DNA from: Selaginella moellendorffii
Lineage: Eukaryota > Plantae > Lycopodiophyta
Assembly (NCBI RefSeq): GCF_000143415.4
Contig: NW_003314311.1
Span: 354,181-418,180, forward strand
Direction: 5' to 3'
Length of the DNA: 64,000 bases
The notes under the pieces were generated by a model. That model worked only from the letters and a program-made list of their open reading frames with translations, ran no database searches and was not told where the DNA came from. Of this stretch, positions 1-64,000 are shown in pieces (the first letter of the stretch is position 1; every line of letters begins with the position of its first letter). The translations under genes were made by a program, and so were the position numbers.

Positions 1-23
1 AGGATTTGAGGCGTGGAGCTCAC

Positions 24-245
24 CCCCCAGATGCAAAAGAGACCACTCCCATCCCCGCGTAGCGCCGAGCACAGCAAGCTCAAAAATCCTCGCCCAGTGA
101 TCGCATCCACGCTCGCCACTGATCTTCTCGCCTTGGATAGTTTGGCATCTGCTAGATCGAACAGGCAAACACCCCAGCTGGATCCCCACAGAGAAATCGG
201 TCCCGCCAAGACGATCCCATAGCCACCATCGCTCTTCTTCCACAT
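24..245 (-). CDS. Probable first exon of a gene running off the window start (weak resemblance to an RCC1-repeat-like N-terminus)
   Basis: Open frame from ATG at 245: MWKKSDGGYGIVLAGPISLWG...GRGFLSLLCSALRGDGSGLFCIWG, followed by a GTGAGC donor at 23. Family assignment is weak. Confidence 0.3.
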
Positions 246-1069
246 TGCGAGAGCCTCAATGGAAGAAAACCCCTCATCGACCGACAAAATGCGCCGCGCG
301 GTACCGCGGAGTGACGCAGGCGTCAAGGGGTCGAATACCGCCAGCGTGGGGGGCTTTGTGGACGACGCGTTGTAGACGCAGCACAGTAGCCCGTGTGCGC
401 TGGCGGCGAGACAGGGACCGGTCCACCGCGACTGGCATTTCTTTCCAAGAAAGCCCGAGACAGAGCCCAGAGAGAACCACTGACGGCATGCCGCGCTGTA
501 CGCCGCCAGCTGCTCTTTCGCACCGCTGGGCCTCTCCTGCCCACGTTTGTGCAGCACGAGCCAGGCTGTTTCACGCGACGCCGACGCTCGCCGAATGAAC
601 GGCACGGCGGTAAGCTCCCGCCACGCACGGCATACCGCACTGCACCGCGCGACGTCGCGCAACGGTAGCCGCGACAGGATGAGTACCGTCACGTCACTGG
701 CGATACCGTGGCTGCACTCTTCTTTCTTGATCTCCTTACCAACCATCGCGACCGTTGAAAAAGGCCGAATATTCTCCGCCACCAAGAGAACACTGCCGTT
801 AAAGCCAATCTAGCTGGACGAATCCAGACCCGCCACGTGGTATCCTTCCATGTGTTGCGGACCAACGCTATTCATCAAGTCTCCAATACACTGCCCGTTG
901 GAAAAGAAGTGCGCTCTCCTCTCATTAGCATTTTAGCTCTCATCGCTTCGCGGTTAGAGATCTTCCAGGAAGATTTTCTAATCCTCTCATTCGGTTCTTT
1001 CGATTCGAGAGCTTAGATCTGTATCAAACGAACGAGAAAAAGATCGGAGAAAAGGAACGCTTTCGAGCG

Positions 1070-2062
1070 ATGGCTGCTGCTGCGATTGAAAATGGAAGTA
1101 CCTTAAGCTCTAGAAGTCCTTTCAAGGAGTGGAATGCCCAGAACGAGGAGGTATTCTCGATTCGCTCCAGGATGCTCACGCCCTCCAATCGAAAGAAGTT
1201 CCAGAATGAAACGGCCTTGGAAAATGTACGTTGGCTTCCTTGCTTTCGTTCTTGATCCATGTTTTTCTTGCTGAAATCTTTTGTCTGTGAAGAACCAAGT
1301 AAGCTGCCAAATCTCCAAGCTGCAGGAAGGCTTGCAATCTGTTACCTCTTCACTGTCGCTCTTGAGTGACACCATTGGCAGCGCGCTTGCGGTAAGTTTA
1401 CCATCGAGGTTTTGAGTTCCTCAAGTGAAGAACTTCGTTTCGTTGGAACAACAGGAGTCATTCACTCTGATCGAATCGGATCCAAACTGTTATGCTGCAT
1501 CACCACAGAGATCACCACAGAGAAGTGAGTCATCAGATCAAAATTCTGACTGCATCACTTACAGCTCCTCGCAAAAGTCTCCGTCGTCTTCATCAACTGG
1601 AACAGAGGAGAGTCCAAAGTTTCAGCTCAAGCCTTCCAGCGATGTAAGCAGCTTTCGGTTGTGTAGTCTCCGGCTGACGCTAACGTCTGATCAAACAGCT
1701 CGCGATGTCTATGGCCGCCAAAGCCAAACTTCTACTCCGCGAGCTCAAGACCGTGAGAGCGGAGCTTTGCTTCATGAGAAACCGGACGTCACAACTAGAA
1801 GAAGAGAACAGAAAAATGCGCGGCAGTATGAGCAAAGGAAATGCACCCGAGGAAGATGATCTGGTAAGCAAAAGAAATTCTGAGAAAACTCGAACCTTGA
1901 ATATTTTTCTTGTTACAGGTGAGAAGGCAGCTGGAGACCCTCCTGGCCGAAAAAGCTCGGCTTGTACAAGAAAACGCTACATACAAACGGGAGAACCAGT
2001 TTCTTCACGAGGCCATAGAGTACCATCAATTGACAGTACAAGGAATGGTCTTGCCGGAATAA
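1070..2062 (+). CDS. Plant-specific coiled-coil protein of unknown function, 5 exons (1070-1225, 1293-1391, 1455-1643, 1699-1863, 1919-2062)
   Basis: GT-AG introns give a continuous frame containing the conserved plant motifs [15 protein letters not shown]...QLEEEN and [17 protein letters not shown]...REN.FL.E.IEYHQLT. TAA at 2060-2062. Confidence 0.85.
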
Positions 2063-2167
2063 AGTGAGCCGCGCTGAGCTGAATGACCAACTGGAGTTAG
2101 AAGATAGTTCTAAGCGGAGCCTGAAAGGCAAACTCACCGAAAAACTCCGAAGAGGCGAGCATCTAGT

Positions 2168-3098
2168 CTATCTCCTGATCGCAAAGGAGACTTTTCTGTC
2201 CGGCTTTGGAAGATGCAGATCGGCAGCAGGCTCCATATCCGTCTTGTCTTCGTCCTGTTCGTAGTCCATGTCCTCGGTATTGAGCAGTGTTCTAGTGGGT
2301 ACAATCAGCTGGTAGTTCACTGCCGTGAGTGTATCTTGATCTGGAGGCAACGCCAAGCCCGGGCCTCCGATCACCTTTGGCAATGGTATGCTGTTGCGAA
2401 CTTTTGCTAGCTCCAAGAGTGTCTAAAAGATGGAACACATACACATGCGTTAGTTTGGGAAGATGAGGAAGAACAACAATGCAAAGAACAAAGAAATGTA
2501 GAGGATGACAAAGTCAAGACTAGCTTCCAGACTCCAAAAACTACTCTAGAAATTCAGTTCGAGAACCACAAACAAAGATCATAAATCTAGCTTGACGATT
2601 TCTTCCACAAACCACAAACCAGAAAAGAATAATTCAAGCTTACCAGGATGGAACATGTTTCGGAAGAACCCAAACTTAAGGAAGAACAACAGAACAAAGA
2701 ACAAAGACGCAATCTAGAGGGCCTTCCAAGCACTAGAAATTCTGTTCTAGCACCGATCATAGATCTAAAGAAAATTCTTTCAAAGAAAACCACAGACCAG
2801 GAAAGAATTTGCTTACCTCTCTCGGTGGTGGCTGAGAGAACGAGTGATTGACGCGGGATTGCACGGCGAGCTTCACATCCTCGCAATCGATCGCCGGTTT
2901 CCCAGCGTGCTCCGAGTAGGCCTGCGCGTCCCCCAAGACCTCGGCCACATATCGATACCACATATCCAGGAACTGATTCACGACTCGCGGCTCATACTCG
3001 GCCACGCCCATCGATCGCATAATCGATCGCACAACTCGCGCATCGCGAGGAATGTCTTCGCCATCGACATCGCCTCCTCCTCCTCCTTCCTCCGCCAT
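2168..3098 (-). CDS. TAF9: TFIID/SAGA subunit TAF9 (histone-fold), 2 exons (3098-2817, 2422-2168)
   Basis: [29 protein letters not shown]...[21 protein letters not shown] spliced to [15 protein letters not shown]...TLTAVNYQL, the hallmark TAF9 sequence. Confidence 0.95.
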
Positions 3099-3429
3099 TG
3101 CCTCTGCCCTAGGTAAGCTCGATTTTACCCTAATCTATCAATTGGAGCTTTGCCTCGAGCGACAAGGCGCGGAGGTATCGCGTCGCGAGCAGCGTCGTCT
3201 TCGATCCATCTCTTCGATCGTGATTCTCCTCTGGCGGAGGCGAGCACAGTCCATCCATCCAGGTTCTAAAACCTCCTCCCACTGGAAGAGGCTTAGGGTT
3301 TTAGTCCATCCATCCGGCGCTTGCGTAGCTCCTCGCATTGCTCTTCGTCGCGACGAGAATCTCGCTCGCTTGCGCGCGCGCCGCGTGAAATTCCAAGGCG
3401 CGACCACGATGTTGTAGCGGCCGACGGCA
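3099..3429. promoter_or_regulatory. Putative bidirectional promoter between TAF9 and NOT1, with a telo-box
   Basis: Head-to-head ATGs at 3098 (-) and 3430 (+). TAGGGTTT (reverse complement AAACCCTA) at 3294-3301; CG-rich. Confidence 0.6.
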
Positions 3430-6400
3430 ATGGCATCGCAAGCTACTGCCGGTGATCATGCTCCAGGGCAAGAGCTCAGAGATTGCCTGAGGTAATGTTC
3501 TAGCAAAATATCTTCACTCTCTAACGAAGAACTGCTTTCCAGGAGATTTGACGCTGTTGCTACCAGCGACCCCGATACTTCGGAGGCGCTCTTGCAGCTA
3601 GAGGGCTCTTTGCAAGCCGGGCTCGTATTGGAGGAGCTCGGCCATGCATGCTCCGTGGATGCCACTCACTGCAAAAGGCTACTGTCGTTCTTCCTTCCTC
3701 TAAACGAGAAGGATGTAGCGCAGATCATTGGGCTGGTGTCGCGAACTCATCTCGGAGTCGAGGACGTCCATGGAGCTTATGCCACTGTCTTCTCGGTGCT
3801 CTGCGACAGCCCCTCCTACGTAGGTGATTCTCCGTGGTTGAGTACATGGAATCAGGATGTTCTGATCGATACTTTGAAGGAGTTGGTAAGATCATTGCTG
3901 TTACTCCGTTTCCCGTTAATTTGTGGATATCTTCCTACAGGCTCCTGCTCTGGACTGGCGTCTAGTGATAGAGAATCTCGATCATGAAGGGTTTTTCGTT
4001 CCCGACCAACAGGCTCTGTCGGTTCTTATGTCATTCTTTACAAGGAACTCTCAGGTTGGCTTGTTTTACTTTTCCGAAGCGATGACCTTAGTTGTATTGT
4101 CTTCAGGATACGTTCCCTATACAAGCTGTTTGCGGGAGAATTTGGAAAAATACAGAAGGACAACTCTCATTTTTACGGCATGCAGCTGTTGCGCCACCTG
4201 AAATTTTTACGTTCGCAAGCTCTCACAGAAAACAGGTAATATTTTTTTTAATCCTGTTTTTATTGAACTTCTTATTTCTTTTCTTATTTTTCTTGAAGAT
4301 GCTGCTGGAAGGTTACCATAGGTTTGCGTTTGGTAGTCCAAACCATGCTTGGCTATCCATGGATTTACTTGAAACGCTGTGCCGGCTAGCAGAGTTAGGC
4401 CACGGGGAGGCCGTTCGATCTCTGCTAGAATACCCCGCGAAGCACTGTCCGGAGCTGCTTCTCACCGGATTAGCCCAGCTGAAGGTACAGCACTATTCTA
4501 CATTGAGCATCTCGACAATTTGCTTTATCGTTCCACAGACGGACTGGAACCTTGTTCAAAACGAATATTTTACGCCGTTGTTTTCTGCGTATCTTGGCAT
4601 AAATCAGCATGCAAGTCTCGTAATGCATCAACTATGGCTTTTAAGTAGGGAGCTAATGAAAAAAGCCATGGTCGAGATCCACTCCAAAGAGCCAAGCGCA
4701 ATTGGTCGTATTCTAGACGTTTGTCAGGAGTTAAAGGTATTGTACAGCTGATTTGTATATGACTTTGGCATTGACTATACATTTTTCAGGTTCTTTCGGA
4801 AGTGCTCGATGGTACACCTTTTCAGTTCTCTATTGATCTCGCAGCGTTAGCAGGAAGAAGAGAGTTCCTGAACCTTGAGAAGTGGTTGCACGACAATCTA
4901 GTAGTATATCAGGAACCCTTGTTTCAGGTAAATACATTGTTTTCTGTAAAACGAAGCTCAACTGTATATGCAGGCCTGTTTGAGCTTTCTGAGGGAGAGA
5001 TTGTTAGTGGAAAGTTTTAATGGACAGTCGGGAACTCCCCGGAGTGGACCGATTGGACTTTCTATGGAAACAACGGCAATCTTTTTCAAGGTTTTTTCTT
5101 TTTATGTGTCCTTTACAAGTTTTCTGAAACCTTCTTTAGGTACTCCAAGCATTTTCAGCGCAGTTATCTTCGAGAGAACTTGTCGAAGAAATGAGACGTG
5201 TGCACGCGGCTGCAATTCGTGCAAATCCACGTCTTCTTAGCGGTGCGGGTACCGAGCAGTCGTCGTCTGAAGCATTTTCAAGTGATGTTGAAGAGGAGGC
5301 AAACGTATACTTTCAGAAGATATACAAAGGCCAGCTTACCATTGAAAACGTTGTGGAGATGTTAGAAAGGCTCAATGGATCTTCAGTACCAAGGTTCGCT
5401 TCCAAGTTGTCTTATTAGCGAATGACTTTATTTGCTTTTTTTCCAACTATGCAGGGAGCACGAAGTATTTTCATGTATGATTCATAGTCTGTTTGATGAA
5501 TATCGCTTCTTTCCAAGATACCCGGAGCGAGAACTCAAAATTACTGCTGTGCTATTTGGTATCAGAAAGTTTTTTTTTATGACTATAGCTAACACATCTT
5601 TCCGTAGGTAAACTTATAAGTCATCAGCTGGTGTCATCGATCACCTTAGGCGTCGCCTTACGTTGCGTTTTAGACTCCTTGCGCAAACCTCCTGACTCGA
5701 AGGTGAGATAGAAAAACTGCATACTTTTCCTTCACCTATTCCGTTTCCTGCAGATGTTTTCATTTGGCATGACTGCACTGGAGCAATTCAGAAGCCGGCT
5801 TGAAGAATGGCCACAGTACTGCAATCATATCTTGCAGATATCTCACATGAGAGACGGCCATATGGATCTTGTTGATTATATTGAGCGCTCGCTGGCACGC
5901 GCATCGTCCACGCAAACTGACGTCCTAGCAAATCCTTCTAGTGATCAACAGAACGCTCATGTGCAGCCTGAGCTGGTATGTACGCGGAACACATATGTTA
6001 GTCTGACGTGTTTTTCTAAGGACGCTGCGCAGAACCTGAATCCGCAGCAGCAGGAGGAGCGTAGTGCAGGTGGTACGCTGGTGGCGAACAAACCTCTTTC
6101 ACAATCCGTTTCCTCTACCGCTCAACTGTATGAAATACTGAAGGGGCAACAAAAGGTGGTATTTTTGTGAGCGTTTTGCATCCTGACGTCCGTTTCAAAA
6201 CAGGCTATGAATGCTCAACAATCTAGTTCGCACTTCTCAAAACCAGCGAGAACTATGTCAGTTCCAGGTGTGATTTTTGCTTTTTCTCTTCTGGAATCTT
6301 GTGTTTTAAACTCCAGTCACAGGCCGACATGTAACTACTCCTGGATTTGGACATGCGTTGAACATTGAGACACTGGTCGCAGCTGCCGAAAGGAGAGATC

Positions 6401-9400
6401 CGATTGAAGTAAGACCGATTTTCTATGTTGTTTACTCTATGCTCTGGTGCGAATTTGCAGAATCCCAGCCTTGAGACGGAGGACAAGGTTGCCTTTATTA
6501 TCAACAATATATCTGTAGCGAATTATGAAGCGAAAGCAAAGGAGTGCTTAGAAGTTTTGAAAGACAAATACTACCCCTGGTTCGCTCAATATATGGTTAT
6601 GAAGAGGTATTTGTTGACATTGCCATTTGTATATGCGGTATAATTTGATTTTGAAGGGCGAGCATTGAACCAAACTTTCATGATATTTACCTAAAGTTCC
6701 TCGATAAAATGAATTCAAGAGCTTTGGATCAGGAAATTGTCAATGCCACGTACCAGAATTGCAAGGTATGGTACTTCATTGATTGTGCTATCTGTAGCGT
6801 TAGTTTATGCAGGTGCTTTTGGGATCGGAACTGATCAAGTCAAGTTCGGAAGAGCGCTCGCTTTTAAAGAATTTGGGCAGCTGGCTGGGAAAACTTACAA
6901 TTGGGCGGAATAAAGTTCTGAAAGCCAAAGAAATTGACCCGAAAACACTGATTACGGAGGTGAAAATATTTTGTTTTCTTGCTCTCTTACATTTTTATAA
7001 AACAGGCATATGAGAGGGGGCTGATGATTGCTGTTATACCATTTACTTCCAAGGTAACAGCTGGCCGTCTCTCCCATATATGATTCAGAGTTTATATTTT
7101 TGCAGATTTTGGAACCATGCCAAACAAGTCAAGTGTATCAACCTCCTAATCCCTGGACAATGGGCATTCTGGGCCTTCTATCCGAAATTTATGCGCTTCC
7201 GAACTTAAAGATGAACCTGAAATTTGACATTGAGGTCAGTCGTAAGTACATTTTAAATTGTAAATCTTTTTCTATGTTGTTTCAGGTTCTTTTCAAGCAC
7301 CTTGGTGTCGAAATGAAGGACGTAAAGCAAACACAACTAGTAAAAGGCAGAATGCGTGAAGTTGAAGGAAATCCCGACTTCTCCAATAAAGAACTTATTG
7401 CCGCTACCCATCCACCAGCTACCACGGAGCATAGCATAATATCTAACCTCAATCAGGTGGAGTTTCTTCCGGAGCTGCCGGCACATCCAGTTCCCCATGC
7501 GACGGGTACTCAGGTATGTGCTCCTGATAAAGCTAACTCAAATAATTCGTTTGGTTGTACTCAGCTACCTGTTCATGTATCTCCAAATGCATCCCAAGAT
7601 GAAGAAAAGGTCCTGCCTTTCGTTGGAGAACGTGTTAAAGCGCATTCCGCTGCCCCATCTCCGTTTTCTTCAGGACAGGTTCGTCTTCCAAGTGTAATGA
7701 CTAGTTTGCATAACGGGGAGTTTTGTTCAGGCTTCAACTCTTTCAAATCTTAATGTGTACGTGGTTCTTAATAATAGACTAGCAGGAATAAGTCAGCAAC
7801 ACCAACAGCAAATGCACAGGTAAATCATTGTTTCCGTTTTTATGATGTCTTACGCGTTTAAATTCAGAATTATTCCCTTGGCAATGGAACGGGCTATTAG
7901 GGAGATTATTGCCCCTGTGGTTGATCGTAGTGTTACCATCGCTTGCATGACGACGAGGGAGCTAATACAGAAGGTACATCCATTTTACGCGATGCGCTTA
8001 TATAAGACCGTTCGTTGCAGGATTATGCCCTTGAAGCGGACGACAATAGAACGCTTCATTCGTCAAATCTAATGGTTGCGAGTTTGGCGGGAAGTTTGGC
8101 TCATGTGACGTGCAAGGTAAAACGTAACTCATTACACCTGTTATCTAAATTTTTACTATAGGAACCTCTTCGTGTTGCAATGGCAAGTCATATTCGCAAC
8201 GCTCTCCAGCCGAGTATTAGCTCGGACGTATTGGAGCAGACTGTGCACGTCGTGACGAACGACAATCTTGATTTAGGCTGTGCAGTTATTGAAAAAGCCG
8301 CAACAGAGAAGGTAGGAGTTAAAACATTTTTGCAATGATCAAGCGTCTGATATGTGGTAAAGGCTTTGCGAGATCTTGAGGATTCCATGGCACCTATTTT
8401 GATAGCTAGAAGAACACAAAGGGATGTTGTTCATCAAGCATACACTCAAGGGAATCTTTCAAGGTTACCTGAGTCTCTTCGACCCAAAGCTGGTAGATTG
8501 TCACCCGCTCAACAACGTGTTTTTGAGGTATTGTGTTTTTCTTTTCTCCATGTCAATGTAATTGCTTTTGATGTGTGCTCAGGATTTCGCTCGTCTGCCA
8601 TGGCAAACACAAGCCTCAGCTGCAAGCACTCGCCCAAATTATCCGAACGTATTTCCTTCTCATACTTCTACCGCTATTACGCAAGCGTCGGATGTCAATG
8701 CTGACGAAGTGGATGTTCGCACCCAGTCGCCAACAAGGTACCTTTTGACACGCTACCGGTGTTTAAAGGCTCATTAGTCTATGCAGTTTTCCTGACGGAG
8801 GAGCCCGACATCAAGAAGTATTGTCAAGTGATGGAACTTCTGCTTTACTTCCAGATGGAAGTGGCGCAGAGCTTCTGAAGGTACGAAAATGGTCAGACAC
8901 ATTTGTTACTCATGCTTTTCTCTGTTCTCTTATTGGTACGCAGCTCCACGTCCCCAACATTTTGCCTGGACCAACTTTACCGACGGAACCACCCGGACCT
9001 GTAAGTCGGCCTGTGAAAGATGATGTTAAACCTATTCCTCGCGACACTGATCCGGTTGGACTTCGTGATCAGGTGACTTCGTCTTTCCTCTTCTTCCTAC
9101 TTGATTGATGCTTGTCTTTTTGTGTAGATTGCCCTCCTGTTCGATGAATGGGCTCGGGTGTGCAATACCCCAGGCGCTAATGATAAAACATATGCAAATT
9201 TTATATCTCAACTTACGCAATCTGGTTTCCTCAAAGGCGATGATGTGACGGATCAATTTTTCAGAATTCTTACTGTATGTTGCACAGCCTTTTCTATTTT
9301 CCGTCTTTTGACTTTAATGTGCGCAGGAGCTAGCTGTGGCGCATTCGCTTTCTGTGGAATCCTCTCCTATTGGCACTTTAAATTTTGCGGCCGTTGATTT

Positions 9401-11341
9401 GTACGCCAAACTTGTTGTGCTCCTTGTGAAGGTAAGAGTTGAAGAATCTTAACCATGGACTGTCTCAAACAATATTGGCTCATGCAGTTTTATGCGGCGG
9501 AATCAACAGCAAATAAAGTCGGCCTTCTTAACAGAGTTCGTGATTGATGTGTTATTCCCAGCTGCTGCTCCTTATGCTTGGTATTTGTATCAGGTTTTGA
9601 ACGTGACTGTGCGCGTGATTCAAAAGGACGCTGACGAGAAGAAAACTTCGTTTCAGCCGCGTCCTTACTTCCGCTTGTTTCTAACATGGCTCATGGATTT
9701 TAATGCGCCAGACCCATCATTGGATTCTAGCGTTTATCAGGTACGTGCTTTTGGTCCACTTCAATTGATTTTATGGATTGGAGCAGATTCTTCTTTCCTT
9801 CACCAATGCCCTCACGATGTTGCAACCCCTGAACACGCCGGGATGGAGGTGTGGTATATAATACCTCTGTGGTTTGTTTAATTTGCTGTCTCTCTTGCAG
9901 CTTTGTGTGGTTGGAGTTGATTAGTCATCGTACCTTTATGCCGAAGCAACTTTTAGTTCAGCAACCGAAAGGCTGGCCGAATTTTCAACGCCTCCTTGTA
10001 TCGCTTTTCAGATTTATGGACCCCTACTTGAGAAGTGCGGAACTCAGTGACCCGGTAAGCTTGGACCACGATGTCTAGCACCCAGACTCATTTGTCGGTT
10101 TAAACTTTTACAGATCAGGCTGCTGTACAAAGGCACTTTACGCGTGTTGCTTGTGCTCCTCCACGACTTCCCAGAGTTCCTCTGCGATTATCATTTCAGC
10201 TTCTGCGACGTCATTCCCCCGAGCTGTATTCAAATGCGTAATCTCATACTGAGCGCATTCCCACGAAATATGCGACTGCCAGATCCATTTACTCCAAACT
10301 TGAAGGTATTCCGTGCATTGTTGTTGACGTCTTTGTGACAATGGTATTTGCGCAGGTCGATTTGTTGCCGGAAATAAGCCATCCTCCTCGCATACTGTCT
10401 GATGTGGAAGCTGCCTTGAAAAGCAAGCAACTCAAGGGTGACGTTGACGAGTATTTGAAGGTGTGTGAGCTTGTTTCGTCAGAGTGCACAATATAACGTG
10501 CTCTTCATTTGCAGACGCGCCTGTCACCACCCTTGTTTCTTGTCGATTTGAAGCAGCGGCTGCTATTGTCACAGCACGAATCCGGATTGAGTGGAACGCG
10601 GTACAACGTCCCTCTGATAAACTCGCTGGTGCTCTATGTGGGAATGCAGGTATGCGAATGCTACTTACTGCTGTGACGAGGCATTACGCCATTCTTTTTG
10701 CAGGCAATCCAACAGCTACAGGCAAAGACCGCCCCGCAAATCGGTGTCCCGACCGCGCCTATCACGCACAGCGCTCCCATGGACATATTCCAGAAGCTGA
10801 TTGTAGAGCTTGATACCGAGGGCCGCTACTTGTTCCTCAACGCCATCGCCAACCAGCTCCGCTATCCAAACAACCATACGCATTACTTCTCGTGCGTGTT
10901 GCTCTACTTGTTCGCCGAAGCCAGCCAGGTAAGCTTTCCTTTTGTGCTCTTCTATGTAGGCTCTAGCTCAATCCTTGCGCTTTGCTTCAAAGCAGGAGAT
11001 CATCCAAGAGCAAATCACGAGAGTTTTGCTGGAAAGGCTCATCGTCAACCGTCCTCATCCGTGGGGTCTGCTCATCACTTTCATCGAGCTAATCAAGGTA
11101 TGGGGGAGATCGTTGTCCCTCCTTTCTTCTTTCTCCTTTTCGTTAGAAATATCTCTCACCACGCTCCCTTTATCTCGCGCAGAATCCCCGCTACAACTTT
11201 TGGAACCACGCATTCGTGCGATGCGCTCCGGAGATCGACAGGCTGTTTGAATCGGTCGCGAGATCTTGCATGGGACCACCGGCGAAGCCGACGGACGAGG
11301 AGATCAACGCGAGCTTGAGCGCCGAGGCGATCAAAGGCTAA
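3430..11341 (+). CDS. NOT1: CCR4-NOT scaffold subunit NOT1, about 40 short introns
   Basis: Motifs across exons: [110 protein letters not shown]. Last exon [29 protein letters not shown]...KG* (TAA 11339-11341). The start codon is inferred. Confidence 0.95.
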
Positions 11342-12033
11342 ACAAACACGCGTGAAGAAACCAAAAAGAAAAAAAGAGGAAGAACAAAAACTAGGAAAAA
11401 AAGGAAAGAACGATCGAAGAGAGGAGTGTAAGTAACTCGGCCTCGTTCTTTTTGGTTTGTTTTTTTGCTCTCCCCATTTTCCCTTGTTTTTGTGTACAGC
11501 GCGATGTATCATAGAAATTTTTTTTTCCCCCTATCAACAAAATTTCCGTACAGTTCTCGTGTCATAAACGGCCATGCCTGGCGGGTGGACCACACCCGTC
11601 CGTACGGTGGGATGGGCGGCCATGAGGCGCCAAACAAGCCTTTGTTTGTACTTCCGGCCGGCCAATGAGAAACGCGCGCTATACGCGACCTGCCCCTTTC
11701 TGGGGAGCAGTGACGGAAGAATCAATGTCTCTTCCCGACAAGCCCCTCCCCTCCAACCGCAACTTCTACCGACAAGGGTAACCAGTGGTAAAAACAACGA
11801 CCGTATTACCGCCACTGATATTTTACCAACGAGATTTTTGTTTTCTACTTTTCTCCTTTTACCCCGCCGTCAGTGTGACACTAGAAACCCACTGTAAAGG
11901 TGCTGCGAGGGCAGCTCCACATTTGGCTGATATCTTCGTATCATATTTCCATTCTCTTCTCTCTTTTTCTCTCCTCTTTTTGGAGAGAACGTTATCTCTC
12001 TCTCCATTCCACTCTACTTCCTCTCCAATTCCC

Positions 12034-12881
12034 ATGGGATGCAAGCGGCGGAGGATGCAATCGCGCGAATCTTTGCAGAGCACGGTGGTGGAGGAGAAAT
12101 CCAGAGGCTCGGTGGTGGTGGTGGCGGCGGAGGAGGAGCGGAGCAATGGCGGTGAGGAGGCGGAGGAGTCGGGGTGGACGACTTACTTGGATCAGCAGCC
12201 ATTGTCATTGTCTCCTCGAGTCCAAGAACCACAAGCTCGAAGGCCGCGAAAGAGATCGCTCGCTCGCCAGGATTCCACGCTCTCGGTGCTCTCAGACGCC
12301 TCCTCGGGGCCAGTCACGGATCATCGATCGCAAGAACAAGTAAGAGCAAGTTACTTTTTTTTTTCCTCGTTTTTCTGGCATTTATTTGCTTCATCACAGG
12401 CTGGAGAAAACATACTCAAGTCATTATTTAATGAAGACAACGAATCAGAGATTGACAATGTAAGCTATTCCTTTGTGGTTTCAAGATGGAAGAACCATTG
12501 TTTTATCTCGTTTGGTCCTCACTTCCATTTCTTTCGTTTTTTTCGTGTCTCAAAAAAACTTTAGGGAGCTTTCGAGGCCATTGAAAGTCAACTTTGTGTT
12601 CTTCGGCGATTGATACCAGATGGAAACAAGGTAGACGAGATCAAAAAAAAATCTCACAGCCAAAAAATCTCTCTTGTTTAGTTTCACGACGAAGAAATGT
12701 TGGACAAAGCGATCGAATATGTACATTTCCTGCAGAGGAAAATCCAGGTAAACAAATCAATTGCAAACCTTTACTAAAGATTTGTTCACTCGTCTCGTAG
12801 ATATTCGAATCTAAATGGCAACGCAATTTACAAGAGCGAGGCTTGTGTTTGATCCCAGTCTCAATGCTAAAGCTCGTTTGA
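12034..12881 (+). CDS. VUP1 (vascular-related unknown protein)/SOFL-motif protein carrying a basic-less HLH; 5 exons (12034-12339, 12400-12459, 12565-12630, 12682-12747, 12801-12881)
   Basis: All introns are phase-0 GT-AG. Exon 1 has EESGWTTYLD and SVLSDASSGP. Exons 3-4 read QLCVLRRLIPDGNK-FHDEEMLDKAIEYVHFLQRKIQ. The last exon ends NLQERGLCLIPVSMLKLV*. Confidence 0.8.
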
Positions 12882-12971
12882 TTCGTGCCAAAGCCCCCAA
12901 TCAGAATTTTGGATTTGCTGCCACGACAGTAGCGTGCACAATTAGAAAATATGATTTGATATTTACATACA

Positions 12972-14784
12972 TTAGAAAATTTGAGGGAGGAGGCTGGTTC
13001 TGCCATCCGCAAATGATCGAAAGTTTGCAAACTTGACCACTGCTCGGCACAGGGGGCAAGTTCTCTCTCTTTCAAACCTGTAACATCAAACAAAAGAGCC
13101 TCAGTTCTGTCACATAACGATTCAAACGAGCAAGAAAAAAACAAAAGCCCAGCCCTTACCATTCCGAAACGCAGTCCTCGCAAAATATATGCTTGCACCG
13201 GAGAGATATCGGGGAATGCATCTTCTCCTGGCAAATCGCACACATGTCCCCGGCTGCAAGGACCTGCCGATCAAAGAAAACAAAAAAGATACCACGCGTG
13301 AAGGCCTTTTTCCAGAGTGTCGTTCGTAGAAGATACAAAAGACAAACCTCATCCGAACTGGCAGCGCTCCCGTATTGTACTTCGCAACGAGTGACAAGAC
13401 CCACTGCCCCGATAAACTCTCGTACCTGGAACCACGCACGAGCCTTCAGCCGACGAAAGAGACAATCCCAAATCTCAAGTCATTTTACCTTCGAGAACAC
13501 TGAAGTTAACTTGAAAGTGAGGTATAGACCCGTTGTCAGCGAGGAGAACACGTTGCCGTACTCTTTGTTGAGAAAGAACCGGTACCAAACTGGTCCGGGT
13601 ATCAAAGCTCGGACCAGGAGCAAAAGATACTCCACCGCTGTTAGGAGTTGGCCCTGGAAGAATTGACAGACCTTGAGATTAGAAAAGGTCGAAAAAAAAA
13701 AAAAGCTGCATGGAAGTGGGATAGCTATCCAACCTGTTTGCGAAAATGACGCCCCCTGGTGCTCTTACATGTCAAAAGAAGCACGCACTTGACAGCCATT
13801 CCCGCCTGCCGCACCATTACATCTGCGAGCGGAGGGAGGACAGTGAGAAAAGAAAGAAATCTAAGCCAGCTCGAAACATACCATTCACCACGATTGTGAA
13901 AATGGCCTCCCAAAACTTTGGAATCTTCCGCGGCGGAAGCAGCAGCAATGGCTTCCAAATGGCCTCGCTAGTATACCACGAATACACTAGAACTATATGA
14001 CATACCAACACGATGCCCACAGCCGCTGTCATAAGTTTCTTCCGTTCACCCTGTGCAACAAAGAAGAAAAACGAAAATGAAAAGCCATTAGGCTCCGATT
14101 GCGAGGCAAGATATCAATCTCTTGTACCTTCAGTGCTGTTTGCCTGCGAAGAACAACATTCGCTCTGATCATCACGGCAGTGAGACCAACCGTGACCGCT
14201 ATACCTTCCAGATGTTGACGAATGAAAACGAAGAGCAAAAGGACCGTAAAAGGCAATACGTTTTCCAACCATCTCGCAAGTGGCTGGAAGTCATATCTTT
14301 GCGTAGTGGTAGTCGTCGCAGCGGGCGCCTCCCTGGAACTAGGATCACCACCGGCAACCTCTCCACCAACGTTGAATCGTGGAGAACCTCCCAGCTCCTC
14401 ATCACCACCACCTATCGCTAACGAAGTACTCGAGCCATTCTCTCCACTCAATCCTCTAGAAGAGGAAGAAGAAGAGGAAGAGCTCGGCGCTATTCTAATC
14501 TCCTCGTCCTCGCCGATAATTCTAATCGCTACCTCGCCGCTGCCACCACCACCCCCACCGCCGACTAATCTATCGCTGCTGCCACTACTGCGGACTAAGC
14601 TCCCGGATTCTAGCTGCGAGGAGGAGTGAGACCTGCCAGGGATCAATCCGGAGACCTCGAGCACGGTCGACAGCGATCGCGGGAAGAGGTTGAGGTTGAA
14701 GAGGAATTGCGCGCCATAGCTGCTGGCGCCGCTGGCGCTGGCCACGGCGCTGCTGCTCCGGTGAGCGTCCATACCTAGATCCAT
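12972..14784 (-). CDS. RING-finger and transmembrane domain protein (RNFT1/2-like E3 ligase), multi-exon
   Basis: Ser/Gly-rich N-terminus; TM region ([21 protein letters not shown]; [12 protein letters not shown]); C3HC4 [32 protein letters not shown]|[11 protein letters not shown]; ends [11 protein letters not shown]. The start Met is approximate. Confidence 0.9.
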
Positions 14785-17748
14785 GCGAGACCGCGATCGA
14801 TCGAGCCCTACCTCCACATTCTAGCGCGCATCGCCTGCGTTCTAGGGCTTGGTGATTTTAGGTCACTAGATTTTAGGGCAATCCTGTTCTTGTAAAAGGC
14901 ATATCCTTCCATTGAGGCACCACCTTTAGGACTTTAAAGGCGAATCTTTGATAGAAGTACGTATTCCAATGCATTCCATTGTAGCCCTTTAAACGTCAAA
15001 TCCTTTTTTCCAGTCCCAGGGTACCTTTGTTTCAAAAGGTTTTCTCCACAGCTTTCTTGTCCAGATCTCAGTGGCAATAGCATCTCTCGAATTATAGTGT
15101 TTTGTGTGGAAACGCCTTTTCTCCTCTTGTTTTCTAGAGAAGAAAAAATCCCGAGTTTTTTTTATATGAATTTATTTTCTTTCTTGCGCTGCAAAGCTAA
15201 AAGGCTGGTCTATAATACAAAAAACACCAAAAGCAGGGAATCTCCGTGGATCGATCGATTTCAAGGCCCAAAGATTCGCTGCTTTTGCGCCCAGAAAAGA
15301 AAGGGGCGCGGGGCATTCATCTCGGCCGATTTGGAAGCTTTTCAAAGGCTTTGAAAATTGCGGCCACGGACGTACACAAGGACACGCGGTCTGGTGGCCG
15401 CTTGTGACTTGTGGACCACACCTGGCCACCACCTTTCTCTCGCCACCTTTCTCCGTGTAGTCTTTCCATTCGAATTCTCTCCAAGGCGTTTATTGTGCTC
15501 GATCTAGATTCGTCTCGACCTTGACTCTAGAAAAATCAAACTCTTTTCTAACCATAGCCAAATACATCTATCAAAAAGGTGTCGTGGAGAAAATATCAAT
15601 CTCCCTATCGCAATGCCAGCGCACTTTGAGAGAAAAAAAAAAGAAAGGGCGTTTGAGCTATCACACAGGTCTCATTCGCGCACCAAAAGGCTGCATGGAG
15701 AGAGGAAGAAGAGACAACAAATGGGGCGGATATGCCGGAATCTTTTTCCTTGCAACTTAATACTCAAAAGTTCTCTGTTGGAACTTTTGGGCGGGAGCCG
15801 AATCGACGGTGCACTGTCTGCATTTGTTTGTTTAGACGGCTCTGGTGCGCCAGGAGGGAATCAGCCCTGTTAGATACTATACCAATATATTTTACGTATA
15901 TCTTATGTAGAAATACTCAAAAATACTTTAAAAAACGTAGAATTGTCCTGAGCCCTCATGATGAAATCCACAGACCAGAGCGCAATAATAGAGAAACCAA
16001 GTAATAATGTGAAAACTTTATAGAAATAGCAAGTGATCGCATATATGATAAAACTTTGCTTTCCAAGCAGGCACGGTGACAGTATTCGGAGTCTTGAGGG
16101 CGAGATAGATCGCGCCAGCCATACTTTACTAATTCCCAGAAATTATTTCTAGAAATAAAATAATTCCAGGAGGTCTATTTCCCTGGATGATCTTTGGCTA
16201 CACTCAACGTGTGCAATGCAACAGAGCGAGAGCAGGGCGCAATCCAATACAGCCTTGAACAGCACAGAAACAAGATCTAACAACACATTTTCATGGCAGG
16301 CTTTTCTATCTCTTTGGTCAGTGTGAAACCTTTTTTATTAAAATTTTCTTTCTGCGCGTCTCTCGAAAAATTCCTTTTTTCTCTCTTTGTGGAAAAAGCC
16401 GGGAGAGGGACGTGGTTGCAGCCTTTGGCCCAGTGTTGAGGTTGAGGTTGAATGGTGCCATGATGAACCCACCTTCCTGCAAAACACTACAAGCGAGAGC
16501 GACAAGCCTGACCTAAAAGTTTATTTTCTGTCACCAGAGAATATGCCCTGCCACGTCAGTGGCCGCGTGGCGGCCACTCTGGCGCACACCCCCCGCCGAC
16601 GTGTCAAAGCATTGGGTAAAGGTAAAAGGCTTTCAGAGGAAAGTGAAAGGGAAAGAAGCCCCACGACCTTTTACAAAAGCCTTGGCTTCTTTTCGAATAA
16701 AAACAATCATTTATATGCTTTAATAACGCATTGGGTGTATTTCACGAGGGCGGAGTTTGTTTTTCGATAAATTCACAAAACGGATTTAGCGTAATAATTT
16801 GATTCGATAATTGGCAGGGCTTTTTACAATGATGGAGCTACCTTTAGGGCATTATTTGCTCGGCCAAACGAAAAAAGAAAGGGAACTGCGAAAAAAACAG
16901 CCCAACACACCGACAGCCAGAAAGAATGAGAGGAACCAAAAAGCCTTCTCGCGAGGAGAAGTTATAGATGGAGGGCGACGCTTGGCAGCCGTCCAGGTGG
17001 CGCCTCCTGGACCGTCCAACTGGGGGGGGGAAAAGAAAGCGAAAGGTCCAGTCAAAGAGGCCTGTGGTCCGCGGTGGCCCTCCGTTGGATCATTCCGAAG
17101 CCCCGCGGCCCTTGTCGTCCATCGATTCGGACATTCCGTGGCGGAACTCCCAGCGCTCGACTGTTGACCGGTACGGAAGGGGGAAAGAAGGGGTACGGCC
17201 GGCCCCATGGCTCCCTTGAATTTTCGTGGTCTCTCAAAGAGTGTTTTGTTCTCTTGCCAAGCGCGCGAGTGAGTGAGAGCGAGGGGAAAAAGGGGAATTT
17301 CGGGATTGTCAATGCGCGCGGCTGGGGCGTAGAATCCTTGGCAGCGGCCGCTAGCTGGAGTAGATGATGCTGCAATTCGCGCGGAAAGAAGACGCCGGAG
17401 CTTGCGATGATGATGCCGCGTTTGTCCTGTTGCTCTAGCAATGGATCTCTAGAAATTGGCCAGACGCCACAGCGCTAGATCGTGAGCGCGCGAGCACACA
17501 AGGGATCGATAGCGTCAGGCGGGCTTTGGGCGCGCATTGGAGTCAGGGATTCCACTTGGCGCCCGGGACGAAGATGTCGATGGTTTCCTATGGCGCGCCA
17601 AGCGTCGCGCTCGAAGAAAAGTAGCGTCGAGCCGGAAGAGCGCTGGATTGCTGCGCTAGAAAAGGCGTGGATCGCAGAGAATTGGAAAGGCGAGCCATCG
17701 CAGCGCATGAACCGCCGATTTGAATAGTTAACTGTTCTTGCAAGAACA

Positions 17749-17776
17749 AGAGAGAGAGAGTGAGAGAGAGAGAGAG
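17749..17776 (+). repeat. (GA)n microsatellite upstream of the SMXL start (possible BBR/BPC GAGA element)
   Basis: agagagagagagtgagagagagagagag about 40-65 bp before ATG 17816. Confidence 0.6.
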
Positions 17777-17815
17777 GAGTCGAGGGAGGGAGGAATTCGA
17801 TCTCGGGGAGGAGAT

Positions 17816-20800
17816 ATGAGAGGAGCTGGGATCGCGACGGTGCAGCAGACGCTCACATCCGACGCAGCGGCGGTGCTCAAGCGCGCGATCGGCGATGCCC
17901 AGCGCCGCGGCCACTCCCAGGTCACTCCACTCCACGTCGCGGCCAGCCTCATCGCGTCCCCGGCCGGAATGCTCCAGCACGCTTGCATCCAATCGCACCG
18001 CCAGGCGCCGCATCCACTGCATTGCCGGGCGCTGGAGCTGTGCTTCAATGTCGCGCTGGAGCGATTGCCCGCGGCCAACGCCCAGAATTCCTCCTCGGCG
18101 GACAGCGGCAATCTCTCCTCCAGCGGCGGACAATCGATCGCGACGCTGTCCAACGCGCTGGTGGCGGCGCTCAAGCGCGCGCAAGCGCACCAGCGCCGCG
18201 GATGCCCCGAGCAGCAGCAAGTGCCGCTGCTAGCCGTGAAAGTGGAGATGGAGCAGCTCGTCATCTCGATTCTAGACGATCCGAGCGTGAGCCGGGTGAT
18301 GCGCGAGGCCGGATTCTCGAGCACTCGCGCGAAGAACAGCCTCGAGGCGGCGCTCCATCGCCACCAGCCCGTACCACCCCTGGCCGAAATTGGCGAGACC
18401 TTCCGTACTGGCCTTGGGCCGTGCTCGATCGAGAAGCCCAGCTCCAGCTCCAGGGAGACCGACGCCGCCATCGCTACGCTCTCCAGGCGGCGCAAGCGCA
18501 ATCCAGTGCTCCTGGGCGACGATGGAGCCGCGAATTCGGTGCTCAAGGAGCTCGTCTCGCGGATCGAGGGCGATCGCGAGCTGCGCGACGCGAGGATCCT
18601 GTTCGTGGAGCGCGGATTTGGGTTCTCCAAGGACGCGACTCAGCGCTCGCTGGTGGAGATCTCGGGGGCGGTGGAGGAGTGTGGGCGAGTGGTGGCGGTG
18701 CTGGGGAGCTTGGCGTGGTGCGTGGAGGTGTCGGCTATGGCGAATGCGGTGATGGGCGATCTCGCGAAGATCCTGGACAGGGCCGAGAGTAAGCTCTGGT
18801 TGATCGCTACCGCGAGTAGCCAGTGCTACATGAGGTTTCTAGCGCAGTATCCAGCGATGGAGAGTGGGCTGGGATTCCAGCCATTGCCCATCTCCACGAA
18901 CTCCATTCCATCTATACGTCCAAGGTAAAGTTTAGCTTTTCTTTGATAGAGACTAGCTTTTTCTTTCATGGTCTTCATCTTGTTTGGATTTCCATAGCTT
19001 CTTCTATGTTTTGCCACCATAGCTACTTGATCTTCTTCTTTGTTTTGCCATAGCTTCTTTCTTTGATTTGCCATAGAATTTTCTTCTTCTTTTCTTTTTT
19101 TGTTGTTCCATAGCTTCTTCCTCTTCTTTTGCCATGGTTTTATTGGATATAGCTTCTTCTTCTTTGATTTTCCATAGCTTCTTCTTCATGGTTTCATTGG
19201 ATGTAGCTTCTTCTTCTTTGTTTTCCATAGCTGCTTCATCTTCTTTGTTTTTCCATGGTTTTATTGGATGTTCTTCTTTGTTTTTCCATAGCTTCTTCTT
19301 CTTTGTTTTGCCATGGTTTTATTGGATATAGCTTTTTTCTTCTTCTTCGTTTTGCCATGGTTTGCTTGGATATATCTTTTCCGCTTTGATTTGGCATGTG
19401 TTTCTGCTTTTTCACCAATTTTTTCATATTGTTTTTGAGTGCTACATTTGTCAACTTTGTGTTCCTCCGTGTTTGCGTGCTTTTGTTTTTATTTTTTTTA
19501 TGTTTTCCATTGGGCATTTTTCCTGTTCCGTGTGTCAACCTTCGAGTTCGTTCTTTTTCTTTTTATCTTATTTGGCTTTTTCTCGTGAATGTTGTCTGGC
19601 ATGAGCTTTGCTGGTTGATCACTACTCTGACAATTGGAGACAAACTTTTCGCAGGTTTTCACTCGTCGAGAAACACGAACAGTCCTTTCCCCGCTTCCCA
19701 AAGATGCTGTTCAAGCTACCAGACGAGCACCATAACTTCGAGGATGTACGCTGCTGCGTCGAGTGCACTGCCAAGCTCGAGCACGAGAGCCTTGTGCTGC
19801 TCCAGGAGCGTCAATCCAAGACGGAGTCTGTGCAGTCGAGCTCCGGAGTCGAAGGCCTTCCGCTTTGGATGACGAGAAACAATCACACAATCACCTCCAA
19901 GCCGATCACACCACAGGTAGTAAACTAGCCATGAAAAGTTCTTGGCTAACTTGGTGTTCCTCTTGGAAACGCAGGAACCCACGCAACTCACGCGAGAGCT
20001 CCGAAAGAAGTGGAGCCGATACTGCCAACTTATGCATTCCAAGAGCTGTCTGCCATCGTTGCCAAACTTGATCGACAGCAACTCTTCCTCGAGCCAGACT
20101 TCGAGTCCAAACGGGAAGATCCAGCAAGCTTCCAGGGGCCTCGACTTGAGTTCCAAGCCATGCCTCGCCAGTGCCAAAGCGACGTCCTCCAACTGGCTAT
20201 CGCTCTCGACAGTTACCGAATTGAGGGACTCAAGCGGTCCGGCTTTGTCTCTCGGACTCGGCAGCTCGGTTGACAAGCCAGCCAAGAACATCACCAAAGC
20301 TTCCAAAGTCACGACTGAACTAGCGCTTGGCACATCGAGCGTTCTTCTCGAGTCTCACCACGAGAGGCTCCAGGACACAAGCGGGTGCAAGCAGAGCTCG
20401 GTAGAGGCGTCCAAGATCAGGAGTGTTGAAATCGACGCAGCGGTGTCTTTCAAGAGCCTACACAAGAAACTCTGCGAGAGAGTCCCGTGGCAAAGTGACG
20501 CTGCTGGTAAGATCGCTTCCACGGTTTCCCAGTGTAGAGCCGGGGACCGGAAGCGAGGATCCAACGTGAAAGGCGATACATGGCTGCTGCTCACGGGGCC
20601 GGACGTGATGGGAAAGAGAAAGATGGCGAAGGCTCTTGCGGAGGTCTACAACGATGGCAGGCTGGTTTTGATAAGCTTGAATCCGCGGAGGAGGAGGAGC
20701 CGCAAGAGTGCGTGGGAGTCCAAGGCCGAGCAGCAGGATGGCTTGAGCAGCCGGGGTCGGACAGTCACGGACAGGATAGCCGACGCGGTGAAGCTCAATC

Positions 20801-21642
20801 CATTCTCGGTGTTCTTGCTCGAGGAGTTTGACAAGGCGGACGCTGGTGTCAAGGCGGCGGTGCTCGGCTGCATCGAGCGAGGGAAGATCCAGCACTCGAG
20901 CGGGAGAGAAGTGAGCTTTGGAAACACGGTGACTTTGGTGGCGACGAGCGCGGGAGAGGAGGTGAGATCGGGCCTAGAAGAGAGGCTCGAAGGTGTTGAG
21001 CCGCGGGAGATCCGAGTGGTGGTGGACGAGCAAGAAGTTGCTGCTACTAGCAGCGAGATCGAGGTGGATGAAACGAAGAACAGCATGGTTTCAGTAATCC
21101 AGTTCAAGCAAAGTGGCGAGGAGGAGACAGTTTTGGTTGGCGATGGAGAAGCTGCCATCGTTGGCGAGAAGAGAAAGTCGCGAGTGAGATGGGGGGAGAA
21201 GCTGGCGTGCTTGCTCGATCCGAGTGGAACTAGGAGGAGCAAGGTGGCTGGACTAGACTTAAACTTGGGACTCGGGTGTTCCTCCTTGGAGTGTGAAGAT
21301 GGTGGTGGTCACTTTGATGAGGTGGTTTGCTTCCGGGAGTTTGAGGTGGAGTCCACGGGAGAGATTGTGATGGAGAGATTGGAGAGGATGGCTGGGAGCT
21401 ACGGAGTTTGCGTGAAGGTGGACGTGAGGGTGGTGGAGATGATGATGGGGTTTGTGTGGGAGGAGATGGATGGGAGCCGGAGGTTTGAGAGGTGGATGGA
21501 GCAGTGGATCGAGGGGGTGGTGAAGAGGAGGAGTGGAACTGTGAGGATTGTCGCTGGGGAGGTTTTGGTGGAACAAGGAGAAGCCATAGCCGGGAAGAAC
21601 CGGAGCTTGCTAGGACAAGTTTGTGAGAGCTTGGAAGCTTGA
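17816..21642 (+). CDS. SMXL: SMAX1-LIKE (SMXL/D53 family) ClpB-like repressor, 3 exons (17816-18924, 19655-19916, 19975-21642)
   Basis: Double Clp-N: QQTLTSDAAAVLKRAIGDAQRRGHSQVTPLHVAA, HPLHCRALELCFNVALERLP, VKVEMEQLVISILDDPSVSRVMREAGFSS. Also CC..C...E and LPLWM, V.T.LALG, VPWQ, GPD.MGK, RGRT, EAR motif LDLNL. Confidence 0.95.
18950..19370 (+). repeat. Degenerate pyrimidine-rich tandem repeat in SMXL intron 1
   Basis: Recurrent (ca)tagcttcttc...tttgttttgccatggttttattggat units. Confidence 0.75.
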
Positions 21643-22158
21643 CGAAGCTTGTCATTCTTTAGTTACCTTTTAACCTTTATCTCGACAATTGATCTAATTT
21701 AATATTTTAGAAATTGATAAATTCCTTGAACATCAGGTTAGTAACGGCTTTATTCGGGATTGTGTTTAGACAAATTTAAAGCTCAGAAGAAACAAGTTTT
21801 CCAACATCAAAATGAACAAATCCCGTGGATTTTTGCAAATCACTTTTTATTTTGGACTTAATTTAATTTTAATTTCAAAAGACTTTTGGCTAGTCTGATG
21901 CTCATAGATACTTTCTTCAACATAATGTATCTGCTTTTTCTTTGTTTTTCTCTCTCTCTTTTTTCTCTTTTCATTTTTTATTTTTTATAAGTGCCTCAAT
22001 TTTGTCTCTTCGTAGTTAATCAATTTCGTTGTCTTTTTACTGCTAGATTCTTACCGGTTTATAGGATCTATCACCTTTCTAATTTTAACTATAGTTTCCT
22101 TGAATATTTCATTTAATAGAAACCTTGCGTGTGTGGTCTAAGTTGCGTGTCCTCGGCT

Positions 22159-25100
22159 ATGGCGCTTGCAAGCGGAGGAATGGCGGCTTTTCAAGCACTT
22201 GGGCACGAACGATTCGTCAAGCCAATGCGAGCCAAGCGAGGTATGATCATATATCACAGCGGGAAGCTTTCCCAATGATTGTGAATAGGAAGAAGAGTGT
22301 GGACGAATGTTTCCAAGCTTGACACTTTGCAGCCGGGCTGGGAAGAAGATAAGTTCTCCAAGTACTCGGGCTATATTTCTGATGTGTCCAACGACGAGAC
22401 CGAGTTTAAAGAGTATGATCCAGATCAAATCTCGAGAGCTTTCAAGAATCGCCCTCTTCTTTTGATGCGTCGATTGCTGCAAATCTCTTTCAAAGTTGGA
22501 GGCTGGCTTGGAATTCGGTACTTTGATTCGTTACTTGGCCGGTCTGATGCTCTCTTCAAGGTATTGCTTTCTTTTCTTCTTTTTTATCGATTTGTTTTTT
22601 TATAATGTTTAAAACTACTTTTTATTTTCTTAGAAACGCGCTGCTGAGTTTCGGGAGGCACTAGTAGAGCTTGGGCCGGTAAGCTTTCGTTTTTTCCTCT
22701 ATATGCCATTTGTAACGTTACTTAAACTCTCAGGCTTTTGTAAAGATCGCACAAGCAGTGTCTTCACGTCCAGTAAGCTTCTCAAAGCTCAAAAACTCTC
22801 ACTAAGTCATCGTTGTCAAAACTTACAGCTCTCGCTTTTTACTTTTTATTTTTATTTTTTTTCCGTTTTGGTCTGTTTTTGTTTTTGTTTTTCTGTTTTC
22901 TCTTTTCATGAGGAGGTCGTCAGGATTTAATTCCACCAGCGTACATCGCCGAGCTTTCTCTCCTTCAAGACCAAATCGCACCATTCTCCACCAAAGCCGC
23001 TTTGAGCATCATCGAGTCGGAGCTTGGTGTTCCAGTTGATGTCTTGTTCTCGGAAATCACTCCCGCGCCTGTTGCAGCAGCATCCCTTGGCCAGGCAAGA
23101 AGATATACTTTTACTACATCTTATTTTCTCTTCCGCGTGGTTTTAAACGTTTTACTCTGGAAAAAACTCGCAGGTTTATCAAGCTCGACTTCGACCAAGT
23201 GGTGACACTGTTGCTGTCAAGGTGCAAAGGCCAGGGGTGAAAGCAACCATATCTTTGGACATTTATATACTTAGAATTCTGGCTGGCTATGCTAGAATTG
23301 TTGGAAGATTTAACACAGATTTGCAGGTACTTGATAGTATTGTGATTCTTGTCTTGATCCCGTTCTTCGTTTTCTTGCCTTGCAGGCTGTTGTAGACGAA
23401 TGGGCCAGTAGTCTCTTTAGAGTGAGTTCATTGCATTGTTTCACGCTTTACTTGCTTTTTTTTGTGTGTTTTTTTCGAAGGAAATGGACTATGAAGCTGA
23501 AGCACGAAATGGAGAGAGATTCAGGTGAATTCTCCCTTGAATTTTTCTTTTCGAACTTCCGTGTAACTTTTGTGTGTTGGCAGGCGTTTGTTTGGAGATA
23601 TCCCCGATCTTACAATCCCGAAGATGTACAAGGAACTCTCCAGCCAGCGAGTGTTGATCATGGAATGGGTTGAGGTATGCTAACGCTTAAAGTTTATATC
23701 GTTAGCTATTGTTTTGGTGCCTGTGTAGGGACAGAAGTTATCAGAAGCCAAAGATCTTCGACTCGTAGAGGTAGAAAGCTTTTTGTTTTAGAGCTTTCTT
23801 ATGACTCAGGTTTTGGCACAGATTGGAACGTATTGTTCATTGTCACAAATTTTAGAAACAGGTTTTTACCACGCTGATCCTCATCCGGGCAACCTTTTGT
23901 GTACGACTGATGGTAAACTAGCTTATATTGGTACGTACTTTCATTCACATTTACTCGGAAAAATTCTTTCATCTGTGTATTTTTTCGCTAGGCAGACTTT
24001 GGGATGATGGGTGAAATCAAGCAAAATTTTAGAGATGCTATAGTTGAGGCCTCTTTGCACCTTGTAAATCGGGAGTTTGATGCACTGGCAGGAGATATCG
24101 TTAATCTCGGGTATGTTTAGAAAGTAATTACCTGGCAAAAACCAACTTAAGTGTTCGTGTTTCGTGTTTAGATTTCTTCCTCCCACAGCTCCATCAGCGG
24201 AAGTGAGCCGTGCACTTACAGGTGAGTCACGTTTCTTTTTTTTTTTCAGGATATTTCTTTTCAGTTTTTATTTTCTTANNNNNNNNNNNNNNNNNNNNNN
24301 NNNNNNNNNNNNNNNNNNNNNNNNNNNNNNNNNNNNNNNNNNNNNNNNNNNNNNNNNNNNNNNNNNNNNNNNNNNNNNNNNNNNNNNNNNNNNNNNNNNN
24401 NNNNNNNNNNNNNNNNNNNNNNNNNNNNNNNNNNNNNNNNNTCAGGATACCATCATACTTTTCTCTCGTGATTCGAAGGCAAGGAAAACTACATTGAGAA
24501 TGATTTTTATCTTTGCTTTTTCCAGTTTAACGGTGTTGGAAGGAATAGCCATTACCATCGATCCAAACTACAAGGTTTTGGGACGCTCTTACCCTTGGAT
24601 AGCTAGGAAAGTTTTGACTGATGATTCGCCAACGCTTAGATCAACTCTTTACAATCTGTTATACAAGGTAGGAACAATCAAACGCATTCATTCAATCATA
24701 ATATGAGCTGGTTTTTCTCCTCGCAGGATGGTACATTTCAAATCGATCGTCTAGAATCTCTAATACTTGAGGTGCGTTAATGAGAGCATTTTGATTCTGT
24801 TTTGGTTACTCTTACCAAGTGATGGTTTACATAGTCTTCAAAAGCCACTGCAAACTGGTCACTAGATCAAGCTACTACCGAGGCACTCCAGAATCGATTG
24901 TATACTTTTATACTTAGCGACCAGGTATTGTCAAAGCTTCTTGGGCTTTTCTTGAGATCTTCATATTGCAGGGTGAATACGTGAAAGGTGTCCTTCTCGA
25001 CGAAGTTGTGAAGGTAAAAAGTAGTCTAAAAACAAGAAAGCTGTTTCACTCGGTTTTGCAGGGAATAGATGCTCTAAATCGTTCCACACTTGAGAGATTG

Positions 25101-25535
25101 GTCTCAAGCTTGGGGTTATCAATCCAGGGACTAGTCGACGCCCAAGACGAGGAAAATCTCATCAACCTTCTTCGCATATTGGCCTTGATAACTTCAACTT
25201 CTGATAGCTCCTCCAAGCTTCTGGTATTTCTTTTTTATAGCTAAAGATCTAAAATGCGACTATATGAAATTTGCAGAAGTATGATCGCACAAGCACAAGC
25301 CTCGTCACGAGAACTCCGGAGTTTCTTTCACTGTTGGGCGACTCGAGCGAGTTTCTAAAATGGTTCTCGGTCCTTGTGAAGGTATCAGATTATTCGTGTA
25401 GATACTAGAAAACTTATTCGTGTCCGTTTGCAGCTCCCACTTCCCTTGCAGCAAAAGCTATTGTTGGTGCCTTTAGAAGTTACAAACAAGCTTGTTTCTC
25501 GCGCAATTGCCAGAGTTTTGAGGAGCTCGCTTTAA
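22159..25535 (+). CDS. ABC1K5: ABC1/UbiB atypical kinase (ABC1K5-like, probably plastid-targeted); multi-exon, one exon probably hidden in an N-gap
   Basis: LVELGP|AFVKIAQAVSSRP|DLIP, PVAAASLGQ|VYQARL, VAVKVQRP, FYHADPHPGNL, RIPSYFSLVIR|SLTVLEGIA. Ends SRAIARVLRSSL*. The subfamily is assigned from recalled similarity. Confidence 0.85.
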
Positions 25536-26299
25536 ATGGGATAAGAACTTCTATAAAGACTGCTGGAAAAGCTGGTAGCTTGCAAAGAACCTCAGAAAGA
25601 AGGCGAAGAGTGGAGGATTATCTTGCCTCTACTGCTGAGCTCGTTGTCTATTTTCCGCGCTGATAAACGAGTACTATCGGCGCAGTGATGTCTTTGTGCA
25701 CAGTCATTAAGGTACGAGATTGAAACCTGTGAGTTCGTTTCCGATTGAAACTTTGAGCTGTGAATTCTCAGTGAGGAGCTAGAAACTTTCACAAGCAAGC
25801 TTTCCGTGCTTGGCTGGTATGCTCGAGAATTCCAAGCTTGTGGAGCACTATGCAGGGACGCATCCTTTCTCGTTGGCCTTGCTCAACAAAAGCTGTATGA
25901 ATGGCAGAGGGCGGAGGTATGCTTTACTGGAGTGGCAAACAGCTGTTGAAACTTCTAGACTCGGCTCCGCTAGCAAACTTGAACGTGCTTATCACACGGA
26001 TTATGGACATGGGCTTGCTGGATAGGCGCTTGATCACAGAGTTACCCAAATATTGCTTCGTAAGTGCTATGATGCATGAGCATGTTGAGGCATGTGTTGA
26101 GGTTGGAGATGGTAGTACTCTATACAAGATTAATTTGGTGGATTGACTTAAGTTTTCAATTTTTCAGTGATGGCAACATAAGTGTCTAAATTGGCTGCCA
26201 AAGGAATTTTAGATGCAAAGGTTTTAATGGTTAATGGTTTTGTATTATGCAGGTATCTGATGGTGGAATGGACTTAAAGAATCTTTTACTGCAAATAAC

Positions 26300-28860
26300 A
26301 AACCACTAATATCTATTATAGATGAGTTTGAAGTTGTTTTTCATTTATGTTTTATCTCTCACTATTAAAAATGCTTTCATGGAACTTCAATAAAGAAGAA
26401 TGACATTTAGAGATTTCATTGAGAAACTTACTCATTTAATAAGCCATGTTCTAGATTAAAATGGCCTTCAAAGTGAAGGCAATACTTGCATCATTAAGAG
26501 TTATTTGATGTGGTTTGTTGATTTAATAAAAATAAGCATAAATCTCATAAGCATTTGAAGAGTCTTTTAGTCAAAGATTTGTTATAACAATCATTATGAA
26601 CACGAGGATGGAAATAACCATCACAAGTTGAAATCTATAATGACTACTTTAAAAATAAAAGGGTTGAAGAAGTAGATATTCTTTGTAAAGAACTAAAAGT
26701 AAAATTATTATTATTATGGCTAGTTTGGACATTATAAATTTATTTATCTATAGGTGAAGAACAAACAACAAAGCAAGAAAAATGGTTAATCTTTTAATGA
26801 CAGTAAGTTAAATATTAAGTTGTAGAATTTGTGACATGAGGATGATGAGAAGGATTGATTTGGTTAAAGGAAGCAATTGTAAATTGCTGATGGTCAATTA
26901 AATTATGTGTGGAATAAGGTAGAAGTTGAGAACACTTGTGCATTAATTTTAATGTTAGAGGGTGTATTCTATGGCAATCCAATACAAATTTTACTACACA
27001 ATTAAAGTGATTACAACTTTGTTTTCATAAAGTTTGTGAAGAGCACAACTTAATAACATGAGTTCTTCTATATATAATGGAAGGTGTAGCTACTTCTACC
27101 CAATATTTTGATACTTATATAAAAGGGCTAGAAGTGTTAACTAGCAAAACCACATTTGTGAAGATTTTTTATTTCACAAAAATTCATTGTGTAAAGCTTA
27201 TTCTTGGGATGTTATAAATAAATGTGGATTCAAAAATAAATTGAAATATTAAACACATTTTGCTAGAGTACAATGGCATTAAAGATGTGTGGTCTAGAGA
27301 GGGAGTTCAGCCCCCAATTATTATACTCTCTATTATATCTTTGAAACAAGCTTTTAGTAATGAATAGATATTTTTAAATTACTTATTGTTTATTTAGAAT
27401 AATAAAAGTGTAAGTAATTAAAAAAACAACTCAAAAGACAATTTACAAGGGTTCAAATAGAGGGAAGAGGCCTATGAATAAAAGTGCACTCCTTTTTTAA
27501 TCAGTTAAATTTTTTAAATATAATTTTAGATTTGAATAATAGTTTAGATGTGATTTTCTGGGAAGGCCAAATTTATAAACTTACATTTGATATTAAAGGG
27601 GTTTTAAGTTTGACTCTATTGGTTGATTAAGAAAATCATACCATATGTTGAGATTAACATTTGACAACCTAGTTTACTTTGGCTAAGTTCAACCTATAGA
27701 GGGTGGGGTGTCAAAAGAGCAGTTATAGTTCTTAGTTTTTATTCATAAGAGCTTAAATTTGTAAGGAAGTATAGTAAATTGTAAGCAATTAAAGAGAACA
27801 GCTTAAGCAATGATTCATAAAGGTTTAAATATAAAAAAAAGGCCAATAAATAAGAGTCCACCCCCTTTTCTATTTGATTAAGGGTTTTTGGATATTTAGG
27901 GTTTATGCATAGGTTGGATAACCTAATAAATTTAAATTCAGAAGTTTATACAAAGCATATGGAAGGGAGAAGTAATAATACGGGATGTACTCAAGGAATT
28001 TATTGATATCTTTCCATCCAAATTTATAGATTTCCTTTATTATGAGATATAAGATTATGCTAAAGCTAGAAATAAAGCTAATTTACCAATATCTTTTTTT
28101 ATTGAGCTAATGTGCTTTAAAAAAAAAGATGGTTAAAGATAAAATATTGATGCCATATATGGATGATATTTTAGACAAGTTTAATGAAGCTTGAGTTTTT
28201 TACCAAAATTGATTTGAAGAGTAAATATTATCAAATTGCAATAGATTTTATATATATATATNNNNNNNNNNNNNNNNNNNNNNNNNNNNNNNNNNNNNNN
28301 NNNNNNNNNNNNNNNNNNNNNNNNNNNNNNNNNNNNNNNNNNNNNNNNNNNNNNNNNNNNNGCTGTTTGGACATTATCTATATAAGTTTGTAGAGATTTT
28401 TCTACATATATTCTGGTTATAAGTAAGAATATAAAGGAGCATAAAGTGCATTAATGCATGGTTCTTTTATTATTATGTGACAACAAACTTTATGCAAAGA
28501 AGAGCAAATGTAAATTTGCAAAGTTAAATGTAAAGTATCTATACCATATTGTAATATCCATGGATGTTAAGACAAATCTAAAGAGGGTGGCTATAGTGGA
28601 AAATTAGCCTACACAAGCTTCAATAGCCAGTTATATAATTTCTTTAGTATAATTAGTTGTTACTAACATTTCTTGTGTAAATTTGCAAAGGTGGTTACTG
28701 CTTTGACACAATTGTTACATAAGAATATGTCATTCAAGTAGAAGAAGGTACAAGAGTATAGTTTTATAGCGTTAAAATGATTGTTGAGTGAGTGTAGCAT
28801 ATATAATTTGGTAAGTAGAAATATAATCATGGTAGAAGAGTAAAAAGCTAATGGGTATTT
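26300..28860 (+). mobile_element. Highly decayed Ty3/Gypsy gag-pol remnant
   Basis: Broken RT motifs: FFTKIDLKSKYYQI (28196-28240), KLYAKKSKCKFA...V.YL, HFLCKFAKVVTALTQLL. Many stops; very AT-rich. Confidence 0.7.
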
Positions 28861-31739
28861 AGAGGATTTGAACATAATTCAGATCAAATGTTTATAGTTT
28901 TAGTGGCTGATCATACTGCACAAACTCTAATTGATACATTATATACATATATTTAACTAGGTAAGTTTTATTTCTATTATTATTATTAACTAATAATTAA
29001 TTAATATTTTAGGAAAAATTATTTATAATGATTTTTGGGCTGGTTATGATTCAGAGTGGTTGAATCAATTGAATTTCATTATACATTTAACCACTCCCAA
29101 AATTTTGTTCATTCTATGACTAAAGTTCATACAAATTGTATTGAATCACCATAGAATACAGTGAAAAGATCCCTTCTGGTACAACAAAAGGATTATACAG
29201 CTTTTCCTTTCAAGAATTTAATTAGCAAAAAATATATATTGAAAAAAAACTGTATTTAATATTCTATGTAGTTATATTAAGCTACATAATCATAATACTG
29301 TTATAGTAGAATAAAAAGTATACTTTATTTTTTACTTTTAAATACTTAAAAATAATTGAAAAATAATATACTAGAATTTATTGTAATGAGGTGGCATGCT
29401 TATGTAAGCAATGAGAGTCCAAATAAGCCAATGGGGCCCACCCTAAATAAAGGGGGTTGCATTCTACCTAGTTCAAGAATACAAGTGGTTCTTTGATCCC
29501 CATGGGAGCTTCCAATGGTTTGCAAGATTTGTGCTCAATCTTTCACAACATGGCAGTCAAGTAGGAAATCTGTGGAGCTTGAGCACGTATGGGATGTGCA
29601 CAGATCACTGTACGGGCTCATTTGTCCTATTTGTGGAGCAATGATCTAGCAAGAAGCTCATTCTGCTAGAGGTGATCCACAGAACTTTGCCATTGGTGGA
29701 CACTGGGACAGTTACAGCACTCACAAAAGCTCCTATCAATCGACAGGATTGATAAACATATGGATTCTCAATGCTGGCTCAGAGGATCAAATCCTGCTTA
29801 CAGTTTTGTTTCATCCCATGAGTTTTCCAGGTAACAAGTTTCAAGTTTGAAATAAATCTTTTGTGACCATGTTCATATTTCAGGTTATGTTCAGGGGGGG
29901 GGGGGGGATTTTGCAAAGAGTATTGAAGCATTTTTTGTGTTTAAGCGAGCGTTAGGGGAGGTGCCCCTCCTTCCCTCAACAAATGGTGAACCCGACCTGA
30001 CACACAGCACTTTCTGAGGCGTCATTTCTCTTTTTCTTTTGGCTGCAGACTTTGGGAAGAAATTCCTTGTTCATCTGATAGCGGTTTTATTTGATCTTTA
30101 GCGTGTTGGATAGGTTTGGAGCTCCTCTTTCCAGCAAGGTATGGTGCTTATCAAGCCATGCAGTATCTGAGGAGATACAACATTTCTTGGCTTGGTTGAA
30201 TGAACATTTTGGGGTTTTCACTTTCTTGTTTAGATCCTCGGCCAAATTTCTCAAGGTAGTGCATTTAGGCTTGTACATCTGGCCTAGATCTACGAGTAGT
30301 GGTGATTTTTGGTGCTAGATTTGGCCAAATTGGTGGCATGCAAAAGGATTTTCTTCTCCAACTAGATGGGGTCATCTTTGTAGCAGGAATTCATGCTCCT
30401 CCGGGCTTTGTTTTGGATGCTATTTGTTTTTAGAGGTGCTCTTGCTCCTAGGCTTTCCAAAAACACCAATGGTGCCTTAGTATTGATCTACATCAGTGAC
30501 ATACACATGTTTTTCCACAATAATAATGTTCTGGGCTACCTCTTCTTGAATTTTAGGGAATATTGAGGTAGCTTCTTCCCAAATTCCTGCGATAGAGGGT
30601 AGACGGGGCTAAACCCTTTCCAACAAGCCCACCAACAGTCAAAATAGGGAAGCATTGAGGCCAAAGGACTCATTTTTTTTTTTGGGGCTAAACTTTGTTG
30701 GGAGTTCCTTGGGAATGAAGCAATCTTCAAGGAACAGGAGTTGGTATAAGAACAAGAACAGGAGGAGTAGGAACAAGAGTTGGCATAGGAATAGGGACAA
30801 TAGGAACATATGCAAGGATAAGAGTTGGTGTTAGAGCAAGTGCAAAAGTAGGTGGTTACCAATTAAAGGTTACAAGTCTCTAGTTACTTGTTACTAGTTA
30901 CTGGTTACCGGTTACTGACTACTCTGAGTGGTCAACACTTACTCTACAGACCAATGATTATTAATGGCCACTTTTTCAGAGTGCCACCACCATCTTGGCA
31001 CTCCACCATATCATTTCATCTTTCATCATTTCCACACTTACAACCTTTGGGCAACACATCCCCTCTTTTACCTCTCTTTCTTTCTCAATTTCGGCCAATC
31101 TTTGGAGCATACTGAAAGTCATCAAGAGGCTGCATTTGCATATTACACTTTCCTGAGCCGAAATCCAGGTACGGGTTAAGTTCTTTAGGTGCTCATTCTT
31201 TTTCCTCTATTTTCTTCTTCTTCTCACACTTTTCTTCAACTTCAAGGTCCAGTTTGACTATAGGGTTTCCCACCAGGTTTTCCTCCCTGTCTCTAAACTT
31301 CACACCTACCTCTTTTCTTTCTTTTCTACTTTGTTTTCTAGAGTTTCTACTATTTCATGCGCCCTTGGCATTAGTAGTAGAGGTACACTCTANNNNNNNN
31401 NNNNNNNNNNNNNNNNNNNNNNNNNNNNNNNNNNNNNNNNNNNNNNNNNNNNNNNNNNNNNNNNNNNNNNNNNNNNNNNNNNNNNNNNNNNNGCAAAGAG
31501 CATTGAAGCATGTGTTTGAGTGAGCATTGGGGGAGGTGCCCCTCCTTCCCCTAACAATGGGAGAAAGACAAGGTAGAGGGCAATTGTTTTCGTTGTCATA
31601 GGGCTCAACATCAAGGCAAAGATTGTCTTGAAGGGGTCAATAAATGCTAAAGTGACTATGGTGGAATCTATAGGCAATGATAAGCAATGATGCAAATGGA
31701 TATTGTTATTGGGGCCATATTGCTTTAAGTTCAACATTT

Positions 31740-34450
31740 TCTTGCATTCATGTCCCATAAGTTTGATGTTACATAATGGAATTGGCCTACTCGAGACAAG
31801 GAGTTGTATGTTGTGATTGCTGTTGTGAAGGAATAATGACATTATCTATATAGATCAGACTTTCATATGGATTCAGACCATCAAGTCTCTTTAGTATTTC
31901 AATCGACAAAAGGATTTTTGAGGCTACCTTACTCGTTAGCAAGAGTTCCTATAGGAAATGTTTATTAAGATACATTATAAGCATAGAAGTGACAATAAGG
32001 TGGTTGATGCATTATCCAGGATGGTAAATTCTATTTTGTTCTTGAAGCTATCTAGTGATCTCTTAGATGAGCTTAAAGAGTTTGATGACTTCAACTCCTT
32101 TATCATTGATGTTCGCACAAAGGTTTTCTTGAGGGACACCTCTACAGGTTTGAAGGATGACAAGTTTGCATCATTCGAGATACGAGATGGAATTCTAGTG
32201 AAGAAGAGACTTGTGGTGGTTCCTCGTGTTGACAAATTCATCAAACGAATTTTGGTTTAGTGTCATGATGTGCCAAGTGCTGGGCATCCAGGGGTACTGA
32301 AAACATATATGTTGGTGAAGAGGCATTTCTTTTGGCCTGGGATGAAGTTAAATGTTGAGAAGTATATACGTGGTTGTTTGACTTGTTAGGTAGCCAAAGT
32401 TGATCATCAAAAGCTCACTAGCCTCTATCATCTTTTATATATACATGAGAATAAATAAGATAGCATCTCAATGGACTTTATCATTGGTTTGCCTAAGACC
32501 TTTCAAAGAAATGATGCTATTTGGGTTATTATGAATTATTTGACGAAGATGGCTCACTTCTTTTCAATGAAGATGATAATAAAAGCTTTTGAACTTGCTT
32601 AGTTGTTTGTAGACTGATTATTCAATCTTTATGGTTTGCCAAGTGATATTGTGAGTGATCATGATCCCAAGTTCACATCCAAGTTTTGGCAAACAGTCTT
32701 TGAAAAGTTAGAGACTAAGTTGAGTATGAGTAATGGTGAGCATCCATAATTAGATGAGCAAACAGAGCATATGAATCAACTATTAGAAGATATGCTGAGG
32801 TCTTTTGTGGGAAACTTGACTTGACAGGTAGTATAGGAGAAGTACTTGCATTTGCTTCAATTTGCTCACAATAGCACTCATCAATTAGCTATTGGCATGT
32901 CTCCCTTTATGGCGATAAGCCTACGTCTCTTGTGAGTTTGAATTTGGCTTTGGTTCAGGTACCTCATACTTGTGATTTCTCTAGACTATGCCTCAGGTTG
33001 GTCGGCCATGCCTGACCTATCCACTATCCCTACTATACATTTGGAACCCCCCATAGCCCCCCCCCCTTGAGGAACACACGCTTTGGGCTTTCACCCCAAG
33101 CCTCCCTTAGTATCAGGAGTTAGTCTTTGGGACAAGCTCGAAATTTACTAAATATGGAATGGAGCTAGATTGTGAATTTGGACATGGGACGAACACTATT
33201 GTGTTCAGGACAATCTCTACATTCCATAGATATGCCAAATGAGCAAATCTGGACACTTTCCATAAATAGCATTTGGGACCAAATTGAAACTAACACAAAA
33301 GGCATGATAGCGAGGGTGTTTGGCAGACACGGTAAGCTATCATCTAGCGATATTAAGGGACCAATCTTAATATCGCGGGGGGTTCTTAATACTAGCAAGT
33401 GCAAGCCAATGACACAAGTTTCTCAAACCAGGCCGAGTATGCTCAGCAAGAAACACATAGGGTTCCTACCTTATGTTTATCCAATCTAAGTGCATGTTCA
33501 TTGACCAGTTTCTCAACTAGCTCAAGTGGGAACTGATAACGGGTCCAGCAATACCGACCTCCTGCCATCATAGCAGTAAGGTAAGAGTGTCTGTAAGGAC
33601 TAGCCGATAGGTAACTTTCGATACCCGAAGTCACATTTGCGACAGTAGTGCTAAGTTGTCTCCATGGTATTGTGGGATTTGGACAATTTTACAGTGTGTG
33701 GGGGATCTTGTATACACTTTGAATTTGCTAGTTAGTTCAAAGATTCATCCAATGTTCCATGTGATGAAGCTTAAAGCGTGTTTGCACTTTAGTGATGTGG
33801 ATCAGTCCATCATCCAAGTCTTAGAGATTGATGCAAAGATGGCTGGTCTGACCAATATTCTTGCTTAAAGATTGGTGAAAACATGCTAGAAGACAATTAG
33901 GGAGTTGTTAGTTCAGTGAAATGGTTATTTTATGAATGAAGCTAAATGGGAAATTGAGGATGACATGAAGAGAGTGTTTCTGAGTTTTGGTTATGACTTG
34001 AATAATATTCCTCTCGGAAGGGGAGAATTAAGTTCTATAGCCATATTACCATATGATATGATCCCTTTATTCTATTGTTATTCTTTTCTTTCCATGACTA
34101 TATTGTCATGCAAGAAAGCCATATTGCTTTCTTTCTTTCCTGGCCGTTTGTTATAACATTGGTGTTGCCGTTTGCACATTTTTTCTCCATGGCCATATTG
34201 CTTTGGAATCCCTTCATGTGAAGCTTGTTTAGCTTCTTGAAGCTGCTGTCTATGGCTGGGTCATGAGGGAGGGGAGAATGACATGAACCATAGGAATATT
34301 CCAGAAATATTTTATGGCTTATGGGATTTAAGGCTGTAACACCTTAAGGGTTGGGAAGTTGGCTTAGGGTTCACTCTCTTGTTCTTTTCATTCATAGTGC
34401 TCTACAAGGTGTTGCCCTTAAGGTCTGAAATGAAGCATGTGAATAGAGAG
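31740..34450 (+). mobile_element. Decayed Ty3/Gypsy (chromovirus-like) RNaseH-integrase-chromodomain region, PPT and start of 3' LTR
   Basis: NKVVDALSR; HDVPSAGHPG..KT...FFWPGM...GCLTC zinc finger; ISMDFIIGLP; IVSDHDPKFTSKFW; KLSPWYCG; IHPMFHV; chromo-like LLVQ.NGY...AKWE. PPT gagggaggggagaa at 34265-34278, then TG. Confidence 0.85.
32981..33644 (-). mobile_element. Truncated family-A LTR in reverse orientation within the decayed integrase
   Basis: Reverse complement starts TGTCGCAAATGTGACTTCGGGTATCGAAAG, matching LTR starts at 43185, 50017 and 56170. Confidence 0.85.
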
Positions 34451-35781
34451 TTGCTATATCTAGTAGTGAAACTCTTAGAAACTAGAAAACTTAGATATGG
34501 CAAGAAAATTTAACATGAGCTGCTAGTGCCATGGCTAATGTGCTAGGCTATGGCCCTAGCACATGCTTTGGCACAGCTAGAAAACTAGAGTCTTTGAAGA
34601 ACCTAGCTCCAATTACTACAACTATATTGCTTCCTAGATGAATTCTTTAGAATGGAAGTATTTTTTGTTGGTGTGGTATAACTTAAGCTTGTCACTTAGT
34701 TTCTTATAAGGAAATTTACTCTAAAATAATGATAATTTCTTTAAAATGAGGCATTCTGCCTATATTAGCAACACTATTGTTGATTTATATTATGCATGTT
34801 ATATTTTAGCTTGTAGTGCATAAAAGATCCCAACTAAGCAACCTTGGTTGTTGAGAGCATGGAAACTTACCCTTCTCTAAGACTTAAACATTTACTAACT
34901 AATGGATATTAATTCTTCTTAATTGCATGGTTTGTACATATCAGTGCCATGTATGAATTCTTCAAGCACCAACTCATCAATTAGTCACCATGTAATGCCA
35001 AGATGGATAATATGTATTACTAGCAAGCCTAGCAAGGCCCAATTCCACCACTACCATGCTTCTAGGGCTTCTGGCACTATTTCAAGAGCAACATCCTCTT
35101 GAGCAATATCCCTTTGCAATTGTTTAAGATCAAGTGCTTGGATCTCAGCCACAATCTCTTCGAAGGCACCAATTTCAATTGGTTTGTATCTCCACCACCC
35201 TAAAATCTTAGGCATCTTGCCCAAATTCTTTCACATAAAGGATCAATCTCTATGCATGCCCTTATTGATACTTGTAAATCCATAACCAAGAAAACAATAA
35301 TTGCTCACAACAAAATCTTCTGATGCTTTGCAATTGTTTGTATATACCAAACTCTATGGATCATAGTTAAATTGAATCACTCAAAAAGGAGAAGATGACA
35401 TGGCTGTACATGTGGTGTGGCATATCCCATGTACATATTATAATCCACACAATCACGAAACACAATCTAAATGTGTTTGCGTGCATAATAATTTTATGGG
35501 CAATTGAAAGAAAAACTGCACATATGGCATCACATAAGAGAATAGCTTTAAATAGAAGAAAAAACTAAATGTTAATAGAATAAACAATTAAGAATAAATG
35601 AGTAAAGACACTACTTAACATCTCCACCAATGTCATATTTTTCCTTTATAATACTGGATGATTTATTTGTAAATTAATATGTTAATATTAGATAGTATCT
35701 CATATACAAAATGGAATTTTTGATTTGATTGAATACACCAACCAAGAGTCTAAAATCTAATTAGACTGACCTTTTTTACAA

Positions 35782-36684
35782 ATGAATTATAAAAAAATTA
35801 ATTTAGTTACATATTTATATTTTTCTATAGCTTATTCTCAAAAAATATATCATTATGAGGATTATGGAGATAATGGAGCAATTCCAATGCATATAAATAT
35901 GGATAATTTAGCTTCAATGTTTATTACTTTTTTAAGACACTCGTTGCCTTCTGGTAGAAATACACAAGTGGATTCTCTATTTTATACATCTTATATAAGT
36001 TCAGACTTAAAAATAAATATGCTATTTGTTATACTATCTGCTAGTATAAATTGTCCAATAAACAATGGTATACATGAAATTAATAATGATGCTGCTAGAC
36101 TTTTATTATCAAGAGTTGGTAGAGAAGTTTATTTATCTTTTCGAAATGCTAGAGCATCACATTTCATAAGTATTATTGTTCAGAATGATATTGGTATTTT
36201 TCTAGTTTTATATCAAATACAAGACTATATTTCTAGAATAACACCTCATTATATTATTCATGCACATTCAATTCCATATAATTTTTGTAACTTTCTAAAA
36301 AATAGATTATTTAGTGGATATAAAGGTTTATATATAGCCACACTTAATCCTGGTGAATTCTTAGCACATTTTTATAAAACATATGTATTTTTAGTACAAC
36401 ATGATTGTAATACTGTTTTTTATTATGTAAATACAGTTTTATGGGATACTAAAACTTATAAAGTAAGTTTTGATTGTAAATTAAGATTACAAGAAGATGG
36501 AAATCTTGTACTTTATTCAGCATTTGATTTACAATCGCTATATGCAACTGGAACTTATTGTAGAAAATATAATTGTGTGAAACCATCAATGCTTATTCTA
36601 CAATTAAATTGTGATTTAGTTTTATACCAAGATGGAAACCCTTCTATACAAATGTGGTCAACTGAAACAATATGTTATAATTAA
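35782..36684 (+). CDS. Intronless AT-rich 300-aa protein with a C-terminal bulb-type (GNA/B-type) mannose-binding lectin domain
   Basis: TLNPGEFL...VQHDCNTVFY...LWDTKT...CKLRLQEDGNLVLY...LQLNCDLVLY...MWSTET (three QxDxNxVxY-type subdomains, one canonical). Possible N-terminal signal peptide. Confidence 0.75.
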   Translation: MNYKKINLVTYLYFSIAYSQKIYHYEDYGDNGAIPMHINMDNLASMFITFLRHSLPSGRNTQVDSLFYTSYISSDLKINMLFVILSASINCPINNGIHEINNDAARLLLSRVGREVYLSFRNARASHFISIIVQNDIGIFLVLYQIQDYISRITPHYIIHAHSIPYNFCNFLKNRLFSGYKGLYIATLNPGEFLAHFYKTYVFLVQHDCNTVFYYVNTVLWDTKTYKVSFDCKLRLQEDGNLVLYSAFDLQSLYATGTYCRKYNCVKPSMLILQLNCDLVLYQDGNPSIQMWSTETICYN

Positions 36685-39600
36685 TAATTTCAAATATAAA
36701 TTAAATCTTATATCTTTACTAATAAAAATTCTTTATTACTAAAACTTGAATTTTTTGTAGCTTATTCTCAAATCTAGCTTATTAATATATCTTTCTGTGT
36801 GATACATATCGATATAGAATTCATTAAAGCACCTCCCTAGCCCTGCCAACAGCAAAACCTAGCCCTTTTTTTATTTTAAACCAACCAAATTCTAATAAAT
36901 TACTTAAACTGGTATGACATATATAAAGGCTGTACCAATGATGTATAGAACAGTCTTATCATTCATACATGCTAATTACGCACATCCCACAATGAAATAT
37001 ATTTTATAATTAAGATCCCTATTAAGACAAGAACTACTTTTCACTAATAGGAGTGCTATGGTGGAGACTAGAGGTAGGGGTATATAGTATAAAGGAAATA
37101 ATAATTTTGAAGGTCCTATTTTCATTTTATGACAAGATTAGAAGAGGTTTTGATATATAATATAGGTATTCAGTTATAAAAAATATAAGTCTATTTTGAG
37201 TTCTCATATTATAGATAATCATATCCTATTGCTTGAGAATTTTGCTAGGTCTCATGGAAGTGCCAAATGGATAATTTATCCTGTATGATTCTGACTATTT
37301 TTTAATATCTGAGAGTGGTAATGAAGAACATTACATAGTCTTAAGCAACCCATTGTAGATTCCAACATTTCCTAGATTCTAGAGGTTTTGGTAATCCAAG
37401 TGCTTTTTCATGTGGATAAATATGAAATTTTATGAGACCAAGACAGTAGACTACTTGGCAACTTATCTATAGATTTTAGAGCCAAACATTGTATAAATAT
37501 ATGAAGTTTATTGATCCAAATTGCAGAGGTATATATTACAAGATAACACTAGTAGAGGTACTTTATTATGATCACACTAATGTTGCCAAGAACCACAGAA
37601 GTACTATCTAACACTAAAGTTAATAGCTAGTAGGACATTGTTTTAGCCAATGTGAAATTCATGAAGCTTTAGTTGTACACAACCTTGCAATGCTTAAGGC
37701 ATTTGTCCAGGATTCAGAGTTGGATATATACTATGAAGTGCCTTATGCATTATGCCATATGAATTGTGAGTACTTAATTTGGTTTTTAAACTTCTTATGT
37801 CACCATCTTATGTCTTGCTCTCATAGTGTATCATATGAAATTTACATACATGCTATAATGATGCACTATATTGGCTCTTACAAGAAATCAACTACAAAGT
37901 AGTCATATGCAATTTTCAACACCTATATATATGCACGCCATTCATAGATTGGGTTGACCAAAATTGATTAAGAGTGATCACTTACTCAAGCATAACAATG
38001 TACAAAATGATATGAATAGAACATGGGTGCTCAAGTCAGGCCCTTTATCCATGGCATCTCCATACAAAACTACGTATAAGAATGCACTATGAAGTTTTGA
38101 ATTGCCAAGAATCTTGTGTAATAGATTGCAACTTAGAACCTCCATAAGGTTTAAACATTTTGAAATGGTGAAAATTTTAGGTTTTCTCATGGTCTTGCCA
38201 ATTTATTTAAACCTATAGAGGATGAATTTGGGTAAGAAAACATCTATTTACTCTTTATTTCTCTATAACACCCTTAAAATGCCTGGAGACATAGGGAACA
38301 CCCTTCCCCAATGTCCCATATAGTTTTCATAACATAGCTACAAAATTGAGTAGTAAGGATATTGAACTAATGTCTAAATTCTTTCTATGTAGTGTTGAAA
38401 GTGCTACTTTCCCATATGTAATTTGTTGTAACTTTTTCAAATTTTTGCTATGCTAAGGGCTAAGTCCTTTGTTTTGAGCAAGTATCACATAGCAACAGTC
38501 TCGAATCAAGAATTATCACTTTATCATGCATGACTAATTGAGATGAGTAATAACTTTTATATTTGGACCTGTAGATGTAATATACACTTCTGGATGTAGT
38601 AGGCATTTAATTGATTAGTGACTACTTAATAGATAATATATCATTATATTTTTACCCCTAGAAAATGAAATCATATATTTTGGGCAACCATGAGTACATT
38701 CTTCATTTGTAAAGCATCCATTGACAAAGGAATGCACTGTGGGATTTGATACAAAGTAGATGACTAATTGCCTCAACTAATCTATAAAATAGGATTAATA
38801 GATGCGCATGTTAGTTCCCTTGGTTGTTAGTCAATGAGGATATTAACATCTCACTCCAGGATTTTCAAAGAATCTTACTTGGAAAGTGGGAAAATCCCAC
38901 TTTGTGACATGGAGAAAAGCTCTACATAAAATTCTATGTAGAAGGAATTGAGCTTCCACAGAGAGCACTAGGGACTGCTGGGGATTTGGCACTGGCAGTG
39001 GTGTTAGAGAAGCCCGTGGCTTGAGCCTTAACTTGGACTATCAAACTTTTCTTTTCATAAAGAGATGGCAGATTCCTCAGATAGAAACTTGATCAAGGCC
39101 TCTTGATATGGTAAATTTCATTAGCTGCTCAGCTTTGAAGGACTTTGATTTTCATGATGGATCTTTCAGCATGCCCAGATTGGAGATTAGATGTAGAACC
39201 TTGGAAATCTCTCTAAAAACATCATCTAGGGAGTCTGAAAATGGAATAAGCTGGCAAGGGAGATCTAGAAAGAATAAAGCTTACCTTTAAATTCTAAACT
39301 TTTAATAAACTTTGTAAAGTCTCTTTGTGGAGTTTCATAAGATGGTGCATGATGTTGTCAACCATGTCGAGCTGGATATTGACGCTGTATAAGTCATGAA
39401 ACCTCCAAAGCATGATTTGCCACTCAAGCTAGCACTGTGGAGAATTTGTATCATGTTCTTCTCTATAGTTACTGCTGCTGCGCTTGCTAATGCTGCCTTC
39501 ATCTCTTCAAGTGCCCCTTGGGCAGTGGATAGCCTGCTTGAAACCTGTTGTTGCAGTAGACACACTTCTTCTTATGTCCCTCAACATCCAGCTCAACTGT

Positions 39601-40199
39601 CTTATAATCAGGTTCCAACCTACGACTGAATTTTGGTCTAGATTGTTTAAACTGACTGATCTTGCATTGAGCCACGTGGTCTCTGCTTTGAAAGAACAGC
39701 ATTGCACGCAAGCATGCCAAAGTCTCATGGATGTATGGAGAGATTTGATCCACCAGGAAGTTGTACTCCATCTGTATGCCATCAATGAATCCTCTATGAA
39801 TGGAGTCCAGAATCCCTAGAAAAGTTCTTGCCCTTCTGGGGCAAGGGTTTTATACAAGGAAGATGGGGAATATTCTAAGGACCAGAATATTCCCTCTCTC
39901 TCTCACTCTCTCGGTGGCCACACCCTAACACCATTAGTTCAAACGAAGCTTCTTACCCTCATTGCCATCTTCATGCTTCGAGCCATGACAGAACAATAGC
40001 TGTTTCTTCCCCAAATATGAAGCATTGGTGGATTGGTCATCATGTTGACTACTTTGTAGATTATCTTGTTGATCAGAGTTGACCAAGTTGATTGACGGTT
40101 TGGGCGAAAAGATTTGACCATTAGGAGATGGAGACTCGGTCAGCTCGGCAGTGGCATGGAGGCCAAGGTGAGGGATGGTGGAGCTATGACAGACTCACA

Positions 40200-40975
40200 T
40201 TAGTAAACGTTGTTGGAAAATCCTTCTTGACTTTTTGCTAGACATCCACTGAGCTCAAACATTTGATAAAACATTGCACATTCAGCAGCTCATTATAGGT
40301 GCTAGTGAGACTAAGGCAAAGTTTATGGAATTTGCAGGCATATGCAACTAAAGACAAAGTCCCCTACCGGATCTCTAATAATTGGTTCACAAAATCAACT
40401 TCTTCAAACTTCTTAACAAATGAAGCATGAAAAACCTTTATTAAATCAGTCTAAGAGGTTGGGTTCAAATTAGATTTAATGTAGTTATTCCACCACTAAG
40501 AAGCATGGCCGTCATAAAAAAGTCAATATTCACCTTATCTTCACAAGGATTGTGAGACTAACAACTTTCCCACAATTTCAACCAAGAATTAACCTCCTGG
40601 CTATCACAAACATCTGGTGATGACTTCCATTCCATGATACTATAATATTTAGCATGCTTGGCATACCAATAGTAATCATAGATATGAGATTGATTGAACC
40701 CTTGAGGGTTCATGTGAAGCAAGAAATCCTTAATGAGATTGACAAAATCTTTAACCTCATTTATCTAGCCATACTCCTCATTAGGATCAACATCTTGCTT
40801 ATTTGCCATCCCCAAAAAAATGTGTTACTCCAATATGAATGAAACGAATAAGAGAGCAAACTCTAAGCCAAGAGCTTATCCCTTAAATAACATTGTCATC
40901 CTCTTAAAGCGTTACAGCCTTAAATCCCATAGATCATAGAATATTCTTAGAATATTCCTGTGGTTGTGTTAGTGA
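40200..40975 (-). mobile_element. Decayed Gypsy 5' LTR plus gag remnant; same LTR family as the LTR starting at 34279
   Basis: Minus strand reads EDKVNI...GHAS.WWNNY...LLEIR.GTLSLVAYACKFHKL (retrotransposon gag-like). 40900-40975 is the reverse complement of ggaatatt...tatgggatttaaggctgtaac at 34290-34340. Confidence 0.65.
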
Positions 40976-41429
40976 ATAGCATAGTTTGCCCTCACCCAGA
41001 TCTAGTAGAAAAACCCACCCCACAGCCAACTAAACAATGATGCTAGATGTCCTTAATGGGCATCCTCTCTCACAATGTCAAGATGTCCTTAATTTGCTCT
41101 TTTAAGCTTCTAACATTATTCCCATCACCTCAACACTTAGGCCTATAGTCATGTCTTTAGACTTACCCTAACACACTAGTTGCTTCATGGAGAGGGGCTA
41201 TGTGCAAATCCTCTCATATCAAACTCTTATTTGTGTGTTAGATGTAGAATTTCTCAACATTTTTTTGTAATAGTGTTCTCAAGAGTTTATGTAGACCACT
41301 GCCACCTTCATAATGGATTTAGTCTTGAGCTATAGGGAAAGCCTTCGAAAAGTTTAGACACTTTTTGATGTCTATAAAATCCATTATACTTTGTGAAAAA
41401 ATAATTCAATGCCACCTTTATTAACTATA

Positions 41430-42540
41430 GTAGATATATCATTGATTTACTTATAATATTTATTGATGTTCCACACTTTATTTCTCTCCCCTTAAGCCAA
41501 TTTTAAAAGGGGCAATTGCTTGATAAGAGAGCCTTTAGTAGCTATTTTAATCCTTAAGGTTATATTGAAATATCATTTTATGATAATATACTACATTCAC
41601 CTACTGTCAATGCCCTCATTCTATGGTCATATAGTATATTTTGATTTTCTTCCCTTTAAATCAATTAGAAATGGGGCAATTTCTTAATGAGAGAGTCTTC
41701 AATAACTATTTTCTTCCAAGGTTCTATTATAATAGTATATCTAAATCTCATCCCATAATAACAAAAGAAATTAAAACCTCCATTTTTACATTAATTCTAC
41801 CCATCTTTATATCATACCTAACTATTTATAATAACCCTCCTTGCATTGTCTATTGTTAAATTCTATATTAAAATACCATATTTATCTCTTTCTCTTTAAG
41901 CAAAGTAAGAAAATGGCAATTAATTTAATGAAAGAGCCCTTAGATGACTACTTTGATAATATATCCAAATCTTAACTTATACTTACATATGTTACACTTA
42001 CCCTCAATTTTGATATGTCAATATTGTCATTTTATATTGATATAATGCACTTTATCTTTTTCACTTTAAACCAACTAAAAAAGGGGCAATTAGTTGATAA
42101 AACATTTTTCAATAGTTATTTTATCACCATTTATCTCCAAGGTTCCACGGATATACAGTGATAGTATATATAGATCTTTCCTAAGATTGTAAAGAGAACC
42201 ATAATCTCTATTACATAGCATACCACTGAAAAAGGGGTTATTATTTAATAAAAAGCTCTTAATGACTATTTTATTTTCAATTATCATTAGCTATATATTT
42301 TTTCATAGTATATCCACATTTTATCTTATGATTACATATGATACAGACCCTTGAGGTGTTAAACTTTATATTTCTCTATTTTACTCAAATATAAAAGAGG
42401 TAATTATTAAATAATAGAGTCAGTAATAAATATTTTATCCTCATTTATTTTCTAAGATTCCAAAGATCTATGGTGATAGTATATCTAAAGGTTATCTTAT
42501 AATCACAAAAACCTCCATCTTTATACTGAATTTATCTATC
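41430..42540. repeat. Degenerate AT-rich tandem array of roughly 150-240 bp units
   Basis: Recurrent aaggggcaatt...gagcc..aata.ctatttta core near 41509, 41672, 41913, 42083, 42233 and 42397. Confidence 0.6.
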
Positions 42541-43184
42541 CTTCTATTATATCAATTAACTACACTCTTTGTTTAGCATCTCACCCTACTTTTAGATGGT
42601 TGGGAACTTAATAAATTTTTTGTTTGAAGCATGAAATGTTAAAGAGAAATTATTTTTTCATTTGTTTTAATTTAACTCTAGGGCACAATAGTAAAATAAC
42701 TTGCTGCGCATTGCATGCAATAACACTTGGTTTGCTTAATAGTAGTGTCATTGAATAATCTAATTGATGTATTATATAAATCAAGATTAATTTTATTTCA
42801 TATTAACTATTAGATGGTAGAATAAAAAAGAATATACTAGGAATTGTTTAGGAAAGCTTATAAATTATAAAAATGTTTATAAATTATAAATACAAGATTA
42901 ATCTAAATGAATAACAACCATTAGATGATGATAGAATATCCTAGAATGTTCAAATTTATTCTAGGTATATCCACTACCATCCCAGTCCCCCTACAGATTT
43001 TGCTTAAGCAAACCAAAAACTCAATTGTTTTATATTATAAATTTCTTCTTGAGCTTAATATGGAATAACTTTTTTCAATTTGCTAAAGAGCTTGATTTTA
43101 GAACTTTTTTCTTTTATACTAAGAATTTTAATCCTAGATTTTATCAATTTTCTCAAAATATGGACTTTAAATATAATTTATAAT

Positions 43185-44010
43185 TGTCGTGAATGCGACT
43201 TCGGGTATCGAAAGTTGTGCACTTGGTAGTCCTTTCTGATATTCTTTCTTTACTGCCATGACGGTAGGAGATCAGTATTGTTGGACTCATTATCAATTCC
43301 CACTTGAACTAGTTGAGAAATTGGTCAATGACCATGCACCTAAATTAGATAAACATAAGGTAAAAACCCTATATATTTTTTGCTGAGCATACTCGGCCTG
43401 GTTTAAGAAACTTGTGTCATTAGCTTGCACTTGCTAGTATCAAGAATATATCAAGAACAATATTGTATCAAGAACAATATTGAAATTGATCCCTCAATAT
43501 TCGTTAAATGGTAACTTAATGTATCTGCCAAACACACTTGCTATCATGCCCTTTGTGTTAGTTTCATTCTAATTCCAAATGCTATTTATGGAAAATGTTC
43601 AGATTCACTTATTTGGCATATCTACGGAGTGTAGAAATTGTCTTGAACACAATGGTGTTCATCCCATGTCTAAATTCACAATCTAGGAACATTCCATATT
43701 TAGTAAGTTTCGAGCTTATCCCAGATACTAACTCCTGATACTAAGGGAGGCTTGGGGTGAAAGCCCAAAGCGTGTGTTCCTCAAGGAAGGGGCATAGTTG
43801 ACCAATCTAAGACATAGTCTAACTCCCGTTTGCATACCTGTCCTTTAACTGCATCCGGCTTGGGTCTAAGCCCAAGTTTCATTCCATGCTAGTTGGTGGA
43901 GTACCCATATCCTTGCGTTAGGCCACCGGTATGCTGAAATAGCGTCAAATTTCATTTGGCTCCATTTTGCATGCTGATCCAAACATTGGGATGGTTAGGA
44001 CTGATCCAAG
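43185..44010 (+). mobile_element. Family-A LTR (partial or solo)
   Basis: Starts TGTCGTGAATGCGACTTCGGGTATCGAAAG and is collinear with the LTRs at 50017 and 56170. Confidence 0.85.
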
Positions 44011-44849
44011 TTACTCTATGCTCCTGTTGTAAGGAACCAACTCCCCAAGGTGTCGTAGGCTAAAGGATCCCCAAAAGCACAACCGAAATGATAAAGAGTT
44101 CATCGGATGGGACCGAGTCTAAGATTGAGTCAAAGACCGACTCTGAGACTGAGTTCAAGACAAAGTCCAGGATCAAGTCTGAGGCTAACTCTGAGACCAA
44201 GTTCGAGACCGAGTTCGAGACCAAGTTCGAGACAGAGTCCGAGATCCAGGGGGGGGGGGGGGGGGGGGGCTGCAGGGGGTTCCAAAATTATAGTAGGGAT
44301 AGTGAGTGTGAGATATAAAATCCCTAGGCCCCAAAGTGGAGCTGAAAGGGTGTGGTAGTGGCTGAAGCGAAAGCCAAATGTGTCAAGACCCCTGACAAGA
44401 TCAAGACTGGAAAATGCAAAAAGACAAAGAAAAAAGCTAGTGGAAACAAAGAAAAAGCCTTAGACTGGCGTTGATTCAGATTGTGGAGAAATGGAACAAG
44501 GCTAACCTATATATACTATATGTTGATGAAGCTCCACCACTCTTGGATCGAGGATGGCCTAAATATAGCTGAGGTCGAGGATGCGCCACATCATCATCAG
44601 GAATGTGGCTCGAGACTCAGGAATCGGGAAGTGTCTCGAGAGTCAGGAATGTGGTCTGCAGGTCAGGAATCCGGCGAGAGTTAGGAATGTGGCAAGAATT
44701 GGGGGATTCCTGACAGCACCCCCTCCTCAAGAACGAGTGGAACGAGGATGTGAACGAGAACGAAGAGGAGGATGAGATGAGCGGCGAGGGATGGGAGATG
44801 GAGAAAAAGAATGAGGACTGGGACAAGAAGGATAGCGGCGGTGGAAGTC

Positions 44850-46500
44850 CTGAACGCAAAGTCGGAGGCGTCAGCCTCGATGAAGAAAGGTTGTGAGGAA
44901 TCAGCATGGATCAAGACAGGAGCAGAACTGAAAGCCGCCTTGAGTGTGTCGAAGGCCTACTGGGCAGCAGCAGACCAAGAGAAGGGAACATCCTTGCGAG
45001 TGAGATGTGTGAGAGGAAGGACAATGTCAGAGTAGTGATCAATGAATTTGCGGTAGAAGTTGGCGAAGCCAAGGAAAACCTGAACATCCGACATTGATTG
45101 TGGAGGCTCCCATTCGAGAATAGTCTTGACTTTGGCAGGATCCATCGTGATACCCTCAGGAGTGACAAAGTACCCAAGGAACTCCACAGACTGCTGATTA
45201 AAGGAACATTTCTCAAGCTTCGCATATAGGCCATGTTCTCGCAGCTTTGCTAGCACCTTGCGTACATGTTCGTCGTGCTCCTCCTGAGTTTTTGAGTAGA
45301 TGAGGATGTCATCGAGGTAGACGATCACCATCTGATCAAGAAACTCCCGAAAGACGTCGTTCGCCATGTGTTGGAAAACTGCTGGAGCATTTGTCAAGCC
45401 AAATGGCATGACAGTGTACTCGAAGTGGCCATAGCGGGTTCGGAACGCAGTCTTCCATTCATCACCAAGCCGGATCCGGATCAGGTTGTATGCTCCACGG
45501 AGGTCGATCTTGGTGAAGAAGCGGGCACCGTCGAGGCGTTCCAACAGGTCCGAGATCAGGGGCAGCGGATAATGGTTCCGAACAGTCACCTTGTTCAAAC
45601 CTCGGTAGTCGATGACTAGCCGCAAGCTCCCATCCTTCTTCTTGACAAAGAAGACAGGTGCTCCAGCCGGGGACTGCGAATGCTGAATGTAGCCCGAGGC
45701 AAGGTTCTCATCCACGTACTCTTTGAGGGCCTTAAGCTCGGACGGGGATAACCCGTAGATAGGCCCCCATGGAGGTGACGCTCCTTCCTGTAAATCAATG
45801 GGACAATCATAAGGCCGATGAACAGGCAGTACATTAGCTTTTTTCTTGTCAAACACATCCCCAAAATCATGATACTTCTCAGGAAGATTGACAGGAGAAA
45901 CATGCAAAGCAAAAAGAAAAAGAGGTTCTTCATGAAGGAGTTCTTTCATAGTGATTGTGGAGATAGGAGGAGGCGTACGACTAAATGGAATGATGAGACA
46001 AGGGTACAGTCCAGTGTAAGATGGAAGAGAGGAAAAAGAAGAGGGTGAAAACTTTATAGAGTCAGGAACAGAACCCCGATTTGAGTTTAGGAAACTTTTC
46101 CTTATTCGGACTCGATGAACAGCAGGGGAAGCCGTGGGAGAGATGAGCTGTAATTCCTTCCAACAGATCTGAGGCTGATGTAGTTGGAACCAAGGAAGAC
46201 CGAGCACCACAGAGGAGGACTTGCTGTTGATGATGTTGAAGGCGATATCGGTGACGGTGGACCCGATGTGTACTCGAACGGGCAATGTTTCCCTAAGTCC
46301 AGAAGATGGAGACACAAAATGCCCGCCGATGCCTTCAACCCTCAAATCCCGTATGGTAGGAGAAAGAGGAACGTGATGTCGGGCAGCAAAGTCCATGTCC
46401 ATGAAGCAGAAAGTTGCACCCTAGTCCAGTAACGCCAGAGCCTTGAGTCCTAATTGTCCGGTGAAAGAAAGGAGACATGGGACGCGGAAGTTGCGGGAAT
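44850..46500 (-). pseudogene. pol: pol (protease, RT, start of RNase H) of the Tcn1-like element; rest of RNase H and integrase deleted
   Basis: ALLD*GA (protease D-S-G disrupted by TAG at 46421); VKKKDGSLRLVIDYRGLN; KIDLRGAY; MPFGLTNAPA; YLDDILI; stop at 44957; IEADASDFA, after which homology ends. Confidence 0.9.
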
Positions 46501-46584
46501 TGGTGGTGGCTTTGATGAAAGGTGGTGAGGAGCTTGATAAAGAAGAAAAGTGATTTTTATTCGGGGAGTCTAAACAGACAGCTC

Positions 46585-47556
46585 CTACTCTGTTGGGACA
46601 AGGTCGTTTCCCGACTGCAATAGAGGTGGACTTTGAGGCAGAGTGAACTCGAGCAGTCGAGGAGGCTTCTTGGGACATACAGCTGCTTTGTGATTAGGAT
46701 TAGCACAATAGAGGCAAAGATTATGAGATATTCGACGTTGCTTCTCAGCAGGACTCAACTTCCCTCTAATGAGTCGGGGAGTACCAGAAATATCCATCGG
46801 AACCGGAGCAGTAGGTTCAGGAGTATGCCCTGAAGACTCAAGCTGGGATTCCTGAGTCTGGGACGGAAAAAACAATGGCGCGGCGACTTTCCTAACGACG
46901 TTCAAAGAGACGATTGTCACATCGAACAGCTTTGTTGATGGCATCCGACAGGTCCTTGGGATCCTCCATGGTGAGTAACAAATCCTTGACACCGTTGTTG
47001 AGGCCGAAACGAAATTGGTCAATCAGGGCCCGCTCATCCCACTGAGTGTCCAAAGCAAGGAGTTGGAACTCTACAACGTAGATCGAGGCAGGACGAGACC
47101 CCTGAGAGAGACGTCTCATCTTTGTGGTAGCAGCCCGAACCCGATCCGTCTCGCCAAAACATGCTTCGAGCTTCTCTTTGAACAATTGAAGATCCATCAG
47201 CTCTGGAACCACGACCCCTTTCATGCTCTTCTCCAGAAGAGGAGAAAACCATGACAAAGCTGCACCTTCGAGCAACGTCCCAATTGCGCCGATTTGAGAC
47301 TCGGGAGTAGGGTACCGCCGATGTTGAAGTGCGAAGATCAACTCCATCTGGTTCAGGAATCCGCGCAGCTCCGAACGCTTGCCTGAAATTTTGCCGGGAA
47401 GCTCACCTTCGGTTCAGGAACTTTGCTGGATCCTTGAGCCGAAAGTGAAGCAAGCTCCTGCTGCATGCGAAGAAGGGTCGCCTTCAGCTTGGTATTCTCA
47501 GACTGGATTTTTGCAAGGACTTCAGCAAAGAAATCAGGATGGCTTGGAGACTCCAT
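46585..47556 (-). pseudogene. gag: gag of the Tcn1-like element (frameshifted)
   Basis: PEPKVSFPAKF, LLEGAALSWF, FRFGLNNGVKD, APVPMDI, CCHC knuckle CLYCANPNHKAAVC, spread over shifting frames. Confidence 0.85.
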
Positions 47557-48149
47557 TGGCAAGAAGAAAGAAAAAAGGGGGAAAAAAAGGCAAAGGTAAT
47601 CAAACAATCAAAACAAAAATCAAAAAACGAAAAAACACAATCTGAATCAAACTGTCAAGACCCCTGACAAGATCAAGACTGGAAAATGCAAAAAGACAAA
47701 GAAAAAAGCTAGTGGAAACAAAGAAGAGGCCTTAGACTGGCGTTGATTCAGATTGTGGAGAAATGGAACAAGGCTAACCTATATATACTATAGGTTGATG
47801 AAGCTCCACCACTCTTGGATCGAGGACGGCCTAAATATAGCTGAGGTCGAGGAGGCGCCACATCATCATCAGGAATGTGGCTCGAGACTCAGGAATCGGG
47901 AAGTGTCTCGAGAGTCAGGAATAGGGAAGTGTCTCGAGAGTCAGGAATGTGGTCTGCAGGTCAGGAATCCGGCGAGAGTTAGGAATGTGGCAAGAATTGG
48001 GGGATTCCTGACAAAATGAACATAACGCGTTTGGACTAAAAGCTCTGACTTGAAAGGTCGAGAGCAGGAGTGGAACTCCTAACAAAGTGCTCAAGGAACA
48101 AGTGCAAAACAAGCAATAAGTGAGTCTCTAAAAAAGGGACATGAGAGGA

Positions 48150-48760
48150 CCCGAGATGGAGTCCAAGATGGAGTCCGAGATGTAGTCCGAGATGGACCCG
48201 AAATGGAGTCCGAGATGGACCCAAGATAGAGTCCGAGATGGAGTCCGAGATGGACCAAGATGGAGTCCAAGATGGAGTTCGAGATGGACCCGAGATGGAG
48301 CCCAAGATGGACTAAGATGGACTTGCAATGGAATTCGAGATGGAGTTCGAGATAGACCCGAGATGAAGTTCAAGATAGACCCGAGATGAAGTCCAAGATG
48401 GAATCTGAGATGGAGTCCGAGAAGGACCCGAGATGGAGTTCGAGATGGAGTTCGAGATGGACCCAAGATGGAGCCCGAGATGGAGTTTGAGATAGAGTCC
48501 GAGATGGACCGAGATGGACTTGAGATGGAATCTGAGATGGAGTCTGAGATGGACCCGAGATGGAGTTCGAGATGGACCCGAGATGAAGTCTGAGATGGAG
48601 TCTGAGATGAAATCCGAAATGGAGTCCGAGAAGGACCCAAGATGGAGTCCGAAGTTGAGATTGAGACTGAGACCGTGACCGAGACCGAGATCGGGACCAA
48701 GACCAAGACCAAGGCCGAGGCCAAGACCGAGCCAAAGCCCGAGTCCAAGTCCAAGTCTGA
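48150..48760 (+). repeat. 12-bp minisatellite (GATGGAGTCCGA/GATGGACCCGA) grading into 6-bp GACCGA/GAGTCC units within LTR-B
   Basis: Direct reading. Shorter arrays occur at 44110-44250 and 61010-61220. Confidence 0.9.
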
Positions 48761-50016
48761 CGGGGTGAAAGCCCAAAGCGTTCGTCTCCCAGACCCTGGG
48801 GGGTTTAGTGAGCTCCAAAAGTATAGTGAGGGGGAGGACTGTAGTGGAGCCAGTTTGGCCAGGAAAGGCTAGTTTATCCCCCCAGGTGTTGGGTGACGGG
48901 ATAACCACCGGGAAGTCCAAAGCTAGAGTGAACACAGACCGACAAGTGGGGTAGTTTGGTGAAGTGTTCAAGAGCCAACTCTAGTTCCCCCGGGAGATTG
49001 AATGGTCGATGCTCCAAGTCCAAGTGTGGGTGGCACTACCTACTTGGATACCTGGCGTGGCTCAACAGAATCTCGTTCTAAGCCCATGGCTAGAGCACCC
49101 AAAGGTGGAAGGCGGGGAGAGTACCCATGAGGCTCATGTAGGGCCATGGTGTTCCGAAATGTTGTCTCAAAGTCCCAGGCTGTGGAAAGGAAGACGAGTA
49201 GCCCTCTGGTGTGGTGACCAAAGACACAATCACATGGTGAGGAAGTCCCAAATGACTGTGGGACTTAGTGGTCGGGCCTGTGGGCCTCGATCCAGTGGTA
49301 GTGTTGGCGAACACGACCATGGGCAGAAAGGAACTTAGTGGGGACCGGAAAAGGGATATTAGGGAAAGCTTTTCCCTATGTCTGCAGGTATCATAAGGAT
49401 GCTAAGGAGTGGATCTGGGATGATCACTCATTTATGGATGGCTTAGTCTTTGAGAGACGAGACTGTGATGTAGGTGGTGTCAGACCACCGGTGTGACCAA
49501 GGTGAATGGGCATGGTCTTAGCGTAATAGGCTGATATGTCGGTGGTATCTTGGGGTTTCGATTATGGGGTTGGACACATGGAGCACTTGGACCAAGTGCA
49601 AAGGTTGAGTGGCATGGATGCCATTCTCGGGGCAAGCAAGCCCCAAGTCCTGAGTTGGACTTATGGAGGTTGTGAATGAGACTCTTCCAAGTGGTCAGAA
49701 GTATGGTTAAGTGACTAAAGTAGAATGGAAAAATTTAGTTGTTTACAGTGAGGTCTAGGAACCAGTCTTGAAGGAACTCTCCAGTGGTGCTTCTAAATTG
49801 ACTTGAGGTTGAGATTGGGACCGAGGGGCCTTGGGTGGGAGTGAGCATGGACATGGGTGGGAGTGAGCATGGATATAGGTGGTGCCGGAGGGGCCACATA
49901 AGGAAATGCTCAAAAGCAGCTCCCACTTCTGGAAGGGAAACTGGCTGCAGTGCTCCTGGCTCATGTGGAGTGGTGCCCCACTTGAGTACCTTGCCGCTCA
50001 TTGGTCCTTGCCCTTC

Positions 50017-53000
50017 CGTCGTGAATGTGACTTCAGGTATCGAAAGTTACCTATCGACCAGTCTTTACGGACACTCTTACCTTACTGCCATAATGGCAGG
50101 AGGTCGGTATTGCTAGACCTTTTATTAGTCCCTCTTGTGCTAGTGGAGCTAACTGGGCATTTTGAGTGTACTTAGACCGGACGAGCATAAGGACGGAATC
50201 CTACGTGTTATTAGCTAAGCATACTTTGCCCGGTAAGGAGTTCCCGTCTCGTTATGTCATGCACTGGCTAGTGACAAGAACCCTCGCATATTGAGATTAG
50301 TCCCTCAATATTGCTGGATGATAGCTTACCGTGTTTGCCAAACACCCTCGCTATCATGCCTTTTGTGTTAGTCTCATTTCGGTCCTAAATGCTAATTATG
50401 GAAAGTGTCTAGATTTGCTCATTTTGCATATCTACGGAATATAGAGATTGTCCTGAACACAATGGTGTTCGTCCCGTGTCCAAATTCGCAATCTAGCGCC
50501 ATTCCACATTTAGTAAGTTTCAAGCTTGTCCCAGAGACTAACTCCTGATACTAAGGAAGGCTTGGGGTGAAAGCCCAAAGCATGTGTTCCTCAAGGGGGG
50601 GGGGGGGGGGGGGGTTCCAAACGTATAGTAGGGATAGTAGGTAAGTCGGGCATGGCTGACCAACCTGAGGCATAGTTTAGCTCCCACTTGCGTGTTTGTC
50701 TTTGTTCTGCGTCTGGCTTGGGTCTAAGCCCAAGTTCCACACCATGCTAGTTGGTGGAATACCCATGTCCTTGCATTAGACCACCGGTATGTCGAAATAG
50801 CGCCAGACTCCGTTTAGCTCCATTTTGCATGTTGGTCCTGGCATTGGGATGCTGGTTACTCTAGGACTGTTCCAAGTCGCTCCAGGCTCCTATCCCTTTG
50901 CTCCTTGGGCTTTATTCTCGGGAGTTGCTACGTGGTTTGGTTCCGTCACTCCTTGGCTTCGTGCTTGGGAGTTTGGCACCGTTCCTTCGTTCAGTGGCCC
51001 AAGGCCCTGAACCTTGGGTTCCTATGGACACGTGGTATGGACACGTGGCATATGACACATGGTATCTGTCACATGGCACAAAGAGGGTTTAGGTTCCGCT
51101 TCGTGGTGTTATCCTATGGTAAATCACCATAGGATAAAGGGTCAAAACCACATGCGCTACATTTGGTATCAGAGAATATGTCTTAGGGAGTACTATACAA
51201 TGAGATTGGGCAACTAGTCTTGTTGCATACGCAGAGATGAAACGATGATCCGAGTGGGTACACGTTTGGGTGTAAAGGCTTTGCAATCGTTCCTTGGGTA
51301 TGGATTTGGTTACCTTGTTGTACCTTATGATGTGAGCTTGCTCTTGGGCTTATAGGATGGATTGAATTGTTCCATTTAGCATGAGTTTGAGCTTGGGCTC
51401 GTGAGTGAGGCACATTAGCAACTCAAGGTTACACTTTGAGTTAGTAGGTTTAATGTTAGCCTATCATTGGTTCCATGAGTTGTTCTTTGTACCATAAGTG
51501 AAAATAAACCTTCTCTGGGTTTGCTATGAGTGGCAAATAGGCTGGTCCGTAGCTATTTTAGCACGGCACTAGTGGATCCTTCCTAGGCATGGTTACAAGT
51601 GGATCAATCAAGATTGTAGGGATTAGTCTATTGGTTCAAGTAGTCATTGCCGTGCTCTCTCATAAACTTTTCTTAGATTTGACTGAAGGCAGTGCGAACG
51701 CAAGCTTAAGGTTTAGTCAAAGTTAAGAACGAAAAGAGAGTCATTAGGGAAGAAGGATCAAACACGTAAATCATCTTCTCTTTTTGGAAAGATGATTTGC
51801 AACGAAGTGTGACTCATTGCTCGTGTTTATATTATGCAATCAAGAGTCCCTACCCTAATGCATCTTGGAGATGATGGTCTTACAAATAGTGAGTTATGGG
51901 ATGGATAGTGGTGAAACGCTAAACCATTTTGTCTATGCTTACTATTGAAGACTTGGGTTGCAATGCTCGATTCTTTTCCAGGGAACCTTACTATTGCTCC
52001 TTGAATGGCTTGGTGTTGGATTAATTTTGAGTTTGGTCGAAAAGAGAATGGCATGAGTTTGTCTATGTTGTGAACAAAAGTTAGTGGTGCTGAGTGTTGT
52101 AAATCTCTATCAGTGGAGTGTGGCATTTATGTTGCATTTTGTCGAATCGAGTTTGCACTTGATACTCACATAAACCTTTGAAGTAATGACATAGACATCG
52201 CTCGTGGTGTTGTTCAATTGATGATCAAGTCATTGTGATTTCTATATCATATCCATGTGATAATGAGCAATGTGTTTACGAAGTTGCTTGGTTAGACGAT
52301 AATCAACCCCAGAGTGGTTGATAGTGAAGCTAGTTTACTTGCACGTAATAGCATTATAGTAGCTTTGACTGGATTCTCGATGGTGATCCATTATGCTAAG
52401 CTTAAGTTGGTTCCTTGTTCCTTGAGGGTTTGCCTATAAGGTATTGGAAAAGGGTTGCAACATTCATTTGCTATAGCTCATCAGTTGATCCGTTAACACT
52501 TGGAGTAAATTGTTGGATGGAGAAGATGTGTAGTGGAGGCATTGACATCACTAGCATTTGTGTTAGTGGAAGTGGCATTGTTGTTTCAAGTGATGAGGAT
52601 TTTCCTCAGAGCTTGATTTTCTATGTCATTTTTTTTGTTAGTGTTTGGGCTTCACATTGTATCTTGAAGGTGATTGAAGAAGAGTGTTAGTGCAATATGG
52701 ATATCTGAAGATGTGGTCTTCGTGATCAAGCCTTGGATGTTCACTTTGTATTTTACGGATGTCAATGTTGGATATCGGAAGTATGGGCAAAGATGTTCAA
52801 TGCTTAAGCATATTGTTGGATCATGGGAATTTGTGTTGAGGTGAACCTATGTGAAGTTGTTAGTAAGAGGAAGTTGGTTGAGTCTTGGAAGTTTGTATTC
52901 CTAAACTGAGAGTCATTCTTTCTCTGAGATGGAAAATTTTCCACTAATTTTCTTAAGCTTTTCCAATGGCTAATCTGTTAGTCACTTTGTCTAAAAACCA

Positions 53001-56000
53001 TTTCATTTTCGTAAGCCAATACAAACTAGTGAAGAGGTTGGAATTGACTTCTGTTGGCTTAGATCTTAGTAAGTAGTTTGTATGATACAGCCCGAAAGGG
53101 ATGCTAACTTTTGGGGCTAAGGCAATTGAGTTGGATAGAGTTTGGAGTTGATGTAGAAAAGTGGCTGTTGCACTTTTCTAGAAAGGTGACCCTTGTGCCT
53201 TTCTTCTGTAGTATTATGCTTGGTGATAGGTTGCACCTTGCATTTCGTTACACTCTATGAGAGTAGTGAGCTCTCACTGATCTTGATTTGGTCTTGGTAG
53301 CTTTGCACCTTGACTGAGGATAGTGATGTCCAACTTTGTTGTTTAAGGTTAAAATGTTGGTACCTGTACTATAGCTTTGTTTATGAGGAGGCTGTGTACC
53401 AATATGAGTCCATTTCATGGTCTTCACTTTAGTTTTGACTAAGTGTTGGTCATGTATAGTTAGCCTCTTCAAGGCATGCTCAGAGCTATTAACTAGATGT
53501 GTTGGTGAGCTTATCGCGGTTGAGTTGGATTTGAGTGGTCATTTAGTTTGTGCTTGTCCATGAACCTTTATCTCAGACCTGGGGTATTACGTTCATGTTG
53601 AACAAGTATATGACTCAATAATATGAGTTTAGTGTTGGGTCTTGTGAAGGCAAGTTGAAAGGGTGATTGTTAGTTGCTTTGCGACTAGTGATTGCTTGTA
53701 AACTTTGTTAACGACTATTGACACTTGCTTCACTCGATGAAGATTTAGCAGTGATGGGTTTACTTTACCGGATGGTGTTGCGGAGGATCATGTCTTTAGA
53801 CTTATATGGTTTTTCTATATTGGTATGTTGACTCTACCTTCATCAATATCATTTGGTTACGTTTAGTCCGTGGTGTTGGATTCCATGGAGTCTTGGGTGT
53901 AGTGAATCACTCCTTGATTATGTGTTATCTGTAACTGAGTTTTGCTGAAGGATTAGTCTTGGATACTGACTAAAGTATCTTCGACTTTGGTTAGCTTGGT
54001 TGCAAGAGAGTTTTGAGTGGTGATTCACTCTTGCTTTCTTTTAGCTTTGTTATGGTGTTGATGGCACTGAAGTGATGCTTTGTCATTGATATTGTTGATA
54101 TTGAGATTCAAGTGAAATAAGATGTCTCTCTATAGGATTGATATTGAGTTTCATTAGTCTCGATGAAAATAATGTTGATGATTTGGCTATAGCTTTGTGT
54201 TGTTAGCATTCGTGCATTTGTTAGTTAGCAACTATATTAACGTTCAAATGAACTGAGTGGCAAGTTTGAGTTAGTTGTGTTCTAGACAAGATTATTTAGT
54301 AGGGGTTGAGCTTTGGCTTTTCCTTGAAAAGTGATTTAGCTATGGACAATGCTAACTTTACGAGATGAAGAGTTAGTGATTGGTATTGAAGTGATTGAAT
54401 CCTTATTGGATTTCAATTAGGATATATCAATCATTGACGATTCTTCTTATGCTTGTTATAAAGTGCGTTACGTTGCTATAAATGGATTCATGGAGGATCG
54501 ATTAGATGATCACTTGTTGAGCATAACTTCATTATGCTTAGCTTTTGGATTGATGCAGATAGGCTCTTCATTAGCTTTGGCATTATGAAGTTTGACTTAT
54601 GAATGTATTGAGGAAGATATTGTGGGTTGCACCATGATTTCTTCAATAGCATTGAAGTTAGTTTATGTAGGACTCGTGATCATTGCTAGGCATGACTTGG
54701 CTATAGACTTCTTTGAGCTTTTGGTTCTTGAGTTTCCATGCTCATTGTTCCATTTGTTTGAAGTTGTTGTTGGGGAAGGCATTTTGGCTCATTAGCTTCA
54801 ATGTTGAAGTTAGTATTTGCATATGGCAATCATTGGTGATGATTGACTATCATCTAGGATAGTTGATTGTCCTTGTCAAAAAGGTTTTGCTTGATTATTG
54901 TTGATATAGACTAAGTTGCTGTTCTTTGGGATGGTAAATTCTTTCTTCAACGATGATTATACATCTTTTTATTGATGGGATGATTGATAATCTTTTATGA
55001 TGGTTAGTTATTTTCTTTGATAACTTATAGCTTTTCACAATACTACATGTTGTTTATAGTTTGCTCTAGATTGGTCTCTAGGGTTTGAGACATTAGTAGG
55101 ATGTTGCTGACACTTGCTTAGGCAATTTGAGTTCCTTAGTGTTGTTGGCTGAGATCTATTCGGATTGACTAATGTGATAATTGGCATGAATAAGTGTTTG
55201 TTGGTCTTGCCACATTCATTCTGTTCTGTTGATTATTGTTTGAGTTAGTTTCGATAGATTAGAATGTTATTTCCTTCAGGTGATACATTCGCGAGTATTT
55301 TGCTTGTCAGTCAATGATATTTTGTGTTTTTTGAATTATCTTTAGTAAGTTGTTTGGCATACTGTCTGCCATCTTCAATAGTTCAATGCTATCATTGAGT
55401 TTTTTTGATGATATGCTGACTATTGAATTTTTTTGGATGGTGAATCCTATATTTTTCAATGATAGTGATCTTGGTGGTTCCTATCCTATAATACTAGTTT
55501 ATCGGATGATAACTTACTTGGAATACTTTCATGTTCTCATGTAAGATTTATTCACTGATAATTACGACTCTAAGATATCATTGTTTATGACTTTGATATT
55601 GTCCATCTATTGATCTTTGAGTTTGGGCCAGTATAGGCAAACTAGCTTCGGCACTTCGTGTGGATGTTGAAATCTCTAGTCATGGGGTAGCTACTGTCGA
55701 CTGGTCACATAACTCGCTTCTCTGTTAATGTTCCTTATTCCGTTAAAAGGGCGTGACCGTGTAAACAACTCTACCTGCCTGTTTATAGTAGTCTATTTAA
55801 ACCTTACTGACGGGTTTGGTTTCTTTGCTCATGAGGGTTGGGGCCTCTGGCTTCTCTCTCTATGTCCTTGCAAGCAGAGGCGTATCACACTTTTGTAAGC
55901 TGGGTGACACCCAGAGCAACAAGGGTGGCACCCAGAGTAGCAAGGGTGGCTAACTCTGTTAGTCATTTCCTTGTCGGCGACGGCCGGGAGGTGTCTGAGC

Positions 56001-57264
56001 TGGTAGCACATCCGTATTAGACAAAGAGGTTCCCTCCTAACTCATTTAAGTTGGTGCATTTCTCACATGGTGTGAATACAGTGAACTTTTTCTTGAGTTG
56101 TTTCCTTGGTGGTATTCTAGACTCAAGTATGCATCGACGAGGATGTCGATCTTCTCTAGGGGGGGAGAGTGTTGCGAATGTGACTTTGGGTATCGAAAGC
56201 TACTTGTCGACCAGTCCTTATGGACACTTTTACCTTACTACCACGATGGCAGGATATCGGTATTGCTAGACCCTTTATTAGTCCCTCTTGTGCTAGTGGA
56301 ATTAACTAGGCATTTCGAGTGTACTTAGACCGGACGAGCATAAGGACGGAATTCCTACGTGTTATTAGCTAAGCATACTTAGCCTGGTAAAGAGTTCCCG
56401 TCTCGTCATGTCATGCACTGGCTAGTGATAAAAACCCTCGCATATTGAGATTAGTCCCTCAATATCTCTGGATGATAGCTTACCGTGTTTGCCAAACACC
56501 CTTGCTATCATGCCCTTTGTGTTAGTCTCATTTCGGTCCCAAATGCTAATTATGGAAAGTGCCTAGATTTGCTCATTTTGCATATCTACGGAATGTAGAG
56601 ATTGTCTTGAACACAATGGTGTTCGTATTGTGTCCAAATTTGCAATCTAACTCCATTCCATATTTAGTAAGTTTCAAGCTTGTCCCAGAGACTAACTCAT
56701 AATATTAAGGGAGGCTTGGGGTAAAAGCCCAAAGCATGTGTTCCTCAAGGGGGGGGGCTATAGGGGGTTCCAAATGTATAGTAGGGATAGTGGGTAGGTT
56801 GGGTATAGTCGACCAATCTGAGGCATAGTCTAGCTCCCGCTTGTGTGCCTGTCTTTGTTCTGTGTCCAGCTTGGGTCTAAGCCCAAGTTCCACACCATGC
56901 TAACTGGTGGAATACCCATGTCCTCGCGTTAGGCCACCGGTATGCCGAAATAGCGCCAGACTCCGTTTGGCTCCGTTTTGCATGTTGGTCCTGGCATTGG
57001 GATGCTGGTTACTCTAGGACTGTTCCAAGTCACTCCGAGCTCCTGTCCCTTCGCTCCTTGGGCTTTATGCTCGGGAGTTGCTACGTGGTTTGGTTCCGTC
57101 ACTCCTTGGCTTCGTGCTTGGGAGTTTGGCACCGTTCCTTCGTTTAGTGGCCCAAGGCCCTAAACCTCGGGTTTTTATGGACACATGGCATGTGACATGT
57201 GGCATCTGTCACGTGGCACAAAGAGGGTTTATGTTCCGCAAGGGTCAAAACCACGTGCGCTACA
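50017..57264 (+). mobile_element. Structurally complete family-A LTR retroelement (LTRs 50017-51161 and 56170-57264; TSD CCTTC) with no recognisable gag/pol
   Basis: CCTTC at 50012-50016 and 57265-57269; PBS TGGTATCAGAG (tRNA-iMet complement) at 51164-51174; PPT agggggggagag at 56158-56169. Confidence 0.92.
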
Positions 57265-59953
57265 CCTTCCTAGGTATATGGTGTATGATGCCCCACAAAG
57301 GATGGGGAGGATCGTAAGATCCAAGTATGAGAAAAGTGGGTATCTCATTGGTGGCAGAATGTGCCCCATGAAGGATGGGGAGGATCGTAAGATCCAAGTA
57401 TAAGAACAGTGGGTATTTTATGAGTGGCAGAATGTGCCATGCTAAAGTCATGGGAAAGAGTTTCCCAGAAGAAAACAATTTTGACACAAAGTTGTGCATA
57501 AATTCTATGGTGTAGTGCTAATGGATAGTTGGCATAAGAGACAATCGTATTGGTTTTGGCAAAGACCTAGACACAAGTAAGAAGTGTCATAGAGGTAGGC
57601 TCATAGAGCCAATAGTGTGAAAACACCAAATGTAGCAAGGCGTGCTGCTTTGAGGTCATGTTGGCAGGTTTTTGAGAACCCCTTCCAAAGGAATCTCAAT
57701 GGAAATGGGAATGGCATAGCTTAAGCTAAAAGGCATGCTGTTAGAGTGTGGTGACCCAAATAATGATGGAGGTGTGGAAGCACTAGTAATGAATTGTAGG
57801 ACTTAACAACTATGAGGTAACTAAGCAAAAGGTGCAAAATAATTTATTAAACTGGCAGAAGATAACTACCTAAGACTCTTTTATTGGGATAAAGAAGTTG
57901 GATATACCCTTATGGGGGATAAATTTCTTATGTTGCAATATAATAAGTCAATGTTGTAAAGGGAATGTTCATTGTCAAAAAAGGCCATCATTAGGACATT
58001 TAAGCACTCTAGAACACCAAGAGGGGTGTTTGTGTCATAAGTGCAATGAATAAGGCCCAAGGGACAGTCCCTAGCGAATGATGGATAGAAAGTGCTATCC
58101 AAACGTCCAAGGTTGCAGAAACGGGAAAAATCTCTCTACCTGAATTAGACGAAATCAAAAAGGGGTTTTGGCAAGGCTAATGATGGGCATATAAAGGCCC
58201 ATGAGTAGCAATGTTAATCCCAGTGTGTGGGATTACAAGGTGAGCATACCCAGATTGAGGAACCACTCCCTAGGCTATCGAGTAGATTCATCCCTATGAA
58301 TACTTGCTAAGGCATGGTAGAAAGTGCAAAGCTATCCTCTTAGTCTGGAGGAGAATAATTGAAGAAAACATATGAGGCTAAAAAATAAAGTAGTAAAGGG
58401 ATGTAATCGAACTATGAGAATCGAAGAGCATAATCAAGGGTGGTTATGCAAGTTAGGAGTGGAGAATCAAATGGGTGCTTGAGCGGGTTATTATTAACGA
58501 CCGCGATGCCATGAAAAGTCTAAAATGTGAAATTATCCATATTAGACTATATGGTGATTAGGGAGCTTGCAAAAAGGAGAAGCCTTAGCAAGCTAAGGAA
58601 CAAAGTTCCTTGAAGGTTCCCAAAGACAATTCTAGGTAAATAAGTACCTAGAAAGCCAAGTGTAGATGGTTCCTAGAGCGCACGGAATTGGAGTGGCGCA
58701 GTAGAAGCGTGGTCTTGAAGCTTGTCATGAGGCGAGGCTACCAAAGTTGGGGAAATAGTTCCTGAGTGTTCAAAGAAAGGGCTTTGAACGAAAATCGATG
58801 GTTAAGGACTTTCACGCTTATGCGTGAACCATGTTATGGTGGCCAAATGACTTGCTAGATGAGACTAACAAGTCGGGGGAACAAATACCGTAGTTGAAGG
58901 TGTTGCCTTCAAAAAGAGTGGCCATGGGGCCAAGTATGGAGAAGTCCATACATGATCACAGATATGTCAAGTGAGAGGACTTGGCAGTGCGGAGCAATTA
59001 GGTTCTTAAGTTATGATTTGTAGCATGCTTTAACTATAAGTTGGTGCACTAGCATGGGGAGTCACACCAGACATTTTGGATGATGCCTTTCATAAATGCA
59101 TATACAGAGGTTGGGTTCGAGTCCCGACCCTTTAGTGCTTGGGTTTGAGTCCCAAATCACTAGGTGTGGTGATGGTTTGGAATATGAGGACACTCATTTT
59201 TCTGGTGGTCATAGACTCTCAGTGAGGAGATTGGTTTAGGCACACCACCAAGCAAGGGATGCTTCGGAGTTGTGATGCACGGTTAAATTGCTTAGTGTGG
59301 CTCGGCATATCTAACTTGAACACTTTGGTGCGAGTGGCACCAAGGACGTGGTGAATGAGATAGGGATACCTAATCTCAGTTGCTATAGACCCTTGGCCGT
59401 AAGGGCTGGCTTGGGTGCACCGCCAAGTGTGGGGGATGCCCCCGGGGTCATGGTCAACAACTTGAAGGTTTAGAAGACCAAATACCTCTTGGCAACTTTG
59501 TTAAGATGCCAAGGTGAGATCACTAGGTGATCTTGTGGCTTTCTTATTGGCTAAGGAATGAAGTTCCTGGTTCAAAGTGTTGATTTGAACTGTTTATGAT
59601 GGTGTGGCTTGGTCAAGATGACCAACTAAGAAGAGCACCTAAGGGAAATAAGTTGTGTCCATGCAATAGCATAGTGAGTCCGAGGAAAGTAGTCTCTCTA
59701 AAAGACCCATGGGAGGGTCACTAAATTGGGCTATGAATAAAGCCATAGCAGAAAATGATAAAAAGACATATTAAGGGTAAACACCTTCTAGACTTGGCAA
59801 ACAAAGTCTTTGCTATAAAACCAAAAGGATACATCGAGAATGAAGGTAGCAATCCTTGGTTCCTATGGCTCTTTTTTTAGCCATTAGTCTTTTGCTCTTA
59901 TCCTTTGATAGTTGCACCCAACAACATTGTTTTGTTTTGCTAATAGTGGTCTT

Positions 59954-60057
59954 CCAACACATTAGTGTTCCTGGCCTAACTTTGCCTTTTGGATTCTTTC
60001 CCATGATTCGAAAAGAATCCAAAACGCAAAGTTAGGCCAAGAACACTAATGTGTTGG
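59954..60057. repeat. 46-bp near-perfect inverted repeat (hairpin)
   Basis: 59954-59999 pairs with 60012-60057 with 2 mismatches and a 12-nt loop. Confidence 0.9.
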
Positions 60058-60800
60058 GGGCTAACGAATTGTGGGAAAGGCAAGGTGAACTTCCTAGAAT
60101 GGGGAAATGGAATTGCACAATATGTGCAATGCAAGGTGTCAGAGACATCTAGGAAATTGACTTCAAGAAGTCAAAAATAAAAGTTCTAAAGTGCAAAGGT
60201 TATATCGATGGATTCTCAATTGTTCCGATTTGGCGAAAGTGGAAACTCCAAAGGAGGGAGCGGTAAGGTAGCCAAATGATATGGCTATGGACAACCCTAG
60301 CACAAATTATAATAACTGGAACTTAGTGCCTAAAGAAGCACGAAATAGAAGAGAGGATAATGATGCCCTCAAGTAGAGAACTTCCTAGGATGGGGAAGTG
60401 GAGTTGCACAACATGTGCAATGCAAGGTGTCGGAGACACCTAAAAAATTGACTTCAAGAAGTCAAAAGTAAAAGTTTTAAAGTGCAAAGGTTATATTGAT
60501 GGAAATTGAGACTACTTGAAAGGAGTTATGGGATTGAGATAGAGACAGTGTTTCTAACAGGTTTAGCGAGAACTAAACCAATAAAAGGAGAGAACCACTA
60601 CAAGTGGTTCAATCAATCGCTAAGTTGGAGAGACTATCCTCCTTAGAGGATGAGTAAGGTATGGTGAGCCTTTGGTATCAAACCATTGACAAATATTAGC
60701 GAGGTGCCAAGAATGGAAAGGGTAATATATGTTGGTATTACTTTATAAAATGATTTATCATTTGATGAGGACATTGAACTTCGTTTATGGGTGGTGGAGT

Positions 60801-63800
60801 TATGAGACATAAAATCCCTAGGCCCCAAAGTGGAGCTGAAAGGGTGCCACATGGTAGTGGTTGAAGCGAAAGCCAAATGAATGTAACATATTTGGACTAA
60901 AAGCTCTGACTTGAAAGGTTGAAAGCGGGAGTGGAACTCCCAATGAAGTGCTCGAGGAACAAGCGCAAAGCAAGCAATAAATGAGTCTCTAGAAAAGGGA
61001 CACGAAAGGACTCGAGATGGAGTCTGAGATGGACCTGAGATGGAGTCCGAGATGGAGTTCAAGATGGAATCCGAGATAGAGTCCGAGAAAGACTCGAGAT
61101 GGAGTCTAAAGTCGAGATCGAGACCGAGACTAGGACCGAGACCAAGACCAAGGCCAAGGTCGAGACCAAGCCAAAACCCGAGTCCGAGTCTGAGTCTGAG
61201 TCCGAGTCCGAGTTCGAGTCTAAGGGGGTGAAAGCCCAAAGCATTTTGAAATGTTGTCCCAAAGTCCCAGACTGTGGAAAGGAAGAGGAGTAGCCCTTTG
61301 GTGTGGTGACCAAGAACACAATCACACAGTGAGGAAGTCCCAGAAGACTATGGGACTTAGTGGTCAAGCTTGTGGGCTTCGATCCAGTGGCAGTGTTGGC
61401 GAACATGGCCATGGGCAGAAAGGGACTCGGTAGGGACCGGAAAAGGGATATTGGGGAAAGCTTTTCCTCATGTCTGCGGGCATCGTAAGGATGCTAAGGA
61501 GTGGATCTGGGATGATCACTCATTTATGGATGGCTTAGTCTTTGAGAGATGGGACTGTGATGTAGGTGGTGTTAGACTACTGGTGTGACCAAGGTGAATG
61601 GGCATGGCCTTAGCGTAACGGGCTAATATGTCAGTGGTATCTTGGGGTTTCGATTATGGGGTCAGACACGTGGAGCACTTGGACCAAGTGCAAAGGTTGA
61701 GTGGCATAGATGCCATTCTCGGGGCGAGCAAGCCCCAAGTCCTAAGTTGGATTTATGGAGGTTGCGAATGAGACTCCTCCAAGTGGTCAAAGGTCTAATT
61801 AACTGACTAAAGTAGAATGGCAAAATTTAGTTGTTTACAGTGAGGTCTCGAAACCAGTTTTGAACGAACTCTCCAGTGGTCCTTCCAAACTGACTTGAAG
61901 TTGAGATCGCAACCGAGGGGCCTTGGGTGGGAGTGAGCATGGACTTCGGTAGTGTTAGAGGGGTTACCTAAGGAAGTGCTCAAGAGCAACTCCCACTCCC
62001 AAAAGGGCAACTGATTGCAGTGCTCTTGGCTCATGTGCAGCGGTGCCCCACTTGAATACCTTGTGGCTCATTAGTCCTCGCCCTTCCTAGGGGCTTGGAC
62101 CTTTGCTTTGGGATGGAAGTGGGGGGGTAAAGGTACCCATATTGGGCCGTTAGGCCGCGGTGTTTCGCCTCAATGTCCCGAAGTAAGTGTTGCACCCAAG
62201 GCTTAGGATTTAGAGGGTCCCATGATCAAGTTTTGTTGTACCAAGGGATGTTAGGAACTTGGAGGCTTGGTATGCTTAGCTGTTTGTGCCTGCGGGGAGT
62301 GTAGCCGAACCTTAAGTCTAGTCTAACCCGGGGAGGGGGATTGGGAAAGATTTAGGAATCCGTAGATGGATAGCTAACGCTCCGTTGCTCGTGCAGTGAG
62401 TAGTTGAAACCAAGTAGGACCAAGTAGGAGCTGGTACAATAGGTGGGAACCTTGACAAGGGAACTTAGCTAAAGCCAAGGTAGTGTTGGTTGAATAGACG
62501 AGGTAAGCTAGCAAATTGAAAAGGAAAACTTTGTGGCTTACAATTTGGTATTGGAGCCTTTTCCTCAGTTTTAGCAAAGGATAGAGGCGAATTGCAAAAG
62601 CAGGGTGGAAACAAACCAAGGCGAAGATGGAACCTCCTCAAGAGCTGGAGCCTCTGGTTGAACAAAAGGCTATGGATGAGGAATCTTTGCATGAAGAGGA
62701 CTCCAGTGAAGAAACTTCTAAATAGAGGTTTAATGATGAGATTCAGTCGTCCAAGGCTCGATTGGACATTCTAGAAAGACAATTGGCACAAACCAATACC
62801 TTGCTGGAGATTCTCATATGCAAGCTAAAGCGTGACGAAAAGCAAAAGAGAAAGTGAAAGATTGCAGATGTTGGCAGCACAGAAGGTGCAGACCCTTCAG
62901 CAAAACCAAACAAGGTCAAACAAACTGAAGTGGAATCAGTCCCTTAGGTAGTTCCCAAGTACAAACCAAAGTCCCCGCCGGTCTTCAAGGGAGTGAATGA
63001 CTATAAGGTGGTGGAGAATTAGTTTTATGATATGGAAGACTATTTCCGAGTATTGCAGTTACCGAGCTCGGAGAAGGTCCTATATGCAAAACCATACTTG
63101 GCAGATAATGCCAAGTCTTGGTGGAGAACAACAGATGCCAACGAAGGATCTGTGGCCACTTGGGAAATGATGAAGGCGAAAATCCGTGTGACTTATGTTC
63201 CTCCGAATGCTACTCTGCATCTAAGGGATGAATTGAGTAGGCTGAAGCAGACCAGAACCATTCAAGAGTATATGAATGGGTTTATGGCAAAGAGGATACT
63301 TGTCACAAATATGGGTGATATGAATGTGTTCCATGCCTTCATATTAGGCTTGCAAACTTGGGCTTGTGGTGAGGTGATGCGTTGAAACTCGACCAACTAC
63401 AAAGAAGCGTTGAATGCGGCTATCAAGGTGCATTTCAATGATAACTTGCAAAAGGAGAACACGATGGGGTCAGGGTCCATAATTAACAAAGGGGCCAAAC
63501 CAAAGGGAACATATAGCAAATGGAAATTCAAGAAGAGTTTTTCTAAAAATGAGTGTTTGGGGTTCCGGAAAGGCAAATCCGGTGGCCAGCGAGTAAATAC
63601 GTGGGGGAGTCAAGCAAAAAGAGACAAACCCATGGATAAAAAAGTCAAGTCTACTAGCAGCATGGGAAATAAATATAATACAATTGTAGTGAAGCGAGAC
63701 ACTTTTCGATGGAATGTTCCTACCCAAAGAAGGCTAAAGCAAATATAACCATTAAGTCGAGTGAAATCCAAATTAAGGTATGTGATTCAATCCCTAGCTC

Positions 63801-64000
63801 AAAATTACTCATTACACGAGCAACTTTGGTAGAAAGTCGTTTACGACATCTACTAACCCTTCGAAGGAAGCTCGGAGGTAACTTTGTTAATATCCTTATT
63901 GACACAAGTGCTTTGGATAATTTTGTGGCTGCAAACATAATCTAGCAAGCTAGACTAACGGTGCAGCGGCTGAGTGAACCAAAGACGATAGAGTTTGTTT
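60801..64000 (+). mobile_element. Family-B Ty3/Gypsy element: LTR 60801-62542, PBS 62546-62558, decayed gag and protease running off the window
   Basis: LTR ends ...ttaca, then TGGTATTGGAGCC (Met-PBS-like). gag MEDYFRV...YLADNAKSWW...LRDELSRLKQTRTIQEY. Protease VNILIDTSALDNFV. Confidence 0.85.

What the first reader, a model, noticed from the sequence alone, without database searches (positions are those of the whole stretch)
12034..12881. VUP1-family protein that still contains a (basic-less) HLH domain: possible missing link between VUP1/SOFL and bHLH factors
Seen: the spliced protein has EESGWTTYLD and SxxSDASS near the N-terminus and LxxRGLCLIPVSML at the C-terminus. Between them, two 66-nt phase-0 exons encode a clear helix-loop-helix (QLCVLRRLIPDGNK / EMLDKAIEYVHFLQRKIQ). 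The HLH is preceded by an acidic stretch (EDNESEIDNGAFEAIE) instead of a basic region. Known: the terminal motifs are those of angiosperm VUP1-type proteins, which as I recall have no HLH. The L.xRGLCLVP tail is also typical of subfamily X bHLHs (bHLH110/112/123 type). Inference: VUP1-type proteins may derive from a bHLH that lost its domain, and this may be an intermediate acting as a non-DNA-binding HLH inhibitor. The ORF track does not show the HLH because it is split over small exons.
Basis: partly seen in the sequence, partly recalled or inferred. Interest (0 to 1): 0.85.

Follow-up and report, generated by a model that had tools for sequence, protein, structure and literature searches.

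The report
SOFL-motif protein with basic-less HLH
This expressed Selaginella gene encodes a helix-loop-helix protein that has lost its DNA-binding basic region but carries the two signature motifs of the SOFL growth regulators. Its relatives show that flowering-plant SOFL5/6 proteins are truncated descendants of this older protein type.

Summary
The five-exon, all-phase-0, GT-AG gene at 12034-12881 (+) encodes 192 aa. It has SOFL-A (ESGWTTYL), SOFL-B (SVLSDASSGP), an acidic stretch where a bHLH has its basic region, a confidently folded HLH on two 66-nt exons, and an LQERGLCLIPVS tail.

- **Expression:** RNA-derived contigs from four studies show the exon joints.
- **HLH homology:** it is homologous to canonical bHLH domains and shares all three of their intron positions.
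- **Distribution:** this is not a Selaginella oddity. Diphasiastrum, Ginkgo, Cryptomeria and Taxus have the same architecture, and the Diphasiastrum and Cryptomeria genes, which I mapped, have the same exon plan.
- **Link to SOFLs:** angiosperm SOFL5/6 align to this family through helix 1, keep the intron positions, and stop early in the helix-2 exon. They are therefore truncated descendants. This contradicts the published view that SOFLs arose in angiosperms.
- **Link to VUP1:** only indirect. Pfam VUP_C hits the gymnosperm orthologues, but I could not obtain a VUP1 sequence.
- **Subfamily X origin:** not shown. The nearest HLHs found are HEC/IND-like.
- **Likely function (inferred, untested):** a non-DNA-binding HLH partner or inhibitor of bHLH factors.

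The scan found this before on another piece of the same genome (s1-434236), with the same conclusion.

The parts
12034..12339 (+). Exon 1 (aa 1-102). Disordered N-terminal region with KRRR and RRPRKRS basic patches and both SOFL motifs.
   Evidence: The ATG and GT donor were read directly. The 12339>12400 joint appears in 4 runs. pLDDT is below 50.
12166..12189 (+). SOFL-A motif ESGWTTYL (aa 45-52).
   Evidence: It fits the published SGWTxY definition. It is invariant in the four-sequence lycophyte-type alignment and nearly invariant in the 13-member family alignment. It aligns to angiosperm SOFL5/6 at E 8.5e-15.
12283..12312 (+). SOFL-B motif SVLSDASSGP (aa 84-93).
   Evidence: It fits the published SxxSDA definition. 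The D and P residues needed for SOFL overexpression phenotypes are present. It was aligned by hhalign.
12340..12399 (+). Intron 1 (60 nt, phase 0, in frame and without a stop).
   Evidence: GT..AG. It is skipped in 4 runs, and one unspliced contig was also seen.
12400..12459 (+). Exon 2 (aa 103-122). A linker ending in the acidic stretch that sits where canonical bHLHs have the first half of the basic region.
   Evidence: A low-confidence helix is predicted at aa 101-113.
12460..12564 (+). Intron 2 (105 nt). It lies at the canonical bHLH 'basic-region' intron position.
   Evidence: GT..AG. The joint appears in runs X2 and X5. The Camellia RSL-like bHLH has an intron at the same position.
12565..12630 (+). 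Exon 3 (66 nt, aa 123-144). GAFEA replaces the KRRER-type basic residues, followed by helix 1 and the start of the loop (…LIPDGNK).
   Evidence: It has the same length, phase and boundaries as the canonical exon KRRERINERLKILQNLVPNGTK and the Diphasiastrum exon. AF2 predicts a helix at aa 124-138 with pLDDT of about 88-93. Net charge of the 13 pre-helix residues is -5, against +2 to +4 in canonical bHLHs.
12631..12681 (+). Intron 3 (51 nt), at the canonical loop intron position.
   Evidence: GT..AG. The joint appears in 3 runs. The position is shared with the Cryptomeria, Diphasiastrum, Tasmannia SOFL5 and Camellia bHLH genes.
12682..12747 (+). Exon 4 (66 nt, aa 145-166). End of the loop and helix 2 (…EEMLDKAIEYVHFLQRKIQ).
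   Evidence: It has the same length and phase as the canonical exon VDISTMLEEAVQYVKFLQLQIK. AF2 predicts a helix at aa 147-172 with pLDDT of about 90. Pfam HLH matches profile positions 20-53.
12748..12800 (+). Intron 4 (53 nt), at the canonical intron position at the end of helix 2.
   Evidence: GT..AG. The spliced joint was seen in one run only (X2). Contiguous contigs over it probably belong to the overlapping antisense neighbour.
12801..12881 (+). Exon 5 (aa 167-192 plus the stop codon). Extension of helix 2 and the C-terminal tail.
12828..12869 (+). Tail motif LQERGLCLIPVSML (aa 176-189).
   Evidence: GLC[LIV][LIVM]P is conserved in nearly all full-length family members; one has GLCLVS. 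The same motif is described for bHLH family X. Pfam VUP_C hits the gymnosperm orthologues.

Best explanation
**What it is.** The locus is a real, spliced and expressed Selaginella moellendorffii gene for a 192-aa protein with two parts.
- The N-terminal part is intrinsically disordered and carries the SOFL-A (SGWTxY) and SOFL-B (SxxSDASSGP) linear motifs.
- The C-terminal part is a helix-loop-helix dimerisation domain followed by an RGLCLIPVS tail.

**Origin of the HLH.** It descends from a canonical plant bHLH gene and has the same three intron positions. The basic, DNA-contacting region has been replaced by acidic residues.

**Most likely function (inferred, not shown).** The protein cannot bind an E-box itself. 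It most likely works by dimerising with DNA-binding bHLH factors, either forming inactive heterodimers or bringing the SOFL motifs to them. This is the Id / PRE / IBH1 / SACL mode of action.

**Family (shown).** It belongs to a conserved vascular-plant family seen in lycophytes and gymnosperms. Flowering-plant SOFL5/6 genes are C-terminally truncated descendants that kept the SOFL motifs, the DDTASSP block (which the Selaginella protein itself lacks), a helix-1 relic and the intron positions, but lost helix 2 and the tail.
For: - **Gene model and splicing:**
- **Purifying selection between the two haplotype copies:** dN/dS 0.19.
- **HLH homology:**
  - phmmer hits canonical bHLHs at E 1.5e-6 to 1e-4 against a library of 1.8 billion proteins.
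  - The family profile against the PDB gives MYC2 6.8e-7, Max 1.4e-5, MITF 1.6e-5 and Id1 1.4e-3, and nearly all 42 hits at E<=1 are bHLH/HLH chains.
  - hhalign against a moss bHLH group gives E 8.5e-11 with 53% identity.
  - AF2 models two helices with pLDDT of about 90. The top Foldseek matches are Max and MYC2 at rmsd 1.4-1.9 A.
- **Shared 66+66-nt exon plan with a canonical bHLH:**
- **No basic region in any member:** net charge is -2 to -5, against +2 to +4 in canonical bHLHs.
- **Same architecture in Diphasiastrum, Ginkgo, Cryptomeria and Taxus, with the same exon plan in the two genes I mapped (Cryptomeria, Diphasiastrum):**
- **Link to SOFL5/6:**
  - hhalign gives E 1.6e-27 over 161 columns, through helix 1.
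  - The direct lycophyte-type profile against SOFL5/6 gives E 8.5e-15.
  - Tasmannia SOFL5 keeps the introns and ends 10 codons into the helix-2 exon, at VCREENKNKIW.
Against: - Pfam HLH is below its gathering score on every single member (13.5-18.5 bits against 20.7).
- Foldseek E-values are not significant.
- No dimerisation partner, localisation or phenotype is known, so the inhibitor mechanism rests only on the missing basic region and on analogy.
- Unspliced contigs over introns 1-3 show that some transcripts may not encode the HLH.
- The runs are only guessed to be RNA, although their GT..AG joints argue that they are.
Confidence: 0.7

Rival explanations
1. **Adaptor rather than inhibitor.** The HLH is a docking module that recruits the SOFL-motif region, and whatever binds it, to bHLH complexes or homodimers on chromatin. 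The protein would then be a co-regulator, not a titrating dominant-negative.
For: - The SOFL-A and SOFL-B residues are the most conserved part of the family.
- Those residues are enough for overexpression phenotypes in angiosperm SOFLs that lack an HLH. The N-terminus therefore has an activity of its own.
Against: There is no direct evidence either way. Other plant basic-less HLHs (PRE, IBH1, AIF, SACL; established knowledge) act mainly by sequestration.
Confidence: 0.2
2. **Ordinary DNA-binding bHLH.** The protein is a transcription factor of subfamily X, or HEC-like, whose basic region was merely missed by the gene model.
For: - The GLCLVP tail is typical of family X.
- UniProt labels the older gene model 'BHLH domain-containing'.
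Against: - The exon immediately upstream is confirmed by RNA joints and encodes acidic residues.
- No family member in five genera has a basic region.
- The Pfam match starts at profile position 20.
Confidence: 0.04
3. **Artefact or decaying gene.** The model is a chimeric annotation of two genes, or a pseudogene drifting towards a SOFL-like truncation in Selaginella too.
For: - Unspliced contigs cover introns 1-3.
- Retaining intron 2 would end the ORF at 12562-12564 and give a 176-aa SOFL-only product.
Against: - A single 505-nt contig joins exons 1-4.
- dN/dS is 0.19.
- The frame is intact in both haplotypes.
- Orthologues have the same five exons.
Confidence: 0.03

Closest known systems
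SOFL family (SOB5, AtSOFL1-6; Tayengwa et al. 2018, PMC5873917)
   Same: - It has the SOFL-A SGWTxY and SOFL-B SxxSDA(SSGP) motifs in the same order near the N-terminus.
- Profile-profile homology is E 8.5e-15 directly and 1.6e-27 through the gymnosperm orthologues.
- Intron positions are shared with SOFL5.
- NCBI already names the Cryptomeria orthologue 'SOB FIVE-LIKE 6'.
   Different: - It has a complete HLH and a GLCLIPVS tail, which SOFLs lack.
- It comes from a lycophyte, whereas the family was reported as angiosperm-only and absent from Selaginella.
- The Selaginella protein lacks the DDTASSP block.
VUP1 family (IPR039280; Pfam VUP_C PF27761; Linum TSS1)
   Same: - Pfam VUP_C is recorded on the gymnosperm orthologues P0004, P0007 and P0043.
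- VUP1 overexpression gives brassinosteroid-deficient-like dwarfs, as overexpressed atypical HLH inhibitors do (my recollection of the VUP1 abstract and of the IBH1/AIF literature).
   Different: - No VUP_C hit is recorded for the Selaginella protein itself.
- I could not obtain an angiosperm VUP1 sequence. Whether VUP1 lacks or hides an HLH is therefore untested.
Non-DNA-binding HLH regulators (animal Id; plant PRE/KIDARI, IBH1/AIF, SACL, UPBEAT1)
   Same: - It has an HLH dimerisation fold without a basic region.
- The family profile matches the Id1 HLH (E 1.4e-3).
   Different: - It has a long disordered N-terminus with SOFL motifs and the GLCLVP tail.
- It is not a member of the SAC51 or LHW Pfam families (12.5-17 bits against a cut-off of 28.5).
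bHLH subfamily X (bHLH68/110/111/112/123 type)
   Same: - It has the C-terminal [RK]GLCLVP[IV]S motif soon after helix 2.
- Atlas clusters named bHLH68-like and bHLH112-like carry VUP_C. These are leads only, with scores of 0.75-0.79.
   Different: - Subfamily X proteins have a basic region and no SOFL motifs.
- No subfamily X sequences were available to compare the HLH itself.
HEC/IND-like (VIIIb) bHLHs and a moss bHLH group (Physcomitrium XP_024365173)
   Same: - These are the best HLH sequence matches, with 46-54% identity over about 45-57 residues.
- The moss group also has a downstream KLCLVSIS tail.
   Different: - They have a full basic region (ARHRRE/KK).
- The moss gene is intronless.
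- They have no SOFL motifs.

Membership tests
bHLH superfamily (Pfam PF00010) | HLH profile match above the gathering score | tested here: inconclusive
   Scores are 16-17.7 bits against a cut-off of 20.7, covering profile positions 20-53 only. 10 of 12 family members match at E<1, and none passes the cut-off.
bHLH superfamily (Pfam PF00010) | Significant sequence homology of the domain to canonical bHLH domains | tested here: met
   - phmmer gives E 1.5e-6 to 1e-4.
- The profile against the PDB gives MYC2 6.8e-7.
- hhalign gives 8.5e-11.
bHLH superfamily (Pfam PF00010) | Basic DNA-contacting region (H/Q5, E/A9, R13; several K/R) directly before helix 1 | tested here: not met
   The window's protein has 0 K/R and 5 D/E in the 13 residues before helix 1. 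All 12 family members have a net charge of -2 to -5, against +2 to +4 in 11 canonical bHLHs.
bHLH superfamily (Pfam PF00010) | Two amphipathic helices joined by a loop | tested here: met
   AF2 predicts helices at aa 124-138 and 147-172 with pLDDT of about 90. rmsd is 1.4-1.9 A to MYC2 and Max.
bHLH superfamily (Pfam PF00010) | Conserved plant bHLH intron positions (two 66-nt phase-0 exons) | tested here: met
   The boundaries are identical to those of a Camellia RSL-like bHLH gene. That this pattern is the commonest in plant bHLH genes is my recollection; I could not check it in a paper.
SOFL | SOFL-A motif SGWTxY | tested here: met
   ESGWTTYL at aa 45-52. The definition comes from PMC5873917.
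SOFL | SOFL-B motif SxxSDA | tested here: met
   SVLSDASSGP at aa 84-93. The T, D and P residues shown by mutagenesis to be required are present.
SOFL | Profile homology to accepted SOFL proteins | tested here: met
   - The A1 profile retrieves SOFL5/6-named proteins at E 1e-15 to 1e-10.
- hhalign gives 8.5e-15 and 1.6e-27.
SOFL | Small protein with no conserved C-terminal domain; angiosperm-restricted (as published) | tested here: not met
   It has an HLH and a tail, and the organism is a lycophyte.
VUP1 (Pfam VUP_C, IPR039280) | VUP_C domain match | tested here: inconclusive
   No precomputed Pfam hit is recorded on P0001 or P0002. VUP_C is recorded on the gymnosperm orthologues, marked 'faint' for P0007. 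The model is not in the local Pfam copy.
VUP1 (Pfam VUP_C, IPR039280) | Sequence homology to Arabidopsis VUP1-4, and absence of an HLH in them | not testable with these tools
   No VUP1 sequence was returned by any search. The VUP1 paper is not held.
bHLH subfamily X | C-terminal GLCLVP motif | tested here: met
   RGLCLIPVS at aa 178-186. The motif is described for family X in soybean and potato.
bHLH subfamily X | HLH domain groups with subfamily X in a phylogeny | not tested
   No subfamily X sequences were available. The best hits are HEC/IND-like.
SAC51/SACL and LHW bHLH families | Pfam bHLH_SAC51 or bHLH_LHW match above the cut-off | tested here: not met
   Scores are 12.5-12.8 bits and 15-17 bits against a cut-off of 28.5.

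The most novel reading that the evidence does not exclude
**Proposal.** The flowering-plant growth regulators of unknown biochemistry may all be remnants or disguised members of one vascular-plant family of basic-less HLH proteins. These regulators are the SOFLs (cytokinin), VUP1 (xylem and brassinosteroid/auxin response) and Linum TSS1 (style length in distyly).

**What this would imply.**
- The ancestral mode of action was dimerisation with bHLH factors.
- The SOFL-A and SOFL-B motifs are an effector module that became autonomous when the HLH was truncated.
- VUP_C may still be a cryptic HLH plus tail that titrates growth-promoting bHLHs.
Probability: 0.35. Interest if true: 0.75.

Novelty: new variant of a known kind. 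Interest (0 to 1): 0.6.

Why it matters
- **Open question.** SOFL and VUP1 proteins have clear overexpression phenotypes (cytokinin content, dwarfism, repressed brassinosteroid and auxin response, xylem defects). A VUP1 homologue, TSS1, is the candidate style-length gene of the Linum distyly supergene. No biochemical mechanism or recognised domain is known for any of them.
- **Testable hypothesis.** The ancestral, still-extant form is a basic-less HLH protein. This suggests partnership with, or titration of, bHLH factors.
- **Correction to the literature.** The published view is that SOFLs arose in angiosperms and are absent from Selaginella. These results contradict it.
- **Evolutionary interest.** The family documents a transcription-factor domain decaying stepwise. 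The basic region went first, and helix 2 was lost later in SOFL5/6.
- **Limits.** The parts are already half-annotated in databases: UniProt 'BHLH domain-containing', NCBI 'SOB FIVE-LIKE 6', Pfam VUP_C. The functional claim is untested.

Tried and rejected
- **Single-sequence word-index searches.** These found only the two allelic gene models.
- **Obtaining VUP1.**
  - The paper (PMC3982757 / its DOI) is not held.
  - The metagenome scan returned only SOFL5/6-type host loci with no GLCLVP tail downstream.
  - The Atlas search with the N-terminal part gave nothing usable.
  - The VUP1 half of the claim stays untested.
- **SAC51 or LHW membership.** I considered this because of weak Pfam hits and a precomputed label on the moss relative. 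I rejected it because all scores are below the cut-offs.
- **Foldseek.** The right fold ranks first, but E-values are above 0.4. I use this as supporting evidence only.
- **Intron comparison with the closest moss bHLH.** This was impossible because the gene is intronless.
- **Other sources not available.**
  - The PIF3-like hit is not on record.
  - The Toledo-Ortiz 2003 paper is not held.
  - The Pires & Dolan supplements are not held.
- **Other checks.**
  - A second copy in the window was looked for and not found.
  - The by-sequence look-up of earlier findings was blank.
- **Literature searches.** Searches linking SOFL or VUP1 to HLH/bHLH found no paper making the connection.

Full report
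**Organism and gene model**

The window is Selaginella moellendorffii. The nearest database proteins are LOC9632831 (P0001, 192 aa) and SELMODRAFT_408741 (P0002, 181 aa; UniRef name 'BHLH domain-containing').

The exons are 12034-12339, 12400-12459, 12565-12630, 12682-12747 and 12801-12881. The four introns are 60, 105, 51 and 53 nt, all GT..AG and all phase 0.

P0001 lies on scaffold GL377574.1 between the same neighbours, CNOT1 upstream and a RING-finger gene convergent downstream. It has the same five exons. The two copies differ at 4.1% of exon positions and 6.4% of intron positions. dS is 0.117, dN is 0.023 and dN/dS is 0.19, so the reading frame is under purifying selection. There is only one copy in the window.

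**Expression and splicing**

I laid contigs from four public runs, from four different studies, on 11600-13400. The runs are only guessed to be RNA, but they carry GT..AG joints:
- 12339>12400 in all four runs.
- 12459>12565 in two runs. Two further runs show a one-base-shifted version that fits the other haplotype's 1-nt intron indel.
- 12630>12682 in three runs.
- 12747>12801 in one run.

A single 505-nt contig joins exons 1, 2, 3 and 4.

Unspliced contigs over introns 1, 2 and 3 were also seen. Contiguous high-depth contigs over 12741-12868 most likely belong to the 3' end of the convergent RING gene. That gene's spliced contigs reach 12789-12915.

**Is the HLH real?**

On single sequences Pfam HLH stays below its gathering score. 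It gives 16-17.7 bits against 20.7 and matches profile positions 20-53 only, that is, without the basic part. Stronger tests agree that the domain is a true HLH:
- phmmer of P0001 against 1.84 billion representatives gives canonical bHLHs (RSL-, PIF- and HEC-like, plus a moss group) at E 1.5e-6 to 1e-4.
- A profile of the family's C-terminal region against PDB sequences gives Arabidopsis MYC2 at 6.8e-7, Max at 1.4e-5, MITF at 1.6e-5 and Id1 at 1.4e-3. Nearly all 42 hits at E<=1 are bHLH/HLH chains.
- hhalign against the moss bHLH group gives probability 97%, E 8.5e-11 and 53% identity over 47 columns.
- AlphaFold2 models helices at residues 124-138 and 147-172 with pLDDT of about 90, and a disordered N-terminus. 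The domain-only model has a mean pLDDT of 82.6.
- Foldseek ranks Max and MYC2 first (rmsd 1.4-1.9 A, TM about 0.6), but with non-significant E-values.

**Descent from a canonical bHLH gene**

In a Camellia RSL-like bHLH gene the domain is split into three parts: …YAR | a 66-nt exon KRRERINERLKILQNLVPNGTK | a 66-nt exon VDISTMLEEAVQYVKFLQLQIK | the rest.

Window exons 3 and 4 have the same lengths, phases and boundaries. They align without gaps, with 9 and 10 identities out of 22. The KRRER residues are replaced by GAFEA, and the preceding exon ends in ESEIDN.

The Diphasiastrum orthologue has the same 66+66-nt exons. The Cryptomeria orthologue has 57+66 nt at the same positions.

Across 12 family members the 13 residues in front of helix 1 carry 0-1 K/R and a net charge of -2 to -5. 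Eleven canonical bHLHs have 4-5 K/R and a net charge of +2 to +4. 'Basic-less HLH' is therefore a family character.

**The family**

The same architecture is found in several other vascular plants. It consists of SGWT, SDASSGP, often DTASSP, an acidic stretch, the HLH and a GLCLVP tail. It occurs in:
- Diphasiastrum complanatum (522 aa).
- Ginkgo (two genes).
- Cryptomeria, which NCBI names 'SOB FIVE-LIKE 6'.
- Taxus.
- Several unnamed transcript contigs.

No bryophyte protein among the hits I retrieved carries the SGWT motif.

**Link to SOFLs**

The published definition of the family is SOFL-A SGWTxY plus SOFL-B SxxSDA. The same paper states that no SOFL exists in Selaginella or Physcomitrella and that the family arose in angiosperms (PMC5873917).

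The Selaginella protein has both motifs, including the T, D and P residues whose mutation abolishes SOFL overexpression phenotypes. The evidence for homology is:
- A profile of lycophyte and gymnosperm members retrieves angiosperm proteins named SOFL5/SOFL6 at E 1e-15 to 1e-10.
- hhalign of a four-sequence profile (two lycophytes plus two unnamed contigs) against 39 SOFL5/6 proteins gives E 8.5e-15 over SOFL-A to SOFL-B.
- The gymnosperm profile against the same SOFL5/6 set gives E 1.6e-27 over 161 columns. It runs on through the DTASSP block, the next exon and helix 1 up to the loop: SALQKHFGFLQSSLPGKP aligned with AVNKRLDFLQSILPEAP.

Gene structures agree with this:
- Tasmannia SOFL5 has introns after …SFPK, after the 28-aa exon 2 and in the loop (…KP | VCREE…), as Cryptomeria does. 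It then stops 10 codons into the helix-2 exon.
- Arabidopsis SOFL5 stops earlier still, inside the helix-1 exon.

The HLH-bearing form is found in both lycophytes and gymnosperms. Angiosperm SOFL5/6 keep a relic of it. The simplest reading is therefore loss by truncation in the angiosperm SOFL lineage. I did not analyse the intronless SOFLs (SOB5, SOFL1-4).

**Link to VUP1**

I could not test this link directly.
- The VUP1 paper is not held.
- No search returned a VUP1 protein. The metagenome scan found only SOFL5/6-type loci.

Some indirect evidence exists:
- Precomputed Pfam annotation puts PF27761, named VUP_C, on the Ginkgo and Cryptomeria orthologues and one conifer-like orthologue. It is marked 'faint' for P0007.
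- No such hit is recorded for the Selaginella protein.
- Atlas clusters named bHLH68-like, bHLH112-like and a 131-aa 'BHLH domain-containing' cluster carry VUP_C in 16-39% of their members. Their scores of 0.75-0.88 make them leads only.
- The literature describes GLCLVP as a family X motif.

The tail therefore plausibly ties VUPs, subfamily X and this family together. Whether VUP1 has lost the HLH or hides one is open.

By HLH sequence, the nearest canonical relatives I found are HEC/IND-like proteins and a moss group, not subfamily X. No subfamily X sequences were available to compare.

**Mechanism**

What is shown:
- The protein has an intact dimerisation fold.
- It has no basic region.
- It has conserved SOFL motifs in a disordered N-terminus.
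- It is expressed and under constraint.

What is inferred: it dimerises with DNA-binding bHLHs and either inactivates them or brings the SOFL-motif region to them. This is how Id, PRE, IBH1/AIF and SACL proteins work (established knowledge). The partners are unknown.

**Novelty**

No paper in the held library connects SOFL or VUP1 with HLH/bHLH. Databases hold the pieces separately.

This scan already noted the same thing on another piece of this genome. A follow-up agent there reached the same conclusion (s1-434236). I reached mine from my own tests.

I rate it a new variant of known kinds (atypical HLH; SOFL), of moderate to good interest.

Noticed in passing
window 12340-12564: Unspliced contigs cover introns 1-3. 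Intron 1 is in frame and has no stop. Retaining intron 2 would end the ORF at 12562-12564, giving a 176-aa product with the SOFL motifs but no HLH. That would be a natural 'SOFL-like' isoform, if it is real and not pre-mRNA or DNA carry-over.
   Followed up: partly
window 12741-13400 (- strand): The convergent RING-finger gene has CT..AC introns at 13076-13157 and 13262-13345. Its highly covered transcript reaches back to about 12789, perhaps to 12741. Its 3' end therefore overlaps the last exon and intron 4 of the HLH gene in antisense.
   Followed up: partly
window 12916-12971 and 12922: Three runs show a 56-nt stretch replaced by CGG (ends TG..CA, so not an intron). Other contigs show a 4-nt ACGA insertion behind 12922. 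These look like haplotype indels in the shared 3' region.
   Followed up: no
window 10698-11318 (+): This is the C-terminal (Not1 domain) part of a CNOT1 gene, directly upstream. The other haplotype scaffold has the same gene order (L010).
   Followed up: partly
L004:3721-3923 (Tasmannia SOFL5); also P0104, P0092, P0138, P0081, P0110, P0120: Magnoliid and palm SOFL5 proteins still end in …KP|VCREE/CRDE…KIW. This is the first residues of the helix-2 exon of the gymnosperm HLH genes. Most eudicot SOFL5/6 have lost even that.
   Followed up: yes
L003:1001-2572 (Physcomitrium XP_024365173, P0035): This is an intronless moss bHLH with a full basic region. Its HLH is about 50% identical to the Selaginella one. 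It has its own conserved tail, LQQQLFKQKLCLVSISQCP, which resembles the GLCLVP motif. It is a possible canonical relative of the family.
   Followed up: partly
L012:501-1676 (Diphasiastrum P0034): The Diphasiastrum orthologue carries an extra N-terminal extension of about 230 aa before the SGWT motif, with no Pfam match.
   Followed up: no
window 24279-24441, 28262-28361, 31393-31492; 26000-44000: There are three runs of N (assembly gaps) inside a long AT-rich stretch (GC 0.28-0.40), unlike the gene-bearing flanks.
   Followed up: no
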